Assembly: GCA_027263115.1 (NCBI GenBank)
Contig: GCA_027263115.1_3656.1
Strand: one strand, 5' to 3'
Source: a phage
Length of the DNA: 64,000 nucleotides
The translations under genes and the position numbers were made by a program. Of the stretch, positions 1 through 64,000 are shown piece after piece; position 1 is the first letter of the stretch; the number at the start of each line of letters is the position of its first letter. The notes beneath the pieces were generated by a model. That model was not told the DNA's origin and ran no database searches. It saw only the letters and a list, made by a program, of their open reading frames with translations.

Positions 1-10
1 AAAAAAAAAA

Positions 11-37
11 AGGGGGGCCGTTTGGCCCCTTTCTTTT
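11..37. terminator. bidirectional intrinsic terminator hairpin
   Basis: GC-rich inverted repeat aggggggccgtttggcccct with an A-run upstream and T-run downstream; lies just past the stop of the leftward gene ending at 43. Confidence 0.6.
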
Positions 38-42
38 TATAG

Positions 43-243
43 TTAGTAATACTCCCAACATGCCCCATCTTCAGACGGCTTGACGCGCTTACCTTTATGG
101 TCAACATAGGTATAGCCACAACCTTCACAAATAACAGGTGCTGCATAGCCTTCCTTCCACTGATCCTCAGTGATCAGACCTTCCAAATCTTTGCAGTCAA
201 AGCCAAACAACTCTTCAGAGCAATCTTTACAAAAATCAGCCAT
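43..243 (-). CDS. hypothetical Cys-rich zinc-ribbon-like protein
   Basis: 66-aa ORF with two CxxC pairs; shares a GYAAPxxCExC motif with the ORF at 18873-19355. Confidence 0.5.
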   Translation of the reverse strand: MADFCKDCSEELFGFDCKDLEGLITEDQWKEGYAAPVICEGCGYTYVDHKGKRVKPSEDGACWEYY

Positions 244-246
244 TTA

Positions 247-693
247 TCAGTCCTCGCATTTAACAAATTTTTCTACAGATCCACCAAGCACAGCTTGTTG
301 TTTGATGGCACTTTCTTCATCATAGTGGATAGACTTATGTTCCGTACCTCCAAACTTACCTGTGTGGAAGGTGTGCACCCAAATCTCTTTAGGAAGGGAT
401 TTATTCTCTTCTTCCACCAACTCCCACATTCCCCATAAGTGATCTGTGATATCTCTGATGAAATATCCCTCGCCGAGGTTTGTATTCACACTATAAGCTG
501 ATTCGTGATCTCCACAAATATAACGGAAGGCGGTGTACTCTTTCCCTGGCGTGAAGTGGGTATCCATTAGTATAGCTGTTAAAGAATTAGGGTCTCGAAA
601 TCCCAAAAACTTTAGTTTAACAATTTCGACGTTCACATTTGCAAGATTATCCATGACGATCTCCTCTGTTTGGTTGGTGAGATAATCATACAT
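247..693 (-). CDS. hypothetical protein (weak metallophosphoesterase-like motifs)
   Basis: 148-aa ORF; GDHE and VHTFH motifs loosely resemble calcineurin-like phosphoesterase motifs, order incomplete. Confidence 0.45.
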   Translation of the reverse strand: MYDYLTNQTEEIVMDNLANVNVEIVKLKFLGFRDPNSLTAILMDTHFTPGKEYTAFRYICGDHESAYSVNTNLGEGYFIRDITDHLWGMWELVEEENKSLPKEIWVHTFHTGKFGGTEHKSIHYDEESAIKQQAVLGGSVEKFVKCED

Positions 694-818
694 AGATCTG
701 ATGTTGGGGTCAAGCTTAATTTTAAACGATTTTGGGGAGGTATTTTGTTCAGGAGGGTAATCACATAAGGTAGGGCAATTTATGAAGGCACAGGCCTCGT
801 TTGAGGCCTTAAAACAGA

Positions 819-1199
819 TTATGACGCTTTGACGTAGCGCTCTGACAAAGCTGGGAAGCCAAAAGCAGCACCTACACTACCGTACGCTATCCACCATTGA
901 AGTTCATCGTGACACCATTTTCCGATCAGAAAGGTGCTTGGGTAGCGGGTCAGTATTTTGGCATAAGCTTTAGGGTCTGCATCTTCTGGGATAATGATGC
1001 TTGGAACATCTTTGTTGTGACCACAGCAGCAGTTTAGAGTTTTCAATCCTGCTGCCCATAGACTCATAATAGGCTTAACCATGCACTTATCAAGGCACAC
1101 ACGTTTTTTGCCGTCACGGAGCTTTTTAGGCACATCAACGATAACATTTGGATGCTTGGCACCTTTCACTTTCCAATTATAGGATTTACACTTGCACAT
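819..1199 (-). CDS. hypothetical Cys-rich protein
   Basis: 126-aa ORF with CKCK and NCCCGHN motifs; no confident family. Confidence 0.45.
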   Translation of the reverse strand: MCKCKSYNWKVKGAKHPNVIVDVPKKLRDGKKRVCLDKCMVKPIMSLWAAGLKTLNCCCGHNKDVPSIIIPEDADPKAYAKILTRYPSTFLIGKWCHDELQWWIAYGSVGAAFGFPALSERYVKAS

Positions 1200-1502
1200 T
1201 TAATCAGTCTCCGTCTAGAAAGCTATGTAACTAAAAATGACGCACAAAACTACCTAGCAATGCAATCTTATACCTGCGGTGAGTTAAGTGCGCTGCAGGG
1301 GCTCCTGTTGCGTTTTAAGTCATATCTTACTTAAAGTCTTTATCACCTGCCACGATTGCATGAATCCACTCATTGTGATGCTCAATAGCGGTGAGATGTA
1401 GCATGATGTAGTGATCGTCATTGCCAAACATGGTATGATAGGCTTTGGCAGCATTTTGATATAACTTCCACATCAGGTAATGATATCTTCGCCTCATGGC
1501 TC

Positions 1503-1973
1503 TTACTCCGGTTCAGGATCTGGGTAATCTTCAATAATAAAGGGCCATCCGTTCCGCTTAGCCTCAGACTTATACTCGATCTCCTTCATTGCAAACTCTA
1601 ACTGATTCTTAGCCGGAATACATGCCGGAGAATCATCAATCCAGATATCTGGGTAGATATCAAACTGCGCCAGATAGGCTGCCTTCTGAACACCACCAGT
1701 ATAAAACACACCAACATTGAGCTCCTTGCGCCAATACTCGATGTCTACATTGTCTTGAGTAATGAATCGGAAAGTCACAAGGTAGACTGTCCACCCCTCT
1801 TTCTTCAGATCCCTGATCAGGCGGGAGAAGATGAAAGGGCTCGCATTAAACGTTCCATCAAAGTCAATGGCGATGATGTGCGTGCCGTGGCGAGTCTCAT
1901 ATGGATTGCTTGTGGTAAGATTGCTGTAGTTAAAAGGGACCTCTTCCCCGCAGTAGCTGTAGTCCATATTCAC
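1503..1973 (-). CDS. HAD-superfamily hydrolase, possible nucleotidase
   Basis: IAIDFDGT near N-terminus matches HAD motif I (DxDGT); 156 aa. Confidence 0.55.
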   Translation of the reverse strand: MNMDYSYCGEEVPFNYSNLTTSNPYETRHGTHIIAIDFDGTFNASPFIFSRLIRDLKKEGWTVYLVTFRFITQDNVDIEYWRKELNVGVFYTGGVQKAAYLAQFDIYPDIWIDDSPACIPAKNQLEFAMKEIEYKSEAKRNGWPFIIEDYPDPEPE

Positions 1974-2245
1974 ACCTTCTCGTTGATAAATTTACGGGCG
2001 GTTTGGTGAGTTGTTTCTGCTGTCTTCAGAATGATATTAATTTTATCGTCAAGATCATTCATCTCAGCAGTTAATTCAGGAATCTCTCCGGCATGCATGG
2101 TGAAATCATACATAGACATGCCCAGGATCTCATTGATGCGGCGGTTGCATTCTGCAGCACGCTGGTTCATTTTCCAAGCTAACACCAAAGCCTCCTGCGT
2201 AGCCTCTAGTGCAAAATCTAATACGTCGGCCTCTTCTTTCGTCAT
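1970..2245 (-). CDS. hypothetical protein
   Basis: 91-aa ORF, stop/start overlap with neighbour. Confidence 0.45.
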   Translation of the reverse strand: MTKEEADVLDFALEATQEALVLAWKMNQRAAECNRRINEILGMSMYDFTMHAGEIPELTAEMNDLDDKINIILKTAETTHQTARKFINEKV

Positions 2246-2302
2246 CTTAGTCTCTCCTGTTGTATTGTTGGTAGGTGTATGAATACCTTATAACTCACCT
2301 TT

Positions 2303-2869
2303 TTATTCAAACTGCAATAGTAAGTCCACCACCGCGCTAGGTCTGTCAACAAATTCCCCAGGTCCACATGCCCACAGAGGGTATCCGTCTACATACCGCC
2401 AAATCCAACCTGCAGTGTGGAGTTCGAGCAGGGCAGTACCGTCCTTACTGTCAACCACTCTTTCCCACAGTGTCGGGCAGCGAAGCTTGAGGATCGGATC
2501 CCCTCCCTTATACCCATCCATGTAGATACCCATTGCAAAGTTCAGCATCATCTTTTTGTGCACTGATCTTTTACTGAGGGTACTCATCACTTCCTCTTTG
2601 TGAATGTTTGTAAGCTTCTCCTTGGCTACCCGCAGATCGTTGCAACCATTGTTCAGCAGATCTTCCAGACACTTGATCCGAAGGTCGTGAATGTCTTTGT
2701 CGTGTACCGTTGGCACAGGGTCGTAGCGGTATAGCACTGTTGATACAAGGTTGCTCGGGTGTGGGTCTGACAGCAACCCATAACCCCAATACTCTTCTGT
2801 ATCTGAAAGGACAAGACACCCAATGTCTCTGTCAAGCTTTCCTGTGTTGTAAGCCACATTGACCGCCAT
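2303..2869 (-). CDS. hypothetical protein
   Basis: 188-aa ORF in co-oriented gene block. Confidence 0.5.
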   Translation of the reverse strand: MAVNVAYNTGKLDRDIGCLVLSDTEEYWGYGLLSDPHPSNLVSTVLYRYDPVPTVHDKDIHDLRIKCLEDLLNNGCNDLRVAKEKLTNIHKEEVMSTLSKRSVHKKMMLNFAMGIYMDGYKGGDPILKLRCPTLWERVVDSKDGTALLELHTAGWIWRYVDGYPLWACGPGEFVDRPSAVVDLLLQFE

Positions 2870-2871
2870 GA

Positions 2872-3117
2872 CTATAGCTCCACTAGCAAAGTGCTTTCAA
2901 AGTGCCGTTCATGCAAACCGTTGTAAGGGACCACTTCTACAACGCCATCACGGACATATGGGGCCATCATGGTGGTATAATCTCCAAACGGGTTGGTATT
3001 GTCACTAACCACAACCACCTTCTGCCCTTCCTTGGCAGAGTGCCAAATAGATCTGCACTTCATCAGGTGTTCGAGAGCTCCAGGTAAAATTTTGTTACGT
3101 TCTTTACGGGTCTTCAT
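2872..3117 (-). CDS. hypothetical protein
   Basis: 81-aa ORF, tight spacing with neighbours. Confidence 0.45.
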   Translation of the reverse strand: MKTRKERNKILPGALEHLMKCRSIWHSAKEGQKVVVVSDNTNPFGDYTTMMAPYVRDGVVEVVPYNGLHERHFESTLLVEL

Positions 3118-3563
3118 AACAGATATAGCTCCTTATGAAAGTGGTCTTTTAATTTCTCACTGAGAAACTTCTTGATACCTTCCTCTAAAGTGTTTTCGAT
3201 GTAGTCCAGCTTAACTGCTTCGATGGACATATCATAGATCGCCAGCTCTAAGCTGTCAAGTCCCATCATAGCATGAACCATAAGATTTTCATCTTCAGAT
3301 ACATTCAGGGGGCTTCCTATAACATCTGGAGGCAGAATAGTTTCCCAATTATTCTGGGCGGTAGTTCTCCCTCCCTCTACTTTACGGCGCAGTTCGAATG
3401 TGTTCTTAGTGTAGAACACTTCATAAGAAACGATACGACTGTCGCTCTCATAATAAACGAAGTTCAGGTAGGAGCCTAGCCGCAGTCGGCAAACTTCCAC
3501 CCCAAACCATTGTTTCTTATAAGAATTCAGGCTAATGCTGTCGCATTCACGTTTGCTCAACAC
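3114..3563 (-). CDS. hypothetical protein
   Basis: 149-aa ORF, overlaps upstream stop. Confidence 0.5.
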   Translation of the reverse strand: MLSKRECDSISLNSYKKQWFGVEVCRLRLGSYLNFVYYESDSRIVSYEVFYTKNTFELRRKVEGGRTTAQNNWETILPPDVIGSPLNVSEDENLMVHAMMGLDSLELAIYDMSIEAVKLDYIENTLEEGIKKFLSEKLKDHFHKELYLL

Positions 3564-3578
3564 GGCTCTCTCCTTTTA

Positions 3579-3812
3579 TTAATCTTCGTAAATCAGGATT
3601 TCTGCTTTAGGTTTTCGTGCTTTCAGGTCCAGCTCTATCCAGTGCACCATAGCTGTTTCAAGAAAAACAGCTTGGATGCATCCGTCCTCAGCGTGCCCCA
3701 CCAACATAACGAGATCTTCACCTTCGTCATCTGCATCACGAACATAAAGAATCTCTCCAGATTCAAAGTCTTTCACAACCTGATTGCTAGATAATTTACG
3801 AATTTTTGCCAT
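3579..3812 (-). CDS. hypothetical protein
   Basis: 77-aa ORF. Confidence 0.45.
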   Translation of the reverse strand: MAKIRKLSSNQVVKDFESGEILYVRDADDEGEDLVMLVGHAEDGCIQAVFLETAMVHWIELDLKARKPKAEILIYED

Positions 3813-3813
3813 A

Positions 3814-4077
3814 TCAGAAACCCTCTAAAAAGCTCTTGTAGAAAACAATCTCAGTATCCACACCAGTCACAATCTTGTCGTTCCTGATTTCATCGGTAAG
3901 ATAGGTGTCAAAACGCAGAACCTGTGTGGTGTTGTCACACATCCACTCAGCTGTGACCATTGCGAAAATCTTAGCATCTTCATTATCTGGTGTGAATGTT
4001 ACCACCTCACCGCACTTAAACTTTTCGATAGGTTGAGTGTTAGCTTTCGGTTCTGCGATAGTGATTTTTGTGGTCAT
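3814..4077 (-). CDS. small protein, tandem paralog 3 of 3
   Basis: 87 aa; same length as the two upstream ORFs, shared N-terminal pattern, ATGA overlap. Confidence 0.55.
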   Translation of the reverse strand: MTTKITIAEPKANTQPIEKFKCGEVVTFTPDNEDAKIFAMVTAEWMCDNTTQVLRFDTYLTDEIRNDKIVTGVDTEIVFYKSFLEGF

Positions 4078-4340
4078 TATTCTCCTCCTTCTTTTGAATA
4101 GCTTGTCTCTCCAAGGATGGTAATTTTGGTGTCAAGCTCTGTAACTTTCATGTTTGGTGGCAGATCGTACAACTCATTATTTTCTAAATCGAACCCCCAC
4201 ACACAATGTTCTCCTGTTTTGACAATCATAACTATGTTTTGAATGCCGTCTCCGTCGCAACTTACCACGGTCCCACACGGAAAGCTGTCTGCACGCTTTT
4301 TGTTCTTCACCTTAGAATTGAATACAATGCTGGTAGCCAT
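4077..4340 (-). CDS. small protein, tandem paralog 2 of 3
   Basis: 87 aa; MATxxxFxSxxKxKK start shared with the 4340-4603 paralog. Confidence 0.55.
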   Translation of the reverse strand: MATSIVFNSKVKNKKRADSFPCGTVVSCDGDGIQNIVMIVKTGEHCVWGFDLENNELYDLPPNMKVTELDTKITILGETSYSKEGGE

Positions 4341-4603
4341 TATTGTTCCTCCACCATAACTTCGCCAAGAATTTCTATGCAGGCATCCATTTCTGTAACA
4401 ACCAAACTGTGAGGTAGTTCTACAAACACCTTTCTGAACAGGTCAAATACCCCAACATATATGTTTGCAGGATGTGATTTTACAACAAGTGCTGTATTCA
4501 CATCCCCAAGTTCATCAACAAACATCACCACAGTGCCTGGAGCTACTGAGGACAGATACTTCTTAGTTTTACGGTTTGATGCAAATTTTAACTCTGTTGC
4601 CAT
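4340..4603 (-). CDS. small protein, tandem paralog 1 of 3
   Basis: 87 aa; first of three head-to-tail paralogs. Confidence 0.55.
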   Translation of the reverse strand: MATELKFASNRKTKKYLSSVAPGTVVMFVDELGDVNTALVVKSHPANIYVGVFDLFRKVFVELPHSLVVTEMDACIEILGEVMVEEQ

Positions 4604-4635
4604 AAATAACCTCCTCTCTTACTTAGCGTACTCGA

Positions 4636-6099
4636 TTAATTCCACAGTTTTCCCAAAGCTCGGGATATAATTTTTATTATACCCCTCAGTGAGGACCCAT
4701 AGAGTATCGTACTTTTCCACTTGTTGTCAACAACCTTTTGTTCAAAGTTATGCTCAAAGTATAGGTCGGTCAGGACGATGACATCTTTTGCATTAGGTAT
4801 GTTGGCATCCAGATACTCGAACACGCAAGCAGCTGTTGTGCCCCATGTTGAGTGGACCTCATAGTTGATCATCTCGTCTATGTTGCCGCGAGTGTATACT
4901 TTAACCTCTCCAACCTCAGTTGACCAACAGAACATTGTAACCTTAAACTCTTTATACAGATTGCACAATCCGGTGATTTCATTGAACATTTTCTTTAAAG
5001 TTCTTTGAGAGATCGAGCCAGAAACGTCTAAAGCCACCACAATATCTATAGTGTTTTCCGGATTACGACCAGGAACAATAACGTGCTGGTTCTTGTTTAT
5101 AGCCCCAACTTTTCGCATTGTGCTGGTCAAAGACCCAGATCGGCGACCAGGTTTTCTGTAGGTCAGTTCGGCCTTTCTTTTAGACAACATGCGTTGCTTA
5201 ATGATGTCTATATAGTTGATTACAGGTTTACCTCTGTTCTTGACAAACTCACGCACCGCCTCAGGGCAACGGCCTCCGGACGCTTGCATTGCTGCCTCCA
5301 GCATATCACCAGAGTCCTGCATGGCCTGATCTTTATCAGATTGGCTGATTACAGGTTGTGGCTGATCATACCCCATAGCCTTTCCAAGATTATCGCTGGT
5401 GCCACCGTTCCCACTCATGTGATCATCGGTTTGTCGCTTATCACTTTGAGAGTTCTCACCTTTACCGTTCTTACTTTTACCGTTATTCTGATCTCTTTGC
5501 TTATCAAGAACTGCATAAACGTTCTCAGCAATCCATCCATGAAACTTCATGTCGCAGTAGCAGCTGGCTAAGAAGCCAAAAGGCTTACCTTTCACGAACG
5601 TAGTGCTTTTCCCCTTCGGGAAGAAAACACAAGGAGGTTTGCTAAAGTCAACCACAAGGCCTGTGTTGATAACGTGATCACAAGCAATATTGAACAGTTC
5701 CGGCTCAAAGCTTTTACCACGGACTAGGTGATCACAGATAATATGCCCCACCTCATGTGACAGAAGGAAGGCCACCTCTTTCACAGATTTTGGGGAATAG
5801 AAAACTTCAGCCATCTCAAACTGCTCGTCAGTTAGAGAAGCCTTAAGAATAGCCTTGCGTTCATCAGCCAATCCCATAATGAACTCAGGACTGTAATAGA
5901 TGCGTTTATGGTCGGTTGCCATGGTGGAGCACCATGTGTGGTTTTCTACGAACTGCAACCCTGACAGTAGTGTGCCATAGAACGGCAGCTTTTCAAGGAG
6001 ATACATACGTGCAGCCTGCAACATTCTCAGGGCATCATCTTTCTGCGAGGCAATGATTTCTGAACTTCTGCTATCCATTAAAACTCCAGAAGGGGCCAT
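4636..6099 (-). CDS. vWA domain protein with N-terminal HExxH putative metallopeptidase domain
   Basis: HEVGH zinc-peptidase motif plus VVALDVSGSIS MIDAS-type vWA motif; real start may be the internal Met near 6078 preceded by GGAG. Confidence 0.65.
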   Translation of the reverse strand: MAPSGVLMDSRSSEIIASQKDDALRMLQAARMYLLEKLPFYGTLLSGLQFVENHTWCSTMATDHKRIYYSPEFIMGLADERKAILKASLTDEQFEMAEVFYSPKSVKEVAFLLSHEVGHIICDHLVRGKSFEPELFNIACDHVINTGLVVDFSKPPCVFFPKGKSTTFVKGKPFGFLASCYCDMKFHGWIAENVYAVLDKQRDQNNGKSKNGKGENSQSDKRQTDDHMSGNGGTSDNLGKAMGYDQPQPVISQSDKDQAMQDSGDMLEAAMQASGGRCPEAVREFVKNRGKPVINYIDIIKQRMLSKRKAELTYRKPGRRSGSLTSTMRKVGAINKNQHVIVPGRNPENTIDIVVALDVSGSISQRTLKKMFNEITGLCNLYKEFKVTMFCWSTEVGEVKVYTRGNIDEMINYEVHSTWGTTAACVFEYLDANIPNAKDVIVLTDLYFEHNFEQKVVDNKWKSTILYGSSLRGIIKIISRALGKLWN

Positions 6100-6112
6100 T
6101 GGCCCCTGTTAT
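6087..6112 (-). terminator. intergenic hairpin, possible leftward terminator or attenuator
   Basis: inverted repeat aggggccattggcccct between the 6112-7155 stop and the next gene; weak U-tract. Confidence 0.35.
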
Positions 6113-7155
6113 TATTTAACGTGTTTGAAAATACCTGCCAACTCGGTCATTGTCATGCGGGTGGTCTTCATAAGATCTGTCATAGCTTTCTCCATAATTG
6201 GAGATACTACCATAAAGTTTCCTTTAGTGAAACCTTTATTCCAGTCGGTCACCAACAGAGGTTTAAGTCCAGCTCCAAGACGTTCACCAGTTAAAGCACA
6301 GCATTTGCGAATATACGAACTCTTAAATTGGCTGAACGACAGATCAACTTTCATACCTACATCGTAGAACGTTTGACAATAGAAAGTGTAAGCTTTGGCA
6401 ATCTCAACATCATCAGGTAGTGCAGGAACCTCTTCTGTAAGCTCCTCTTCGACCTCCTGAGTCTCTTTTTCCTCTTCATGCACCTGTTGCGTCATTTCTT
6501 CAATCTCTTCTGTGATAGGCTCGTTTACAATGTCGGAAATGTGCTTCTTGGGTGCACGATAAGTAACTTTAGACATCGGTAGCATATCTTCCTCCTCTTC
6601 TTCGTCAAAGAGTGCTAGTTTATCCTCTTCCGTTCCATATTGCAAGATGAAATCTTCAAAAGTATAATCACCTTTCAATTTCTCCATACGCTCTTCGCTC
6701 AGGTGGAGCATCATCTGCTGGACAATTTTTCGATCAGTTTCGTCTTTAATCAAGACTGCAGTCTTTTTATCTACCAGACAGTCCTTTAGAGAGTTGCATC
6801 TCAATCCCACCACACAACAGTTATCAACCGCATAAGGACCTTCATCATCTATCCGCTCCAGAGATGGGTAGAAAGGATTTCCCAGCCCGTTTTCATCTGT
6901 GTGCATGTCAAAAGGTATAAGGGTATAGTCGCATACTCCATCTCCTAAAAGTTTTTTACCAAATAGGAGGTATTCTTCCCATGACAGGTCGAACTCTATA
7001 TCTCGTTTCCGTGCGTTATTCTGTTTGCGTCTATATTTTTTGAGCAAGCGCTCTAACTCTTCTGGTGTATAATATTTTTCAAGATTCATGAGTCGTCTCT
7101 CGTGCTCTGTAAGTGAAGAAATCGTATCAATTGTCTCAACAGATGTCAACATCAA
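6112..7155 (-). CDS. HNH-like endonuclease domain protein with acidic C-terminal region
   Basis: N-terminal region carries an SLERID...PY..DN....CN..K pattern typical of a phage HNH variant; possible internal start at MSKVTYRA (see inverted repeat finding). Confidence 0.45.
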   Translation of the reverse strand: MMLTSVETIDTISSLTEHERRLMNLEKYYTPEELERLLKKYRRKQNNARKRDIEFDLSWEEYLLFGKKLLGDGVCDYTLIPFDMHTDENGLGNPFYPSLERIDDEGPYAVDNCCVVGLRCNSLKDCLVDKKTAVLIKDETDRKIVQQMMLHLSEERMEKLKGDYTFEDFILQYGTEEDKLALFDEEEEEDMLPMSKVTYRAPKKHISDIVNEPITEEIEEMTQQVHEEEKETQEVEEELTEEVPALPDDVEIAKAYTFYCQTFYDVGMKVDLSFSQFKSSYIRKCCALTGERLGAGLKPLLVTDWNKGFTKGNFMVVSPIMEKAMTDLMKTTRMTMTELAGIFKHVK

Positions 7156-7162
7156 AAACGTG

Positions 7163-7191
7163 TTGACTTTACTCTAACTCCACAATATAGT
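7163..7191 (+). promoter_or_regulatory. sigma70-type promoter
   Basis: TTGACT-17nt-TATAGT in the divergent intergenic region upstream of the 7232 gene. Confidence 0.6.
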
Positions 7192-7231
7192 GCACCCATT
7201 CGAAAGAAAACTAACATAGGAGCACTTACTT

Positions 7232-8131
7232 ATGGCAAATCTTAACAGTTTTAGTACGCGGTGGAAACAGGACATAACAACCAATCTTTCAGCTGGGGAC
7301 ATCCTTTCTGCAATTTACGAGGCTTTAGATGATAAAGCTACTTCAAAAGCGGTTTGTACCAACCCACTAATTCCTGTAGTGATGAAGGTTATTGAGCGTA
7401 GATTGGTATCTGGGTCTGATAAGTGGACATATTTAGATAATGAAGGACACACCTATTCCAATGGGTACGTCGATATAAAAGTAGAATACGCGGTATCATA
7501 CCGCCGGAGCGGTTCTGTAACTTTCAACTTCTCTGGAGGTTTTCGATCTCTGGCTACCTCACCTTTTGTTTCCTCAGAGGAGAAGTATGAGCTGCCATTT
7601 CTTTGGATGATGGCTAACGCGACAGGAAAAACCCCCGTTAGCATCCGAGTAAAATACAACTACAACGGATCTAGTAAGATCTATGCCGAAAGTGTCTCAG
7701 CAAGTTTTTATTTTGTGATGGGGGATGGAATCCTCAAACATATAAAGATGTGCGATATGCATGATGTTATAAATGAAGTGACTGATAAGAATGTTCTAGT
7801 GAAAGACCTCAACAATTTTTATACACCCGGAGACTATTACGTCAGCCGTCCACTGTGCATCTTTAATGCCGCACACCCTCTAGGTGAGTATTTGATCGCC
7901 AATAGTGATATTGCCAATAACCGCTTCGAGGTAGCAAGAGTTCAGAATGAGGTATTGACATCTTGCAAGAGCGGTGATAAGTTTACCGAAGAAGAGATGG
8001 GTGTTTTAGAAATGATGGGATATAAGTGTAGCCTTTGGGTAGATGAGGTGTTTAATGATTGCATCTATGGACAGGATATTTACCCATTAAAGAAGTATAC
8101 TGATACAAGTTTAATTTATGCGAGGGTTTGA
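7232..8131 (+). CDS. hypothetical protein
   Basis: 299-aa ORF with TAGGAG RBS; first gene of the rightward block. Confidence 0.6.
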   Translation: MANLNSFSTRWKQDITTNLSAGDILSAIYEALDDKATSKAVCTNPLIPVVMKVIERRLVSGSDKWTYLDNEGHTYSNGYVDIKVEYAVSYRRSGSVTFNFSGGFRSLATSPFVSSEEKYELPFLWMMANATGKTPVSIRVKYNYNGSSKIYAESVSASFYFVMGDGILKHIKMCDMHDVINEVTDKNVLVKDLNNFYTPGDYYVSRPLCIFNAAHPLGEYLIANSDIANNRFEVARVQNEVLTSCKSGDKFTEEEMGVLEMMGYKCSLWVDEVFNDCIYGQDIYPLKKYTDTSLIYARV

Positions 8132-8406
8132 CTATGATGAAGGCATGTGGTAATGTATATTACGTCGGTGAACATGTTCAGGCAGACAGTGTGTGGAAAT
8201 CTATTAAGTCCACCACTGACGATGCCTTTCTGAGTGGACTATGTTTCCCCAATCCGGGAGACATCCTCCCTCATCCTGGAGATTTTGTTGTCAACAAGAT
8301 GGACGGTTATACCGTGTGCCTGATGGTTGAAAAAATCTTTTTAGACACTAGACACAATCACCGTCTTGTGTTAAAATTTCAAGAATGTAAAATGACAATT
8401 GCCTAA
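8128..8406 (+). CDS. hypothetical protein
   Basis: 92-aa ORF, ATGA overlap. Confidence 0.5.
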   Translation: MTMMKACGNVYYVGEHVQADSVWKSIKSTTDDAFLSGLCFPNPGDILPHPGDFVVNKMDGYTVCLMVEKIFLDTRHNHRLVLKFQECKMTIA

Positions 8407-8419
8407 GGAGACCTTACCG

Positions 8420-8776
8420 ATGTCTAAAGTTACTTATCGTGCAGCTATTTACTGCAATGAACACCCAATCAATAATGATGGTCACTGCCTTTTTAAAGAA
8501 AATCAATTGGGCTGTATTGTCCTCCCTGATGAAGGGGAAGGTTATCTGATTGCATTGACAGGGTTTGAACCTGAGGCTCTGGAAGCCAATCTGGACTACC
8601 TGGTAGAAGAGGGTGCTGCAGACCTGGTTGCCAATGGCCTCTCCATAAGCCTTGACGAAGTAGAGCGCTTCATGGGCAATTACCGTGTAGTGCGTGAGTT
8701 TACTATCGAGGTGGAAACTCCCGAGTGGGGTAGCCATGAAACTAATGCCGAAGAAAAAGAAGAGGAGGTAGAATAA
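8420..8776 (+). CDS. hypothetical acidic protein
   Basis: ATG preceded by AAGGAGA; track start 8399 is a TTG and less likely. Confidence 0.5.
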   Translation: MSKVTYRAAIYCNEHPINNDGHCLFKENQLGCIVLPDEGEGYLIALTGFEPEALEANLDYLVEEGAADLVANGLSISLDEVERFMGNYRVVREFTIEVETPEWGSHETNAEEKEEEVE

Positions 8777-9033
8777 TGAAAGTGCAGATCTTGACTAATG
8801 CCGAGAAGATGTTTATTGAAGATACACCTTTTGAAGCTGGTGAGCTACAGTTCGTTTATTTTGTTGACTTAGATAAGGTGTTTCCTGCACTGAATCTAGG
8901 TTTGGATGAAGTTCCTCATAAGGTTTTGTGCCAAGTTGTTCGTGCCTTAGCGGCAGAGGGGGAGTTCCACACCCTTCAAGATGTCCAGACCTACGGGTAT
9001 CTTGAACTACAACGAGAAGAAGAGGTGGACTGA
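8776..9033 (+). CDS. hypothetical protein
   Basis: 85-aa ORF, overlapping stop/start. Confidence 0.5.
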   Translation: MKVQILTNAEKMFIEDTPFEAGELQFVYFVDLDKVFPALNLGLDEVPHKVLCQVVRALAAEGEFHTLQDVQTYGYLELQREEEVD

Positions 9034-9035
9034 TA

Positions 9036-9416
9036 ATGGCTCAGTGGAAGACAACAGTTGACCTTCATGATCAGTGGTTAGGACGCATCACTGAAGACGG
9101 GAAGCTAGTGGAGTGGGACAATAAGCATGTTAGCGAGTTGGCAAGTATTGTGGCTGGCAAGTTACGCTCCAAGTTCCCTGAACAACTGGATCCTGATAGT
9201 TCAAAGTTCGATCCTGAGTTGGAGGATGTTGTATACTACTTCGATACCGTGGATGACTACGATGCGTGGTTTGCAGCACGGGAGCTTTACCCACAAGGCT
9301 CTGCTATGCGCCAGATGGAAGAAGATTATCCTCCGTGTGAGCAATTCAATAGTGCAATGACTTGCCTCTATGATTGGGCAGATAAGAACCTTGTCTGGAT
9401 TCGGACTGCATTTTAG
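9036..9416 (+). CDS. hypothetical protein
   Basis: 126-aa ORF. Confidence 0.5.
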   Translation: MAQWKTTVDLHDQWLGRITEDGKLVEWDNKHVSELASIVAGKLRSKFPEQLDPDSSKFDPELEDVVYYFDTVDDYDAWFAARELYPQGSAMRQMEEDYPPCEQFNSAMTCLYDWADKNLVWIRTAF

Positions 9417-9460
9417 TGGGCAGGAATGGCGGCAAGGATGCTGCTTAAGGAGTAGTAGAG

Positions 9461-9730
9461 ATGTTATACCAGCAATATGAACTTCGTGCAGAAAAAGAGT
9501 TAAATTTTGACAAAGATATTCACAGATATTATTATGGGAAAGTTAGAGGGCAAGCAAGAAAGTGTACTCCAACACTCTTTTATGCCAGCAGACGACTAGC
9601 GCCAGAAGAGGCAACAGCAGAAAGGGTTGCATACAACTGGGAAGTTGTGTACGATATTGACAGATCCGATGTGATATCTGTTTTGGAAAACTTTGAAAAC
9701 ACTTACACACAAGTAGAGGACTTTTACTAA
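9461..9730 (+). CDS. hypothetical protein
   Basis: 89-aa ORF. Confidence 0.5.
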   Translation: MLYQQYELRAEKELNFDKDIHRYYYGKVRGQARKCTPTLFYASRRLAPEEATAERVAYNWEVVYDIDRSDVISVLENFENTYTQVEDFY

Positions 9731-10914
9731 TGTCAAGAAACGTATTTGAAAGTGGTCAAATCACTGTCCGTGAGTTGCCAGCTATCATTCAGTTTGCCCA
9801 GCGTCATAACCGATCTGTCCTGATTTTAGGACCAATGGGTGTGGGAAAGAGTCAGGTGATGAAGCAGATCGCTGATAATATGTTCGGTGAGCGAGATGAC
9901 AACCTGGTTGACGTGCGGCTGTCAGATAAAGATCCTGCCGACTTATCTGGGCTACCTATCCCTGTAGAAGCGGATGGGACTACACGTACAGTGTTTGCAA
10001 TCCCAGAATTTTGGCCTGCGGATCCTGACTGGAGCGGAATTGTCTTTCTGGATGAGCTCACTCATGCAGATAACTACCTGCAAAAGGTTGCAATGCAGAT
10101 TATGCTCGACCACAAGTGCGGCACCTATGCATTCCCTAAGGGCTCTGTTTTTGTAGCTGCAGGTAACCGTTCTACAGATGGTGCTGTTCTTTCGGCGCTC
10201 GAAGCCCCTCTGGCTAACCGCTTTATCATTGTAGAAGTTACAAGCAACGCAGAGGTGTTTATTGAGGACTACGCATTCCTTAATGGGGTGCACTCCTCTG
10301 TAATTGGATATCTGAAAAGAGTTCCATCAGCTATTGATAATTATGAGGCCATGGCTGAGATTAATTGTCCATCTTTTGCCACACCGCGATCTTGGGTTGC
10401 TGCATCTGATATCTTGCACGATTTTGACAGCGGTATTATTTCTGACGCTATGGCCCGTGTTCTTCTACAAGGTGCTATTGGTCACACTGCAGCGGTAGAG
10501 ATCTGGACTTACCACACCAAGAAACGCAACTTACCGGAAATCGGTCGGATTATGGCAGGAGGTTGCAAAGAATACGTAGGCCCTAAACAGCCAGACATCT
10601 TGTGGATTCTTGGATCTGAAGGTTGTATCGCTATTCGTAATATGATGGAAAATGCAAGTATCTCCGACGAAGATCTTGTTAGCTGTGTGGCAAACTTCCT
10701 CGATTTCCTTTGGGAAAACTTCAAGGACGAGAACCGAGATTTTGTATTCTCAGTCTTTATGGCGATGATGAAACCTAATGCCTTAGGAAATGCCTTGCTT
10801 ATCGGTAAAGGTCGTGACAAGATTGTTGCTCAGCTGATCAAAGCATACCCAAACCTGATGAAGATTGTAAAAGAGTTTGGTGAAGAGTTTAGCGCCATTT
10901 TGGCTAAAGCTTAA
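9730..10914 (+). CDS. MoxR-like AAA+ ATPase (AAA_5 type)
   Basis: Walker A LILGPMGVGKS, Walker B IVFLDEL, and sensor region VFVAAGN typical of MoxR/CbbQ ATPases. Confidence 0.8.
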   Translation: MSRNVFESGQITVRELPAIIQFAQRHNRSVLILGPMGVGKSQVMKQIADNMFGERDDNLVDVRLSDKDPADLSGLPIPVEADGTTRTVFAIPEFWPADPDWSGIVFLDELTHADNYLQKVAMQIMLDHKCGTYAFPKGSVFVAAGNRSTDGAVLSALEAPLANRFIIVEVTSNAEVFIEDYAFLNGVHSSVIGYLKRVPSAIDNYEAMAEINCPSFATPRSWVAASDILHDFDSGIISDAMARVLLQGAIGHTAAVEIWTYHTKKRNLPEIGRIMAGGCKEYVGPKQPDILWILGSEGCIAIRNMMENASISDEDLVSCVANFLDFLWENFKDENRDFVFSVFMAMMKPNALGNALLIGKGRDKIVAQLIKAYPNLMKIVKEFGEEFSAILAKA

Positions 10915-10923
10915 GGAGGTTGT

Positions 10924-11304
10924 ATGGCTAAAGTAGGTAAGCGGGGAAACTACCTGGTGGTATTGACCGAGGAGCCGGAGAAGGAGTACGAATGCAGCTC
11001 CACTTGCGTGATCGATATCCGAGAAAAAGATGTAGATGAAATCTGGTTTAAAATATTGGACGCTTGCGATAGCAGTGATTATTTCTTCATCTATGTCAAC
11101 GATAAGGCTGGGTTCTTCCATGACGACGGAGAGTTGCCGTATGAAATCTATGAACTTGTAGAGGCTTGCCATCGTGGAGATGCGGAGTTGTTTGGCTTAC
11201 GGCTGAAAAGCGGTAAATTCTTCTATCAAGATGAGTGCATGAATCTTCATAACTTTGTAGAGGGAACTTGCAACGATGGAGAGATTTTGGCACACTACGA
11301 TTAA
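10924..11304 (+). CDS. hypothetical protein
   Basis: 126-aa ORF with AAGGAGG RBS. Confidence 0.5.
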   Translation: MAKVGKRGNYLVVLTEEPEKEYECSSTCVIDIREKDVDEIWFKILDACDSSDYFFIYVNDKAGFFHDDGELPYEIYELVEACHRGDAELFGLRLKSGKFFYQDECMNLHNFVEGTCNDGEILAHYD

Positions 11305-11352
11305 TTTCTAATACCACCCCGCTTCGGCGGGGATTTTCTATTTGGAGTTATT

Positions 11353-11853
11353 GTGAAAATTAAGATCTTTGCTATTATTTTGAGCGCATTTTTATCGCTG
11401 CCTGTTGTTGCAGCACCAAAACAAAAAGTATATCATACTTGCAAGCCCTCAGATACTAAGGAAAACATTTTGGCATGTAATATCTACAGGGAAGCTAGAG
11501 GGGATGGCACGATGGGTATGCTGGCATCTGGGTTTGCCACATTAAACAGGAAATCTCACCCTAAATACCCAGACACTATAAGAAAGATTGTCTACCAACC
11601 TAACCAGTTTTCGTGGACAAACCACGGCAAAACTTTTAAGGTGACAGAAAAAGATTCATGGGATCACGCTAAAAGTCTTGCAAAGATGCTTCTAAAGGTC
11701 TATAATAACAACCATGTTGCATACATGGCTATGGATATAACAGGTGGAGCAACACACTACCATACAACCAAAGTACGACCGAAATGGGCAAAAAAGATGC
11801 AGAGGACAGCTCAATTCGGGAGCCATATCTACTACAAGGAGCGCAATAAATGA
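11353..11853 (+). CDS. secreted cell-wall hydrolase, SleB/CwlJ family
   Basis: N-terminal signal-like peptide MKIKIFAIILSAFLSLPVVA; YREARGDG...LNR...YPDTI...QPNQFSW and ATHYH motifs match the Hydrolase_2 fold. Confidence 0.7.
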   Translation: MKIKIFAIILSAFLSLPVVAAPKQKVYHTCKPSDTKENILACNIYREARGDGTMGMLASGFATLNRKSHPKYPDTIRKIVYQPNQFSWTNHGKTFKVTEKDSWDHAKSLAKMLLKVYNNNHVAYMAMDITGGATHYHTTKVRPKWAKKMQRTAQFGSHIYYKERNK

Positions 11854-13832
11854 TTGTAAACAGTAATGAAACTAAAGCAGTGCTAACCGGAAATATGGAG
11901 GTCACCAGGGGCTCAATTTCTCTGAACAAAGAGACTTTTGGGCTAATCATTAAAGGGATTTACGAAGATAAGGTGCTGGCAAGCTGCCGTGAACCAATCT
12001 TCAACGCTGTAGACTCCCATGTTGAGTCTGGACGGGGTGATGTACCGATCATCATTCACTCTCCTACAGACCTTGAACCATACTTCTTTGTGCAGGACGT
12101 TGGATTGGGCATGTCAGAAGAGATGGTCCGCAACACGTTCATGAACCTTGGAGAGTCAACCAAGCGCAACAGTAACGCTCTGGTAGGTAATAAAGGTGTT
12201 GGTTCAAAGGCTCCGTTCAGCATGGTGGACACTTTCGATGTTATCAGTGTGCACAATGGTGTTGAAAGCACATATCTATTGTTCTTGGATCAGGGTATCC
12301 CAAACGTTACCAAGATCCGCGAGCGGAAGACTGAAGAGCACAACGGGGTAAAAGTTCAGTTTCATGTTAAGAAAGAGCATGTCCTGAAATATCGCACTGC
12401 TATTGCATCGTGCTTACGCTATGCGAAGTTTCCGTTCACCGTCACCGATCCCATGACCAGTAAGATGTTAGAAGGTGACAAGGTTGAGGCACAGTATCAT
12501 TACGAGAAGGATGGCTGGAAAATGACCATCCTGAAAGGTTATACCAGTTCTGATGAGAGCCGTGTTGTGATGGGTCACCAACCTTACCGCTCTAAGTTCC
12601 TGGAGACATTGACCGATTACCCTGCAATCTGCGTGGAAATTCCTATCGGGGATTGCAATATTAACCCTGGGCGTGAATGGACCATTGAGGGCCATGACGA
12701 CGGTGGATTCCAGGATCGCCTGGAGGCCTTTGTTAAAGAAGGTATACGTCTTCGCGGGGCAGAAGTTGTTGCAGAACTGGAGACGGCAAAAACCTCAGCA
12801 GAAGCACGTGAAATGATGAAGAATAGTGGGGTGTTCGGACACATCTTCGGCAAAAACTTTATGTGGAACCGTTGGGAAGAAACAGGGCTTGGCGACTTAG
12901 GCGATTGTGAAATTTTCGCTGGCGGCTTAAATAAAGGCCGCATAGGCTATGCTCGTTACGGAAAGTCGGAGTTCTTACGAGGTGTATACCTTGTATTTAA
13001 CGACGGAGACGGCAAATATAACCGAAATAAGTGTAACTACTTAAGCGAGATCACCGGACGCAACGTTTTCTATTGCCGTAACACGGATCTGGTGGAAGAG
13101 TTTAAAGAAGCGGCACACCACCCGTTCTTTGCAGATACGGTCAAATTGTTATCAGAGCTCCCTCGCCGACCTGCGAAGAAAGGTGAAACAAAAACTCATT
13201 ACGAGCCAGGTTATTGGGTTAAAAAGCTTGAGAAGGATGGTTACTTCCGTCGTGAACGTATTACTAAGGCAGAGTTCAAGAAGATTAAGCACTGCATTCC
13301 TTATGAGGGTGATATCCAACGTGGAAGTTGTTGGCTGGGACAGCTGAGTAACATCTACCAGCAAAATTATGACCGTGTGCGTGCGGCACTCCAGATTCCT
13401 GAAGGGGAAGACCTGTACCTGGTATCAGAATCCCGTCTGCTTTGGACTAATCCTGATTGCCAGTATGTTACAGAGAAAAATGTGGAACATTTGTTGAAAG
13501 AGGACGCCTGGAAATTCTTACTGACTCGCGCAGCAAATGAAACTTCATATGACAGCCTGTATAGACAATTAGGGAAAATTATCCCCATGCAGGATTTTGG
13601 AAATTATCGGCCACATTTCCACAAGTGGGAAGGTAACACCGCGTGGAAGCACAGTGAGCTAAATCATCGTGCCAAAATCTTAATCGCCAACCGGGTTAAG
13701 TGCGGGAAGGCCTATATTGCAAGATTGGAAAAGAAATATCCACTTTTGAAGCATGTGGGCTTGAAATATTGGGACACTCCTGCTATGATTGAATACCGTG
13801 AACTGATCGATACAAAGAATAACATCAAATAA
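11850..13832 (+). CDS. rIIA: rIIA-like protein with GHKL-type ATPase domain
   Basis: VQDVGLGMSEEMV and GNKGVGSKAPFSMVDTFDVISVHNG align with the T4 rIIA N-terminal ATPase-like region as recalled; followed by rIIB. Confidence 0.8.
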   Translation: MIVNSNETKAVLTGNMEVTRGSISLNKETFGLIIKGIYEDKVLASCREPIFNAVDSHVESGRGDVPIIIHSPTDLEPYFFVQDVGLGMSEEMVRNTFMNLGESTKRNSNALVGNKGVGSKAPFSMVDTFDVISVHNGVESTYLLFLDQGIPNVTKIRERKTEEHNGVKVQFHVKKEHVLKYRTAIASCLRYAKFPFTVTDPMTSKMLEGDKVEAQYHYEKDGWKMTILKGYTSSDESRVVMGHQPYRSKFLETLTDYPAICVEIPIGDCNINPGREWTIEGHDDGGFQDRLEAFVKEGIRLRGAEVVAELETAKTSAEAREMMKNSGVFGHIFGKNFMWNRWEETGLGDLGDCEIFAGGLNKGRIGYARYGKSEFLRGVYLVFNDGDGKYNRNKCNYLSEITGRNVFYCRNTDLVEEFKEAAHHPFFADTVKLLSELPRRPAKKGETKTHYEPGYWVKKLEKDGYFRRERITKAEFKKIKHCIPYEGDIQRGSCWLGQLSNIYQQNYDRVRAALQIPEGEDLYLVSESRLLWTNPDCQYVTEKNVEHLLKEDAWKFLLTRAANETSYDSLYRQLGKIIPMQDFGNYRPHFHKWEGNTAWKHSELNHRAKILIANRVKCGKAYIARLEKKYPLLKHVGLKYWDTPAMIEYRELIDTKNNIK

Positions 13833-13842
13833 GGAGACCAAG

Positions 13843-15048
13843 ATGATTTTCATCTACGAACATTTCAAAACTCGTAAAGAAGCACGTGACCGCCGTGCAG
13901 AACTTGAGAAGAAGGGTTTCACATGTGCCATTGAGAAAGGCGACACAACCTGGACACTGGCAGTTGGTGCCCCAGAGTTGTTCGATCCTGACCGTGACAG
14001 CGTCTGCTACACCCGTGAGGATTTTGAAACCCGTGAAGAGGCCCGTTTATTTAGATATGGGCTGGAAGATAACGGTAAGTACGCCATGATCTTAGACTTA
14101 GGCGAAGGTTCCGTTAAACGTTGGGGCGTGGTATACCCACTGTGTGTTGTTCACGGTGTGGGGTTTACTGGGGTAGCAATCAAGTCAGAAGAACCTTTAG
14201 TAGAAGTCAAAGATCCGGTGCTGGAAGTGGTGAGCAGTGTGTCTCAGCAACAGACTCGAAGCATCGAGCCTTTGGTAGTTATTTGCGGGGAACTCCTCCA
14301 GATCACCTGCAACGAAGGAATTTTTGAAATTCGCCGCAGCGAAAGTGAGGAAGTTTACCAGAAAGTCTTCGACCATATCTCTGTTCAGGAATATGATGAG
14401 GCAATTGGTGAAATCCTTGTCTGGCTGGAACGCAAGAGTGAGTTCACCACACTTGCAGACAACCTGATCATGAAAGATGGTAAGCTCTACTACTACGGTG
14501 TAGAGATGCGATCCACCATTGCAAAGAAAATTGAGAAAGATTATGCAGACGGAACGCTGGATGACCGCTATGTGAAATTCCTCGTTCGCCTGCTACGCAA
14601 TCCTTCTGCAAAATCTGTAAACATGCTCTACGATTTTATGCAGGCCAATGATATTCAGATTGCAGAAGATGGTCGAATCATTTGCTACAAAGGGGTTCAG
14701 TTTAACGGCAGCAAGTGGGTGGATTGGCACAGTGGTAAAGTCCCACAATACCAAGGTGCTTTTGTATCCATGCCTCGTAACTTTGTAGAGGATGATCCTG
14801 AAGCTGCGTGCTCCTATGGCTTACACTGCGCCAGCAAAGAGTATGCAAAGAGCTACGGCACTGTAATGACTGTCATGGTTGACCCTGCAGATGTAGTTAG
14901 TGTGCCATATCAACACAATAGCGCTAAGTGCCGTGCATGCCGCTATGAGATTGTGGTAGCTCCGGAAGCACGCAAAGATGGAGACCCTATTGAATATGTA
15001 GTTGATCGTGACGGTAACACTATCGACATTCTTTACGAGGAGGCGTAA
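13843..15048 (+). CDS. rIIB: rIIB-like protein
   Basis: LYDFMQANDIQIAEDG, CSYGLHCASKEY and SMPRNFVEDD resemble conserved T4 rIIB blocks as recalled; sits directly after rIIA. Confidence 0.8.
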   Translation: MIFIYEHFKTRKEARDRRAELEKKGFTCAIEKGDTTWTLAVGAPELFDPDRDSVCYTREDFETREEARLFRYGLEDNGKYAMILDLGEGSVKRWGVVYPLCVVHGVGFTGVAIKSEEPLVEVKDPVLEVVSSVSQQQTRSIEPLVVICGELLQITCNEGIFEIRRSESEEVYQKVFDHISVQEYDEAIGEILVWLERKSEFTTLADNLIMKDGKLYYYGVEMRSTIAKKIEKDYADGTLDDRYVKFLVRLLRNPSAKSVNMLYDFMQANDIQIAEDGRIICYKGVQFNGSKWVDWHSGKVPQYQGAFVSMPRNFVEDDPEAACSYGLHCASKEYAKSYGTVMTVMVDPADVVSVPYQHNSAKCRACRYEIVVAPEARKDGDPIEYVVDRDGNTIDILYEEA

Positions 15049-16418
15049 TGGAAAAAGGGCAGTATGATGTAGGCACAGATGCTGCCCTCGTTGCAATCAT
15101 GAGCGGTGAGAATGTCTTCGTTTCAGGACCTGCAGGTTGTGGGAAGACGTATCTCATCAACATGATCCAGTCAATGTATGGAGACTCTTGCATAACGGTT
15201 GCCCCGACAGGGGTAGCCGCTTTAAACGTTAATGGAGCAACAGCACACCGAACCTTCGATCTTGCAGCAGGTGTGAGCATGGAGTCAGACTGGACCGCAA
15301 TAAGGGCAAAAACAGCAAAGCCTTTGAAAAGCAAGGCATTTACCATCCTAATTATCGATGAAATCTCTATGATCCGTGCTGATAAGTTTATAGAGATGGA
15401 TAGGAAACTTCGCTTCCTTCGAAAAAATGACAAACCTTTCGGAGGCATACAGGTCATATTGTTTGGCGACTTTTACCAGGCACCTCCTGTTGTCTCTTCT
15501 ATGGAGAAGGAAGCCTACTTCAACTTCTACCATACGGACCTGTGTTGCTATACCGAATCTTGGAAAGAGCTTGACCTCCACAACATAGCCCTAGTAGATC
15601 AGTTCCGACAGGAGTCTATTCGATTTGCCACAATGCTCAACTGTGTTCGTGAGGGTCGTCGCATAAAAGAGGTTGTAGCAGAACTTAATGCTCGCTGTTA
15701 CAAAGGTGGTGTACCAACAGATGCTCTCACAATTTGCGCCACCAACAAACAAGCAGAGGAAGTAAACAGAAGGTTCTATGATGCCATCAACGCCCCAGAG
15801 AAGGTATACACTGGTGAAATGAAGGGTAAGTTTCCCTCCACCCTGCCAGTTGAGCAGGAGATGAAGTTGAAAATTGGCATGAAAGTTATGATAACCGCCA
15901 ACGATGTTGACCCGACGCACAAAGTACCTTATTATGTTAACGGAACACGTGCCACAATTGTTAAATTTAAGAACAAGGCGGTGGTGGTAGAGCTTGAAGA
16001 TGGAACACAGGTTGACATAGAGCAGAGGTTGTGGGAGAATAACGAGTATAAGCCCTCTCAGAGATACAATATTGCAGAAAGGAAGATGGAGAAGTTTATA
16101 GAGAGGGTAGTGATTGGGTCATACAAGCAACTTCCTCTGAAATCTGGGTACGCCGTAACATCTCATAAAAGTCAAGGACTTACGCTAGATTGTTACAACC
16201 TAGACCTTGGAAAGAACGGAGCTTTCTCTCCGGGGATGACGTATGTTGCTTTGAGTCGAGTTAAGACAATACAAGGAATAAACTTGTTGCGTCCACTAAG
16301 AGAAGTTGACATTATTGTTGACCCGCGAGTCGTAGAGTTTTACAATACAACATTCCCTGACTTAGACAAAATTGTCAGGAAAGATTTTGAAACCAGAGCA
16401 GAAGAGGGGGACGTATGA
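15048..16418 (+). CDS. dda: Dda-like SF1B DNA helicase (RecD/Pif1 family)
   Basis: Walker A VSGPAGCGKTY, motif Ia APTGVAA, Walker B LIIDEISM, and C-terminal SHKSQG and ALSRV motifs. Confidence 0.8.
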   Translation: MEKGQYDVGTDAALVAIMSGENVFVSGPAGCGKTYLINMIQSMYGDSCITVAPTGVAALNVNGATAHRTFDLAAGVSMESDWTAIRAKTAKPLKSKAFTILIIDEISMIRADKFIEMDRKLRFLRKNDKPFGGIQVILFGDFYQAPPVVSSMEKEAYFNFYHTDLCCYTESWKELDLHNIALVDQFRQESIRFATMLNCVREGRRIKEVVAELNARCYKGGVPTDALTICATNKQAEEVNRRFYDAINAPEKVYTGEMKGKFPSTLPVEQEMKLKIGMKVMITANDVDPTHKVPYYVNGTRATIVKFKNKAVVVELEDGTQVDIEQRLWENNEYKPSQRYNIAERKMEKFIERVVIGSYKQLPLKSGYAVTSHKSQGLTLDCYNLDLGKNGAFSPGMTYVALSRVKTIQGINLLRPLREVDIIVDPRVVEFYNTTFPDLDKIVRKDFETRAEEGDV

Positions 16419-16756
16419 GTTTGTGGAGAAATATCGTTAACTACGTGTGTGGCAATCCAACTCCTGAAGAGAAGGATGTTGTGATTCACGATTTTACTAA
16501 AAGATCTCGTGAAAAAGATCTACTGCTAACAAAGGTGACTGATAAAGATCCTGCAGTAGGGGACTGGGCAGGTTTTGCGTTTACATCGGACAAATACACC
16601 TTTAACAAAGGTGACTATCTTGTTGTGGATTTTAACGAAGACATCGAGGGTGCTGAACCTTACTATCAGACCCTTATCGTTGCAGGGTGTGTTGATCTCT
16701 CTGCAGGTATGCACAGTTTGATTCTTTTTGAGCTTGACTCTGAAGACCTCCAGTAG
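16415..16756 (+). CDS. hypothetical protein
   Basis: 113-aa ORF, ATGA overlap. Confidence 0.5.
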   Translation: MSLWRNIVNYVCGNPTPEEKDVVIHDFTKRSREKDLLLTKVTDKDPAVGDWAGFAFTSDKYTFNKGDYLVVDFNEDIEGAEPYYQTLIVAGCVDLSAGMHSLILFELDSEDLQ

Positions 16757-16817
16757 TAAGATGTAAGTATAAAGGGGAGGCACTCCTCCCCACAAAAACT
16801 AAGGAGAGCACCAAACG

Positions 16818-18143
16818 ATGAGTAAAACCAAATTAGAACTTACCTGGATAGGTAAAAACGAGCGCAAAAAGTTAGAGCCGCACATTTTGTTAGAAGATTC
16901 TAGCAAGTCTTACCACAGCCAGAAAGTGACCGAAAACGATATTTTTGATAATAAACTGATTTTTGGAGATAACTTATTAGCATTGAAGGCGCTAGAGCAA
17001 GAGTACGCAGGCAAAGTGAAGTGTGTTTACATAGACCCACCATTCAATACCGGGAGGGCTTTTGAGCACTACGATGATAGCCTGGAGCATTCCATTTGGC
17101 TGGGCTTAATGAGGGATAGGTTAGAAATAATTCGTAATCTTCTAAGTGATGATGGGGTAATATTCGTTCACTTAGATGATTGCGAAATGGCGTATTTAAA
17201 AGTTTTGATGGACGAGATTTTTGGTCGTGCAAATCAGTTAAATACCATATCGATGACCACAAATTCCCCTTCGGGATTTAAGGCAACGGGAGCCACAGTT
17301 TTCTCCACAGCAAACTTTTTGCTTGTATATGCAAAAGATCGCACCCAGAAACCGCTTAACAAAATCTATATACCTAAAGGGTATGATACCGGATATAACA
17401 AATACCTATTAAACCCGGATGATCATTATAAAAATTGGACGTGGTGCGGTATTGCCGATGCGTTTGCAAAGGCCAATGGCTATAAAGATGCAAAAGAAGC
17501 CAAGAAAAAACTGCCTGACACATTCGATGATGAATTAGCACAATTTGCAATTGATAATGCAGAACGTGTATTTCAATCTGTTGCAATTGGTGGTGGTGCT
17601 AAAATAAAGAGAAAAGAAACTATAGAGAAGTCAAAGAAAGATAGGGATAAGGTTTATGTACATCCAAATGAGGATGTTGAAGGATTTTATATCGCAAATG
17701 GTAGGCAAATGGTCTTTTACTCCAACAGGCTTTTGGAAATTGACGGTGATATGCAACCTGCGGAACTAATAACTGATGTTTGGACAGACATTAGTTGGAA
17801 TGGAATAGCAAATGAAGGCGGCGTTAGTTTCAAAAATGGGAAAAAACCAGAAGCGCTTTTGAAGCGGATTTTCGAAATGTGTACGCGAGAAGGTGATTTG
17901 GTATTGGATTCATTCGGTGGTTCGGGAACTACTGCCGCTGTAGCTCACAAGATGAAAAGACGTTGGATCTCCATCGAGATTGGTGATCATTGCCATACCC
18001 ATATTATTCCGCGCTTGGAAAAAGTGATCGATGGGGAAGATCAAGGTGGTATTTCTAAGTCTGTAAACTGGCAAGGTGGTGGTGGCTTCCGTTATTACAA
18101 ACTTGCCCCGACCTTAATTGCGAAAGATAAGTCTGATCAATAA
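16818..18143 (+). CDS. DNA methyltransferase, beta class (N6-adenine or N4-cytosine)
   Basis: DPPF motif IV early in protein and FGGSGTT motif I near the C-terminus (beta-class order). Confidence 0.8.
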   Translation: MSKTKLELTWIGKNERKKLEPHILLEDSSKSYHSQKVTENDIFDNKLIFGDNLLALKALEQEYAGKVKCVYIDPPFNTGRAFEHYDDSLEHSIWLGLMRDRLEIIRNLLSDDGVIFVHLDDCEMAYLKVLMDEIFGRANQLNTISMTTNSPSGFKATGATVFSTANFLLVYAKDRTQKPLNKIYIPKGYDTGYNKYLLNPDDHYKNWTWCGIADAFAKANGYKDAKEAKKKLPDTFDDELAQFAIDNAERVFQSVAIGGGAKIKRKETIEKSKKDRDKVYVHPNEDVEGFYIANGRQMVFYSNRLLEIDGDMQPAELITDVWTDISWNGIANEGGVSFKNGKKPEALLKRIFEMCTREGDLVLDSFGGSGTTAAVAHKMKRRWISIEIGDHCHTHIIPRLEKVIDGEDQGGISKSVNWQGGGGFRYYKLAPTLIAKDKSDQ

Positions 18144-18156
18144 AGAGTACAATCAA

Positions 18157-18462
18157 ATGATGAAACGTTATAAACCATACACTTTTGAAATAGATTTCGA
18201 ACTTGACGATATGTTCACTGTAGAAGCTCAGGCAGTTGTCCAGTTGCCAGACCCGGAGTGCCGTGATTCTGATGTTGACTATTACGGATTTAGACAGATC
18301 ACTGATGTGCATGTTTACCACAACGGTGAAGAGGTGGACTTCCACCAACTGCCAAACGATATTCGCCACTCAATTTACAAACGTGCAGCCCGTGAACTAG
18401 AGTCCTATCTGGATGCAGCGACGACAGCAGCTGCATTTGCCGAAGAAGTGGGAGGTTTCTGA
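18157..18462 (+). CDS. hypothetical protein
   Basis: ATG with AAAGAG RBS; track start 18118 overlaps the methyltransferase. Confidence 0.45.
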   Translation: MMKRYKPYTFEIDFELDDMFTVEAQAVVQLPDPECRDSDVDYYGFRQITDVHVYHNGEEVDFHQLPNDIRHSIYKRAARELESYLDAATTAAAFAEEVGGF

Positions 18463-18860
18463 TGATTACAGGTGTGAAGATTCTCCAATACCACTTAACC
18501 AAATTGGAAGATGCTGAAAAAGAGCTTGCAGAAGTTCTGAATAGTGGATATACTTTGCTATCATGCGCCTGCTCAGACACCTACGTTGTGTGGACACTTA
18601 TCCGGAAGGAAGAGCCTGCAGGGATCTTGGTGCCAAACCCTAAGATTATTAGTGAGGTGGATGACTATTCCCAGGACGGCCTGCCAGAAGGCTGGGAAGT
18701 ATGGGAAGGTGGTGAAAACCCTGCACCAGGTAAGTGGGTAAAATATAAACTACGTAGTGGTGCACAGTACGCTGACTACTCTGATGACCTAGACTGGAGT
18801 CATTCTTCACCAGGATCGTCTGCAAGTTCATATGATATCGTTGCTTTTCAGGAAGAATAA
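18462..18860 (+). CDS. hypothetical protein
   Basis: 132-aa ORF. Confidence 0.5.
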   Translation: MITGVKILQYHLTKLEDAEKELAEVLNSGYTLLSCACSDTYVVWTLIRKEEPAGILVPNPKIISEVDDYSQDGLPEGWEVWEGGENPAPGKWVKYKLRSGAQYADYSDDLDWSHSSPGSSASSYDIVAFQEE

Positions 18861-18872
18861 GGAGATAGTGTT

Positions 18873-19355
18873 ATGTCAGATTTTATGTGGAAAGTAGGTT
18901 ACGCAGCTCCTGAAATGTGTGAGGCTTGCTTTGTGAAAATAGGCCGCGAGGATATCGACAAAGTGATCCTTAAGTTTCGTGATGTGGCTGTGATCGGCAA
19001 CCGAGTGCTTAAGCACTTAAAGAATCTGAAGCTCACCAAAAAGAAATTCTTCGGGCTTTTCGAAGAGAAAGTTGATGCTTGGACCCATTGCATTCAGGAA
19101 GCTAAATCTCACTACAGTGCTATCGTTACCCCAGAACGGGTAGCCAAGATGGAAGGACTCATCAACAGCACAGAGTTTGAGTGTCTGAAAGCTGCACTCG
19201 ATAGTTATCCGAAATGCCTCAAGCACTTGGACAAGTATGTAGAAAAGGATGGGGAAATGTATCTCACCCTGGACGCATATTATGAGATGCAAGAAATTTT
19301 AAATTTAGATTTGACATTGGTATCCACCGAGTATACAATAGGTATCCGGGTTTAA
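18873..19355 (+). CDS. hypothetical protein
   Basis: 160-aa ORF with AAGGAGA RBS. Confidence 0.55.
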   Translation: MSDFMWKVGYAAPEMCEACFVKIGREDIDKVILKFRDVAVIGNRVLKHLKNLKLTKKKFFGLFEEKVDAWTHCIQEAKSHYSAIVTPERVAKMEGLINSTEFECLKAALDSYPKCLKHLDKYVEKDGEMYLTLDAYYEMQEILNLDLTLVSTEYTIGIRV

Positions 19356-19362
19356 CACTAGG

Positions 19363-19389
19363 CCCTGCCCGAAAGGGTGGGGCTTTTTG
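19363..19389 (+). terminator. intrinsic terminator
   Basis: gccctgccc-gaaa-gggtggggc hairpin with GNRA-type loop followed by TTTTT; identical hairpin recurs at 31012. Confidence 0.7.
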
Positions 19390-19396
19390 CATTAGG

Positions 19397-20171
19397 AGAC
19401 AGCAAATTGAAATTTATCTACAAAGAACACTACCACAAAGGTGTTGTGTGGAGCCTATTTGACGGATCTGGTGGTGCAGTCATTGACTGGGCAAAAGCTG
19501 GATATCTGTGCCTGTGCTTTAACGCAGAAGGTGCTGACCACGGCAGTTATGCAGAGGTGATCACCGATCATCCAAATATTCACTATGTAGATTATTGGAT
19601 TGATCCATGGTTCCCTCAGGAAACTTTCTGCATGTACCCAGCTCCGGACTTTGTTCTTGCATTTCCTCCGTGCACCCACTTAGCGGTGTCAGGTGCTGCA
19701 CACTTTAAGAAGAAGCTGGCTAAGGACCCGTTGATCCAGATTAATGCTGTAAAGGATGCTCGGGTTGCAGAAGAGTTGGGAGAGATTTACGATTGCCCGT
19801 GGCATGTAGAGAATCCTGTGGGTGTTATGTCCACACTGTGGCGCAAACCTGATTACCGTTTTCACCCTTCTGACTATGGCGGGTATTTACCGGAGGATGA
19901 TGTAAACCCCTGGTTTCCTGAATTTATAGCTCCACGTGATGCCTATCCAAAAATAACTTGCGGCTGGATAGGTAAGGGATTTATAATCCCGGCCACAAAA
20001 CCTGTCCCGCAAATAGTTGACGCGGTTAGCGGGTATTCCATGCAACACGCCAAGCTGGGTGGAAAGAGTGCAAGAACGAAGATGATCCGAAGCCTCACAC
20101 CACGTGGCTGGGCAAAAGCCGTATTCTTAGCAAACGAGCCTGTAGTAAGGAGCAGAATTAATGGGAAGTAA
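19397..20171 (+). CDS. putative DNA cytosine-5 methyltransferase-like protein
   Basis: FDGSGG (motif I-like), PPC...SG (motif IV-like) and ENPVG (ENV motif VI); probable TTG start 7 nt after AGGAGA, track GTG start lies inside the terminator. Confidence 0.55.
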
Positions 20172-22239
20172 ATTTATGGCATCTGCATACAACCGTTTCG
20201 GTGAGCCAAACCCGAAAGCAACTAAGTATAAAAGTGGGGGAAGTGTGAAACGAGACTATCGTGATGAAAAAGAGGTTGAAACTGTAGAGACTGTTTTAGA
20301 AAATACTAAAATTGTCCCTGTTCCACAACAAAATATCGGTCTGATGGCTGCACAATATTTTGGTGTGCGATCAGCATTGTCTCAAGAAGACGGTGTGACA
20401 GTTACTGCAACATATTTCCCATATTACGACCGCTACGGAAATCTGTCAGGTTTCAAAAAGCGTGACTGGACGATTCCTAAAGAGCAAAGGGGCCATTTCT
20501 CAGTTGTTGGCATAGTAAAGGCTAACTCCCAGATGTTTGGTCAAAAGCTGTGTGCATCTTCCAACAACCGTAAGCAGATTAATGTTTGTGAGGGAGAAGG
20601 TGATGTTATTGCAGCATGGCAGGCTGCATATCAAATACAAGTAAAAGGGATTCTCACCAACGCTAAAGCCCCGGCAAAGGTGAAACAGTGGGCTAAAGAG
20701 GTCCAGGACGGGATCGATGCAGTTATCAACGGGGGTGATTTGGCAGGAAAACCCTGCCTGCCTTTTGTCGGAATTAACTGTGGATGTGCAAACGCAGTAG
20801 ATACTTTTGCAAACAATGAGAAATTTATCCGTAGCTACGGAACAGTGGTCCTTGCAATGGACAACGATGCGGCTAACGAGGTAGAGAAGCAAAAACACGT
20901 TATCAAAGGTGTTGAAGCCACACATAATATTGCAGCATTTTTGATGGCTGACAACGTTTACCACGTGGAATATCCTGGCGAGGTAAACGACCCTGATGGT
21001 GTAAAAGATATCCGTGACATGCTGAAGGCTAAAAAGCTGGAAGATATTGTAAACATGTTCCGGCATCCTGTTAAGTATGTGCCTGATGCTGTGTCGGATT
21101 TAGAAGACTTCTCTATCGAATCTTTGCGGAAAAAGACTTCCAACGGGGTAGATATCAGCGCAGAGTTTCCAAAACTGCAAAAAATGCTAAAAGGCTTGCA
21201 CAAAGGGACACTCGTAATGCTTACAGGTCCATCAGGAGGTGGTAAAACAACTGTAGCCAAAAAACTGGAACACTGTATTGCAAGATACCTAATGGACCCG
21301 ACATGTCCAAAGGCCGATGACTACGAAGAGGATGATCGTCTATGCATGATTCATCTTGAGGAGGACCCAGAGGAAGCAATTAACTCCTTGTATGCAAACC
21401 AGTTAGGGTTTGATGTTAAAGAGTTTGTTGAAGATCCTAGCCAGTTTTTAACTGATCAAGAACATGCAGAGATTCACCAATCATGGGCAAAAGCTGGAAA
21501 AATCAAAGTGTTCAAACATTTCGGGTCTATTCCAGTGGACGAGTTGATTACCAAGCTTAAGCAAATGGTCTGCCTGTACCATTGTCGCTATATTGTGCTG
21601 GATCACCTGTCTATGGTAATTTCAGGGCTTAATGTTAAAGATGAGCGAAAAGAACTGGACATGGCTATGACTCAGCTGGCTGCGTTTTGTAAGCAGTTTA
21701 ACGTGTTTATCTTGGTGATCGCTCACCTCAAACGTACAGAGATTGTGCCTCCTAAGGACAAGGATGGTAACCCATTACCTTTCTGGTATCCTGTGCGAAA
21801 AGAGAATTTGCGAGGATCGGCTGGGCTTGAACAGTTGAGTTGGGTAGTCATAGGTGTCGAGGCCGAAGAAATGGTGGATCGTTCTCGTGGGCGTGTCCGT
21901 CTGGTAGGTCTTAAAAACCGTCCAGCAAAAACTTTAGGTATTGCTGACACTTTAGTTATGGACCCACATACAGGTAAGTTCCATGATGCCAGTAATTGGT
22001 ACTGGGACAAAGAAATGCAGATGTTTACAGACGGAGAAGGTGGGGAGGTTGTTTGGAGACCTCAGGCCATGTTTGAGGACCAAGAGCATGCAGTTGTAGA
22101 AACACCTATGGGCAAGGTTGTAGCCGATAAGGTTGTAACTCCTACTATTAAGCCTGTTGACACGCAGGAAGACCTCCAGTACGATGATCCATCCTCTGAT
22201 CCGGTCCCCGGTTTTGAGGGTGATGAAACACCTTTTTAA
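20161..22239 (+). CDS. DNA primase-helicase (Toprim plus DnaB-like helicase)
   Basis: Toprim-like EGEGD and MDNDAANE in the N-terminal half; Walker A GPSGGGKTT and Walker B IVLDHLS in the C-terminal half; acidic tail. Confidence 0.75.
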   Translation: MGSKFMASAYNRFGEPNPKATKYKSGGSVKRDYRDEKEVETVETVLENTKIVPVPQQNIGLMAAQYFGVRSALSQEDGVTVTATYFPYYDRYGNLSGFKKRDWTIPKEQRGHFSVVGIVKANSQMFGQKLCASSNNRKQINVCEGEGDVIAAWQAAYQIQVKGILTNAKAPAKVKQWAKEVQDGIDAVINGGDLAGKPCLPFVGINCGCANAVDTFANNEKFIRSYGTVVLAMDNDAANEVEKQKHVIKGVEATHNIAAFLMADNVYHVEYPGEVNDPDGVKDIRDMLKAKKLEDIVNMFRHPVKYVPDAVSDLEDFSIESLRKKTSNGVDISAEFPKLQKMLKGLHKGTLVMLTGPSGGGKTTVAKKLEHCIARYLMDPTCPKADDYEEDDRLCMIHLEEDPEEAINSLYANQLGFDVKEFVEDPSQFLTDQEHAEIHQSWAKAGKIKVFKHFGSIPVDELITKLKQMVCLYHCRYIVLDHLSMVISGLNVKDERKELDMAMTQLAAFCKQFNVFILVIAHLKRTEIVPPKDKDGNPLPFWYPVRKENLRGSAGLEQLSWVVIGVEAEEMVDRSRGRVRLVGLKNRPAKTLGIADTLVMDPHTGKFHDASNWYWDKEMQMFTDGEGGEVVWRPQAMFEDQEHAVVETPMGKVVADKVVTPTIKPVDTQEDLQYDDPSSDPVPGFEGDETPF

Positions 22240-22297
22240 TGTTTAACAAAGAGTGGGAGGGGTAGTACAACCGCCTCCCCTTTAAGGAGAACTGTAT

Positions 22298-24721
22298 ATG
22301 AGCATGTGGTCGTTCGACTTTGAGTCATCCGGTTTGCTGGAAGACCCAGATCTTTATTATCACTGCGGCCTGTTTAAAGAGCTGAATAAGAACCGTTTTA
22401 TGCTGTTCCTTCCTCTAAATGACCGCACACACTACTCCGAGGAGGATATAGAAAAGGCTAAGAACTTCATTCTGGCAAAGAAAACTCTTTATAAAGATTT
22501 TGAAGTTCGCATAGCAGATTTTTCAGAGTTGGAAGGTTGGCTTACAGGAAATTCTGACTGGTCACCAACAGCTTTGAACTGCCATAACTGCTACAGTTAT
22601 GACTTTATGCTGATGGAAAGATTATCTGGTATTCATTTTGATATGTTCCGTGATCCTAAATGTATGGGGACTATCAACGATCACCAGGTTAACCTGTTTG
22701 ATACGTTGGCGATGAGCCGAATCTTGTGGCCTGATCGCCCTTTACCAAAAGGTTGTCCGGACTCTGTATTCAACCCGGTTACTAAGAAAATGCAGCCTGT
22801 TGGTCCTCACGGCCTTATGGCATGGGGCTACGCCCTTGGTAACCAGAAAGTTCAAATTGATGACTGGCGCGATCTTCCGTTATGGAAGTATGTGGATCGT
22901 GTATTTGAGGACGTTATCATCCAGGAGCTGCTCTGGAAAGAGCTGGTAGCGGAATCAAAAGGTGTATTCTACGGCAAATCTGACATGCAGAACTTTATGT
23001 ACGATCCTGCCAAAGAGAAGCCGAAAGGGTTCAAGAAGATCACCTGGAAGAACGCATTACGTCGAGGCATGTTGCAGCACTTCCTGATGGAGCTGCAGGC
23101 CCGTCAGGGTGTATACTTCGACATAGATGGAGCTATTGCTTTACGTGACCGTTGCGATGCGTGGATGAAAGAAATCGCTGATCGTGTTGAACCACAACTG
23201 CCTTTAAAAGAGCTGTCAATGTCTCAGCGGCCCAAGTTCCCTGAAAAGCCGTTTAACCAAGATGGGACAATCTCTAATAATGGTTGGAAATGGTTAAAAG
23301 ATAAGCTTGGCTATCCTGTGGACATGAGTGCTTTAGAGTTCAAAGCCCCACCTAAGCGAGCATTTACCTCTACAGGAGATGTCAGTAAGATGGGGATAAA
23401 ATGGTGTGAAGAGATGGGCTGCAAAGACCACGATAAGATGGCTGATTTCTTGAGAGGCTATATTAAGGGCACCTCCACACCACAACCTTTACCTAAAGAG
23501 CTAATGGATCAGGCAATAAGTGATCTACAGCAGAAGCGAATGCCGGACTGCAAGATACCTATGAAAATCAGCAATCAGGACGACATTAAGCGATACCTGA
23601 TCAGTGCTGGTTGGCTTCCGACAATGTGGAGAACTAAGGATGTAACTAAAGACAGCAAGAAGAAAGCTTTACCTGATGCAGATGTTGATGCACGAGTATA
23701 TGCATATATGGACGAGCTTTTGGAGTCAGAGTATTGTGACCTAATTATCAACTTCTGGAACAAAACTGATGCTAAGTTCCAGACAACCGTGCACAAGTTC
23801 CGAAGCTTTCCTAACTCCGAAAGGATTAAAAAGGAAGTATTCGGGAAAATACGTAGAAAAGCTAGGGCACTTATTACTTCTCCGCAACTGAAAGATACGT
23901 TTGGACACCTGTGTCCGAATCTTGAAAAATTGAACGGAGAGATGGCTAAAGATATCGTCTTATGGTTATCATTGCGAAACCGCAGATCGGTACTTGATCC
24001 AATCAAGGAGGATAAGGTTGACACTGGTCTTCTTAATCACCCACGTTTGAAGATTGACCATAAGCTTCCTGCTAAAAGCTCTGGATTAACAAACACTTCC
24101 AGACAGAAACACAGTATTTGTGCAAACATGCCTAAACCCTCTCCTAAAGTGGTTATGGGTAAAGAGATGCGTAGCTTGTGGGGTGTTCCTCCAGGATACT
24201 TTGAGATCGGTATCGACGGGTCCAACTTAGAGCAGCTTATCGGGGCTTGGGGTGCCTTTGAGTTCGACAACGGCCTGTATTACGATGTTGTAAGTAACGG
24301 AGACGCACACCAAAACAATGCTGAGGCATATACAAAAGTAGCAGGCAGAGAGGTGTCCCGTAACGACGGTAAACCTATCACGTATGGGGTTATGTACGGG
24401 GCACAAAAAGATAAAGTTGCAGATATGCTGGACATCTCTCCAGAGTTGGGACAAAGGGTAATCGATGCGCTTTGGGATGCCAACCCTGGTCTTAAGGGCC
24501 GTAAAGAGGATCTGGAGAAATTCTGGGAAGCAACGGGTAAGAAGTTTATCTACTCTTTTGATGGTCATGCCATCTGGACCCGATCTAAACACTCTTTACT
24601 TAATGCATACCAACAGAATGGTGGTGCATCGCTGTGTGACTTGGTTGGGATACTTATGCACCACCAAATGGTGAAGCGTGGGTGGTACGATGAAGGTGTT
24701 CGTCGTATTATTTATTACCAT
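22298..24721 (+). CDS. family A DNA polymerase, exon 1 (3-5 exonuclease and polymerase motifs A and B)
   Basis: T7-like exo motif DFESSGLL...HCG, HGLMAWGYALG, motif B RNDGKPITYGVMYG; exon end placed at 24721 after His codon. Confidence 0.8.
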
Positions 24722-25564
24722 AAATAACATTGTGGCTTCATAGAGTGATCTATGTCGAATAACCTCTTTAATTGACGGGAAAGCTAAGTTGACTTTTACA
24801 CCTGAGTATGGTAAAAGCTCAATATGCTAATCCGCAGCGAAGACTAAAGGGGTGTAGTTAAAATGGCTAGAACAGCTGATTATCACGGGTATACCGTGTT
24901 TGATGATGGAACAATACCTTTATCGAAACGTGATCATACAACAATGTTTTGTTTTGATAATGGTAGAGGTTACCTTTGCGTAACCATGCTAATCGAGGGG
25001 AAGCAGTGCACAAAAGGTGTCCACCACCTGGTTGCTGAATGCTTTGTATCAAACCCAGATCCTGAAAGGCTCACATGGGTGAACCATAAGGATGGGAATA
25101 AGTACAACAATGCATACTGGAACCTGGAATGGACCACCCCTGGTGGAAATATCAAGCACGCCTATGATAATGACCTCAGAGTAAGGCCAGTTGGTGAGTA
25201 TAATGCCAACGCTGTGCTGACAGAAGATGAGGTAATAGAGATTTGCGAACTGTTGCAGAGTGGTCTACGACAATGCGAGATTAGGGATCTTGGATATCCT
25301 TATGAGACCGTCAGGGCTATAAAGCAAAGAAGACAGTGGAAACATATCTCTAAAAACTACACCTGGTAGTAACGTTCAGAGACTATCGAAAGCATAGCTC
25401 CAACACAGGTTGGTGTGAAGAAGCGAGTAGAGTAGGCCAGCAAGTGCGGTCGAAATGGGAGGTGCCTTGTTACCAAGGCAGTGAGGTAGTCCGATCCATA
25501 CAGGAAACTGTATGGCTATGCACGTAATGGTGCGGGGTAGCTTAACGACCTACCTGAACAGATG
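24722..25564 (+). mobile_element. group I self-splicing intron with embedded homing endonuclease ORF
   Basis: P element aattgacgggaaag (24770-24783), Q aatccgcagc (24839-24848), R gttcagagacta (25374-25385), S tagtcc (25487-25492); 5-prime exon ends in U, intron ends in G; 843 nt, multiple of 3. Confidence 0.75.
24863..25369 (+). CDS. HNH homing endonuclease (intron-encoded)
   Basis: HHLVAECF and VNHKDGNKYNNAYWNLEW match the HNH_3 family; own RBS. Confidence 0.85.
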   Translation: MARTADYHGYTVFDDGTIPLSKRDHTTMFCFDNGRGYLCVTMLIEGKQCTKGVHHLVAECFVSNPDPERLTWVNHKDGNKYNNAYWNLEWTTPGGNIKHAYDNDLRVRPVGEYNANAVLTEDEVIEICELLQSGLRQCEIRDLGYPYETVRAIKQRRQWKHISKNYTW

Positions 25565-25918
25565 GATGAGTACCAACTTCAGGTCCCTGACACGCCTAAG
25601 TATAAGACTGTGTACACCTTCGACACAATTGAAGAACTGGAAGCATTTAAGGCAGAGCAGGAAGCCAAACTTCATGTGTTCGACGGTCATAAGTACAAAA
25701 AGGCACGCAAGGATGAGGACGGAAACGAAGTGGTTGACAGAGATGGAAACACGGTGTACGATCCTATCCTGAACGATGACGGAAAGCTTGAACTTATCTG
25801 GAGCCCTGTGGGTGAAATGGTGGTGCATTGCTTCTGGCAAGCTTCTAAAATGATGGGCGTCCCGTTCCAGATCACAGGTGAATACCTGTGTGGTCGTAAT
25901 TGGGGGGATTGTCACTAA
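25565..25918 (+). CDS. family A DNA polymerase, exon 2 (motif C Asp-Glu and C-terminus)
   Basis: begins DEYQLQV giving spliced ...YYHDEYQLQV (motif C); ends GRNWGDCH like T7 GPNWAICH and Pol I GENWDQAH as recalled. Confidence 0.7.
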   Translation, partial: DEYQLQVPDTPKYKTVYTFDTIEELEAFKAEQEAKLHVFDGHKYKKARKDEDGNEVVDRDGNTVYDPILNDDGKLELIWSPVGEMVVHCFWQASKMMGVPFQITGEYLCGRNWGDCH

Positions 25919-25967
25919 TGTAAACTATCAACACATGGAAGTGTTGTTGAGCAAAGAGGAGACTTTT

Positions 25968-26285
25968 ATGGTAGTAGAACCAACAAAAACATTTACATCC
26001 ATGACTATCCCTGTTATTATGCAGGTGGAGTGTGTTCAGGTATCTCAAGTGTGGCCAGGCACTAAAATCCCAACAGGGCCTGATTTCTTTCAGGTTGGGA
26101 AAGTGTACAATGTCTGGAAGGCACCAGATTGTCACCCTTTCATTAAAGAGAAGGCACCAAATTGCTACCCTTTCATCAAAGATGACCGTGGAATGCTGTG
26201 GTATCTTGGAAATGATTTGACACTGCACCTTGGGAATGCTATTATTGCAGTATTCAGACTTAACAAGAAGGAGACTGATCAATGA
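25968..26285 (+). CDS. hypothetical protein with internal tandem repeat
   Basis: AAAGAGGAG RBS; KAPDCHPFIKEKAPNCYPFIKDD internal duplication. Confidence 0.5.
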   Translation: MVVEPTKTFTSMTIPVIMQVECVQVSQVWPGTKIPTGPDFFQVGKVYNVWKAPDCHPFIKEKAPNCYPFIKDDRGMLWYLGNDLTLHLGNAIIAVFRLNKKETDQ

Positions 26286-26509
26286 CGACTTTGGTTAAAG
26301 CTACCTTTGTAGAAGAAAAGATGACAGACCTGTCATTCTTTAAAGAAGGAAAGACCTACGAGGTTTATTACGATAAAGCTCGTGCAAACAAGATGATTAA
26401 AGACGAGGAAGGGATTGCCTGGTTTATCTCCCATCTGGCAAACGGTGAGTATCATATCTACGGAACCACCCTGCTTGCCAAGTTTGTAGCTGTTGAAGAG
26501 GACCTATGA
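26282..26509 (+). CDS. hypothetical protein
   Basis: 75-aa ORF, ATGA overlap. Confidence 0.5.
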   Translation: MTTLVKATFVEEKMTDLSFFKEGKTYEVYYDKARANKMIKDEEGIAWFISHLANGEYHIYGTTLLAKFVAVEEDL

Positions 26510-26700
26510 AAGTAAAGTATCTGGCTGAGGGTATGAGTAGGTATTTCACCCTTGGTGAAGAATATTGGCCCTTTACAAGCAACGGCGATGTCTACGTGAA
26601 AGATAATTTCGGCACGCCGTGGTTTCTGCACCCTAATGGGCTGGGATACTCCATTTACTGCGGTGCAGTGAACAACACAACACTTGCAGAGTTTGTATAG
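26506..26700 (+). CDS. hypothetical protein
   Basis: 64-aa ORF, ATGA overlap. Confidence 0.5.
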   Translation: MKVKYLAEGMSRYFTLGEEYWPFTSNGDVYVKDNFGTPWFLHPNGLGYSIYCGAVNNTTLAEFV

Positions 26701-26710
26701 AGGAGGTAGA

Positions 26711-27082
26711 ATGTTAGTAAAAGGTACCCACACAGTCAAACAACGTATTGAAGTTGAGATTGATGACTGCGAGCTGAAGCATATTTTACGGTCATGCTCC
26801 AACGTTTTGCTCCTTAGCATTCTTCAGGAGCGAGCAGAGAACGAGTTCTTAAATGCACTGGCAGGCCGTCCTGGTGACTTCTGTGTGCGTAAGCGTGGTG
26901 ACAACAAGTCATGGCTGTGGGAAATCGATGCCGACTGGGATTACCACAAAAATGAGGGTATAGATGAGCCTATTCGTGAACTGACTGACAAAGAGATTCA
27001 GATGTACAATGAAGTTTGTCATTGGGCAACACGCCAACAAATTTACCTAGACCCTGTGTGGCTGATTGAAAATAGCCATTGA
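26711..27082 (+). CDS. hypothetical protein
   Basis: ATG after AGAGGAGG RBS; track start 26684 less likely. Confidence 0.5.
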   Translation: MLVKGTHTVKQRIEVEIDDCELKHILRSCSNVLLLSILQERAENEFLNALAGRPGDFCVRKRGDNKSWLWEIDADWDYHKNEGIDEPIRELTDKEIQMYNEVCHWATRQQIYLDPVWLIENSH

Positions 27083-27107
27083 CAAGAAGTAAGATTAGAT
27101 ATAAGAT
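27079..27107 (+). promoter_or_regulatory. sigma70-type promoter
   Basis: TTGACA-17nt-TAAGAT upstream of the 27159 gene. Confidence 0.5.
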
Positions 27108-27158
27108 GCTTCGCACAAACAGAGTGTTGATTTTTAAATAACTAAGGAGACTGCTAAG

Positions 27159-27413
27159 ATGAAAATTACTTTGAAGTCAGAATGCGTTGCAAATGACCGA
27201 GCTTTTAAAGATTGCACAGTCGGTGCAATTTATGAAGCAGAGTTTTGTGAGAACCCTCTGGTAAAAGCCCTCCTGGAAGAAGGGGCCCCTTTATCACAAG
27301 AAGAGATCGATGAGCTGGAAAACTCAGCACAGTGCCTTACCTTTAAAGATGATGAAGGAGACTCTGTCTGGTGCACTGTTAATGAAGTAGTTTTTGTAAA
27401 ACCTGAACATTAA
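27159..27413 (+). CDS. small protein, paralog of 27478-27737
   Basis: 84 aa; shares AFKDCT and DDEGDSVWCT-type motifs with the next gene. Confidence 0.55.
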   Translation: MKITLKSECVANDRAFKDCTVGAIYEAEFCENPLVKALLEEGAPLSQEEIDELENSAQCLTFKDDEGDSVWCTVNEVVFVKPEH

Positions 27414-27416
27414 TAC

Positions 27417-27445
27417 TTGACAACAGTGATGGAGCCTAATATAAT
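27417..27445 (+). promoter_or_regulatory. sigma70-type promoter
   Basis: TTGACA-17nt-TATAAT; lies inside the track ORF 27417-27737, indicating the real start is the downstream ATG. Confidence 0.65.
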
Positions 27446-27477
27446 GGCCCTATCAAAACGAAAGGGGACCACAGCAA

Positions 27478-27737
27478 TGACCAAACAATACCAACGAATT
27501 AAAGCCAAGGTTAAGCCAGACTATCTGGAGAAAGACTCTGCTTTTCGGGACTGCACAGCCGACAAAGTTTACACAGGGGCTGTCCTGTTGAACGATAAAC
27601 TTGAAGTAGATGTGCTGGGTAAAGAGGCCGTTATCGAGGATGACAACGGTGACTGTGTTTTCTGCACCACACGGGAGCTAGAAGTCTTAGAATACTTCGG
27701 TGAAATCTTCAACTCTTTAGACGACGAGGAAGCGTGA
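27478..27737 (+). CDS. small protein, paralog of 27159-27413
   Basis: ATG after AAAGGGGA RBS; AFRDCT and DDNGDCVFCT motifs. Confidence 0.55.
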
Positions 27738-28126
27738 TGAAAAATATTTGGGATATTGATATCTTTGAAGCCTCTAAGCTTGACGGTGCTGATGGAGTTA
27801 TTATGGTGTCTGATGGCAAGGCAACACTAACTTCCGGAGATATCATCTATGCCTTGGACGAGCTGGCGCTTCTGAAATCTACCGGTAACACTTTAGAGGA
27901 GCGTCTTCAAGGCTTCGCCTTCAAAGAAGGCACAAATACCGCCATGATGTGCACCACACGGACAGTTCAGGTTGGTAACGGTGTCTATATGATCATTGCG
28001 GTGTGTCCTAAATTCAGCAACGTCAATAAAGATGATGCTGACGCTGTCAACGATGTGGTTGTTCTCTTCGTAGGTGACGCTATGGCAGACCTGATGAATG
28101 CAGGAGAAGCGGCAAATGAAGACTGA
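27734..28126 (+). CDS. hypothetical protein
   Basis: 130-aa ORF, ATGA overlap. Confidence 0.5.
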   Translation: MMKNIWDIDIFEASKLDGADGVIMVSDGKATLTSGDIIYALDELALLKSTGNTLEERLQGFAFKEGTNTAMMCTTRTVQVGNGVYMIIAVCPKFSNVNKDDADAVNDVVVLFVGDAMADLMNAGEAANED

Positions 28127-28418
28127 AAACATTACCCCAGCAGGGTTCTTAAAAGTATACCGTGAACTGCTATATACTACAGAGGACAGTGTTCTAGAGT
28201 ATCCAGAATATCTTTTGCTGTATAAGTATCTGCAGGAGGCTGGTGAAAATCTGCCAGTTAGTGCAGAAGGTGGTCCGAACTGGATATACAGCGCATGGAG
28301 AAAGGTTGACATTCTCCCAGATCCAGGTAAAGATATGGTAGTTTGGCAGCTTATCAACAACATTGGGATTCCAATCTTTGATGAAGCTGTTAAAATCTAT
28401 TTTGAACTTGACGATTAA
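28116..28418 (+). CDS. hypothetical protein
   Basis: ORF; start uncertain between 28098 and 28116. Confidence 0.45.
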   Translation: MKTENITPAGFLKVYRELLYTTEDSVLEYPEYLLLYKYLQEAGENLPVSAEGGPNWIYSAWRKVDILPDPGKDMVVWQLINNIGIPIFDEAVKIYFELDD

Positions 28419-28435
28419 TATCAGGAGACCTTAAG

Positions 28436-28681
28436 ATGACTGAAGTAGTTGCTCGCGCAGGACAGAAAGTACGTTGTGTTGAAGTAGGTTTTGGTGGCAA
28501 AGGGTGTCAAAACTTGACTCAAGGTAAGGAATACGCTGTTATTTCTGGTGGTGGCGACGAAAGTATTGTGTTCGAGGGCCACATCCTGGATGCTGAAAAC
28601 TTTGAAATCTTTGACGACGATGGGGATCCGATCACCTGCCTGCTGGACGGGAATTGGGGAACTTTCGAAGTGATTGGCTAA
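28436..28681 (+). CDS. hypothetical protein
   Basis: 81-aa ORF with CAGGAGA RBS. Confidence 0.55.
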   Translation: MTEVVARAGQKVRCVEVGFGGKGCQNLTQGKEYAVISGGGDESIVFEGHILDAENFEIFDDDGDPITCLLDGNWGTFEVIG

Positions 28682-28764
28682 CAAATACCTATTGTAATTT
28701 GCAGAAGGGGATGCTAAAATAGTGTCTCCTTCTATGTTGTTCAAATAAAATCGGAGATTCCATA

Positions 28765-29130
28765 ATGGAACAAATGAACGATCAAGCGTCGGTTGCGATG
28801 AACGAGCAAGAACAACCTCAAGAATTTTTCTTAGGGTTAAGTAAAGATCAAGTGTCTCTTCTACTAGTGCTTTCTTCTTTCATGGGAAGACTTCAGGAGC
28901 TCACACAACAACCAGAGGCTGAACAATTATTTCAAGCTCTGCGTGAAGAAGAAAAATATCGTCGTTTGGACTATGCCTTAGGTTGGGTAGCTCAACAACG
29001 AGATATGCTGATGGCCCTCTCTGGGACCACAAGTTTTGCAATGGGGCTGTTGGCTCAAGTTCAGGACAAATTAATTCAAGCAGGGTTTGCACACACGGCA
29101 AACACTAACGAAGAACAAGGAGACAAATAA
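28765..29130 (+). CDS. hypothetical protein
   Basis: 121-aa ORF. Confidence 0.5.
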   Translation: MEQMNDQASVAMNEQEQPQEFFLGLSKDQVSLLLVLSSFMGRLQELTQQPEAEQLFQALREEEKYRRLDYALGWVAQQRDMLMALSGTTSFAMGLLAQVQDKLIQAGFAHTANTNEEQGDK

Positions 29131-30401
29131 TGAGCGTTATTCAACAATTCGCTAACCCGATGAATCCGCGTGAAACTGTTTTACTGGCTCACGGCATGAT
29201 TAAACGTGTCAGCATCAAGCCTATCAAAGGTGCTGATCCTACAACAGGTATTAAAACCACTGTGTGGCAAGGTAAGAAAATTGAATCCAGCCACACCATC
29301 TCTTTACTGATTTCTGAACTGGATTCCTCTGATAACCTGCTTCAAGGTGGTGAAGAAGTTTGGATCAGCATGGGTGATAAGCTGCTTAAACCGGGGCATC
29401 AAGACTCTGTCTCTGTTAAGATTGATGACAAGTGGGAAACCGTAACGCCAGGATGGATCGTAAATATTCCTTTGAAGGCAAACGAGCATAACGGTAAGAC
29501 CTATTACAAAGGCTCACTGGCTAAGATGGTTAAGCTGGGTGTAGGAGAGGCTCCAGCAGCGACTCAGCAGCAAAAACAGCAACAAGGTGCACAATCACAA
29601 GGCCAGAAGCAGAAACCTCAGCAGAATGCCAATCAGGACGTTTTACGCATCTATGGTGATGTGACTCAGATTGTTGGCAACGTGGTTACTGTTAATGACC
29701 ACAAGATTGGCGAAGGTGCTATGGTTGTAACTGATGAGCAGCTTAAAGACCTGGTGGTAGGTGGTCGTGTTGCAGCCATTGTTGACAAAGACACCGGAAA
29801 CATTATCAGTGGTTTCAAGGCCTATCCTCCTAAGGCAGAGAACGGCACTCAAGGCTCTGGTGGCAAGCGTAAATCCTCTTACGACCCTATCGGTGTGGAA
29901 ACGGGGCATAGCATCAATGCGTTGCAAATCATCCTGGATCGCGGGTTTAAGGTAGACGACCCACTAGGAGTGGCTAAAACACTACACGTAGTCACTATTG
30001 AGCTTAAGAAAGAGTATGCTCAAGCCACCAACCGAACTGAAGATGAAGTAGGTGCCAGTGTCGGTAATGCGGTGTTGAACGCTTGTCGCCGTATTGACAA
30101 GAAAACTAAAGTTGATGATTTTGCAGCGGCAATTACTGCAGAAGCAAAAGATGTCTTGACTAATCTGGCTGAGCCGTTGTACGATTGGATCAAGAACGGT
30201 GCTGGGTCAACTGACCATCAAGAACCTCAGGCTGCCAAACAGGAAGCAGCTCCACAGCAAAACACTGTAGACGCTCCTCCTGTAAATGATGAGGAAGATG
30301 ACCCAATGGATCAGAATCCAGCACAGTATGACTTCTGTGATGACATACCTTTCGCTCCAGTGGGTTTGCAATATGGCAAAAGTAGAATCCACGCATTGTA
30401 A
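29130..30401 (+). CDS. putative ssDNA-binding protein (SSB-like acidic tail)
   Basis: Gln-rich linker and near-C-terminal YDFCDDIPF resembling the E. coli SSB tip MDFDDDIPF, followed by 15 extra residues; OB-fold not confirmed. Confidence 0.4.
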
Positions 30402-30996
30402 GAGGTGCATCAAGTGCGGAGAGGTGAAAAACCTCTCCGAGTTCTACAAACACCCAAAGATGTCTGACGGTCATCTTAATAAGTGCAAAGAGTGTTGTAA
30501 GAAGGCCAGTAGGGAGGCTGACCAGTTTTCCCACGACTCTTCAGAAAAAGGTGTAATACGCGTGTTGTACAAGGCTCAAAAGTGCAACAGCAAGCAAAGA
30601 GGTCACCCTCCTCCGACTTACACCAAAAAAGAGTTTAAGGAGTGGCTATACCTGAACGGTTACAAAGAGTTGTATGACCAGTGGGTAGCCAGCGGATACG
30701 ACAAAAGGAAAAAGCCTTCTTGTGACAGGATAGATGATTTCAAAGGGTACTCTTTTGATAATATCCGTTTAACGACCTGGGGAGAAAATAAAGACAAGCA
30801 GACGGAGGATATTCTGTTGCATAGAAGCACCAGCGGTAGACGGTGTAAAAATGTAAGGAGGCTGGACATGAATGGAAACGTTCTTAAAGAATGGGTATCC
30901 CACAATTCTTGTAGAAGAGAAACCGGAATATGTGTTGATTACTACATTCATGAAAAAATTCCAGCCCCCGATGGATACCTCTACGAATACTTTTAG
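30372..30996 (+). CDS. HNH-like endonuclease with N-terminal zinc ribbon
   Basis: CKRCIKCG...CKEC ribbon and [19 protein letters not shown]...EN motif; start taken at internal ATG 30372. Confidence 0.5.
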
Positions 30997-31011
30997 CACC
31001 TAGTTAACATA

Positions 31012-31040
31012 GCCCTGCCCGAAAGGGTGGGGCATTTTTG
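31012..31040 (+). terminator. intrinsic terminator
   Basis: same gccctgcccgaaagggtggggc hairpin as at 19363, followed by ATTTTTG. Confidence 0.7.
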
Positions 31041-31058
31041 TATAAGGAGATCTAAAAA

Positions 31059-31475
31059 ATGACATTAGAAGATATCATTGTTAAACCTGAGAACTATGAC
31101 CAATACAACCTGTCAACTCAATCTGTAGACCTTGGATGCGCCACGGTCAGTGCGTGGCTGGTTAACGGAAAAGAGCTGGATAAATGCTTAGAAGCTCACA
31201 TGTCTATTAACAAGTTTCTGGATGAAAATACTCACTGGCTTGAGGGTGCAGGAGTATATGCTTCATGGTTGGAAAGTATGGGATTCGACTACCAATCTGA
31301 AGAAGGGTGGTGGAGCTATTTAGCTATCTGCCCAGAGACGCTGCAATGCTTCATGAAATATTCTGAAGATTTGGAGTACCGGGCGGTGGTTGATAGTGCT
31401 ATTGCCCGTTATAGCCGTAAACCTTTTTCCCACGACATTAAAACTGTGGAAGAGTTTGTTGAAGTTTTCTGTTGA
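31059..31475 (+). CDS. hypothetical protein
   Basis: 138-aa ORF with AAGGAGA RBS. Confidence 0.55.
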   Translation: MTLEDIIVKPENYDQYNLSTQSVDLGCATVSAWLVNGKELDKCLEAHMSINKFLDENTHWLEGAGVYASWLESMGFDYQSEEGWWSYLAICPETLQCFMKYSEDLEYRAVVDSAIARYSRKPFSHDIKTVEEFVEVFC

Positions 31476-31500
31476 CACAGGTGGAAAGGTGTGCAATTAT
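31472..31500 (+). promoter_or_regulatory. sigma70-type promoter
   Basis: TTGACA-17nt-AATTAT. Confidence 0.5.
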
Positions 31501-31571
31501 AACTTCATAGAACGGGAGGACGTGATGAACGAAGAAAACTGGGATGTATAACTAACAGGAGGCCACTGCCC

Positions 31572-31769
31572 ATGATTTATCGAATCCGTGTAAGAGAAGA
31601 TGCACCAGGCTGTTACTTTGACTGGCGTGGGTGGTGGTTTCTCCACCCAATGGATGGACTCACAGATAGAATGCTGGATGCTGCCCTTTATACAGATACC
31701 GACATAGAATATAATCTCTATCTGAAGGACGGTATAGATAACGGCCTGTTTGAAGCAATTCCTGTGTAA
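31572..31769 (+). CDS. hypothetical protein
   Basis: 65-aa ORF with AGGAGG RBS. Confidence 0.5.
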   Translation: MIYRIRVREDAPGCYFDWRGWWFLHPMDGLTDRMLDAALYTDTDIEYNLYLKDGIDNGLFEAIPV

Positions 31770-31837
31770 GAGACTGTGATAGCTATGTTTTATGATCTTC
31801 CTGTAGCACCACCACCTGTTGAACCCGGAGAACTAAG

Positions 31838-32263
31838 ATGATCTATGAAATGCCAAAACTGATTCGTGACGATGCCCAAAACGCCCACACCTTTATCATG
31901 GGCAAGCGCATGGATATTATTTGTCATAAAGATTTCTGGGAAGGTAGTTACTTCACAGAATATTTTGGTAAACTGGATAATGGTCTGCTGATCCAGTTCT
32001 ACACCGATGCGGAAAACAATATCTGCTGGGAGTTCGAAACTGAAGATATCCATAAACTTTTCACCTTCCTAGGTATTAAGGTTGAGGCCAAGTTTGAAGA
32101 AGGCGAGTGCGACGATTGTGGATTCTACGAGGTAACAGATTTCTATCTCCCAAGTGGTGAGAACCTTTACTATGAAAGCCACTTCGGCAACTCAAATATG
32201 CCACAAGGTTGGGATGAGTTTTTTGAAATTGCGGAAGAGGAGCTGACATACCGTGATTATTGA
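31838..32263 (+). CDS. hypothetical protein
   Basis: 141-aa ORF. Confidence 0.5.
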   Translation: MIYEMPKLIRDDAQNAHTFIMGKRMDIICHKDFWEGSYFTEYFGKLDNGLLIQFYTDAENNICWEFETEDIHKLFTFLGIKVEAKFEEGECDDCGFYEVTDFYLPSGENLYYESHFGNSNMPQGWDEFFEIAEEELTYRDY

Positions 32264-32711
32264 TACTGTAGCGGGAGATTTAATCTCCCTTTTTAAGAGC
32301 GGTGCTGGTCACCTGATCCACGGTTGTAACTGCTTTCATACAATGGGTGCAGGCATAGCGAAAGATATTGCCCGTGAGTTCCCTCAAGCACTGGCAGCCG
32401 ACAAAGAGACTGCCTATGGTAATCTGGACAAGCTGGGTATGTTTTCTTGTTGGGAGCATTTTGCCAAGAACAGGGTCGTATATGGAATCAACCTGTATAC
32501 CCAGTTCTACCCAGGGCCCAATGCTGAATACTTCTCAATAATGAAAGGTTTTGAGCGAGTCAACGAGGTATTCAAAGGTGTGTCATTGCCGTTCTACATT
32601 CCTAAAATTGGATGCGGTATTGGCGGTCTAAAGTGGGAACATGTAGAAGATGTAATTAATCTTGCAACCACAGATATTGATGTGGTTGTAGTAGAGTACA
32701 AAAAGTGTTGA
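32253..32711 (+). CDS. macro-domain protein (ADP-ribose binding or hydrolase fold)
   Basis: GDLISL...LIHGCNCFHTMGAGIAKDI..FP and later IPKIGCGIGGL resemble the macro-domain N-A-A-N / GGGV and ISTGIYG blocks. Confidence 0.6.
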   Translation: MIIDTVAGDLISLFKSGAGHLIHGCNCFHTMGAGIAKDIAREFPQALAADKETAYGNLDKLGMFSCWEHFAKNRVVYGINLYTQFYPGPNAEYFSIMKGFERVNEVFKGVSLPFYIPKIGCGIGGLKWEHVEDVINLATTDIDVVVVEYKKC

Positions 32712-32961
32712 CGACCATCTTCTGAGGTGATATAGTTTCCACAACAACTAAGAGAGGAGAGCACTGTGGAGACTAAAATCTTAATTCTTGCTGTGGTAGA
32801 TACAACCGAAGGAGCTATATTCGAATCTGCAGGGGGGTATTTCTACCTACCATACGGAAAAAGAACTTCCGAGCCAAGTAAAGATTCAATCCTCAAGGTG
32901 TTCCCGTGTGCTTTCTGGCTGGAGATTTTGGTATAAGATTGCAGAGGATTTGGGAGAGAAT

Positions 32962-33157
32962 TATGAGAAACAAGAAAGAGCTTTACTCTGGTGAGTGGAT
33001 CAACGATCAACAGGTGGGAGAGGTAACCTGCTTCAGATGTTTTACCAGGTACAATCTTAAAACTGCACCAAAAAGTGTTCCAAAGACTGATGGTTATTAC
33101 ATAAAAGAACCTCATTGCCCAAAATGTAAATGCCGATTGTACTGGAGCAATCTGTAA
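32962..33157 (+). CDS. small zinc-ribbon protein
   Basis: CFRC...CPKCKC; ATG start at 32962 within track ORF 32906-33157. Confidence 0.45.
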
Positions 33158-33161
33158 GAGG

Positions 33162-33189
33162 TTGACATCTGAAAACTGCAGTGTATAAT
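33162..33189 (+). promoter_or_regulatory. sigma70-type promoter
   Basis: TTGACA-16nt-TATAAT. Confidence 0.7.
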
Positions 33190-33220
33190 ATACGCATAAA
33201 CTAACAGAGAGCGATGTATT

Positions 33221-33412
33221 ATGGTAATTTTTAACCGGGATGGTATCATAGTTAGACAGCACCCGTTCCTTGAATACTATCAAATTGAGCAATGGTGCTA
33301 CGGGGATTGCAATCACTCCTATGGGCAAAGTTGGGGATATCGTACAGTTTTTGAATCAACAGATCTTGACAAAGTAAGACAGAGAGTTTTAGAACTTATT
33401 AACAACAAGTGA
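33221..33412 (+). CDS. hypothetical protein
   Basis: 63-aa ORF. Confidence 0.5.
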   Translation: MVIFNRDGIIVRQHPFLEYYQIEQWCYGDCNHSYGQSWGYRTVFESTDLDKVRQRVLELINNK

Positions 33413-33419
33413 GTATGAT

Positions 33420-33755
33420 ATGGTAACATTAGAAAGACGTAAAGCTATCGCCGCCACACTGGCAGACATCTTTTGGGAGTGCAATTTAAAAGATACCCGA
33501 TATTGTGGCGCATCTGTAGATGCATTATTCCCACGGCCCACTATTGTTGCAATGGGAAACCTGTCAAACGTGGTGTATGGAGCATGGGACAAAGAAGGTG
33601 GATTTTATATCTGGCAACCTGACTACGGGACCTGGAAAGAGGTAAGGGGTGCGGATGACTTTGGGCCTGCAGTTGCCAAAACGATGGATGGCTGGCAAAT
33701 TTATGTTGGAAATGACATGAAGCTGAAAGGCGAGATTGTTTACTGGTTACCTTAA
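33420..33755 (+). CDS. hypothetical protein
   Basis: 111-aa ORF. Confidence 0.5.
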   Translation: MVTLERRKAIAATLADIFWECNLKDTRYCGASVDALFPRPTIVAMGNLSNVVYGAWDKEGGFYIWQPDYGTWKEVRGADDFGPAVAKTMDGWQIYVGNDMKLKGEIVYWLP

Positions 33756-33775
33756 GAAAGTGCAGGAGATAAAGT

Positions 33776-34021
33776 ATGAACAAAGGGTGGACATTTGTAG
33801 ACGGCGTTGAAAACATGCCTCTAGGAAAGTATATTGTAGCCATGGCAGATGAGAATGGCAAGGTTGATTTCGGAGCTTGCGAGATTGTTCTTGCAGGATC
33901 TGGTGACCATGTGCACAAAACTGGGATAATTAACGGTCATTTCTACTTTGATTACAACCCTGTTGTGGCGTATATGGCTATGCCAGAGTTAGAGCTCCCA
34001 AAGGAGGGTGCAGATGTTTAA
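33776..34021 (+). CDS. hypothetical protein
   Basis: 81-aa ORF with GCAGGAG RBS. Confidence 0.5.
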   Translation: MNKGWTFVDGVENMPLGKYIVAMADENGKVDFGACEIVLAGSGDHVHKTGIINGHFYFDYNPVVAYMAMPELELPKEGADV

Positions 34022-34211
34022 GCTTAAATCTGCATGGAACATCGCTGTGGGGGACGAGATCCGCATCCCAGGTGGAAAGACCATTATGAAGATATCACGT
34101 ATCGAGTATGAAGGTGATCGTGTATTTCATATCTTTGCAGAAGATGGTCGAGAAATTTATATACAGGCAGGCTCTCACATCTATATCCATAAGAAAGGGG
34201 ACGACAAATGA
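34014..34211 (+). CDS. hypothetical protein
   Basis: ATG after AAGGAGGG RBS. Confidence 0.45.
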   Translation: MFKLKSAWNIAVGDEIRIPGGKTIMKISRIEYEGDRVFHIFAEDGREIYIQAGSHIYIHKKGDDK

Positions 34212-34540
34212 CAGAGATCATCGTTTCAACTGCAGGGTATGTATTCCTGACAATCATTGCGTTGGCTATTCTGGTGGCGGTGTATGGATTTGTTATCCTG
34301 CCTATTCTTGAGACATTTAGCTTGTGTCGGTGTTGGAGAAAAGCTTACGGACCACAACCGTGGAAAGACTGGTTTCATTTGGTGCGTATAGCGTTCTCTT
34401 ATGCCTATGATCACTCCAGCAGTGCATGCGTAACCGGGTACCATGCCTACAACTGGAACTGGGAAGGGCTGGGGAGATGGACTGTTACAAAAACTATACC
34501 CTTACGGTTGTATAAAGGAAAGAACACACTGGGAGCCTGA
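34208..34540 (+). CDS. hypothetical membrane protein
   Basis: N-terminal hydrophobic helix VFLTIIALAILVAVYGFVILPIL. Confidence 0.5.
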   Translation: MTEIIVSTAGYVFLTIIALAILVAVYGFVILPILETFSLCRCWRKAYGPQPWKDWFHLVRIAFSYAYDHSSSACVTGYHAYNWNWEGLGRWTVTKTIPLRLYKGKNTLGA

Positions 34541-34570
34541 TATTTTAAGTTATCAGGTTGCCAGAGATCA

Positions 34571-34605
34571 GGAGGATTTCTAAAATGGATTTCCTCCTTT
34601 TGATA
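34571..34605 (+). terminator. intrinsic terminator
   Basis: ggagga...tcctcc hairpin followed by TTTT. Confidence 0.5.
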
Positions 34606-34839
34606 TTTTACCTACCAGGATATTTTAAAATCCTTAGAAAATCAGAAAATGGATCGAAAACTAAAATGGATTTTTCAGAGCAGGCACGACGAGATGAACC
34701 ACTCATCCTATCGTCTGCACCATATTCCAGACCACCATTACAGATTTCCCGCACATGCTCACACCCTTCTACTAGAACTTCCCCCACTTACCCTTGACCT
34801 TTTATAGTAATAATCCAACCACTACCTTGAAGTTGTGGC

Positions 34840-35110
34840 GCAGCTTTCCAAGTACTCGATCTGTTTTTCGTTTCAAAGATTGAATTTTCTGAAAATTTTT
34901 CTCGATAAATTTCTCAGTACTCGATCTGTTTTTCGTTTTCTGAATCTGATTTTCTGGAAATCGTTCCGGCTCTCGACCTGAAATTTTTGGGGACGAAATC
35001 GATTTTTCGTTTTCAGAAATGGATTTTTAAAATTTCTATATGGGAATATTTTAGTGGATACTATTTTATAGGAAATTGTTACGGAGGGTAATTAGCGTGC
35101 TAATTAAATT
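34840..35110. repeat. non-coding direct-repeat region
   Basis: 23-bp direct repeat agtactcgatctgtttttcgttt at 34851 and 34916; tttttcgttttc motifs; palindrome taattagcgtgctaatta at 35089-35106. Confidence 0.6.
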
Positions 35111-35175
35111 TATTAAATGCGAGGAGTTCTCATTTAGAATTTTGAATGATAATCATTCTCGTTTGCAGAATAACG

Positions 35176-35198
35176 GGCAGGCCCGGTGATTGTCTCCC
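35176..35198 (+). repeat. copy A of palindromic ggcaggcccggtgattgtctccc element
   Basis: 23 bp identical to the reverse complement of part of 44620-44662. Confidence 0.6.
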
Positions 35199-35314
35199 GG
35201 CCCCTACTGCCCCGGCTTGTTATTATAGTAACACACAGGACAAAGAAAGCAAGAAGTTTTTGCATAAATTTTTAGACGATAATGATAATCGTTCTCATTT
35301 CATGCAGCGCCCAT

Positions 35315-35351
35315 CCCCGGTGGTTGTCTCCCCCGTCACCGGTGCCTGCCG
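35315..35351 (+). repeat. copy B of the same palindromic element (right half)
   Basis: ccccggtggttgtctcccccgtcaccggtgcctgccg, about 90 percent identical to the reverse complement of 44620-44662. Confidence 0.55.
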
Positions 35352-35554
35352 TCCTTTCGATAGGTATATTTTGCCACCTGGCGGGGCCGCTGTCAACACT
35401 TTTCAAAAAAATTTCTAACCTGATGCGCTGACCGCTGCAACCTGGCGGGGCCAGCCTGGCAGGGCCTAACTGACCAGGTAGGAGAGAATGAAGGCTTGCA
35501 AACCTGGTGGGCCTATGCTATAGGATAGGTAACAATTGAAGAGGAGGTACAAAA

Positions 35555-35731
35555 ATGGAAGGTAATATGATCCCCCTGGAAAATGTAGCTATTAATGACG
35601 CTGAGGCTATCGCCCTGGTTGAAAAGGCTATGGCGGGAGCGTTGGAACATAAAGAAGAGTACGAAAAAATGATGGTTAACCTGGCAGGGGCGGCGGCTGG
35701 AGAATTCTACCCAAAAAATAATTTTAACTAA
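35555..35731 (+). CDS. small hypothetical protein (58 aa)
   Basis: ATG 8 nt after GAGGAGG; below the ORF-track length cutoff. Confidence 0.45.
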   Translation: MEGNMIPLENVAINDAEAIALVEKAMAGALEHKEEYEKMMVNLAGAAAGEFYPKNNFN

Positions 35732-35734
35732 TGG

Positions 35735-35763
35735 TTGACAGCTCGGACAGTTCTTGTTATTCT
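35735..35763 (+). promoter_or_regulatory. sigma70-type promoter
   Basis: TTGACA-17nt-TATTCT. Confidence 0.5.
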
Positions 35764-35816
35764 TATCCTCGCAAGGTGAACAACACCACACTAATTAACA
35801 GAGAGGATAAAAAATC

Positions 35817-36014
35817 ATGAACGCCTACGGAATTAAAGTACGTCGCAACACTCGCCAGGTGGTCACCAATCAAGTGATTTGCCGGGTGGATGTAACCATC
35901 AACAACGGGCAAGGCCTTTATAAATTTCGTCGCGGTCATAGCTATACCCTGCAACAGCTTAACCGTTGCGCCCTGACAAAAGGTCAGATCAACCACTGGT
36001 TTAATAAAAAATAA
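35817..36014 (+). CDS. hypothetical protein
   Basis: 65-aa ORF with AGAGAGGA RBS. Confidence 0.55.
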   Translation: MNAYGIKVRRNTRQVVTNQVICRVDVTINNGQGLYKFRRGHSYTLQQLNRCALTKGQINHWFNKK

Positions 36015-36016
36015 TG

Positions 36017-36045
36017 TTGACATATGGTCTGACACAAAATACACT
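36017..36045 (+). promoter_or_regulatory. sigma70-type promoter
   Basis: TTGACA-17nt-TACACT. Confidence 0.55.
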
Positions 36046-36077
36046 GAAATCGCAAAAGACACTAAGAGGATAAAATC

Positions 36078-36476
36078 ATGAAAACCACTACCTTTAATTT
36101 TGATAATGCGGACTTTTCTTTTTCTGATGTCAAGAACTGCCGCCGTGATCGTGGATTTTACAAGGCTTATAATCTGGTGGGCCTGGACGATGACAATAAT
36201 TTGCACGAAGTAGCTGAGATCCGGTATTATGCCGCCGCCAGTGGTAACACTCACTACTGCGTGTTTTGGATTCACGACAACAAGAACAATAAGTACGGTT
36301 ATACTGGCGGCAAGGCGAGCGGTCACGGTTACGATAAAGCTAACGCAGCACTTGAGAGTGCATTAAATGCTATGGGGATCACTGCCGACGGCTGGATCTA
36401 CGAAGAAGAGTTTTTGTCGGCACTTGCTGACCACCTGGGCTATAAAAAGCACATTGTGACATGCGCCCACGAATAA
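36078..36476 (+). CDS. hypothetical protein
   Basis: 132-aa ORF with AAGAGGA RBS. Confidence 0.55.
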   Translation: MKTTTFNFDNADFSFSDVKNCRRDRGFYKAYNLVGLDDDNNLHEVAEIRYYAAASGNTHYCVFWIHDNKNNKYGYTGGKASGHGYDKANAALESALNAMGITADGWIYEEEFLSALADHLGYKKHIVTCAHE

Positions 36477-36483
36477 AAATCAT

Positions 36484-36511
36484 TGACACGCTGCAAAATT
36501 TAAGTAAACTA
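36484..36511 (+). promoter_or_regulatory. sigma70-type promoter
   Basis: TTGACA-16nt-TAAACT. Confidence 0.55.
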
Positions 36512-36558
36512 GACACAAAAGGCGGGGATGTTTCCCGCCAGCACAAAGGAAAAAGATC

Positions 36559-36954
36559 ATGAATAAGAACGTACGCCGCATCATGAACGAACTGGCAAAC
36601 GATGAAAAAATTATTGACATGCATTTATTCAACATTTGCCGCCGTTGTGTAACATATAACAACCGCGCCGCAAAAGCGCGTGAGATGAATGCGAAAGGCA
36701 CCTTAAAGCCCTTTCAGGTGGTTGTAAAATCTATAACCAGTGCAGCAGGCCAGGCGCATGACCACAACAACGAGAGCGCTAATATTGATCCGTCTTACGT
36801 AATGAAACGGATCCGGACTTGCAAGAATAAAGAGCAGGTGTATAACGTCATAGATTGGCTGGACTCCCTGGGTGATGTGGTTTACAATAGGTTTTCTGCA
36901 GCTATCGAGATCCAGCTTGACAGATTGGACGGGAAAGTACTGAAAACTTACTGA
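36559..36954 (+). CDS. hypothetical protein
   Basis: 131-aa ORF with AAAGGAAA RBS. Confidence 0.55.
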   Translation: MNKNVRRIMNELANDEKIIDMHLFNICRRCVTYNNRAAKAREMNAKGTLKPFQVVVKSITSAAGQAHDHNNESANIDPSYVMKRIRTCKNKEQVYNVIDWLDSLGDVVYNRFSAAIEIQLDRLDGKVLKTY

Positions 36955-37002
36955 GTTTATTTTTAGATGGCCTTGACTCCAGGGCCATCAATAAAGTAAA
37001 CT
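36955..37002 (+). promoter_or_regulatory. repeated palindromic promoter-like element, copy 1
   Basis: tttatttttagatggccttgactccagggccatcaataaagtaaac; 7-bp stem gatggcc/ggccatc with TTGACT in the loop and TAAACT about 18 nt downstream. Confidence 0.5.
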
Positions 37003-37033
37003 AACCACAGTTGAGCGGAAAGGGGGCTTAAAG

Positions 37034-37153
37034 ATGAGTACTACACGCCAGCACACAAAGGTAACTATTATCGTTTGCATCATTGGTTACATCCTGGCGC
37101 AAATGTTGATGGGTAGCGCCAACGGTATCGCAAAATTTTTCTTAAACTTTTAA
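37034..37153 (+). CDS. small hydrophobic peptide (39 aa)
   Basis: AAAGGGGG RBS; predicted single TM helix; C-terminal SANGI motif shared with the 43512 peptide. Confidence 0.4.
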   Translation: MSTTRQHTKVTIIVCIIGYILAQMLMGSANGIAKFFLNF

Positions 37154-37181
37154 TTGACAAGCTAACTTAGATCAGTATACT
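37154..37181 (+). promoter_or_regulatory. sigma70-type promoter
   Basis: TTGACA-16nt-TATACT. Confidence 0.65.
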
Positions 37182-37231
37182 AAACACATAAACGGGAAAA
37201 CTTCCCAGAACACACAAAAGGAGAAAACACC

Positions 37232-37573
37232 ATGACTACTATGACCGCCGCAGAAAAAGCTATGCAGATCGCCGCGCTGAAAAAACAGATCGCAGACCTT
37301 GAGAATAAGATCGATAACTTTGAAATCGACGAGGACAAGTACGACGAAAACTATGATGAATGGTTAGACGAGATCTACGGCGAAATTATGATCGGAAACA
37401 TTTCTTTTCTTCCGTCGCGTATCCTCAAGGAGCTAGATCCTATCGCTTACCGCTGCGGATTTAGCGACTACATCGACAGCTTGGATATTGAGGACGATGA
37501 AGAATACCAGGAATTGCATACAGAGCTTGAAGAAGTGAAAGAAGAGCTTGCAGAACTGGAAGAAAACGAGTAA
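37232..37573 (+). CDS. hypothetical acidic coiled-coil protein
   Basis: 113-aa ORF with AAGGAGA RBS. Confidence 0.55.
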   Translation: MTTMTAAEKAMQIAALKKQIADLENKIDNFEIDEDKYDENYDEWLDEIYGEIMIGNISFLPSRILKELDPIAYRCGFSDYIDSLDIEDDEEYQELHTELEEVKEELAELEENE

Positions 37574-37620
37574 ATTTATTTTTAGATGGCCTTGACTCCA
37601 GGGCCATCAATAAAGTAAAC
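37574..37620 (+). promoter_or_regulatory. repeated palindromic promoter-like element, copy 2
   Basis: identical to the 36955 element; immediately follows a stop codon. Confidence 0.5.
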
Positions 37621-37662
37621 TTTATACTGTTAACACTGAACTAATGCATAGGAGTTAAAACC

Positions 37663-37908
37663 ATGGCAGCACTAATCACCAAATATTATGCCCCTACCAA
37701 CACCAAAAGCGCCCGTATCATGGTAAAAGGCTTCGGACGTAAAAAGGTTTACACCTGGGATTATGCCTTAGACACGGAAGACAACTACACCAACGCGATG
37801 ACCGATTTTATTAATGACCTGAACACGCGGATCTTGACAAATTATCAAATTACCGATATTGCCTATATAGGGGAAGGCGGGATCTGTTTTGTCGGTATCG
37901 TCAAATAA
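37663..37908 (+). CDS. hypothetical protein
   Basis: 81-aa ORF with TAGGAG RBS. Confidence 0.55.
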   Translation: MAALITKYYAPTNTKSARIMVKGFGRKKVYTWDYALDTEDNYTNAMTDFINDLNTRILTNYQITDIAYIGEGGICFVGIVK

Positions 37909-37983
37909 GCTGGTTTTTCGGTGGTCCTGGTAGCAGGGCCATCTATAAAGATAGTTTATCAACACAATGAAAGGAGAAAGTAC

Positions 37984-38331
37984 ATGATCAGCGGGGCTAG
38001 TTTTATTATTGGCGCTATTGCTACGGCTTTAATTGTAAACAAGATCCAGGATAAAAAGGAAAGTACCGCCCTTGCAGAATATCCATTTTGGACATTCAAC
38101 GATAATGAAGATTATATTATAAAGTATAAAAATAAAGAAGGTGACCAAGTAACACCGCGACCGATCCCGGCTTACAAAATGCAGGAAACACTGTACCGCC
38201 TGGAAGCGGGGGGCGCAAAAATTGTAGACTTTTGGGGATACGATCACACAGATCAGGAAGTTATAAAGCGCCGTATCCGGGCTATTCAGGCCAATATTGA
38301 AGTTAGCAAGGGGGGAATATATGAAGATTAA
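37984..38331 (+). CDS. hypothetical membrane-anchored protein
   Basis: ATG after AAAGGAGA; N-terminal hydrophobic helix; track start 37921 less likely. Confidence 0.5.
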   Translation: MISGASFIIGAIATALIVNKIQDKKESTALAEYPFWTFNDNEDYIIKYKNKEGDQVTPRPIPAYKMQETLYRLEAGGAKIVDFWGYDHTDQEVIKRRIRAIQANIEVSKGGIYED

Positions 38332-38518
38332 TTTTGAGAAGATTGTAAAGCGATCTCATGATTCCGAAGATCTGCCGGAACGACGCCAGCGTAACAATAA
38401 ACTGAATAAGCCAAAAAGATTTGGGAAGATCTGGCGAAATCATTATGATCGTAAACTGCCGGGCCTGCTTTTGGAACGTGAACGACAGGCGGAACGATAC
38501 CGCCACAAAGACAAATAG
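38321..38518 (+). CDS. small basic protein
   Basis: ATG after AAGGGGGG; Arg/Lys-rich. Confidence 0.45.
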   Translation: MKINFEKIVKRSHDSEDLPERRQRNNKLNKPKRFGKIWRNHYDRKLPGLLLERERQAERYRHKDK

Positions 38519-38526
38519 CAACCAAC

Positions 38527-38551
38527 GCCCCGCCATTGTGCGGGGCTTTTT
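38527..38551 (+). terminator. intrinsic terminator
   Basis: gccccgc-cattgt-gcggggc hairpin followed by TTTTT. Confidence 0.7.
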
Positions 38552-38698
38552 ATTTCTATCCCGCCGATAGCGCCCCTGGTTGGCCCTACAAGCGCCATAA
38601 AGGCCCCTACCTATGCAATCCCCTTTATTAACCTGAAAACATCGCCCAGGGCCGTTTTATGGTGTTAAAATATTATTGATAGTTATTTTATTTAAAGC

Positions 38699-38727
38699 TT
38701 GACACCTTGGAATAGTCCGGATATACT
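38699..38727 (+). promoter_or_regulatory. sigma70-type promoter
   Basis: TTGACA-17nt-TATACT. Confidence 0.65.
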
Positions 38728-38762
38728 AACCACATCAAAGCAAGAAGGAAGGAGTAAACGCC

Positions 38763-39032
38763 ATGCGTAAATTAAAAAATTTTGATAAAGTTGATATTGT
38801 CCTGAATAATTTTTACTACTGCAATAACAAGGCCGTTTGGTGGCGTGATAGTTCCACCGATAAAGTCAAGGCGCGCTTTCTCCAGGGGCACTGGCAAGGC
38901 CGCCCAGTGATTAAAATCATGGGGCAATTGGTAGCGTTTAAAAATTGCCGCCGTGTTGATGACGTTGAAGAGATTTTAAACATTTTGCGCCACAATAATT
39001 TAAAAATAGTGTTGACAAGTAAATCTCAATAA
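38763..39032 (+). CDS. hypothetical protein
   Basis: 89-aa ORF with AAGGAAGGAG RBS. Confidence 0.55.
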   Translation: MRKLKNFDKVDIVLNNFYYCNNKAVWWRDSSTDKVKARFLQGHWQGRPVIKIMGQLVAFKNCRRVDDVEEILNILRHNNLKIVLTSKSQ

Positions 39033-39039
39033 GTATAAT
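39012..39039 (+). promoter_or_regulatory. sigma70-type promoter
   Basis: TTGACA-16nt-TATAAT, overlapping the 3-prime end of the preceding gene. Confidence 0.65.
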
Positions 39040-39096
39040 TAAAAACACAGGCGGGAAAACTTACCGCCACTAACAAAGAAAACAGGAGAAAATATC

Positions 39097-39720
39097 ATGA
39101 CCACCGTTAACATTACCACAGGTTGCAATTTATCTTTCGACGTGCTGACCGACGAACAAAAAGAAAAAGCTATTGAAATGGTCCGCGAAAGAGAAGAACA
39201 CAGCGGAGAGGATTTTTTCGCAGAAAGTGTAATTGAATATTATAAAGAACAAGTTTTTCCAGAGTACGGCCTTGAAGATACCGATGTACATTGGTCCGGC
39301 TTTTGGTGCCAGGGTGACGGCGCGTCAATCAGTGCTGAAAACGTGGATTTAGAAAAATTCTTGCGTAAAGTAAAGGCCCTGACCAAGTTCCGATCAATTC
39401 GTCACTTGTTTGGCACAATGCACGATGGCGAGTTATCAGCCAGTATTGAACGCGACAAGTACAGCCATTACAGCCATGAAAACACTGTAAGCGGATACAT
39501 TGATACCACCTGGCTAGATCTGACCGCCAAACAAGAAAACAAAGTGGAAGACCTGGAAGAGCTGATCACCGAGACGGTACGGGAGCTATCCCGCAAGGTT
39601 TACGTAGACCTGGAGGAGGCCTATCTAGAACAGTTCACTACCGAAAACCTGATCGGCCTTATTGAGGCCAATGATTGGCGGTTTGATGTGGATGAATATG
39701 GAGAGATGAGTTTTTCATAA
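39097..39720 (+). CDS. hypothetical acidic protein
   Basis: 207-aa ORF with CAGGAGA RBS. Confidence 0.55.
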   Translation: MTTVNITTGCNLSFDVLTDEQKEKAIEMVREREEHSGEDFFAESVIEYYKEQVFPEYGLEDTDVHWSGFWCQGDGASISAENVDLEKFLRKVKALTKFRSIRHLFGTMHDGELSASIERDKYSHYSHENTVSGYIDTTWLDLTAKQENKVEDLEELITETVRELSRKVYVDLEEAYLEQFTTENLIGLIEANDWRFDVDEYGEMSFS

Positions 39721-39809
39721 ATAAAGTGTTGCAATAATCTAAAAACCTGCTATATTAAAACTCAAGGGGGCAAGACGTTTGCCCCACACAAAACAAAGAG
39801 GAAAACATT

Positions 39810-40190
39810 ATGAAAAACACTACTAAAGCTATTGACACCGTTATGTTTAACCTGGTTACCTTTCGCGAGGATATGAAAGATCTTCCACGTGAAACAGTGT
39901 GCGATCACATTGAAAACTATCGCAAACTAATCAAAGAGTTGCCTTTAAAACGTGACCAGTATGCGGCTAACGCTATGCTCAACGCCATGATCAAAAAGAT
40001 GATTCAGTGTGATTTAACCCTGGCCTATGATTATGCAGGTGGTCGTTTTGCAGTATACAATCAGCCCGTGCCTGGTATGGGCACCACCGAAGAATTGCAC
40101 GCGCTCAATCTAAAACAAGACGTGTGGGATAGTATGCCCCGCGTGGTGGTGTGGGCAGAAAGCGGAAAGATTTACGGCGATAATTTTTAA
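39810..40190 (+). CDS. hypothetical protein
   Basis: 126-aa ORF with AAGAGGA RBS. Confidence 0.55.
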   Translation: MKNTTKAIDTVMFNLVTFREDMKDLPRETVCDHIENYRKLIKELPLKRDQYAANAMLNAMIKKMIQCDLTLAYDYAGGRFAVYNQPVPGMGTTEELHALNLKQDVWDSMPRVVVWAESGKIYGDNF

Positions 40191-40197
40191 TCAGGTA

Positions 40198-40228
40198 ACA
40201 GGCGGCATATTTGCCGCCTTATTGTTAA
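40198..40228 (+). terminator. intrinsic terminator
   Basis: ggcggcatatttgccgcc hairpin followed by TTATTGTT. Confidence 0.6.
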
Positions 40229-40254
40229 ACAGAACTGCAAAAGAGGTACATAGA

Positions 40255-40626
40255 ATGGAATTTATTATTTTGGCCGTATTAGTTGCCTTGTTTAACGCCT
40301 GGATCGCTGGCAAGATGGGTAGATCCGCCTTTTTATGGTTTATTATATCTATTTTCCTGGGGGTGGTTTCAACTATTGTACTTGTTATCCTTGCAATTGT
40401 TGACAAAGGTGATAATAGAAAGGGTAAAGTATTTTCCGACCTGTATGACGCGCAAACATTTGTCAACGCCTATTATAGTGATCTTCCAGTCTCCCTACGC
40501 TGCAGCCTTGCACAACAGGTTTTCGATGAAGCTAAAACCAGAGATCACGCCCATGAGATTTGTTTAACTGAGGCGGATCGCCTATTTGAGAGGAATAGAA
40601 AATATGTGGGCCAGCCGTTTAAATAA
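40255..40626 (+). CDS. hypothetical membrane protein
   Basis: start at internal Met of track ORF 40222-40626 after AAAGAGG; two predicted TM helices. Confidence 0.5.
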   Translation: MEFIILAVLVALFNAWIAGKMGRSAFLWFIISIFLGVVSTIVLVILAIVDKGDNRKGKVFSDLYDAQTFVNAYYSDLPVSLRCSLAQQVFDEAKTRDHAHEICLTEADRLFERNRKYVGQPFK

Positions 40627-40849
40627 TACCACGTTAATTAATCCCTTTGATGAAGATTTGAAGCCAGCCGCCTGGCGTGATGGATTCAATAACGAACGCT
40701 TTATTTTCAGGCCTGATCTTAAGGAATTTTATAACAATGGATCGAACAACGACAGAGATAATTTTTCTTGTGATGTGCGTGGTGATGGTACTCCTGGGGG
40801 CCATTGTAAACCACGTCACTACTACCAGGATGAAAGGGGGAGACGATGA
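40604..40849 (+). CDS. hypothetical protein
   Basis: ORF; start uncertain between 40586 and 40604. Confidence 0.45.
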   Translation: MWASRLNNTTLINPFDEDLKPAAWRDGFNNERFIFRPDLKEFYNNGSNNDRDNFSCDVRGDGTPGGHCKPRHYYQDERGRR

Positions 40850-40965
40850 CAACCAAGGATAAGCCCCGCACCGATAAGGTGCGCCGGGTTATGGTATGGC
40901 TTGAGATCATCGCCCTTGAAATATTGTTAGGCGTAGGGATGTATTTTATCGCTGTAAGTAACTGA
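40846..40965 (+). CDS. small hydrophobic peptide (39 aa)
   Basis: ATGA overlap with upstream stop; predicted TM helix. Confidence 0.4.
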   Translation: MTTKDKPRTDKVRRVMVWLEIIALEILLGVGMYFIAVSN

Positions 40966-40968
40966 TAA

Positions 40969-41010
40969 CGGCCCCCGATCCCTGGGGGCCTAACTTTTTA
41001 AAATTTTTTT
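40969..41010 (+). terminator. intrinsic terminator
   Basis: ggcccccgatccctgggggcc hairpin followed by a T-rich tract. Confidence 0.65.
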
Positions 41011-41106
41011 TCTCCCTGAGTGTTGCAATCCGATCCAGAATATGGATAATAATAATCAACGGGGAGCTAATCCCCACCAACACAAAAACCAGAAAGGAGA
41101 AACAAA

Positions 41107-41307
41107 ATGAGCAACAATATCCGCGTTATTAACTTCAAAAAAGAAGAAAAAATTGCCGTGCTGATTGACGGTCAAGAAATCTTCAAGGGCTATTATGAAG
41201 ATCATCAAACGGCGATTAGTATCACTCGCGTGATTGGTTACCATAATTTTTACCCCCAAGGCGCTGAGGCGGCGGTTAAACGAATCAAAGAGATTGTAGG
41301 CCTGTAA
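41107..41307 (+). CDS. hypothetical protein
   Basis: 66-aa ORF with AAAGGAGA RBS. Confidence 0.55.
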   Translation: MSNNIRVINFKKEEKIAVLIDGQEIFKGYYEDHQTAISITRVIGYHNFYPQGAEAAVKRIKEIVGL

Positions 41308-41355
41308 AATTTATTTTTAGATGGCCTTGACTTCAGGGCCATCAATAAAGTAAAT
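41308..41355 (+). promoter_or_regulatory. repeated palindromic promoter-like element, copy 3
   Basis: variant of the 36955 element (ttgacttcagggcc); immediately follows a stop codon. Confidence 0.5.
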
Positions 41356-41400
41356 TTAAACCCTGTTAAAAGACCACGCAGTTAACAAGGAGTGATAGAC

Positions 41401-41700
41401 ATGTTTATCCAGGCTAATAATCTTTATTTCTTTGATGGTCAGATCGTAGATGGTGTGGAAGTGGAGATCACCGGGTGCCCTGGCGGTCAGGCTATGACTT
41501 TTCGGAATAATGCCTTTGATGATTCTCATATCGTTATGAGAATGGAAGTTACGAAGCTGGACGACAAGAAAACACTTATTGACTATTCTGTGAAAGATCA
41601 TCCAGACTACCACATGATCTATGGTGATTTGTGCGTTGTTGACCGTGACAAGGTGGGCGGCATTGTGATCGCTATTGTGAACGATGTTTTCTCAAACTAA
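41401..41700 (+). CDS. hypothetical protein
   Basis: ATG after AAGGAGTG; track start 41392. Confidence 0.55.
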   Translation: MFIQANNLYFFDGQIVDGVEVEITGCPGGQAMTFRNNAFDDSHIVMRMEVTKLDDKKTLIDYSVKDHPDYHMIYGDLCVVDRDKVGGIVIAIVNDVFSN

Positions 41701-41717
41701 TTTCAGCAGGTGATTTT

Positions 41718-42068
41718 ATGAAAATAAAACTATATTACCTTAATGAGCTTAACCCCCTTGCCCAGGTCCGCGCCATAGCTAATACCTTGATTTGTGAGAA
41801 ATCTGTATATTGTGTTGAGCTTAACGCCATGCGTGAACGTCTCAAAGGTGGTTACTTTGACATCCATACTGCAATCAACGGCCTGAATATGGAATTTATA
41901 CGCTTACGTAACAGCCGCTGGAATCTGGCAAGAATGGAACAAGATCCGGCCTACCTTCGTAAGCTGGTTATTGAAAATCATCTGATGTTTAATGCCGAGG
42001 GTGATTATTACCATTTTCACCGCAGACGCTGGTACCGTGGCGGCAATACAGGCAAGAATGCAAAATAA
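41718..42068 (+). CDS. hypothetical protein
   Basis: 116-aa ORF. Confidence 0.55.
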   Translation: MKIKLYYLNELNPLAQVRAIANTLICEKSVYCVELNAMRERLKGGYFDIHTAINGLNMEFIRLRNSRWNLARMEQDPAYLRKLVIENHLMFNAEGDYYHFHRRRWYRGGNTGKNAK

Positions 42069-42103
42069 GGCCCCTAGCAGGGCCTGCAGCAATATAATCA
42101 CAT

Positions 42104-42136
42104 AAAGGCCATGCAACCGCATGGCCTTTATTATTT
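42104..42136 (+). terminator. intrinsic terminator
   Basis: aaaggccatgcaaccgcatggccttt hairpin followed by ATTATTTT. Confidence 0.65.
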
Positions 42137-42270
42137 TGGCGTTACAACGGCATACGGGGCGCTTAAAAAATTTTTAAAGAAGTACTTGCATCATTCCCGA
42201 CAATATGGATAATAAGAGTTGTCGAGGGGGAGGCCCCCAATCGTTGACCAGATAGATAGGAGTTAAAATC

Positions 42271-42555
42271 ATGGCTATTGTTACCGCTGGCGATGTAGTA
42301 GAAATGGAAGCAAAATACTTAAAAGCGGGTATGCACATCCTACGGAATGATCAAGAGTTATTATTAACGATGGTTGACTATAATCCCGGCCAGGATTATC
42401 CAAGCATCGACTACTTTTTTGAGTATGTTGATGAAGAGTTGAAAGAGGATGAGGCATATTGCGGTGAGTTCTGCAACTTCTTTTGTCCTGATGAGGTTGT
42501 AAAGGTTATTTATCAACCTGGCGTACCTTTCCCACTGCACGCTATCAATAAATAA
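42271..42555 (+). CDS. hypothetical protein
   Basis: 94-aa ORF with TAGGAG RBS. Confidence 0.55.
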   Translation: MAIVTAGDVVEMEAKYLKAGMHILRNDQELLLTMVDYNPGQDYPSIDYFFEYVDEELKEDEAYCGEFCNFFCPDEVVKVIYQPGVPFPLHAINK

Positions 42556-42609
42556 ACCTGGCGGGGCCGAAAAGGCCCCAATTATGAAAATAAAGAGAGG
42601 TAAATCATC

Positions 42610-42843
42610 ATGATGGAACAAATTAAACGCGCTGAGGCTATTAATGGCAATGTGATCTATTTTGTCAGCAAAAACGAAAAAGGCGTACCATATGCGGCGG
42701 TAATAGTACAACCTGACGGCGATTATTGGTTTACTGTGTACGGCGCTTATTCTTTTGGGCGTCCAGTGCATGATAAAATTTTGAAAGTAGCGAACCCTAC
42801 CGGGAAGAATATCACAGCAGAAAAATTTTTTGAAAATAGTTGA
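42610..42843 (+). CDS. hypothetical protein
   Basis: 77-aa ORF with AGAGAGG RBS. Confidence 0.55.
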   Translation: MMEQIKRAEAINGNVIYFVSKNEKGVPYAAVIVQPDGDYWFTVYGAYSFGRPVHDKILKVANPTGKNITAEKFFENS

Positions 42844-42868
42844 CATGACCATATAAGACTGTAATATA
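42840..42868 (+). promoter_or_regulatory. sigma70-type promoter
   Basis: TTGACA-17nt-AATATA. Confidence 0.5.
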
Positions 42869-42918
42869 TAAATCAAAGGGGGCAACAAGCCCCACCAACC
42901 ACAAAGAGGATAAAAATC

Positions 42919-43098
42919 ATGGCTATTATTGCAAAGACTGAGATCGTAGGCTTAGATTCTATTCTACTCGCATATGAGGAAGCTATAGAAATGTATGTGG
43001 TTTCCTACGGTGAATATATCCGTGAATATAAATCTATTGATCTAGCTTTTGAATGTTATATTCGCCAGGTCAATAAAGCATATGATGATTATCGTTAA
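42919..43098 (+). CDS. small hypothetical protein (59 aa)
   Basis: ATG after AAGAGGA; below ORF-track cutoff. Confidence 0.45.
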   Translation: MAIIAKTEIVGLDSILLAYEEAIEMYVVSYGEYIREYKSIDLAFECYIRQVNKAYDDYR

Positions 43099-43189
43099 AA
43101 TAGTTTGACAACAAACAACCATCTAACAAAGCATAATACATAAGGTGGTAGAATGATCCGCCACCTGGAACAAAGAAGAGGTAAACACC

Positions 43190-43435
43190 ATGAAAAGCAA
43201 TAAAGGTTATAACGGTTACAAAAACAAAACTCATTGGAATGTAAGCCTTTGGATTAATAACGATGAGTCATTGTACCGGTTGGCCCAAGGCTTTATTAAC
43301 GCCAATGCTAATCGTAATGATGCGGCGCGGGATATGATGCTTTTTCTGGAGCTAACCGGACAAGATAAGACCCCGGACGGCTTCAAGTACAGCACTACGG
43401 CGATCCGTGCCGCGATGGTTGGAATGAAACACTAA
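43190..43435 (+). CDS. hypothetical protein
   Basis: 81-aa ORF with AAGAGG RBS. Confidence 0.55.
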   Translation: MKSNKGYNGYKNKTHWNVSLWINNDESLYRLAQGFINANANRNDAARDMMLFLELTGQDKTPDGFKYSTTAIRAAMVGMKH

Positions 43436-43511
43436 AAGCATATAGCCGCCTTACCCTGGGGCCGCTGCTACGGCCCCATGAATAAGGTTACTAACAGAAG
43501 AGAATAAACAC

Positions 43512-43616
43512 CATGAAACAAAAATTAATTGATGCTGTGATCCTGGTTATTGCCTTAGGTATTGGCCTGATTGCAACCATGGCTAATGTGATCTTGTCTT
43601 CCAACGGTATCGGGTG
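43512..43616 (+). CDS. small hydrophobic peptide (34 aa)
   Basis: predicted TM helix; C-terminal SSNGIG similar to the 37034 peptide. Confidence 0.4.
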
Positions 43617-43626
43617 AGGTTGACAA

Positions 43627-43842
43627 ATGATCACTAACAAAACAGGAAAAACAGAATTTTTACGCAACTTACAGATCGGCAAGCCTGAGATCTGGCATTG
43701 CACTAAAACACCACGTGACGAAATGAAAGACTTCACCGCCACGCTGCAACGGGTAAAGATATCCATCACGCAGAAAAAGGCCTTGCTAGTGGTGGAAGGT
43801 GAGATCCCCCAAACCGTTGTTATAGTTGAGCGTACAGCATAG
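43627..43842 (+). CDS. hypothetical protein
   Basis: 71-aa ORF. Confidence 0.5.
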   Translation: MITNKTGKTEFLRNLQIGKPEIWHCTKTPRDEMKDFTATLQRVKISITQKKALLVVEGEIPQTVVIVERTA

Positions 43843-43933
43843 TTTAATTTATAGAGATACCTGAAAATTAACCAATAAAGCATAAACAGGCGGTTACCGC
43901 CGCCTTAAACGTAGCAGAAAGAGGATAGACACA

Positions 43934-44218
43934 ATGAAAAAGATGATCGCAGTGGTTGCCCTAGTTGTTGGACTTAATGCGCCTGTAATGGCTAAAGAGC
44001 TGGCAAAAGAGGTTAATCTAACGGATATTCATGCCGTCAATCAAATCGGGGTTACTTATCGCTTATGCCTTGCCGCTAAAACTTTTAATGACGGCACAAC
44101 AGAGTACTACGGATTCGAGGGTATCCGGTGCGGTGAGCTTGCTCGCGACCTTAAGGAAGATCCAGATCTGGAAGATCTACCCATCACCGTAAACGGTAAA
44201 GCTTACGTAAACCGTTAA
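43934..44218 (+). CDS. hypothetical secreted protein
   Basis: signal-peptide-like N-terminus MKKMIAVVALVVGLNAPVMA; AGAGGA RBS. Confidence 0.55.
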   Translation: MKKMIAVVALVVGLNAPVMAKELAKEVNLTDIHAVNQIGVTYRLCLAAKTFNDGTTEYYGFEGIRCGELARDLKEDPDLEDLPITVNGKAYVNR

Positions 44219-44220
44219 CC

Positions 44221-44355
44221 ATGAGAAAGATAATCATCACCTTGGGGATTGTGGTAGCAATACTGGCGCTCTTTCCCCTTATGGTTAGGTATGTGCTGAT
44301 CAGTGTTGTCCTGATAGTCAGCGATCTATTGGAAACGGTTGGCACCTTGTTTTAA
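44221..44355 (+). CDS. small hydrophobic peptide (44 aa)
   Basis: two hydrophobic segments; begins 2 nt after upstream stop. Confidence 0.4.
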   Translation: MRKIIITLGIVVAILALFPLMVRYVLISVVLIVSDLLETVGTLF

Positions 44356-44368
44356 AGAGCGATAAAAA

Positions 44369-44560
44369 ATGAATATCGAACAAGTTAGAAAGGTATTAGC
44401 GGTACTGCGTTATCATAATCATAGAAAGGTCATAGACGATCCTGATTATGTTGATTCAAGTCTAGAAGAGGATACACTACAAGCCATAAGTAACATGCAA
44501 GAATTGCTAAAGCGCATGACAGAGAAAAACAGACCGGACTACATAGGCGAAAAAATATAA
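44369..44560 (+). CDS. hypothetical protein
   Basis: 63-aa ORF. Confidence 0.5.
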   Translation: MNIEQVRKVLAVLRYHNHRKVIDDPDYVDSSLEEDTLQAISNMQELLKRMTEKNRPDYIGEKI

Positions 44561-44578
44561 TATTTATAAACTACAAAA

Positions 44579-44606
44579 CAGGGCTTGCAATGGCCCTGTT
44601 TTTGTT
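44579..44606 (+). terminator. intrinsic terminator
   Basis: cagggc-ttgcaatg-gccctg hairpin followed by TTTTTG. Confidence 0.7.
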
Positions 44607-44619
44607 ATACTTATTCTAC

Positions 44620-44662
44620 GGCAGGCACCTGGCGACGGGGGGAGACAATCACCGGGCCTGCC
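44620..44662 (-). repeat. copy C (inverted, complete) of the palindromic ggcaggc...gcctgcc element
   Basis: reverse complement begins ggcaggcccggtgattgtctccc (identical to 35176-35198) and continues like 35315-35351. Confidence 0.6.
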
Positions 44663-44687
44663 TGTCATACAAGAACTATAAAAACCG

Positions 44688-44716
44688 TTGACATCTGCCA
44701 TGGGGTGGGGTAACAT
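44688..44716 (+). promoter_or_regulatory. sigma70-type promoter
   Basis: TTGACA-17nt-TAACAT. Confidence 0.6.
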
Positions 44717-44770
44717 TTATCTTGAAGGGGCAAAAGTGCCCACACAACAACCAGGAGAGAGGAAAACATT

Positions 44771-45043
44771 ATGTCAAGCTGGATTAATCAAGAAGTCGAA
44801 TCACGTTTTAATGCTATATGGGATCTCATCGAAAAAGAGGACGGAACATCAAGCCCCTACCTCAACAATTTGGAATTCCATTTTGTGGAAGCGATGAACG
44901 CAGAACATGATCACGAAGGTGGCGCGGATGAGTTCGCTAAAGGTTATGGCTTTAACAATGCCAACGAAATGATCGAGGCGGTTGTACTCCAGGCTGAGGA
45001 AGATTATCAATTAAAAACGCTTGAATTCTGCCGCCGTAAGTAA
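44771..45043 (+). CDS. hypothetical acidic protein
   Basis: 90-aa ORF with AGGAGAGAGG RBS. Confidence 0.55.
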   Translation: MSSWINQEVESRFNAIWDLIEKEDGTSSPYLNNLEFHFVEAMNAEHDHEGGADEFAKGYGFNNANEMIEAVVLQAEEDYQLKTLEFCRRK

Positions 45044-45103
45044 TAAGATAATGACACGGGCCAAAAGGCCCACTAATCAGAACCACACAAAGGGAGAAAG
45101 AAA

Positions 45104-45322
45104 ATGACAACCCGTAAAATTAAAGTTGTTTGCATTGAATCGACTGGGGGCGCTTTTGTAGTTGGTCAGGAATATAATGCGGTTTTAATGGGTACGGATT
45201 GGAAGGTTAAAGGCCTTAATGGTTACGAGTACGGCACTACTTGCGGCTTGCGTGGTCGAATCGGATACGTGAGTTTAGACAATAAAGAAAAATTTGTTTT
45301 CGACACCCTTGTGAGTAAATAG
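45104..45322 (+). CDS. hypothetical protein
   Basis: 72-aa ORF with AAGGGAGA RBS. Confidence 0.55.
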   Translation: MTTRKIKVVCIESTGGAFVVGQEYNAVLMGTDWKVKGLNGYEYGTTCGLRGRIGYVSLDNKEKFVFDTLVSK

Positions 45323-45400
45323 CATGAATTGCTAAAGACTGATCTGCGAACTGCTGTATTATCAACTAATCAAAACGAACCACATAAAGAGGTAAACATC

Positions 45401-45664
45401 ATGAAACGTCTTGATCAGCTCAAACTAGTTCAGTACATGGCCTACAGAATTCTTGAAGTCCAAAAAGGTAGCAAAAAAGAGGTTTGCGAGAAAGCTTATA
45501 AGATCTTTACCCGCAAAAAAGATGACTGGATGCTACGCCAGACCAAAAAGGCTGACATCTTGGGGTACCTGGAAGAAGAGATCCGCCTTGAAGAGCAAGA
45601 AGAGATCCGCCGCAGTGAAGCAGATTATCAGGCAGCTTGGGAAAACTGGATGAATAACAAATAA
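45401..45664 (+). CDS. hypothetical protein
   Basis: ATG after AAAGAGG; track start 45329 less likely. Confidence 0.5.
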   Translation: MKRLDQLKLVQYMAYRILEVQKGSKKEVCEKAYKIFTRKKDDWMLRQTKKADILGYLEEEIRLEEQEEIRRSEADYQAAWENWMNNK

Positions 45665-45728
45665 TACAACAAGTTACGGTCAGGGGGCAATAAAGCCCCT
45701 TGATCACATAAAAATTATGCTATCCTTA

Positions 45729-45757
45729 TTGACAAGGATCGGCAGTTTTGCTATATT
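45729..45757 (+). promoter_or_regulatory. sigma70-type promoter
   Basis: TTGACA-17nt-TATATT. Confidence 0.65.
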
Positions 45758-45806
45758 CTTTTTTAAAGGGAAGTTGTAAGAAAATTAACTAAGAGGTAAA
45801 AACACC

Positions 45807-46226
45807 ATGAACATTAAATCTAATAATCCGGCATATAGCTTTGATAACGCTTTTTGTCACGGTCCGGCGGCGAAAGGATTCGAAATCGATGGTAAACTAA
45901 TTATTGTCAATGTTGACGGGGAAGAGGTTGCAGTATATCCGGTGGCAGACGTAAAAAGCCGTTTACAATGCCGCATTGATGTTACCGCCTATCAGCTTGA
46001 TCCGGTCCGCATAGTTGCCCTGGTCCTGGAAGAAGAAATTAAAGCCATGCACCATAGCAACAGGTTTATTGGTGACGCTCAGGATAATATGAAGGTGTGC
46101 CGCCATAAAGTTAATGAAGTGCTTAAAGAGTACGGCTATAAAGATCTTATGATCAAACGTGATGAAAAATTCCGGTACCGTAACGACCTGGCAAATCGAA
46201 TCTATGAAATATACGAATCATTATAA
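45807..46226 (+). CDS. hypothetical protein
   Basis: 139-aa ORF with AAGAGG RBS; last gene of the rightward block. Confidence 0.55.
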   Translation: MNIKSNNPAYSFDNAFCHGPAAKGFEIDGKLIIVNVDGEEVAVYPVADVKSRLQCRIDVTAYQLDPVRIVALVLEEEIKAMHHSNRFIGDAQDNMKVCRHKVNEVLKEYGYKDLMIKRDEKFRYRNDLANRIYEIYESL

Positions 46227-46244
46227 TTTTTTAACTGAATTATC

Positions 46245-46269
46245 AAGGGGCTTAGGCCCCTTTCTTTTT
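46245..46269 (+). terminator. intrinsic terminator
   Basis: aaggggc-ttag-gcccctt hairpin followed by TCTTTTTG. Confidence 0.7.
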
Positions 46270-46880
46270 GTCTGATCTTCCCCCTACCATAAACGGCCCT
46301 ACCTGGCAAGTGGAATAATTGACGAGCCATCAACCCCACACACTGTACAAATATACATGTAAAATAACTATTGCATAACTTTTCATTGTGTGGTAGCAGG
46401 GCTATTTTTACCCGTTTTTCCTTCCAAAATTGCACGTAATGCAGCTATTGCACAAAATTTAACCTGATGCATATCTTCAGTGTCTTGTCAACAACTAAAA
46501 ATCTTTATAAGTCATGCACTTACATAACCACAAAAGCGTGCTCTACGTGAAAAATCGAGTATAACTATAGCCGCCAGATCTCAGAATTTACGTACGCTCA
46601 CCATTCTATAGTCTGCTAAGTATTTATTCCAACCATAGAATAACGGAATAGTCAATACCTGCATAAAATAATTATTCGTGTAAACTGCATAACATAAATC
46701 AGCTTAGGTGTCAACATTTTTCGTAAACAGTCTGAAATTATCACGATGAGTTATCATAAACAGAGAAATCTTTAGTCGTCTAATGTTTACTGTACGTTAC
46801 TATACTAACTGAAATCATTAGATGACTAATAGAAAGATAAGAAATAATTAACAATACAATTATTTTATCTGTAACAATAA

Positions 46881-47166
46881 GGCAACTATGCAAACGAATG
46901 GCATGGCGCGACGGAGTCGCGACATAATATAAAAGCAGTAACCATCACCCCCGTGATAGTTTGTCTGCAATCTATTAATCAGATCATAGTTGCCTTGTAT
47001 TTAGTTAATCATGACATAACAAGCAAGGCAACTATAGATCTGCTAATAGTTGCCCTGCTTTTATATTATGTCATAGGAACGCCCGAAGGGGTGACCTAGT
47101 CACCTGGCATAGCCAGCGAAAGATTATTAACTTGGTAATAGTTATCATGCAAACGAATGGCATGGC
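46881..47166. repeat. nested inverted-repeat structure flanked by 20-bp direct repeats
   Basis: direct repeat atgcaaacgaatggcatggc at 46888 and 47147; 18-bp inverted repeat gacataatataaaagcag (46921) vs ctgcttttatattatgtc (47055); 12-bp inverted repeat atagttgccttg (46986) vs caaggcaactat (47024). Confidence 0.6.
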
Positions 47167-47177
47167 TTATCATCTCT

Positions 47178-47300
47178 GTGTAAACAGTCAATCATGTAAA
47201 CTATTAGATATGTAAACAGTAAAGGGCGTGAACAGTAAGCGAGGGAATAGTAATAGCGTGAATAGTGACAGCGTAAACAGTGACAGCGTAAACAGTCAGG
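47178..47300. repeat. iteron-like GTAAACAGT repeats
   Basis: at least six copies of GT(A/G)AA(C/T)AGT, including two tandem 15-bp units gacagcgtaaacagt at 47267-47296. Confidence 0.6.
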
Positions 47301-47400
47301 CATGTCAATTATGTCATATTGTGTCACCATTATGTCACTATTGTGTCACCAGTATGCCCAGTATGTCAATTGAGTCTAAAGTGTCAAAGGTGTCAGACAA
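47301..47400. repeat. 10-bp-periodic TGTCA tandem array
   Basis: about ten units (catgtcaatt, atgtcatatt, gtgtcaccat ...) each containing TGTCA or a near variant at helical-turn spacing. Confidence 0.6.
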
Positions 47401-47859
47401 GTTTTTCTCCTCTTTGTCAAGTGCTGCATGAAAAATTTACAAGCTTGTATGGTAGCATTTTTGCGGCCCGTTTACATTCAGTGATGTATGTATAACCCTT
47501 GTTGTGTGGGAGTTTAGACGTCTAGACGGTTGGAAGTCTGCAGGTCAATATCTAATCTATCGGCTGCTAACTATATCCCACACAAATAGTAAGAAATATA
47601 ATTGTTATATGTGTAAACAGTAACTCATGTTATCAATCCCTGTATGGATCGCCAGTGGTGCGCATAATGGGTATTATGTTAAATTGCCCGTAATGATAAC
47701 AGTTCTCACAATGATAGGTATTCTCATTCATCCACACAAAATAGGTTGCAAATGTTGTGCCACTGTGTGAACGGCCTGGCCTATTAATTTCTCTCACTGC
47801 CTCGATATTTGAGGATTGTTATAAGAATGAGAAGTATTCCCATTCCGTCCGCCTGGCAG

Positions 47860-48180
47860 CGCTCCTGTAGGTCCTGCAAGGACTCTAGCTGAAAGCTAGA
47901 CCCTTCGGGCCTCCCTGTAGGTCAGGTCAAAATCGTGGCAGAACTGAGCCTGTTCAGATATTTCTGGCTGACTCTTCAGGTCTGTGTGGGAAAAGCCAAC
48001 CTCTCCGGCGGGGCAGGGGAGGGAGGTAAATTAAAAAATTTACGTGGTGTATGAAGCGCTCTTCAGGTAAGGCAGGTATTATGTGATGAAACCCTCTTCA
48101 GGCAATGATATTTGTGGGTGTGATATTTGCTGGAAAGCCAGATATGACGGGACTCCCGGCGGGGCAGGGGTAGTACAGAC
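47860..48180. repeat. G-rich direct repeats
   Basis: CCGGCGGGGCAGGGG at 48004 and 48155; CCTGTAGGTC at 47864 and 47914; CTCTTCAGG at 47972, 48059, 48094 (also 48508 and 49156). Confidence 0.5.
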
Positions 48181-48866
48181 GGGGGAAATATGGGGATGTA
48201 GTTGGGGAAATTGATCAGGCAGGTAGAGTATGGAATATGTTACAAGTATGTTAAATATGGAGGTTGAATATCTGTAGGATTTGTGTGTAAAATCAAAGAC
48301 TTAAGTGGTGTTGTGGTATTTTCTATAAATAATTCAAGTTTAATAGGTAATATTTGCCTCTATCCACTTTGTGTGGTAAACAGATTCAGATGAGATTAGT
48401 TTACAAGTGTATACATAATATACAAATTAAAGATACAAGAAACCCCCCTCCCCCCTTCGGCTACCATTCACCTTTTCCTCTGACTGGTACTTAAACACTT
48501 ATTCAGACTCTTCAGGTTATCACCCATATATCATATGGCAGTGACTGGTGTCCTCCGGCCCCTCTTTCGTCACCCGTCCGCTTCGCCATGCTAATGCCAT
48601 AGCTAATGGTTCGGTTGTTCACCCTGTTCACTCAGGTGTATCTCTATACCCCTTCAAACCGAAGAGAACAGAAAACCCGAATTACTCGGTAAAAGAAAAG
48701 AGAAGAACTTAATTTTATCAGGATAGGCAAGAATGTCAAGGCATGACTGCTCACTAAACAAGCAAACAGTCATGTGTGGGAGGTAAGTGATTGTGGTGGT
48801 AGGAAATTTAGTTGAAAGATGTGTTATAGGTGCTTCCAGCACTTTAGCCGGGCAGCTAATTGTGTG

Positions 48867-49082
48867 TCAGTCCAGCGGTTCATCCTCTACTTCACTGAAA
48901 TCAATGTTCATGGTCTCTTCCCAACCATCGATCTCAGCACAAGAGTGGAGTTCTTTAGGGTTTACTCCCAAAGCCTCAGCAACAGAGTCTATATTTAACA
49001 CCTCTGGCAGGTATGATTCATCGAATTCAAGGTAAATCAGGCCACGAGTGTTGTCAGCTCCACCAAATATCTCTATCTTCAT
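48867..49082 (-). CDS. small acidic protein
   Basis: 71-aa ORF, last gene of the leftward block. Confidence 0.55.
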   Translation of the reverse strand: MKIEIFGGADNTRGLIYLEFDESYLPEVLNIDSVAEALGVNPKELHSCAEIDGWEETMNIDFSEVEDEPLD

Positions 49083-49203
49083 AAAATCTCCTCTGGGAAT
49101 GAAAGTGTGAACAGGGTTTTATACGTTCTAATGCACAGGAATTATACACGTTTGCCTCTTCAGGCCATGCTTTAGCATGAGGAACCTGTGTGGGCTCGGT
49201 GCT

Positions 49204-49416
49204 TCATAGTCTACCACCTCTGAACTCTTCGTGCTCAGGCATAATAGAGAACCAGATATCTACGATGTCCTCCCACGTCAGGTCATCAGCCTCAGGATCT
49301 GTCTGGGACGAAGATGAAGAGTCCTCAGAATCTAAGTTTTCCTCTTTAACTGGCTCATCCAAGGGACATATGGTCACTCCTTCGGATGTCTCTTCAGATG
49401 CATGTGTGTTGATCAT
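49204..49416 (-). CDS. small acidic Ser-rich protein
   Basis: 70-aa ORF. Confidence 0.5.
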   Translation of the reverse strand: MINTHASEETSEGVTICPLDEPVKEENLDSEDSSSSSQTDPEADDLTWEDIVDIWFSIMPEHEEFRGGRL

Positions 49417-49776
49417 GTTCCACCCGTGAGTATTCCGGCAACAGCCGCTATGGAAGTAATGATCATCAGGATCACCACTAAAACTTCAGACAATGTTCTC
49501 ATTGTGTATTCCATATTCTCCAAACTGTGTGTGGATACTATCACGGGAGCGGTAATGTGTCAACAGCAACGCCGCGAGGGTTTGGTTAAAATCCGAGCGT
49601 ATGGTGATTTGGGTCAAAACGGACGTGCGTTCTCGCTACGCTCGAAAGAGAGACTTGTTTGTAGAAAGCTCTTAAACGCTCTGTAACGAGATTATCTGTC
49701 CAAGGTATGCAATCGTGCACCAGATAAAGAAAAGGACGCCACAGAGCGTCCTAGGTGTCTTAAATTTGATATTTTG

Positions 49777-50088
49777 CTATACCCATGATGGCTTATCAAG
49801 GTTGGAGTAGCTGAAAGGTGTCAAAAGGTGACTGTCAAAATCTCTCAAACTATCCAGATCTTTTTCCTCGTCCTGACACCATCTGTGCCTGCATTTATTG
49901 TTGTAGTGCATAGAATGCATGGCGTTCTGCAACTTAACAGGCACAAGTGATTCCGGAGTAGATAGTATTGTTGGGTATGCCAGAACCACCTCAAACAGTG
50001 GAAACACATCGAAACTAAAATCTACCTCTGCAGAGGTTGATGGCATGTAGGAGTATTTAGCCGTCTTTGTAGACATAATCCACCTCAC
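49777..50088 (-). CDS. hypothetical protein
   Basis: 103-aa ORF. Confidence 0.5.
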   Translation of the reverse strand: MRWIMSTKTAKYSYMPSTSAEVDFSFDVFPLFEVVLAYPTILSTPESLVPVKLQNAMHSMHYNNKCRHRWCQDEEKDLDSLRDFDSHLLTPFSYSNLDKPSWV

Positions 50089-50411
50089 ACAGGTTTGATA
50101 ATACCTTTACCGAATAATTCTTCGTATCTAATCTTATCCGGATCCCACTCTTGGATAATTTCGAAGACAATATCCAACCCAGGGATAATCACTTCTCCAG
50201 TGTCAAGTTTGGCAAGAACAAAACCAGAAGGCTGAATGGTTTCCCAGTTGCGCCGATTGGAATAGAAGACCTCGAAAATATCGCCGACCTTTATCTGTTG
50301 ATCAAGATGTTCAAGATTCTCTTTCATATAGACGCAGCGGATTTTTCGTGCAGGCCATAGACCACCTGCATCACGTTCATTTAGCTCTTTTACAGTAATC
50401 GGTATACCCAT
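50085..50411 (-). CDS. hypothetical protein
   Basis: 108-aa ORF, ATGA overlap. Confidence 0.55.
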   Translation of the reverse strand: MGIPITVKELNERDAGGLWPARKIRCVYMKENLEHLDQQIKVGDIFEVFYSNRRNWETIQPSGFVLAKLDTGEVIIPGLDIVFEIIQEWDPDKIRYEELFGKGIIKPV

Positions 50412-50434
50412 CTCAAATCTCCTTCATAGATAGT

Positions 50435-50462
50435 AAAAAGAGGGGCCCAAGCCCCCCCTCTT
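50435..50462 (-). terminator. intrinsic terminator (leftward)
   Basis: on the minus strand, hairpin agagggggggcttgggcccctct followed by TTTTT, just past the stop of the 50468 gene. Confidence 0.6.
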
Positions 50463-50467
50463 TGTCA

Positions 50468-50773
50468 TTATTCTACAGAGCGTTTGAACAGAATGTCTGC
50501 CTCAGACATGTGCTCAACCTCTTCTTCGATTTTAGCGCGACGTTTTTCAGCCTCATAGCGAATATCGAACTCGGTAGCCACCAGAGATTTGATGAATTTA
50601 GGAGAATACAGGTGATCCTGCTTCTCAACGAGAATGATATCCTTAATGGCATCTTTCAGATCTTTAATCTGAAGTTGGAGTTCTACCAGTTCTTCGATTG
50701 TTTTGCGAAGGCGATCACGCTCTGCAGTGTCAGAAGGAAGAGAGGTGAACAGTTCAACTTTAGATTTAGCCAT
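50468..50773 (-). CDS. hypothetical coiled-coil protein
   Basis: 101-aa ORF with AAGGAGAC RBS. Confidence 0.55.
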   Translation of the reverse strand: MAKSKVELFTSLPSDTAERDRLRKTIEELVELQLQIKDLKDAIKDIILVEKQDHLYSPKFIKSLVATEFDIRYEAEKRRAKIEEEVEHMSEADILFKRSVE

Positions 50774-50801
50774 AGTAAGAGTCTCCTTATGTTGTTTTAA
50801 A

Positions 50802-51053
50802 TTAACGTTCTACAAAAATACCGTTCAGTTCAATAACCAGGAATTTCTGGTCTTCACTATCGTCTCGTGCCAGCACCTCACAGACGTATCGGTCATCCCC
50901 ATCATCATCGCAGTCAAATACAAGACTGAGGACTTTATCATGGTAAACCTTCGCCACTACCGCCTCGTAAGTATTGCCGATTGTGAATCCAAGATAATCT
51001 CCGATGCATTTGACAACAACATGGTCTCCAGCATTTAAGTCAATCTTCGTCAT
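50802..51053 (-). CDS. hypothetical acidic protein
   Basis: ATG after AAGGAG; track ORF 50802-51119 extends upstream. Confidence 0.5.
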   Translation of the reverse strand: MTKIDLNAGDHVVVKCIGDYLGFTIGNTYEAVVAKVYHDKVLSLVFDCDDDGDDRYVCEVLARDDSEDQKFLVIELNGIFVER

Positions 51054-51208
51054 TACTGCGCTCCTTGGGTAATAATACTGTATGTAAAACTTTAACCAGA
51101 GATGTGAATAACGCCCCAAAACACACCGATAGCGCTAAAACAGACAAGGCCATCATTAAAGCTTCAGTAAAATCAGTCATTCCTCACCTCTTGTTAGTCA
51201 CTATACTA

Positions 51209-51472
51209 TCATTTATCCTTGTCGTCAAGAACTTTTTTAAATCTTTCAGGGATATCTCCCGTTCTTAGATAGTTCATGACCTCGCAAGGTTCCCACTTGA
51301 ATTTCTTACAGAGCAGGGCGGCTGAGATTGTTTCATTGCGAAAAGAAAGGATATTAATATCCCACTCTGAGAACCCCAACTTCCGAAGGGTAGCTACAGA
51401 AATCCTCACCGCAACCCAGCAGCAAAAACATGCAACAAACGCCACTGCTACAACCCACATCAGGATGTTCAT
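51209..51472 (-). CDS. hypothetical membrane protein
   Basis: N-terminal hydrophobic segment ILMWVVAVAFVACFCCWVAV. Confidence 0.5.
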   Translation of the reverse strand: MNILMWVVAVAFVACFCCWVAVRISVATLRKLGFSEWDINILSFRNETISAALLCKKFKWEPCEVMNYLRTGDIPERFKKVLDDKDK

Positions 51473-51561
51473 ATAAGCACCTTACTGAAATACAAGACAC
51501 AGTGTTAAGGTTACTGACCAGCAAATAATTAACAGTGCCGTTGCAACCTTGGCAAGATTTA

Positions 51562-51849
51562 TCATAGTGCCTCTAAGATTTCATATCCTTCGGGTCGGAA
51601 TACAAGCCACTCCGTGGCTCCGTTTGGTCGATACGCTTTATACAGAACAACCTGGTCTCGGCACATGCACATGGCTACATAGTTTTCATCCACACCTGCA
51701 GCCTGCATTGCATCTTCTTCTCCGGCAACTGCTTTGCTTACAACTTCCTTGGTAGGCAGGTGTGCGATCAGCTCGTCACCATCATTAATTCCAAAATGGC
51801 TGAGTTCGCCGTTGGTATCTTTAATCTTAATCTTAACCAGATCTTTCAT
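51562..51849 (-). CDS. small acidic protein (possible distant member of the MKVK family)
   Basis: 95-aa ORF, ATGA overlap. Confidence 0.5.
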   Translation of the reverse strand: MKDLVKIKIKDTNGELSHFGINDGDELIAHLPTKEVVSKAVAGEEDAMQAAGVDENYVAMCMCRDQVVLYKAYRPNGATEWLVFRPEGYEILEAL

Positions 51850-52178
51850 TAGTCTTCCCCCAGGTTCAAAGGTCCTAAGATTTCATATGCCAGATTAGAA
51901 GTTACAAGAGGGTCTTCTGCGTCTTTAGTATTATACCACCCGTGAATAACCAGAGTCCCACTTTGTTTCATGTCCAACTGGAACTCTTCTGCCGTTTCCT
52001 CATCCAGCTCCAAGATTTCCATAAGGTATTTGATGTTAGGGAGGTATGCAGCTGTTACAGTCCCCTCTACCAGACCTTCAGGCCAACCTACATCTGGATG
52101 ACAAGTAGGAACCAGGTTGGTCAGCTTAATGGTGTACGCTTTTTCTGCACGAGCCTTCAGTAACGGGTCAATCTTCAT
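51849..52178 (-). CDS. small acidic protein
   Basis: 109-aa ORF, ATGA overlap. Confidence 0.5.
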   Translation of the reverse strand: MKIDPLLKARAEKAYTIKLTNLVPTCHPDVGWPEGLVEGTVTAAYLPNIKYLMEILELDEETAEEFQLDMKQSGTLVIHGWYNTKDAEDPLVTSNLAYEILGPLNLGED

Positions 52179-52528
52179 TATTCGTCCTCCTCTTCGGTAC
52201 CTGCTTCCAGTAATAAGTTAAGAATATCTTCTGCACAAGGTTCATAGAACTCTTGGCCTTCATTATCGATGATTTTGTAGTCATCTCCACGAATAATCAG
52301 GGGATCACTCTCAAAATTATCGAGACCTTTAACAACGACAACACGATCGATTGCCATCATTGTAAGAACTTTATCGACATCTTCCTCTGCTACACCATAC
52401 TGCAGCAGAATGTCTTTGGTAGGAGGAACAGCATCCACCACAACGCCGTTACCAAAACCTTCTGGAAGTTTAGCTAAAATATCTTCCGGAACCACATTCA
52501 CATCAAAACCGGTAATTTCTACTTTCAT
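52178..52528 (-). CDS. small acidic protein (MKVE start, family-like)
   Basis: 116-aa ORF, acidic C-terminus. Confidence 0.5.
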   Translation of the reverse strand: MKVEITGFDVNVVPEDILAKLPEGFGNGVVVDAVPPTKDILLQYGVAEEDVDKVLTMMAIDRVVVVKGLDNFESDPLIIRGDDYKIIDNEGQEFYEPCAEDILNLLLEAGTEEEDE

Positions 52529-52789
52529 TTACAGCACCTCTTCGTCAACTACTTCATAAAAATGGCCTGGGATTGCAATAGCGTTCTCACCTTCACCTAC
52601 AAACACAGTTCCGTCAAGAATCAACATCATAAGAATTTCTGTAATATCCTCTTCCGGAACGTTGCCAAAACCTTTAATCAGCTCGTAGGTTGGAATATTT
52701 ACCTCTAAGATGTCACCATCTTTAGAACGGAAATCAACACCGTCCTGAATCTCTGCCGTTTCAAGGTTTTTCAATTTAATCTTCATCAA
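52529..52789 (-). CDS. small acidic protein (MKIK start, family-like)
   Basis: 86-aa ORF ending ...VVDEEVL. Confidence 0.5.
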   Translation of the reverse strand: MMKIKLKNLETAEIQDGVDFRSKDGDILEVNIPTYELIKGFGNVPEEDITEILMMLILDGTVFVGEGENAIAIPGHFYEVVDEEVL

Positions 52790-52865
52790 TCGGTCCCCTG
52801 TCTTGTTAAGATGAAGGTATTATTTCACACAGGGTTGGCGTTGTCAACACCTGTGTGCAAGAAAA

Positions 52866-53261
52866 TTACTGAAACAGTGCGGATAAATTACCTTCTGGTG
52901 GGAACTTATCTGCCAAAAACGGTGTTAGCACAGTAGCCTTCTGAAGATCTGGGGTCCACTCGTTGTTCAGAACATCCCAGTAGTACGCAATGTTGCTGTG
53001 TGGGTGCCGCATTACGAACTTTTTCCCTTCGTAGTCATCTGAAACCTCTACAGAAGAAATAACAACAGAATCTTCAAGGGTTTCTTCATAGAAAGATCCA
53101 CCTTCAAATTTCCAACGAGATGCAAGAGCCCCTGCCTTGAACGCTGCAGATAACGGACTGTCGGCAAGAACATACATTTCTTGCACTCTGTCGCTGCGAT
53201 CTTTGCTTCTTACGTTGTATACAGTATCTGAGCTATACTCAACACGGTATAGGCTTACCAT
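52866..53261 (-). CDS. hypothetical protein, paralog of 55068-55466
   Basis: RHPHSNIAYYWDVLNNEWTP vs HPDSRVKHYWNARTKTWTP in the paralog. Confidence 0.55.
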   Translation of the reverse strand: MVSLYRVEYSSDTVYNVRSKDRSDRVQEMYVLADSPLSAAFKAGALASRWKFEGGSFYEETLEDSVVISSVEVSDDYEGKKFVMRHPHSNIAYYWDVLNNEWTPDLQKATVLTPFLADKFPPEGNLSALFQ

Positions 53262-53620
53262 TACCGCACCTCCTCAATAACTTCCACATCTGAACCTACC
53301 ACAAATGCAAAAGGACAGGTTTCATGAAAGATATCCGGATCGCCGCCAAGCTTGCTAACAATTTCTCCACCACTAATAAACACAAGCTCACCGATATTCA
53401 TCAGATTGCTGAAATAGTACCCATAATGATTAAAGAATGCAGCAGGGTCAGGTAGACTAGTAGCCTCAAGCACTACATCGGTTGAGGTTACTTTCTTATC
53501 ATAACCTCTCGCCTTTTGAGATGCAAGATCTGCAGAATCCTCAGGCGACCGGAGATGCATAGGAATTGTTTCACCAATAAAGCGTACTTTCATATTATCA
53601 CCCAACAACCATAGCTTCAA
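53261..53620 (-). CDS. small acidic protein, MKVK family
   Basis: likely starts at internal MKVRFIGE; ends ...DVEVIEEVR. Confidence 0.5.
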   Translation of the reverse strand: MKLWLLGDNMKVRFIGETIPMHLRSPEDSADLASQKARGYDKKVTSTDVVLEATSLPDPAAFFNHYGYYFSNLMNIGELVFISGGEIVSKLGGDPDIFHETCPFAFVVGSDVEVIEEVR

Positions 53621-53861
53621 AAGGAGTCATGAACGAATAAACGGCATCATCATCTGCTTCAGGGAATGCTCCCAAAGACTTCATATCTGAGCCCTTGACA
53701 AATACAAGGTTTTGATCAAAGGCTTCTTGGGGGTCAATCCGATACATATTTCGTAAAATATCGCTTACCTCCTCATCAAGAGGTGAGTATGCTGTGCACG
53801 TTTTTCCGATCAAGCTTTGAGAATCAGGGTATCCACCTGAAGTTTTAAAATAAACAATCAT
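53598..53861 (-). CDS. small acidic protein, MKVK family
   Basis: GYPDSQSLIGK...VFVKGSDMKSLGA resembles the 59276 and 55479 members. Confidence 0.5.
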   Translation of the reverse strand: MIVYFKTSGGYPDSQSLIGKTCTAYSPLDEEVSDILRNMYRIDPQEAFDQNLVFVKGSDMKSLGAFPEADDDAVYSFMTPFEAMVVG

Positions 53862-53952
53862 ATAGTATCACCTCTGGTAAGAGATTGGGACTCCTTTCCC
53901 ACAAATAATTACAAATCTTCCTTAGCGAGGAAGTATGCTAATCCAAGCAGGA

Positions 53953-54222
53953 TTATTCCTCTACAATCTCATACACATCAGGAGTTACAATCAACTCTTC
54001 TCCGTTACCCGGTGCAACAAACACCACCAAACCTTCAGGTGTGTGCTTTTTAGCCATCTCGATAACATCTTCTCGCAGAGCTGGCTCCATCAGATCAAAA
54101 CCTTCACCTAGGGCATCACGAACCACCTTCATATAGTCCACTGGTTGTGCTTCAACAATCATGCCTTCAACCAGTCCACAATTTTTGTCTGCCAGCTCAG
54201 TTTGGAATAATTTAATTTTCAT
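53953..54222 (-). CDS. small acidic protein (MKIK start, family-like)
   Basis: 89-aa ORF ending ...YEIVEE. Confidence 0.55.
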   Translation of the reverse strand: MKIKLFQTELADKNCGLVEGMIVEAQPVDYMKVVRDALGEGFDLMEPALREDVIEMAKKHTPEGLVVFVAPGNGEELIVTPDVYEIVEE

Positions 54223-54248
54223 TTAGAGGTCTCCTCAATTATTTGATA

Positions 54249-54350
54249 TTAATAGCCGTAACCTAACACATTAACTACAACTGCGATTGCAAACATAATT
54301 TCAAAGCATGCAATCTCTACACTTGGGACTAATTTCTTAATCACGCCCAT
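54249..54350 (-). CDS. small hydrophobic peptide (33 aa)
   Basis: ATG after GAGGTG; hydrophobic core. Confidence 0.35.
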   Translation of the reverse strand: MGVIKKLVPSVEIACFEIMFAIAVVVNVLGYGY

Positions 54351-54359
54351 TGTAGCACC

Positions 54360-54677
54360 TCATTCTCCAAAGTCAATCTTTACTTTTCCTTTCCCTTTAC
54401 CTTTCTTTCCACCGCATTTAGCCAGCTGACGTGCTGCAACATCTACCATACGGTCAGTTGCCTCGTAAGCATCACTGCCTTTAGCTTTGGCAATAACTTC
54501 TTTTCCAGAAGTGTCAAAAATGAACGCCATAACTTCCTGGTGATCATTTTCAACTTTTACACTTACACGTGCATGATTTACAGAAGGATGTAGACGCTCC
54601 AGTTTTGACATTTTGTGGGAAATGAAAGACACCATACCTTCGGTGATTTCTACGTTGCCAGTAATCTCAATTTGCAT
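54360..54677 (-). CDS. ribosome hibernation factor, RaiA/HPF (YfiA) family
   Basis: MQIEITGNVEITEGM...KLERL...V.VKVE...A.GSDAYEA.D...D...RQLAK aligns with E. coli HPF/RaiA as recalled; Lys/Gly-rich tail. Confidence 0.8.
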   Translation of the reverse strand: MQIEITGNVEITEGMVSFISHKMSKLERLHPSVNHARVSVKVENDHQEVMAFIFDTSGKEVIAKAKGSDAYEATDRMVDVAARQLAKCGGKKGKGKGKVKIDFGE

Positions 54678-54759
54678 AACGTGTTCCTTTTAAAGAAGAG
54701 AGAATAACTCTCTCTTTGAAAACAATAATACTATAACTGAAGCGTTGTGTCAACAGTTT

Positions 54760-55050
54760 TTACAGATTGTTGTCGATAGTATTTAAAATATCTACAGCAA
54801 GATCTGCCATTTTTCGAACATACTCTGCAAACTCAACAGGATCCTTGATCAAAGAATTCACAGGGTCGTACCCTAGAGCGTTTAAAATGGCTGCAGCATC
54901 TACAACCTTCTCATCATTTGCGAAGATCTCTCCGTCAAACTTGTAGGTCCATTTTGAGTCAACCTTAGCAGAGCAGGGTTTGTCCATGCTTGTTACACCA
55001 TCGTCTTTAAACTCTCCTGCGTTATCAATATTTAGAATTAAATCCATCAT
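54760..55050 (-). CDS. hypothetical protein
   Basis: 96-aa ORF. Confidence 0.55.
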   Translation of the reverse strand: MMDLILNIDNAGEFKDDGVTSMDKPCSAKVDSKWTYKFDGEIFANDEKVVDAAAILNALGYDPVNSLIKDPVEFAEYVRKMADLAVDILNTIDNNL

Positions 55051-55067
55051 GGTGACACCTCACTGTT

Positions 55068-55466
55068 TCAGTTTAGCTTTTCTTCAACAACCCCATAACT
55101 TGGGGCAGAGTCAAGAGCTTTCTGGTTTAAAAGTGGCGTAGCAGAATCTGCAAACGGTGTCCAAGTTTTTGTTCTGGCATTCCAGTAATGCTTCACTCTG
55201 GAATCTGGATGCACTATAACAAAAACTTTTTCACTTGTCAACACATTAATTTCTTCTACACCCTTGCTGATAATTTCTCCGTCATAGCCCCCAGTCTGGT
55301 ATCCTTCGTACCAGGTTCTTGCATAGGCATAGCCAGCCTGCCAGCATGCAGCCTCCTCCGAGGTGGAGACTACGTAGAAGTCTTTCTCAAATTCTGGAAT
55401 ACGCCCTTGCTTTACGCTCCAAGCCCCGCGAATTTTCATTGTAACTTTAAACAGTTTATTTTTCAC
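55068..55466 (-). CDS. hypothetical protein, paralog of 52866-53261
   Basis: 132-aa ORF; see paralog. Confidence 0.55.
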   Translation of the reverse strand: MKNKLFKVTMKIRGAWSVKQGRIPEFEKDFYVVSTSEEAACWQAGYAYARTWYEGYQTGGYDGEIISKGVEEINVLTSEKVFVIVHPDSRVKHYWNARTKTWTPFADSATPLLNQKALDSAPSYGVVEEKLN

Positions 55467-55478
55467 AACGGTTACCCA

Positions 55479-55733
55479 TCACAGCTCTACAATATCTGCA
55501 TCTGACCCTACCCCAAAGGCATAGTAGGACTCTTCCCCGAAATAATATTCAGGTGCACCAGCGGTGATCAGGTCTGATCCCAAGATAAACACCACGTTGT
55601 GGCCTACATAACTGTGATGTTGCCGCACAGGATCATCCCACGGCAACCCTTCAAAGTATACCGCAGGAACGACCTTTCCATTCAGGAAGGATTGTCCCAA
55701 GTAGACGTTAGAATCAAGAATTTTAACCTTCAT
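55479..55733 (-). CDS. small acidic protein, MKVK family
   Basis: MKVKILDSNVYLGQ...LITAGAPEYYFGEE. Confidence 0.55.
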   Translation of the reverse strand: MKVKILDSNVYLGQSFLNGKVVPAVYFEGLPWDDPVRQHHSYVGHNVVFILGSDLITAGAPEYYFGEESYYAFGVGSDADIVEL

Positions 55734-55950
55734 GATCGTCCTCCACTACCTCTACATCCTCACCTAGGGCAAAGTTATAGGTCCACTGACTGTCAAAGCA
55801 TTCCTGAGATGCACCAGCGGCAATAAGATCTGCTCCTTTTATTTTTAAAAGGTCAGGGTAATCTTCGTTAGGGACAGCAGTAAACACTTTTCCTACTAAA
55901 GGCTCCTGACCAATATAGAAGCTTGAATCTAAAACTTTAACTTTCATCAA
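55723..55950 (-). CDS. small acidic protein, MKVK family
   Basis: MKVKVLDSSFYIGQ...LIAAGASQECFD. Confidence 0.5.
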   Translation of the reverse strand: MMKVKVLDSSFYIGQEPLVGKVFTAVPNEDYPDLLKIKGADLIAAGASQECFDSQWTYNFALGEDVEVVEDDHEG

Positions 55951-56234
55951 CGGTCTCCATCAGGTGGTTGTGGGACGTAAACACTGTTACGAATATCGTC
56001 AGCAGTGTAGTAATAAGTGGTTCCAACCCTGTCTCGGGCTGCAATGTACTCTGCTATACCAATAAGTGCCATTGATTTGGTGGCGTATCTTCCCAACTCG
56101 TTAGCTCCCCAGTAGAATTTAGACCAGTAGGGAATAAGACCGAACAAATATACCTTTTGACGAACTTCCCAGTAAGTGCCTTTTCCGACAAGTTTAAACT
56201 CTACTTCACTACTGTTAATCTTTTTCATTATCAA
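55947..56234 (-). CDS. hypothetical protein
   Basis: 95-aa ORF, ATGA overlap. Confidence 0.5.
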   Translation of the reverse strand: MIMKKINSSEVEFKLVGKGTYWEVRQKVYLFGLIPYWSKFYWGANELGRYATKSMALIGIAEYIAARDRVGTTYYYTADDIRNSVYVPQPPDGDR

Positions 56235-56527
56235 TCTCCCTCTACCGTGGTCGGATTGTCAGTAAGAAATTGAGCATTGGCTGGAGGCACGCCTGACATT
56301 TTCCACACAACCATAAGTTTGTAACCAGGCACTCTATTAAGTGCAGATCGAGTAGAGTTTGTGCACGTATACTTTCGCTTTCCAAACCCGTTCTCCATCA
56401 TAATCCAGTACCCAGTATCTTTGTCACCAGGTATCGGTAGACCACCTTCATCAACCCACTGAATGGACCACGGCACGATGGCTACAGCTTTATATTTAAA
56501 CTTTTTAAACCACTCAAAAAGTTTCAT
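56231..56527 (-). CDS. hypothetical protein
   Basis: 98-aa ORF, ATGA overlap. Confidence 0.5.
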   Translation of the reverse strand: MKLFEWFKKFKYKAVAIVPWSIQWVDEGGLPIPGDKDTGYWIMMENGFGKRKYTCTNSTRSALNRVPGYKLMVVWKMSGVPPANAQFLTDNPTTVEGD

Positions 56528-56712
56528 AATTCAGCCTCGCTTGGCAACTCTTCTACCTTAACATGCCGAAAAGTGTTACCGTAATGGTTGATCCATGACA
56601 TCAGCTCGCTTTCTTGCTCTTCCTCTGGGATGAACTCTCGAATGCTGACAAGTTTTAAGAAAACCCAATCACAATCTGCACCCATTCTACCAGACAGGCA
56701 ATAGTGCTTCAT
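56524..56712 (-). CDS. hypothetical protein
   Basis: 62-aa ORF. Confidence 0.45.
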   Translation of the reverse strand: MKHYCLSGRMGADCDWVFLKLVSIREFIPEEEQESELMSWINHYGNTFRHVKVEELPSEAEL

Positions 56713-56730
56713 AAAACCCTCCTGCCTGGT

Positions 56731-56925
56731 TTAGAATATTGCTTCTTCCATTGCGCCTGAGAGCAACAAAGAGGTGATCTGGCTAACATTCATCTCAGAC
56801 TCTACTTCCTCCCCTTTGAAAGGTTCGCGGCAGAATAGGACTGTTTCAGGACTTTTACTTCGAACAATATAATACAAATCATTCAATGTGTTGTAGTAAT
56901 AAGTGTTAAAACGTAAGTTTTTCAT
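56731..56925 (-). CDS. hypothetical protein
   Basis: 64-aa ORF. Confidence 0.45.
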   Translation of the reverse strand: MKNLRFNTYYYNTLNDLYYIVRSKSPETVLFCREPFKGEEVESEMNVSQITSLLLSGAMEEAIF

Positions 56926-57209
56926 TTTCTAGTCCTCTTCTTAGATTTTTGGGGAGAAACGCTTTCTGCAATACGAGACAGACGTTCTTCTGAAGCCTTA
57001 CCTACTCCAGGTTTTTTGAGTGGATTATCTTTATGACCACAATCCAACTGGATATTGGATACCTCTCCAACTTTGTAAGTCAATTCTAGCAAAAGGTTGT
57101 CGTCCTTGTCAAATGTTTTTACGATAAATTTTTTATCGTTCTCCTGAACTTCATATCTGGTACCTGCAGTATACAGCATGGTGCCATCAGCATAGGATAT
57201 CCAGATCAT
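56922..57209 (-). CDS. hypothetical protein
   Basis: 95-aa ORF, basic C-terminus. Confidence 0.5.
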   Translation of the reverse strand: MIWISYADGTMLYTAGTRYEVQENDKKFIVKTFDKDDNLLLELTYKVGEVSNIQLDCGHKDNPLKKPGVGKASEERLSRIAESVSPQKSKKRTRK

Positions 57210-57553
57210 TGAGCCTCCTTTTGCTGCAACAGCATTAACTCTTTGTTAGAGATCTTTACTGCTGTTTTTATTGTTCCATCTTCACGAAACCACGACCAGA
57301 ACTCTACAGTGTCACCACTATCAAGTAAAGCATGCCCATGGTAAAAATCTTTGTCCTTAGACAGTTTCTCATCTATATCTGCATCAACACATTCGTGATC
57401 CATAGCATTTTGCCTGAACGCATCGGTTATGCCAATGCACGCCTTGCTCTCAAGACTGGTATATCCGATATCTTTTAATTCAGTTTCCCAAGTCCAGTAC
57501 CCTATAAAAGCTAAAACAGCTACCCACAGTAATAACGTTTTAATCTTTGGCAT
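57206..57553 (-). CDS. hypothetical protein with N-terminal signal or TM segment
   Basis: MPKIKTLLLWVAVLAFIGYWTW hydrophobic N-terminus. Confidence 0.5.
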   Translation of the reverse strand: MPKIKTLLLWVAVLAFIGYWTWETELKDIGYTSLESKACIGITDAFRQNAMDHECVDADIDEKLSKDKDFYHGHALLDSGDTVEFWSWFREDGTIKTAVKISNKELMLLQQKEAQ

Positions 57554-57615
57554 TCTCTCTACCTCTTTCTTAGTTTATTTCACTATGGCACATCCTTTGT
57601 GCCATATCTCAACTA

Positions 57616-58086
57616 CTACTTAAATAGTAGTTCAAAATAGTGCAAAATTAACAGAAGTTGAACTACACCTAGTGCAACGGCGAGTATGTTAATCTTAGAA
57701 TCGAAAAACTTCTTAACTTTTACTCTAAAAGGTTCCTTAATGTCCTTTACGATCCTATCTATAGATGACCTCATATCTCTGATTACCATCCTGAACATTA
57801 AAGACGGATGCTCCCCCATCTCTGTAACGGAATCGAAAACATACTCTCTTCGGTCATAAGGGCCGCCAGCTCTGCGTATTAACCTCTCCACAGAGACCTC
57901 GAACGTCACACCTGTAACGTAATCATCTATAACAAGTCGTGACGGGTCTTTACCTTTACTATCAAGAGGTATCAAAGTTATCTTTCCAGATTTTGTTAAA
58001 ATTTCCCCTTTTTCAAGCAAGGTGTACCAATGCTCTCTGCCAAGACTGTTGAGGCACGTTTTTACATATTTAACAAACATCGTCAC
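57616..58086 (-). CDS. hypothetical protein with C-terminal TM segment
   Basis: 156-aa ORF; C-terminal LAVALGVVQLLLILHYF. Confidence 0.5.
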   Translation of the reverse strand: MTMFVKYVKTCLNSLGREHWYTLLEKGEILTKSGKITLIPLDSKGKDPSRLVIDDYVTGVTFEVSVERLIRRAGGPYDRREYVFDSVTEMGEHPSLMFRMVIRDMRSSIDRIVKDIKEPFRVKVKKFFDSKINILAVALGVVQLLLILHYFELLFK

Positions 58087-58286
58087 CCCTCATCGCACGT
58101 CTGATATAACCACTCTATAAAATCTTGATACCATTCGCCCTCTGAGCGCTCCGTAGGCCAATAATCTTCACCCTCTCGTGCATTAAAATCTGAGTATTCA
58201 ACTTTCCACTCCTTTACCAGCTCGTGGAGAAGGTTTTCAGCCTGCTCTAAAGATTTATTTTTTACCATTGCTGTCTCCTTTTTCAA
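58083..58286 (-). CDS. hypothetical protein
   Basis: 67-aa ORF, ATGA overlap. Confidence 0.45.
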   Translation of the reverse strand: MKKETAMVKNKSLEQAENLLHELVKEWKVEYSDFNAREGEDYWPTERSEGEWYQDFIEWLYQTCDEG

Positions 58287-58487
58287 GATAGTTATACATC
58301 AGAACTGCACCACCTAAGATGGCTACCAGTAACAATATCCCAGATAGCATCTCAATAAACATGGCTTGAAACACTGGAAGGTCTCCCTAAATTAACGCAC
58401 CATTTTAAATACATGCTCTTTTCCCATAAAGGTGCCTGGCTAAGATCTGCGTAGAACGCAATCTCTTTAAGAACAGTATAGATAGTT

Positions 58488-58715
58488 TTAGGTGCGGTCT
58501 CCATCCCTACTCTCCTTCCTGATATTCTTGTAGTAATCAACTAGGCACATTATTACGATGAAGATAACAACAGGCCAAAAAGGTGCAGCAGTGATGATGG
58601 TGATAAAATCATCAAACTTCACCCTTCGTCTGGACACGATGCATACACCTGTCAAGAATACCGCTGTTATAACGGACATTACCAGGTAACCTATTAGCAC
58701 AACATTTATACTCAT
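58488..58715 (-). CDS. hypothetical membrane protein
   Basis: two hydrophobic helices. Confidence 0.5.
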   Translation of the reverse strand: MSINVVLIGYLVMSVITAVFLTGVCIVSRRRVKFDDFITIITAAPFWPVVIFIVIMCLVDYYKNIRKESRDGDRT

Positions 58716-58745
58716 TGGTCCTCCCTTTGTAGGTTAAATTGTATA

Positions 58746-59279
58746 CTACAAATGGTCGCTGAGGGTGTCAAGAAAATTATCCCGTTCTTTCTCAGAGTTT
58801 TCATGTGTGTAGCTGAAAAACATATCGAGAATAACCTTATTGATATATTCCAGCTCCTCTGTGTTCAGATGCTTAGCAGGATCTACAATGACATCCCAAA
58901 TATCATACAGACCACACTCATGATACCCATAACGCCACTCAATTGTCAAGCTGAGCGGCAAATCTTTACCTTCACAAACAACCTTCCATCTACATATGTT
59001 GGTATCTGGTCGTACCTGTGCACGGTACACCTGCACAAAATCCAATTTGAATTTGAGGTACTCGTCATACAATTTAAGCACAAAGCTCTCGATTTGTGGA
59101 GACACTTTTGCAGCAAACTGTGCGTATTTGTACTTGCACTGGATGATCTTTCTGCGTTTTGCAGTTAAATTTTTTGCCGCCAGTTGTTCTTCAGTGTATC
59201 TCCACCTACGATCAACAAACGCAACAGGGTCTTTGTCCCCATAGAGGTCTTCCCAGTTAATCAGAAGCATACCTGTCAC
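58746..59279 (-). CDS. hypothetical protein
   Basis: 177-aa ORF. Confidence 0.55.
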   Translation of the reverse strand: MTGMLLINWEDLYGDKDPVAFVDRRWRYTEEQLAAKNLTAKRRKIIQCKYKYAQFAAKVSPQIESFVLKLYDEYLKFKLDFVQVYRAQVRPDTNICRWKVVCEGKDLPLSLTIEWRYGYHECGLYDIWDVIVDPAKHLNTEELEYINKVILDMFFSYTHENSEKERDNFLDTLSDHL

Positions 59280-59509
59280 TCCTCCACAACTTCAAGGCCT
59301 TTACCGCCTCGCTCTGGCAGATTACTTAAAGATAGGTAATACATATAATCAGGAGAGATCCTGCCAGACTCTGCACCTGCAGCTAGTAAATCCTTCCCTT
59401 TAACCAGGACAACATTCTCGTTTGCAGATAGCCGTTTTGCTTCCACAATTTTACCAACACAGTCAACCAAGGAAGGGTACCCTAAATCTGTAAGAAATTT
59501 AACTTTCAT
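59276..59509 (-). CDS. small acidic protein, MKVK family
   Basis: MKVKFLTDLGYPSLVDCVGK...LLAAGAESG...EVVEE. Confidence 0.55.
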   Translation of the reverse strand: MKVKFLTDLGYPSLVDCVGKIVEAKRLSANENVVLVKGKDLLAAGAESGRISPDYMYYLSLSNLPERGGKGLEVVEE

Positions 59510-59546
59510 GCTACCTCCTACCTACCGTCCCTGGTAAGATAAATTA

Positions 59547-59945
59547 TTACTGAACAGAGCGCGGTGCTGGGAAGGATAACTCTTCTAAAGAGAAGATTTC
59601 ATTTCCTACCACCCAAGTTGCTGGGTCATCTGGATCAACAGGTTGGATAATCATTACCTCATCCGCCTCGCACACACGTTTCCCACCCATAGTAGCGTCA
59701 GCCACTAACATACGCGGCTCTTCAGAAATGCACAGGTAGCCACCTCGGCCCACTGTTCCTTCCACGGGATCCTGCCCTTTGACCACAATGAATACCTTCT
59801 CTCCTGTGGAGATATTACTTTTCACACTAACAGTTTGACCAACTTTAGATGTACCGATCTTGGTGGCTTCAAACATTAAATCCCGAATTACTGTTGCATA
59901 GTTGCCGGACACTTTCTTACCTTCTTTAGTAATCTCAATCTTCAT
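59547..59945 (-). CDS. hypothetical protein
   Basis: 132-aa ORF. Confidence 0.5.
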   Translation of the reverse strand: MKIEITKEGKKVSGNYATVIRDLMFEATKIGTSKVGQTVSVKSNISTGEKVFIVVKGQDPVEGTVGRGGYLCISEEPRMLVADATMGGKRVCEADEVMIIQPVDPDDPATWVVGNEIFSLEELSFPAPRSVQ

Positions 59946-60217
59946 AATCTAGGCTCCTTAAATGAATCTATGTAATCAATTAAATCCCAAGCATCGCGAT
60001 GGGCTGTCAGAGGGTATACTTCTCCGAGAGGGATCATAGCAATAAGTCTATCAAAAACCCAGTCTGGACGCAACATTTTATGGTGATATTCCCACTCACC
60101 TTCCACAGATTTTTTCTGAGTGATCAGGATCTCTGTGTAGTGTTTCGCCTGTCTTGAGTAGATTGAAAATGACTTGTACATAAATGACCCCCTCTTGTTG
60201 AAAACAACAATACACAA
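59942..60217 (-). CDS. hypothetical protein
   Basis: 91-aa ORF, ATGA overlap. Confidence 0.5.
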   Translation of the reverse strand: MCIVVFNKRGSFMYKSFSIYSRQAKHYTEILITQKKSVEGEWEYHHKMLRPDWVFDRLIAMIPLGEVYPLTAHRDAWDLIDYIDSFKEPRL

Positions 60218-60532
60218 CTACCAGGTTACTGTCAAGTAGGCAACCGTATTATTTTTCTCTGGGGAGATGCCAACAACATCTACCTGCAGACCTCCTGCCC
60301 TTAAATCTCCAACAATGTGCGGGAAGTAATCTGAGAGATGCGAGGGTAGATTTATCGAAAATCCGCACCCCAGAAAGCCTGCTAACGCTTTATTTTGTAT
60401 CTCCCCTACAATCGCATCATAAATGGAGTTAAGCTCGTCAGGGAGCGTTACAGGGCGTTTTAGCGCTAGCTGGTGTAATTTGTCCTTAGCACTCATTTTC
60501 ATTTCAGGTCTACCTCTGGGGGTGCCAACCAC
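60218..60532 (-). CDS. hypothetical protein
   Basis: 104-aa ORF. Confidence 0.5.
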   Translation of the reverse strand: MVGTPRGRPEMKMSAKDKLHQLALKRPVTLPDELNSIYDAIVGEIQNKALAGFLGCGFSINLPSHLSDYFPHIVGDLRAGGLQVDVVGISPEKNNTVAYLTVTW

Positions 60533-61032
60533 ATAAACGGCGGCAAGTCTAAACGGTTTTTCTTATCCCACACAAAATATGCATATGCTTGCCCGTCAGT
60601 TCTGCCGTTTGATTGAAATGATGGACGCTTAGATATTGTGATCACAGTAGTAGGTGCATTATCAAGCCACCATTCAAATCTGGCTTTGCTTTCCAGAAAA
60701 TTAAGACGCAAAAGCATAATAACTACGTCAGCATCTTTCAACGCCTTGTCTACAAACTCACGAGCCAGGCTGTATGGTGGGTTGGTGATAATACAGTCAA
60801 CATGGTTGTATTCTGTATTCAGATAGTCAACACCTTCTTGTATTTCTCCCCATGCAGATCCTAACGGCATACGGGAGTAGAACACACCTGAGGCACTATT
60901 CCTGCAAGGCTCTAAGTAGGTCCAGTCTTCTGGGAACGGAATAAGGTCATACAGCCCTTCTGCACACCACTCCGGTGTCACATACTCATCGTAGGCGTTA
61001 CGTTGTTCATCAGGTTTTCTAGCACAAGTCAT
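60499..61032 (-). CDS. small Dam-like DNA N6-adenine methyltransferase
   Basis: IITNPPY motif IV (NPPY); 177 aa, typical of compact phage Dam-family enzymes. Confidence 0.65.
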   Translation of the reverse strand: MTCARKPDEQRNAYDEYVTPEWCAEGLYDLIPFPEDWTYLEPCRNSASGVFYSRMPLGSAWGEIQEGVDYLNTEYNHVDCIITNPPYSLAREFVDKALKDADVVIMLLRLNFLESKARFEWWLDNAPTTVITISKRPSFQSNGRTDGQAYAYFVWDKKNRLDLPPFMWLAPPEVDLK

Positions 61033-61083
61033 GCAAATCTCCAGATCATAAAAGCCCTCCGAAGAGGGCTTTAGAATTAATGT

Positions 61084-62133
61084 TTAAGCTTCTTCGACAA
61101 TTCCTGCACCCAGGATTTTTTCATTGAGCTCTTTTGCTGTTTTAATAATATTGTCCACCAGACGCTTGCGAGTCTTATCTTTCACCTTAACCTCTTCACC
61201 GCCGTTCAGAGTAGTCTTCAATTGAGACAGAATATCCTGAAGTTCAACGACAGAGAATCTCTGCAGATCTTCTGAAGTAATCTCACTCAGGGCAATTCTG
61301 ACGGTCTCGCCACTTTCCATCTGCAGATTCAGGAACACAGTGTGAACATCACCTTTCGAACCACCCGCTTTTGCAGATTCAACAGCATGAACTAACTCAT
61401 CTAAAGATGTGCACTGGTGAATCTCCGGAAGACCTGCTTCACCTAACACGCCTTCTTCATCACCTTTTGCCAGAAGCTTTTTCGGTTTTTGTCCGTTCTG
61501 GATGCGTTGTATGTTGCCTTCATCCAGAATAATAGCTCCAGTGCGTGCTGCCAGCTCTTCTCCGTCCAACCACACTTCGCCACCAGCTGTGATGGATGCG
61601 ATCTCATCTTCTGTCAGCACCCCACCGTAGTATTTTTCGATCAGGCGTTCAAAACGTTTTTTCCAGTAGCTGACCTGAGTATTCATGTTCACACCGTTAC
61701 CATAAGTGCCACCTTGATAGTAGTGGAACATAAACTCTGTGTCCGGAGCCACAGTACGTTCTTTACAACCAAGCCATAAGATTGTTCCAGCAGAGCAGCA
61801 CATCCCTTCAGCATGTGCAACAACGCTTGCCTGAGACTCTCGGAATGCCTGCAGATAAGCCATTGCAATGTGCACGCAACCCCCAGGGCTATTGATGATC
61901 ACCCGAATGCTTTCTTCCGGCTGAGCCATACGGATCGTCTGCAGACGAGACATATGATCTTGTAAGTCTTCCAAATCGTCGATATAAAGAACGTGGTCAA
62001 CAACAGGTGTTGGGTAGCTGTATGTTTCCATGATACCGCCCGGCATACCAAACATTTTATTACTCATAGGTTCGAAACCGTTCTGTTTTTCTTTCATGCC
62101 GTGTACCATGGTGCTGCGAGGTGTTAAATTCAT
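61084..62133 (-). CDS. ClpP-like serine protease (S14/S49 fold)
   Basis: INSPGG, catalytic Ser context GMCCSAG, His in FMFHYYQGG; long C-terminal extension. Confidence 0.7.
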   Translation of the reverse strand: MNLTPRSTMVHGMKEKQNGFEPMSNKMFGMPGGIMETYSYPTPVVDHVLYIDDLEDLQDHMSRLQTIRMAQPEESIRVIINSPGGCVHIAMAYLQAFRESQASVVAHAEGMCCSAGTILWLGCKERTVAPDTEFMFHYYQGGTYGNGVNMNTQVSYWKKRFERLIEKYYGGVLTEDEIASITAGGEVWLDGEELAARTGAIILDEGNIQRIQNGQKPKKLLAKGDEEGVLGEAGLPEIHQCTSLDELVHAVESAKAGGSKGDVHTVFLNLQMESGETVRIALSEITSEDLQRFSVVELQDILSQLKTTLNGGEEVKVKDKTRKRLVDNIIKTAKELNEKILGAGIVEEA

Positions 62134-62193
62134 GAGAAATCCTTAATATTGGAAGTTGAAAGCTATTTATTTAAACCTGATTCACATTTACCT

Positions 62194-62505
62194 TTATTTA
62201 GCAATCACTATGGAATACTTACGATTGTCAGAAGCATCACAGCTCAATGATTGCCAGTCTACCACATACCACGTATCATTGTCAACAATTACTTTATCGC
62301 CTGTTCTGTAGCAGGTGCTGCTTTCAATAATCCGAGACTCGATAAAGAATCTGTGTCGGCGCTCACGTAGCAACGCTAAGTTGATTATATTACCACCACT
62401 GTCCTTGATCCACACATTCTTGGATCCTTTATTTGCCAAAATTGTCTCGCCGTTATAGACAAACAGGCAGTATATTTTATTCAGTCTCTCTTGTATTGTA
62501 GCCAT
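62194..62505 (-). CDS. hypothetical protein
   Basis: 103-aa ORF. Confidence 0.5.
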   Translation of the reverse strand: MATIQERLNKIYCLFVYNGETILANKGSKNVWIKDSGGNIINLALLRERRHRFFIESRIIESSTCYRTGDKVIVDNDTWYVVDWQSLSCDASDNRKYSIVIAK

Positions 62506-62535
62506 ACTATCTCCTTCTCCTTGTCTTGTCCGATA

Positions 62536-62564
62536 ATAATATCTAAAGCTTACCTGTTTGTCAA
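62536..62564 (-). promoter_or_regulatory. sigma70-type promoter (leftward)
   Basis: minus-strand TTGACA-17nt-TATTAT between phoH and the downstream gene. Confidence 0.55.
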
Positions 62565-62608
62565 CAACTGTTTTAGATATTTAAGGGTGGAATAACCACC
62601 CTTCTGTA

Positions 62609-63397
62609 TTACTCGGAAACAGGGGTCCAAATATGATTTGCACGATCCTCAATAAGATTGAGTGCAATCTGACGACCCAACCCGGAACGAACAACATCGT
62701 CTGGACTATCAAAGCTGATCATTCCAACCTCAGGGTCTGGATGACGAGTAAAGAAATCCGTCACCCATGCAAGGCCAGATTTACCAGGGATGTCACGTTG
62801 GCTATTATCGCCCATAATTACAAGGGTGGCCTGATCAGAGATCCTTGTGATAATTGACAACATTTCTTCAGGGTTAGTTTGCTGTGCCTCGTCAATCAGG
62901 ACAAAGCATCGCTCATCGAAACTACGACCACGAATGCTTTCAACCTCACAAATCTCGATACGGCTGTTCTGACCGTCTCCCAGCATTGCGGCAAAAGCAC
63001 CTTTGCCAACACGACGACAAATCGTGTCCATCATGCTTCGAAGATAGGGCCACAGTTTCTGCATTGCATTTCCAGGTTTAAATCCTGAAGTCTTTCCTGT
63101 CTGAACGTAAGGACGTGCAACAATGATCTTATCAATCTCGTTCTTACGCAGAAGATCACCTGCATATGCAGATGCCATGAATGTCTTACCGGATCCAAAC
63201 ACACCGTTTACAATGATAATCTTACGTGACCCTAGATAATCAAGATACTTTTGCTGCTTCTTATTCATTGGTCGGAGAGCTGGAGCGGTGTGCTCTCTTT
63301 CGTCAGCAAATTTCTCAGCAGCCTTGCGCAGGCGATCAGATTTGCGAGCCTCTCTAGCTTCATCACGCATGCGTTTTGTTTCTTTAGCTCGACCCAT
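62609..63397 (-). CDS. phoH: PhoH-like ATPase
   Basis: Walker A GVFGSGKTF, Walker B CFVLIDEAQ, IMGDNSQRD block; matches the PhoH family pattern. Confidence 0.85.
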   Translation of the reverse strand: MGRAKETKRMRDEAREARKSDRLRKAAEKFADEREHTAPALRPMNKKQQKYLDYLGSRKIIIVNGVFGSGKTFMASAYAGDLLRKNEIDKIIVARPYVQTGKTSGFKPGNAMQKLWPYLRSMMDTICRRVGKGAFAAMLGDGQNSRIEICEVESIRGRSFDERCFVLIDEAQQTNPEEMLSIITRISDQATLVIMGDNSQRDIPGKSGLAWVTDFFTRHPDPEVGMISFDSPDDVVRSGLGRQIALNLIEDRANHIWTPVSE

Positions 63398-63435
63398 GTT
63401 GGGACTCCTTTCAGATTGAGATGTGCCAAGTACTT

Positions 63436-63786
63436 TTACTGCAACAGTTTTTCAATAGCCGCTTCCATGCTGCTTGCAACAGCCTGAACTCGGATATTCA
63501 TCTCTTCTTGGTGGATCAGCTCCTTAAGCTCTTTAATGGTAAATTCTTTAGAGAAACCTTCCACCATAATCTTGTGTAAGGCTTCTTGCGTATCTACTTG
63601 CAAGAACTTTTCCAGTTTGTTGGCAGAGGCTTCTAAATCAGCCCGAATGCGAGGGTCATCTGTGCGATTCAGCATTAGGCGTAAGCCATCAAGATTAGTA
63701 GAAATAGCGTCTGCATGTTGAGTAACTAACCGTGGCAAAATGAGATCTACAAACTTATTAGCCAAATCGATACGTTCTTGTGTCAC
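63436..63786 (-). CDS. hypothetical protein
   Basis: 116-aa ORF, GTG start overlapping upstream stop (GTGA). Confidence 0.5.
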   Translation of the reverse strand: MTQERIDLANKFVDLILPRLVTQHADAISTNLDGLRLMLNRTDDPRIRADLEASANKLEKFLQVDTQEALHKIMVEGFSKEFTIKELKELIHQEEMNIRVQAVASSMEAAIEKLLQ

Positions 63787-63896
63787 TGTTGCACCCCCTC
63801 TTCATCCTCATGATGTTTCTTTTCACGCTTGTGTTTTTTCTTGAGCTCAAGCGCAATTTCTTTTTTGTACGCCTTCTTCAAGGCTTTTTTAGCCAT
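63783..63896 (-). CDS. small basic protein (37 aa)
   Basis: ATG after GGAGGTG; Lys-rich; below ORF-track cutoff. Confidence 0.35.
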   Translation of the reverse strand: MAKKALKKAYKKEIALELKKKHKREKKHHEDEEGVQQ

Positions 63897-63927
63897 TTGG
63901 CACCTCCTCTGCTTTCATTTTACGATA

Positions 63928-63957
63928 ATTATACCTATCTAAACAAAGCTTTGTCAA
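63928..63957 (-). promoter_or_regulatory. sigma70-type promoter (leftward)
   Basis: minus-strand TTGACA-18nt-TATAAT upstream of the small basic ORF. Confidence 0.6.
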
Positions 63958-64000
63958 CAGCTAGTCTACCTGAACCCAACCGCCTGATACTTTTTTAAAC

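Follow-up and report, generated by a model that had tools for sequence, protein, structure and literature searches.

The locus examined here raises the question of what the many small acidic proteins encoded side by side in a phage genome are, how they arose and what they may do. The window, i.e. the whole stretch of DNA that was analysed (64,000 nt), belongs to an rV5-like Vequintavirus and is 99.5% identical to phage Murica. Across 51.5-59.5 kb it carries twelve co-oriented genes of three paralogous families, five of family A, five of family B and two of family Z, and the A and B genes together encode ten small acidic proteins in a ~8-kb stretch of this rV5-like E. coli phage. The original prediction of one expanded family therefore turned out to be too modest: two families of five members each are present, besides one gene pair. 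HMM searches of the remaining window and of the remaining Murica genome gave no further A or B members. Genes are named in the following by their lower coordinate.

All five ORFs proposed originally are present on the minus strand. Three of them form the core of family A and match phrog_5009: 55723-55947 (from the ATG, with the ORF extending to 55950; 74 aa; E 1.8e-38), 55479-55733 (84 aa; E 3.7e-32) and 59276-59509 (77 aa, pI 5.4; E 8.3e-36). 55723 is the first and 55479 the second gene of the upstream tandem pair, in which the two overlap by 11 nt, and 55479 has a loop insert after strand 2. BLASTP gave E-values of 9.5e-14 for 55479 vs 55723 and 1.7e-6 for 55723 vs 59276. An HMM built from the three core members only recovered 53598-53861 (87 aa; E 1.6e-6) and 53261-53593 (from the ATG, ORF to 53620; 110 aa; E 5.4e-5) among the 453 ORFs of the window, the next match being at 0.04, and both were recovered again (7.6e-7 and 7.4e-6) with an HMM in which distant non-rV5 relatives predominate. 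These two are divergent. 53598 has an insert between strands 2 and 3, belongs to its own PHROG 13920 and matches phrog_5009 weakly (1.2e-4); 53261, which starts with MKVRF, has two inserts and its own phrog_13661, gave no direct match to phrog_5009 and is linked to family A by the core-member HMM, besides a BLASTP match to 55479 (3.4e-4). Family A proteins have 74-110 aa, a pI of 4.1-5.4 and a net charge of -1 to -10, 59276 being barely acidic (-1). Thus, the five-member acidic family was confirmed; its proposed common motif, MKVK...DL(I/L)AAGA, is intact in the three core members but degenerate in 53598 and 53261.

Neighbouring ORFs had been regarded as distant members of the same family. That assignment did not hold, since 53953, 52529, 52178, 51849 and 51562 had E-values above 1 with every family A profile tried, but together they make up a separate, second family. 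In leave-one-out HMM tests the omitted member was ranked first every time, with E-values of 1.9e-4 to 7.7e-8. Family B comprises, all on the minus strand, 53953-54222 (89 aa, pI 4.3; leave-one-group-out HMM E 1.9e-4) and a tightly packed tandem array of four genes: 52529-52786 at its head (85 aa; 7.4e-7; BLASTP to 52178 0.002), 52178-52528 (116 aa, net charge -21, pI 4.05, with an acidic C-terminal tail; 7.7e-8), 51849-52178 (109 aa; 4.7e-6 with divergent orthologues added, 0.067 before) and, as last gene, 51562-51849 (95 aa; 8.5e-7). With 85-116 aa, a pI of 4.05-4.7 and a net charge of -7 to -21, family B is more strongly acidic than family A.

The 132-aa protein at 55068-55466 (pI 7.8) and the 131-aa protein at 52866-53261, both encoded on the minus strand, are indeed paralogues, as had been proposed (BLASTP 2.3e-9; phrog_7379 E 4.3e-74 and 2.1e-66, respectively), and constitute family Z. 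Each follows a pair of family A genes, the start of 52866 overlapping the stop of 53261, and the order A-A-Z is thus the same in both blocks (55723-55479-55068 and 53598-53261-52866). This order, with a phrog_7379 paralogue at the end of each block, speaks for a segmental duplication of one block from the other. There is no meaningful DNA similarity between them (best match 23 nt), all pairings among the four cassette genes in a bootstrap tree of the small proteins have less than 35% support (positional counterparts: 55479+53261 18%, 55723+53598 12%; tandem neighbours 31% and 27%) and the nearest BLAST match of 55479 is its tandem neighbour 55723, not 53261. The five family A members were never monophyletic in this tree, and 59276 grouped with mEp021 gp40 and P0044 (84% bootstrap). 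In the divergent L002/L017 lineage the 132-aa paralogue is absent from the first-block position; the 52866 protein is 39% identical to its L002 orthologue. Judged from gene order, a segmental duplication of the cassette is plausible, and it would be ancient because the cassettes share no meaningful DNA similarity.

That the similarities reflect composition or chance, or that the ORFs are not real genes, is refuted. In favour of such a reading are the shortness and acidity of the proteins and a number of weak pairwise BLAST E-values (0.002-0.09), but alignments and HMMs, named in the original prediction as a check, gave significant similarity beyond composition with profile E-values down to 1e-38, the leave-one-out tests and column-shuffled controls agree, AlphaFold models are confident, every gene has a dN/dS well below 1 and orthologues are found in >120 genomes. 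The region is present with at least 80% coverage and at least 90% identity in 115/122 related genomes, and the ten A and B genes are all kept in the same order in the L002/L017 lineage, where orthologues share only 39-75% identity. Pooled dN/dS vs rV5 and vs 10C2 was 0.12-0.13 for family A, 0.08-0.15 for family B and 0.09-0.11 for neighbouring genes. The duplications are ancient, and every paralogue has become a stable lineage of orthologues kept by purifying selection. The A/B/Z set is real, yet as phage accessory clusters go it is fairly ordinary. An arms race with the host, as put forward originally, would have diversified the family by fast turnover of copy number and sequence, with the second cassette stemming from a recent segmental duplication. 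Such a history would fit many paralogues at one locus, a homologue that moved between virulent rV5-like and temperate mEp021-like phages, a 2-nt indel in the rV5 orthologue of 51562 (a region annotated there as two ORFs, 153 and 154) and the V18 entry for the 53598 orthologue, a truncated protein of 59 aa. It would also fit the sole copy-number variant found, a single natural 70-aa chimera (P0014) that replaces 55723 and 55479 in at least two independent samples (L010, L011). The chimera aligns to both genes with a 26-nt overlap at 55551-55580 (minus strand), the 30-nt stretch coding for GxDLIxAGA of 55479, which is 80% identical to its partner at 55807-55836 (minus strand) inside 55723 (repeat family D1); this is the crossover site of the chimera and shows unequal recombination at the motif-coding stretch common to both genes. 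This one chimera type is all the copy-number variation that was seen, and with dN/dS values indistinguishable from those of the neighbouring genes, a region conserved in nearly all related genomes, ten genes retained in a divergent lineage and cassettes without meaningful DNA similarity, an arms race on the visible timescale is unlikely. We favour old, stably inherited paralogues and have high confidence in the anatomy and evolutionary history of the families as described above.

Structure prediction, also suggested originally, gave confident five-strand barrels for both families. The AlphaFold model of 55723 (pLDDT 92) is SH3/KOW-like: five antiparallel strands in a closed or partly open barrel with RT, n-Src and distal loops, which places family A, as modelled, among the SH3-like small beta-barrels. 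The conserved GxDLIxAGA helix after strand 3 is a family A feature. For family B, the AlphaFold2 model of 53953 (pLDDT 93.3) has the order strand 1, strand 2, three helices, strand 3, strand 4, strand 5; its predicted strand order is that of A plus three helices between strands 2 and 3, and its core may be the same SH3-like barrel. The BFVD model of the Shigella phage CM1 orthologue of 53598 matched the family A model with a TM of 0.79, and the top structural match of the family B model was the BFVD model of a 95-aa vB_EcoM-ECP32 protein, which, to judge from its length, is probably the orthologue of 51562. The Pfam models for KOW (PF00467) and SH3 (SH3_1, SH3_3 and others) did not match the window members at E <=1 or 27 distant relatives at E <=0.1. 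Likewise, Pfam, NCBIfam, PADLOC and PDB sequence searches with these proteins gave no match, nor did the PADLOC-DB defence profiles match any of ten proteins at E <=1.

Upstream of the A/B/Z genes lie nucleotide-metabolism genes, a ClpP-like protease gene and a methyltransferase gene, and among them, between the two cassettes, a homologue of the ribosome-hibernation factor RaiA/HPF is encoded (Pfam PF02482, E 4.4e-13). A sigma-70-type promoter was predicted at 54725-54753 (minus strand; TTGACA-17-TATTAT, 11/12 consensus) in the gap that precedes the RaiA gene; it equals P144 in the rV5 record, and transcription from it would cover RaiA followed by B, A, A and Z. A second one, with an extended -10 (TG) and 11/12 consensus, lies at 52819-52847 (minus strand) in the gap that precedes the tandem array of four family B genes and equals P150 in rV5. 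Consensus sigma-70 promoters are located in intergenic gaps of the region, their count being only ~2 standard deviations above shuffled sequence. None of these proteins is listed among those found by mass spectrometry of rV5 virions (PMC3606486).

Do both barrels descend from one ancestor? If A and B were one superfamily, B being an A-type barrel with a three-helix insert and without the GxDLIxAGA helix, the locus would be a single ten-member expansion. The two models share the five-strand order, the helices of B occupy the loop in which 55479, 53598 and 53261 carry inserts, A and B both start with an MK(V/I)K strand and finish with an acidic sequence of the YE(I/V)VEE type, and their genes are interleaved at one locus. 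Further, the hhalign score of 21-28 exceeds all 150 column-shuffled controls (maximum 15.5) and at least nine BFVD entries occur in both structural match lists, among them A0A514CYF5 with a TM of 0.83 to A and 0.63 to B. On the other hand, the hhalign probability is just 4-34%, the match covers mainly 27 N-terminal columns and becomes weaker with more diverse B sequences, no family A HMM reached a B member, PHROG cross-matches between A and B are absent and the BFVD matches common to both have E above 0.5 for B; moreover, MKxK starts are frequent in small phage proteins and small barrels also arise convergently. We regard a common superfamily as a serious contender that falls slightly short of an even chance. 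A different proposal concerns function: the proteins could act on host transcription or translation and, as KOW- or Tudor-like barrels, dock on RNA polymerase or the ribosome and redirect them, alongside the phage RaiA/HPF made from the same transcription unit. The RaiA/HPF gene does lie between the cassettes under the same promoter, and rV5 has T4-like late promoter motifs but no homologues of gp33, gp45 and gp55 (PMC3606486), which leaves late-switch factors without an assigned gene. Against this stand the lack of matches to the KOW and SH3 Pfam models, the acidity of the proteins, which makes direct RNA binding unlikely, and the finding that other phages with family A genes do not show the link to RaiA; we consider this proposal improbable.

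Instead, we tentatively favour a role as non-enzymatic binders. The A and B proteins are taken to be non-catalytic because they are too small and have no enzyme signature. They may be binding modules made early or mid infection, a timing read from promoter consensus and gene position, and each paralogue might be a stoichiometric inhibitor or an adaptor that binds its own macromolecular target in host or phage, basic nucleic-acid-binding proteins being the likeliest targets given the negative charge of the A and B proteins. Tight packing or overlap of neighbouring paralogue genes suggests translational coupling; from this packing and from domain fusions, neighbouring paralogues would probably act as hetero-oligomers. 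Taken as a whole, the account that blends anatomy and history with the binder mechanism has, in our estimation, an even chance of being correct. A bolder version, which we consider a long shot, would make A and B one hitherto unrecognised superfamily of stand-alone acidic SH3-like phage proteins whose hetero-oligomers (of tandem partners or, in other phages, fused repeats) act as decoys for host proteins that are basic and bind nucleic acids, e.g. RNA polymerase, nucleoid proteins or defence nucleases, each paralogue being tuned to its own target and Z being the dedicated partner of each A-A pair.

Relatives are found beyond rV5-like phages. The lineage of 59276 includes gp40 of the temperate phage mEp021 and homologues in the temperate coliphages mEp013, mEp554 and mEp044 and in E. 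coli prophages (P0031), which are 41-49% identical to 59276 over the full length, down to the GDKGRGLEVVEG-type C-terminus; tblastn with 59276 found it in mEp021, mEp013 and mEp554. Unlike 59276, gp40, which is not mentioned in PMC11893012, is a single copy outside any multi-copy early cluster. Its gene is located in the late operon of a temperate phage, between the Q antiterminator and the lysis (holin) genes, which runs counter to an early-expression reading. In the unrelated phages L005 and L015, family A genes occupy replication or early modules, between a Prim-Pol primase and an AAA_24 gene in the former and upstream of dCMP deaminase and a D5-type primase in the latter. The same domain is fused in other phages, with three copies in P0043 and two each in P0050 and P0072. 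All 27/27 distant family A relatives match phrog_5009, and every gene described here matches a PHROG profile with E 1e-32 to 1e-76. The PHROGs concerned, phrog_5009 (with 13367, 8603 and 7345), phrog_13920, phrog_13661, phrog_7379 and phrog_11868/12359/12155/12457/12794, are all of 'unknown function', and no database or literature gives a function for these families. Since 53598, 53261 and all five B genes are held there in separate single-orthologue families, the 5 plus 5 paralogy is not recorded in PHROGs.

The SH3-like small barrels compared, i.e. the KOW domain of Spt5/NusG (4zn3, 5ohq), PsaE, the C-terminal domain of retroviral integrase and eukaryotic SH3, share 4-25% identity with the phage proteins. 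The A and B proteins are stand-alone and acidic, not parts of larger factors, and have additions of their own, the GxDLIxAGA helix in A and the three-helix insert in B. Examples of small acidic proteins, of phage or bacterial origin, that use charge mimicry to bind the nucleic-acid machinery of the host are T7 Gp2, T4 Arn, T7 Ocr and the SH3-like antirepressor CarS. The analogy of the A and B proteins to these is purely a functional one; no sequence or specific structural match was found and PDB sequence searches were empty. Like them, the A and B proteins are small, have no enzymatic motif, are encoded among early non-structural genes and carry the net negative charge typical of DNA and charge mimics (-1 to -10 in A, -7 to -21 in B).

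The 8.1-kb region was found to be 99.5% identical to Escherichia phage Murica, and at an identity of at least 90% it is matched by 122 records of Vequintavirus (rV5-like) phages, 115 of which span at least 80% of the region. All genes between about 50 and 62 kb are encoded on the minus strand. Upstream in the direction of transcription are genes for ribonucleotide reductase, PhoH, ClpP and a DNA methyltransferase; the ClpP-like protease (61084-62133, minus strand), a protein of 349 aa whose C-terminus carries a long acidic extension, and the DNA methyltransferase (60499-61032, minus strand; 177 aa) are located just upstream and are co-oriented. In Murica and rV5 the genes of the region are annotated as hypothetical, except for the methyltransferase, the ClpP-like protease and a homologue of the ribosome-hibernation factor RaiA/HPF (54360-54677, minus strand; Pfam PF02482, E 4.4e-13). 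An Rfam scan of 49-63 kb gave no match. Among the GenBank records, 18 (MG065635, MG065653 and related ones) are titled “Campylobacter phage” with C. jejuni as host. In this region they share 98-99.5% identity with rV5-like phages of E. coli, and their host assignments look doubtful.

From the ClpP-like protease gene to the end of the transcription unit, about one third of the genes of rV5-like phages fall into three paralogous families, here called A, B and Z, whose members are designated by their start coordinates. The window and the remainder of the Murica genome contain exactly five A, five B and two Z genes, all inside 51.5-59.5 kb, and a profile search of both revealed no further A or B members outside the cluster.

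An expanded family of small acidic proteins with at least five clear members had been predicted from the sequence, and all-against-all BLASTP linked the five named ORFs to one another: 55479 to 55723 (E 9.5e-14), 55723 to 59276 (E 1.7e-6), 53261 to 55479 (E 3.4e-4) and 53598 to 59276 (E 0.006). The three core genes 55723, 55479 and 59276 matched phrog_5009 with E-values of 1e-32 to 1e-38, and an HMM built from them recovered 53598 (E 1.6e-6) and 53261 (E 5.4e-5) among 453 six-frame ORFs, with no other ORF below 0.04. Both were also recovered by an HMM built mostly on distant metagenomic relatives. Together, these results show that the five ORFs are a real family (family A), and the cluster is richer than had been claimed, since it holds a second family. 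An antisense ORF at 10783-11172 (minus strand), opposite a plus-strand gene block, reached E 0.03-0.12 with family A profiles and was taken as a chance match.

The neighbouring acidic ORFs had been regarded as distant members of the same family. The idea that they are plain family A members was dropped because 53953, 52529, 52178, 51849 and 51562 did not match any family A profile; they do align with one another and constitute a family of their own (family B). When HMMs were built with one orthologue group left out, the best match outside the training set was in every case the omitted member, with E-values of 1e-3, 1e-5, 3e-8, 0.067 and 1e-5 (in the order above) in the first round and 1.9e-4, 7.4e-7, 7.7e-8, 4.7e-6 and 8.5e-7 after addition of orthologues from a divergent lineage (L017); the best non-family ORF was at 0.11 or higher. 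The five genes belong to separate PHROGs families, with some cross-matches among them. In the rV5 reference, the counterpart of 51562-51849 (L008 17263-17552; rV5 ORF153/154) differs in length by 2 nt and is annotated as two overlapping short ORFs, which points to a frameshift or else to an error in the sequence. In a 98-aa protein from a 657-nt metagenomic contig (P0123), an N-terminus of the DUF7399 type (Pfam PF24132, E 2.9e-11) is joined to the C-terminal half of a 51849-type B protein; it arose either by recombination or as an artefact of assembly.

The Z proteins of 131 aa (52866-53261, minus strand) and 132 aa (55068-55466, minus strand) are paralogous (BLASTP 2.3e-9) and both match phrog_7379. 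Their C-terminal motif (Y/H)YW(D/N)x5W, followed by TP in both window copies, is conserved and resembles a WW-domain signature. Each Z gene is preceded by two A genes, and the RaiA/HPF homologue, which is kept in the divergent lineage L002/L017, is located between the two A-A-Z cassettes (55723-55479-55068 and 53598-53261-52866). The identical gene order and the paralogy of the Z proteins are consistent with the predicted segmental duplication, but not separable from two independent tandem duplications or gene conversion between neighbours. At the DNA level the longest similarity between the cassettes is a collinear 23-mer. Neighbour-joining bootstrap supported only pairs of orthologues and one clade, which joins 59276 to gp40 of the temperate coliphage mEp021 and to the protein P0044 (84%); the five rV5 members were never monophyletic and all pairings of the four cassette genes stayed below 35%. 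Duplication of the whole block is therefore plausible but unproven. Recombination between neighbours does happen at this locus: in contigs from independent samples (L010 2501-2713 and L011 2501-2713, corresponding to window 55479-55950) both genes are replaced by one for a 70-aa chimera, P0014, made of the N-terminus of 55723 and the C-terminus of 55479. Its junction lies in the 26-30-nt stretch encoding GxDLIxAGA, where the two genes are 80% identical.

The original prediction had further suggested diversification in an arms race with the host. Determined by the Nei-Gojobori method against rV5 and 10C2, dN/dS was 0.12-0.13 for A and 0.08-0.15 for B genes versus 0.09-0.11 for other genes, which lends no support to this idea; A and B genes are under plain purifying selection. 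Conserved and selected as they are, these genes are not junk. A 64-aa gene at 56731-56925 (minus strand) has a nucleotide identity of 68-71% to rV5 and 10C2 (dN 0.28), compared to 92-99% for the flanking genes, which suggests local replacement or a hypervariable allele. Identities of ~ 85% were found for 59547-59945 with both rV5 and 10C2 and for 51849-52178 with rV5 only.

Structures were modelled with AlphaFold2. The model of 55723 (with 15 homologues; pLDDT 92.2) has five strands and one short helix, and its best matches in BFVD were uncharacterised phage proteins with TM up to 0.83, among them the 53598 orthologue and proteins from various phages, T4-like ones included. The model of 53953 (with 22 family B sequences; pLDDT 93.3) has the order strand, strand, three helices, three strands, which is the family A strand order interrupted by an insert; the loop in question is the one that holds inserts in 55479, 53598 and 53261 as well. 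That A and B share an ancestor was kept only as a rival hypothesis: profile-profile comparison with hhalign gave scores of 21-28 (P 4e-4 to 1e-2), above the maximum of 15.5 in 150 column-shuffled controls, but the match is weak (probability 4-34%), lies mainly in the N-terminal 27 columns and weakened further with more diverse B sequences. The BFVD match lists of the two models have at least nine entries in common, but with poor E-values for B. Taken together, shared ancestry appears about as probable as not. The GxDLIxAGA helix segment is missing altogether from a family A relative of 63 aa (L005 1922-2113, minus strand) encoded by an unrelated phage of 42 kb; this protein could be an intermediate between the two architectures.

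When 1.84 billion representative proteins were scanned in full with HMMER, no more than 41 representatives of family A reached E ≤ 1e-3; one 1140-aa protein (P0042) was discarded as a repeat-driven false positive in which only DLVIVKGxD words matched. Nearly all cultured phages with family A belong to Vequintavirus; the rest are temperate members of the mEp021 group and a few phages of Vibrio and Proteus. E. coli prophages and unrelated phages also carry it. In mEp021 the single copy, gp40, is located between Q and the holin gene. The 42-kb uncultured phage has two copies, one of them between genes for a Prim-Pol primase and an AAA_24 protein. Among the 41 representatives are proteins in which the domain is repeated in tandem, in two or three copies (P0050, P0072, P0043), and the gene for a two-domain form precedes those for a dCMP deaminase and a D5-type primase. 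Z homologues form eight clusters and are confined to rV5-like phages, and thus give no clue from context.

Two sigma-70 consensus promoters (11/12 each) are located in intergenic gaps on the minus strand, of which the first (54753-54725; annotated in rV5 as P144) precedes RaiA, 53953 and the second cassette, and the second (52847-52819; P150) precedes the B array. Genes of the same cassette, and likewise those of the B array, abut or overlap by 1-11 nt, which suggests translational coupling. None of the A, B or Z proteins was detected by mass spectrometry of rV5 virions (PMC3606486), and a role as virion component was therefore rejected.

Searches of members and alignments against Pfam, NCBIfam, PADLOC and PDB sequences gave no credible match, the PHROG annotations of the region's families are without function, and the searchable literature, including that on rV5 paralogues, mEp021 gp40 and Vequintavirinae transcriptomics, held nothing on these genes. 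The A and B products have 74-116 residues and a pI of 4.05-5.4. Since they are small and acidic, predicted to be single barrels, without enzyme signature, conserved, non-structural and preceded by host-type promoters, we take them to be binding modules without catalytic activity, which would be produced before late gene expression. They may act as stoichiometric inhibitors or adaptors on host or phage machinery, with basic nucleic-acid-binding proteins as the likeliest targets. Neighbouring paralogues, perhaps with Z, might work jointly, as supported by the two- and three-domain fusions in other phages. A link to transcription or translation, to which the KOW-like fold and the adjoining RaiA gene point, is a weaker alternative to the reading as general binding modules.

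Phages of the rV5-like group are in wide use, both for biocontrol of E. coli O157 and in phage collections. About 27 “hypothetical proteins” are reduced here to a few testable modules, with confident structural models for two families, and according to these models ten of the genes would encode one kind of tiny acidic barrel. If the targets are indeed host defence or gene-expression machinery, this would be a new fold class among phage proteins of host takeover and counter-defence. The fold itself is already known, and the families had been catalogued but are uncharacterised. In sum, this is a locus of a familiar general kind, a conserved accessory cluster for paralogous small and probably early proteins as are ordinary in large virulent phages.

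What the first reader, a model, noticed from the sequence alone, without database searches (positions are those of the whole stretch)
54360..54677. Phage-encoded ribosome hibernation factor (RaiA/HPF family)
The 105-aa protein matches the RaiA/HPF fold signature along its length and adds a Lys/Gly-rich tail. It sits among small early-type genes, which suggests the phage manipulates host ribosomes, for example stabilising them or modulating translation during takeover.
Basis: partly seen in the sequence, partly recalled or inferred. Interest (0 to 1): 0.65.

Follow-up and report, generated by a model that had tools for sequence, protein, structure and literature searches.

The report
Known HPF-like gene of rV5 phages
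This is a real ribosome-hibernation-factor (HPF) homologue in an rV5-like E. coli phage, but it has been annotated since 2008, was published in 2019, and its effect on ribosomes is still unproven.

Summary
A 105-aa ORF lies at 54360..54677 on the minus strand. It passes Pfam Ribosomal_S30AE (50.2 bits, cut-off 23.7) and TIGR00741. [quoted passage not shown]

The window is an rV5-like Vequintavirus. The gene is rV5 ORF144/gp139, present in about 118 phage records, where most annotated records label it sigma-54 modulation factor, HPF or RaiA. Mizuno et al. 2019 described it and expressed it in E. coli. They found no protein in ribosomes pelleted through 0.5 M NH4Cl and no change in 100S, and called the result inconclusive.

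New here:
- The protein is closer to short HPF than to RaiA but meets neither equivalog cut-off.
- It forms an isolated phage clade; after a 65% sister lineage the next relative is 44% identical or less.
- dN/dS is 0.02-0.06, and the tail is kept through synonymous changes.
- Both phage lineages lack two of the five conserved helix-2 basic rRNA contacts (K80, K89) and the uS9-contacting His55.
- It has its own strong sigma-70-type promoter.

Family membership is supported; the effect on ribosomes is inferred. Already known; low interest.

The parts
54360..54677 (-). hpf-like CDS, 105 aa plus TGA stop; orthologue of rV5 ORF144/gp139 (YP_002003641, ABI79209)
   Evidence: ORF listing. Pfam, NCBIfam and PDB matches. 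97% identical to the rV5 protein. Annotation in NC_011041.
54417..54677 (-). [quoted passage not shown]
   Evidence: AlphaFold2 model: mean pLDDT about 90 over residues 1-80, elements E2-7 H13-29 E33-43 E46-55 E60-67 H70-89. The top 35 Foldseek PDB hits are all HPF/YfiA/pY; 4hei scores TM 0.94 at rmsd 1.1.
54363..54416 (-). C-terminal Lys/Gly-rich tail, residues 88-105 (CGGKKGKGKGKVKIDFGE); predicted disordered, net charge +4
   Evidence: pLDDT below 50 for residues 91-103. The KGKGKGK sequence is kept through 7 synonymous codon changes between the window and L007. A basic tail of different sequence is present in the sister lineage P0004.
54725..54753 (-). Sigma-70-type promoter of hpf: TTGACA, 17 nt spacer, TATTAT (11 of 12 consensus positions); equals rV5 promoter P144
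   Evidence: Promoter scan. rV5 record annotates 'Sigma70-type promoter; P144' at the same place. The -35 hexamer and its upstream AAACTG are invariant in 8 relatives, including the 64%-identity sister lineage.
54685..54689 (-). Shine-Dalgarno sequence AAGGA, 7 nt upstream of the ATG
   Evidence: Read directly from the sequence. Invariant in the Vequintavirus relatives aligned, except L006, which reads GAGGA.
54692..54717 (-). Hairpin at the predicted 5' end of the hpf transcript (AAGAGAGAG-TTAT-TCTCTCTT)
   Evidence: RNA fold gives -10.3 kcal/mol, but the z-score is only -1.8. The stem is kept in relatives, with an A-to-G change in the 5' arm matched by a T-to-C change in the 3' arm between the window and rV5/L007. 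Weak evidence; the role is inferred.

Best explanation
The gene encodes a phage copy of the bacterial short hibernation promoting factor (HPF/YfiA, S30AE family). Its closest relatives of known origin are gammaproteobacterial, and it is now fixed in Vequintavirus and a sister lineage.

Shown:
- It has the HPF fold and sequence signature.
- It is under strong purifying selection.
- It carries a sigma-70-type promoter-like element that is conserved in relatives.
- It has a selected, basic, disordered C-terminal tail.

Inferred:
- Host RNA polymerase transcribes it early in infection.
- The core binds vacant 30S/70S ribosomes in the channel between the head and body of the 30S subunit, where HPF and RaiA block the mRNA and the A- and P-site tRNAs.
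- The Lys/Gly tail runs on from helix alpha-2 toward the mRNA channel and the RMF site, as the RaiA tail does.

The most likely net effect is RaiA-like. Idle ribosomes would be held as protected 70S monomers, and RMF-dependent 100S dimerisation or dormancy would be opposed. Ribosomes would then stay intact and quickly reusable for phage mRNAs. Because K80, K89 and His55 are lost, binding is probably weaker or more salt-sensitive than that of host HPF.
For: Family and fold:
- Pfam, TIGRFAM and PDB sequence matches.
- AlphaFold model with a confident core, and Foldseek hits restricted to HPF/YfiA/pY down to E 5e-4.

Retained positions, using the contact list in bioRxiv 10.1101/2025.10.07.680626 and family frequencies:
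- Contacts kept: K26 (phage K25), E60, R83, K87 and K91. Q29 becomes R28.
- K23 (phage K22), invariant in the family but not on that contact list, is also kept.

Selection: dN/dS is 0.02-0.06 within Vequintavirus, with 30 synonymous against 3 non-synonymous differences between the window and L007. The tail is preserved at protein level through synonymous change.

Conservation: the gene is present in about 118 of 121 related phage records. It sits in the same syntenic position in a lineage only 64% identical.

Expression: strong promoter with a conserved -35 hexamer.

Tail logic: the flexible RaiA C-tail overlaps the RMF site, so RaiA-bound ribosomes cannot dimerise (PMC13152769; preprint).

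Biological rationale:
- Mizuno et al. proposed that viral HPF could compete with the cellular homologues and prevent dimers.
- RMF rises during DRT2 anti-phage defence.
- No phage in the collection encodes RMF.
Against: The only experiment was negative. rV5 HPF expressed in E. coli was absent from 70S and 100S fractions and did not change the 100S peak. However, those ribosomes were pelleted through 0.5 M NH4Cl and the cells were harvested at OD 1.

Contacts are missing in both phage lineages:
- Two of the five strictly conserved alpha-2 basic contacts are lost: K80 to V/T and K89 to G/S. The family is 83% and 89% basic at these positions.
- The His/Arg55 that contacts uS9 is Phe.
- The DMYAAID motif reads DAYEATD.

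Neither the HPF nor the RaiA equivalog cut-off is met. The tail has no sequence similarity to the RaiA tail. Early timing is inferred from a promoter consensus only.
Confidence: 0.5

Rival explanations
1. It is a classical hibernation promoter. Like host short HPF, it works with host RMF to convert 70S ribosomes into inactive 100S dimers. This would shut down host translation or store ribosomes during infection of starved cells.
For: The best sequence and structure matches are short HPFs, not RaiA. The core is 40% identical to E. coli HPF over the full-length alignment and 42-44% over residues 1-87 in relatives.
Against: Expression of rV5 HPF did not change the 100S peak. The protein has a tail 10 residues longer than HPF, which by analogy with RaiA would clash with RMF. 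No phage encodes RMF. Shutting down ribosomes early would also hurt phage translation.
Confidence: 0.15
2. The fold has been repurposed. The protein no longer binds ribosomes and uses its dsRBD-like fold and basic tail on another target, such as a different RNA, a host protein, or a nucleotide immune signal as the Acb4 sponges do.
For: - The published ribosome association test was negative.
- K80, K89 and His55 are lost in both phage lineages.
- The clade is isolated, with nothing between 65% and 44% identity among 1.84 billion representatives.
- The Acb4 paper notes that the phage sponge Acb4 shares this fold with HPF 4hei.
- Acb4 and T7 Gp1.2 appear as weak Foldseek hits to the model.
Against: The Acb4 and Gp1.2 hits are marginal (E about 1e-2, TM 0.44-0.55), whereas the HPF hits reach E 1e-10 and TM 0.94. 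The remaining rRNA-contact residues and the family-invariant K22, G7, T12, D69, Y71, D75 and Q84 are all kept. About 11-17% of cellular family members also lack a basic residue at the K80 or K89 position. There is no PADLOC hit.
Confidence: 0.2
3. It is a decaying passenger gene picked up from a host, with no function in the phage.
For: Two records (Murica, APCEc02) have frameshifted tails.
Against: dN/dS is 0.02-0.06. The gene is kept in nearly all of about 120 genomes and in a divergent sister lineage at the same position. The two frameshifts are single-base changes in G/A homopolymer runs, and the downstream DNA is unchanged, which looks like sequencing error.
Confidence: 0.03

Closest known systems
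E. coli / gammaproteobacterial short HPF (YhbH; PDB 2rql, 6h4n, 4v8h; Vibrio 4hei)
   Same: [quoted passage not shown] It is 40% identical to E. coli HPF over the full-length alignment. The N-terminus MQ(I/L)xITGN(N)VEITE is nearly identical. K23, K26, E60, R83, K87 and K91 are retained.
   Different: It scores 57.5 bits against the 125-bit equivalog cut-off. K80, K89 and H55 are replaced and the DMYAAID motif reads DAYEATD. The C-terminal KHKDKLKQH is replaced by an 18-residue Lys/Gly-rich tail, making the protein 10 residues longer. The gene is driven by a phage early-type sigma-70 promoter, not the host's regulation of hpf.
E. coli RaiA (YfiA, protein Y; PDB 1n3g, 4v8i)
   Same: Same core fold. 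Both have a flexible extension beyond helix alpha-2. In RaiA this extension overlaps the RMF site and blocks 100S formation. RefSeq names the phage protein RaiA.
   Different: The RaiA equivalog model scores only 20.3 bits against a 158-bit cut-off. The model is about 21-24% identical to YfiA chains. The tail is shorter than that of the 113-aa RaiA, and its Lys/Gly-rich sequence was not seen at this position in the cellular family members aligned here.
rV5 ORF144/gp139 'HPF' as described by Mizuno et al. 2019 (PMC6375957) and Mathieu et al. 2020 (PMC6969025)
   Same: It is the same gene: 97% amino-acid identity, same length, same genomic position and same promoter.
   Different: Three substitutions (V33A, H35Y, T56N relative to rV5). 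There is no difference in kind.
HPF homologues of jumbo phages (Cronobacter GAP32, Escherichia PBECO4, Xanthomonas XaC1)
   Same: They are phage-encoded S30AE-domain proteins with the same predicted fold.
   Different: They are only about 24% identical to this protein and sit in unrelated genomes, so they appear to be independent acquisitions. Mizuno et al. place the GAP32 protein away from the gammaproteobacterial clade.

Membership tests
Ribosomal_S30AE / HPF-YfiA superfamily (PF02482, TIGR00741) | Profile HMM score above the curated cut-off | tested here: met
   PF02482 scores 50.2 bits against 23.7. TIGR00741 scores 50 against 40.9.
Ribosomal_S30AE / HPF-YfiA superfamily (PF02482, TIGR00741) | [quoted passage not shown] | tested here: met
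   The AlphaFold2 model has this element order, with core pLDDT about 90. The top 35 PDB hits all belong to this family. This rests on a prediction, not a solved structure.
Ribosomal_S30AE / HPF-YfiA superfamily (PF02482, TIGR00741) | Conserved basic track on helices alpha-1 and alpha-2 that contacts 16S rRNA (E. coli K26, K80, R83, K87, K89, K91) | tested here: inconclusive
   K26, R83, K87 and K91 are kept. K80 becomes V and K89 becomes G, and the sister lineage has T and S at these positions. The family is 83-89% basic there.
Ribosomal_S30AE / HPF-YfiA superfamily (PF02482, TIGR00741) | Binds the 30S subunit at the decoding channel | not testable with these tools
   The published test found no protein in 70S or 100S fractions after a 0.5 M NH4Cl cushion. 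The authors considered it inconclusive.
Short HPF (NCBIfam NF007780 equivalog) | Equivalog HMM score above the cut-off | tested here: not met
   57.5 bits against a cut-off of 125.
Short HPF (NCBIfam NF007780 equivalog) | Promotes RMF-dependent 100S dimer formation | not testable with these tools
   Mizuno et al. saw no discernible effect on 100S in cells expressing the protein.
RaiA / YfiA (NCBIfam NF007654 equivalog) | Equivalog HMM score above the cut-off | tested here: not met
   20.3 bits against a cut-off of 158.
RaiA / YfiA (NCBIfam NF007654 equivalog) | Flexible C-terminal tail beyond alpha-2 that reaches the RMF site | tested here: inconclusive
   A disordered 18-residue tail is present, but its sequence is unrelated to the RaiA tail. 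Where it would lie on the ribosome could not be modelled here.
Long HPF (S30AE domain plus C-terminal dimerisation domain) | Second, C-terminal dimerisation domain; total length about 180-190 aa | tested here: not met
   The protein is 105 aa. Pfam finds only PF02482, on residues 3-88, and residues 91-103 are predicted disordered.

The most novel reading that the evidence does not exclude
The Vequintavirus protein may be a neofunctionalised HPF. Under strong purifying selection, it has given up two universally conserved rRNA contacts and the uS9 contact, and it has gained a Lys/Gly tail. It might act as a fast-exchanging, RaiA-like anti-hibernation factor that blocks RMF-driven dormancy, including dormancy induced by host defences, so that ribosomes stay available to the phage. 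That would make it a phage counter-measure to ribosome hibernation instead of a hibernation factor.
Probability: 0.25. Interest if true: 0.55.

Novelty: already known. Interest (0 to 1): 0.2.

Why it matters
Phage-encoded copies of translation factors show how viruses reprogram or protect host ribosomes, and ribosome hibernation affects whether phages can use starved or dormant cells. This gene has been annotated since the rV5 genome record. It was catalogued and tested experimentally in 2019 and noted again in 2020.

The open question is narrower: does the protein bind ribosomes at all under physiological salt, and does it promote or oppose hibernation? The residue-level differences and the selected tail reported here give concrete mutants and assays for that question. 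They do not make the finding new.

Tried and rejected
- **Word-indexed homologue search.** It returned only five close relatives. The exhaustive HMMER search was needed to see the cellular family.
- **IMG/VR scan.** It gave only two loci, so the selection analysis rests on seven sequences.
- **First structure job.** I repeated it without that row.
- **Neighbouring genes.** I searched 10 neighbours in Pfam and PHROGs for functional partners and found none with a known function.
- **PADLOC.** No hit for hpf. The upstream gene gave only a chance-level Cas11a match (E 0.008), which I dismissed.
- **Phage-encoded RMF.** I looked for one that would argue for 100S formation. None exists in 50,697 phage records.
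- **tRNA genes.** I scanned the window for translation-related context and found none.
- **5' UTR hairpin.** I tested whether it is significant. The z-score is only -1.8, so it is listed as weak.
- **Acb4-like nucleotide sponge.** I considered this reading because of the shared fold. I rated it unlikely because the Foldseek match is marginal next to the HPF matches.
- **Pseudogene reading.** The truncated Murica and APCEc02 tails could suggest decay. I rejected this because they are single-base homopolymer indels with unchanged downstream DNA.
- **Literature.** Searches for any functional study after 2019 found nothing beyond Mizuno 2019 and Mathieu 2020.

Full report
**1. The observation.**
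The window has an ATG-initiated ORF of 105 codons at 54360..54677 on the minus strand; the coordinates include the TGA stop. An AAGGA Shine-Dalgarno sequence lies 7 nt upstream of the start. The translation is MQIEITGNVEITEGMVSFISHKMSKLERLHPSVNHARVSVKVENDHQEVMAFIFDTSGKEVIAKAKGSDAYEATDRMVDVAARQLAKCGGKKGKGKGKVKIDFGE.

- Pfam PF02482 (Ribosomal_S30AE): E 4.4e-13, 50.2 bits against a gathering score of 23.7, covering residues 3-88.
- TIGR00741 (HPF/YfiA family): 50 bits against 40.9.
- Solved structures: the best sequence matches are E. coli HPF chains 2rql, 4v8h and 6h4n, E about 1e-12 over residues 1-89.

**2. Structure.**
I built an AlphaFold2 model from a 38-sequence alignment. Mean pLDDT is 82.6, about 90 across residues 1-80. 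[quoted passage not shown] Residues 91-103 are predicted disordered, with pLDDT below 50.

In a Foldseek search of the PDB, all 35 hits with E at or below 0.001 are HPF, YfiA or protein Y. The best are Vibrio cholerae HPF 4hei (TM 0.94 normalised to the target, rmsd 1.1 Å) and E. coli HPF (41-42% identity). The next hits are T7 Gp1.2, dsRBDs and the SPO1 Acb4 sponge. They are marginal, with E about 1e-2 and TM 0.44-0.55.

**3. What genome this is, and what is already known.**
The 3.5 kb around the gene is 97-99% identical to rV5-like coliphages of the genus Vequintavirus. tblastn finds the protein at 94% identity or more in about 118 phage records. In NC_011041 it is ORF144/gp139. That record annotates it as similar to the Klebsiella sigma-54 modulation protein and places a sigma-70-type promoter, P144, just upstream. 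Most annotated records label it 'sigma 54 modulation factor', 'ribosome hibernation promoting factor' or 'RaiA'; others call it hypothetical.

Mizuno et al. 2019 (PMC6375957) list rV5 HPF (ABI79209, 105 aa) among virus-encoded ribosomal proteins. They place it among gammaproteobacterial HPFs and suggest that viral HPF may compete with the cellular homologues to prevent ribosome dimers.
- The protein was expressed from pBAD24 in E. coli NM522, and cells were harvested at OD600 of 1.
- Ribosomes were pelleted through a 0.5 M NH4Cl sucrose cushion and separated on gradients.
- Mass spectrometry found HPF peptides in the crude extract but none in the 70S or 100S fractions.
- The 100S peak did not change.

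The authors attribute the negative result to growth phase, genuine loss of binding, or the salt wash. Mathieu et al. 2020 (PMC6969025) again note hpf in five rV5-like isolates. My searches found no later functional study. The finding is therefore already known.

**4. Which kind of S30AE protein it is.**
The HPF equivalog model NF007780 scores 57.5 bits against a cut-off of 125. The RaiA equivalog NF007654 scores 20.3 bits against a cut-off of 158. The core is therefore HPF-like, but the protein is a formal member of neither subfamily. It also lacks the C-terminal domain of long HPFs.

In an exhaustive HMMER search of 1.84 billion cluster representatives, only 41 proteins reach E at or below 1e-3. 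The best is a 103-aa protein at 65% identity (P0004). After that there is a gap to 44% identity or less. Among the closest hits I could place are a gammaproteobacterial MAG protein and frameshifted E. coli-type HPFs; most of the others carry no name.

P0004 lies on 44-137 kb contigs. It sits in the same run of small genes in a divergent relative of Vequintavirus that is absent from the phage collection. Only about 35% of its 4 kb neighbourhood aligns to Vequintavirus, at 77-82% identity. The gene therefore predates the split of these two lineages. At 40% identity to host HPF over the full-length alignment, the transfer is not recent.

**5. Selection.**
Nei-Gojobori comparisons within Vequintavirus give dN/dS of 0.02-0.06. 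For example, the window and L007 differ by 30 synonymous and 3 non-synonymous changes. Against the sister lineage, synonymous sites are saturated while dN is 0.29.

The tail is also selected as protein. Between the window and L007, seven codons in residues 86-100 differ synonymously, while KKGKGKGK is kept and there is one V-to-G change. The sister lineage has a different but still basic tail, YSKSKGIDKRTAKWDY.

Two records have truncated tails, Murica (99 aa) and APCEc02 (101 aa). Each differs by a single base in a GGGG/AAA run, and the downstream DNA is unchanged. This is most simply sequencing error.

**6. Ribosome-contact residues.**
A 2025 preprint on Gram-negative hibernating ribosomes (10.1101/2025.10.07.680626) lists the HPF contacts:
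- K26 and Q29 contact the phosphates of C1496 and G1497, next to m3U1498.
- H55 and E60 contact the uS9 C-terminus.
- T53 and H62 contact m2G966.
- The strictly conserved alpha-2 track K80, R83, K87, K89 and K91 contacts rRNA.

The table maps these onto the phage protein and onto 35 cellular family members.

| E. coli HPF residue | This phage | Sister lineage P0004 | Cellular family |
|---|---|---|---|
| K23 (not on the contact list) | K22, kept | K | invariant K |
| K26 | K25, kept | K | 100% basic |
| Q29 | R28 | R | 74% basic |
| T53 | F52 | R | mostly T, V or I |
| H55 | F54 | F | 46% basic |
| E60 | E60, kept | V | E is the commonest residue |
| H62 | I62 | M | V, H, F or R |
| K80 | V80, lost | T | 83% basic |
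| R83 | R83, kept | R | 80% basic |
| K87 | K87, kept | K | 94% basic |
| K89 | G89, lost | S | 89% basic |
| K91 | K91, kept | S (flanked by K90 and K92) | 83% basic |

The DMYAAID motif reads DAYEATD in both phage lineages. Because these changes are shared by two lineages 64% identical, and selection is strong, they are a maintained derived state and not decay. The core has net charge -2 and the tail +4. This pattern fits a protein that still docks in the HPF site, more weakly, with part of its electrostatic binding moved into the tail. That reading is an inference. It would also explain loss at 0.5 M NH4Cl.

**7. Expression signals.**
A TTGACA-17-TATTAT element (11 of 12 consensus positions) lies at 54753..54725 on the minus strand and matches rV5 promoter P144. 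Its -35 hexamer and the preceding AAACTG are invariant in eight relatives, including the sister lineage. This points to transcription by unmodified host RNA polymerase, and so to early expression, but no transcript data were available. A hairpin at the predicted 5' end of the transcript is kept in relatives, with one compensatory pair. It is not statistically remarkable, with a z-score of -1.8.

**8. Mechanism.**
- **Best explanation (confidence about 0.5).** It is an early-expressed, HPF-derived ribosome-binding protein that occupies the decoding channel of vacant ribosomes. Its basic tail extends toward the mRNA channel and RMF site. This gives a RaiA-like outcome: protected 70S monomers and opposition to RMF-dependent 100S formation. 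The basis for the tail logic is that the RaiA tail overlaps the RMF site and prevents dimerisation (PMC13152769; preprint). No phage encodes RMF. RMF induction accompanies at least one anti-phage defence, DRT2.
- **Rival: classical 100S promoter (0.15).** This is disfavoured by the unchanged 100S profile and by the tail.
- **Rival: repurposed fold with a non-ribosomal target (0.2).** The negative binding test, the lost contacts, and the fold-level link between HPF and the Acb4 sponges noted in PMC11722364 keep it alive. The retained family signature and the marginal Acb4 match weaken it.
- **Rival: decaying passenger gene (0.03).** This is contradicted by dN/dS.

**9. Verdict.**
The functional interpretation is plausible but unproven, and it has already been tested once with a negative, inconclusive result. 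The item is already known. The new details are its subfamily placement, the isolated clade, the strength of selection, the lost contacts, the selected tail and the conserved promoter. They refine the picture without changing it.

Noticed in passing
window 53953..54222 (-): The 89-aa gene two ORFs downstream of hpf is labelled 'sigma 54 modulation factor' in APCEc02, navn and SophiaRose. It has no S30AE Pfam hit and belongs to PHROG 11868, of unknown function. In APCEc02 the real hpf is called hypothetical, so the label looks shifted to a neighbouring gene and then propagated by similarity.
   Followed up: yes
GenBank relatives of window 54360..54677 (e.g. OR062528, MT884008, MT884010): Several Vequintavirus records annotate the hpf orthologue as 'ATP-dependent protease La Type I'. 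This is unsupported by any match found here.
   Followed up: partly
whole region; GenBank MG0656xx records: Eighteen unannotated records named 'Campylobacter phage', with host given as C. jejuni, are 97-99% identical to this rV5-like coliphage region. This suggests mislabelled or contaminant coliphage genomes.
   Followed up: no
window 54349..54376 (-): A promoter-like site, TTGACT-16-TACAAT with a TG extension, is embedded in the last codons of hpf (K-I-D-F). Its -10 element overlaps the ATG of the 33-aa ORF downstream. In relative L007 the -10 element reads TATAAT. If real, it could constrain the conserved KIDF end of the tail. The scan as a whole is not above chance.
   Followed up: partly
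window 54249..54350 (-): A 33-aa hydrophobic ORF (MGVIKKLVPSVEIACFEIMFAIAVVVNVLGYGY, PHROG 15151) lies directly downstream of hpf and is conserved in Vequintavirus. It is not among the called genes in the sister lineage L003, where an 83-nt spacer with no called gene lies between hpf and the next gene.
   Followed up: partly
window 52866..53261 (-) and 55068..55466 (-): Two paralogous genes of 131-132 aa flank the hpf block. Both belong to PHROG 7379, of unknown function, and share an HYW...W(T)P motif. Several other small ORFs here begin with similar MK(I/V)K(L/I) N-termini, which hints at duplicated small-gene families.
   Followed up: no
window 54654..54656 region (codon 8); relatives navn and Murica: There is a one-codon length polymorphism at the N-terminus. 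navn and Murica read GNNVEIT (106 aa in navn), which matches E. coli HPF. The window and rV5 read GNVEIT.
   Followed up: partly
relatives L008 (Murica) 640-700 and L009 (APCEc02) 640-706: Single-base indels in the GGGG/AAA run of the tail-coding DNA give truncated 99-aa and 101-aa products. The DNA downstream is unchanged, so these are probably homopolymer sequencing errors.
   Followed up: yes
window 1..64000: ARAGORN finds no tRNA genes anywhere in the 64 kb window.
   Followed up: no
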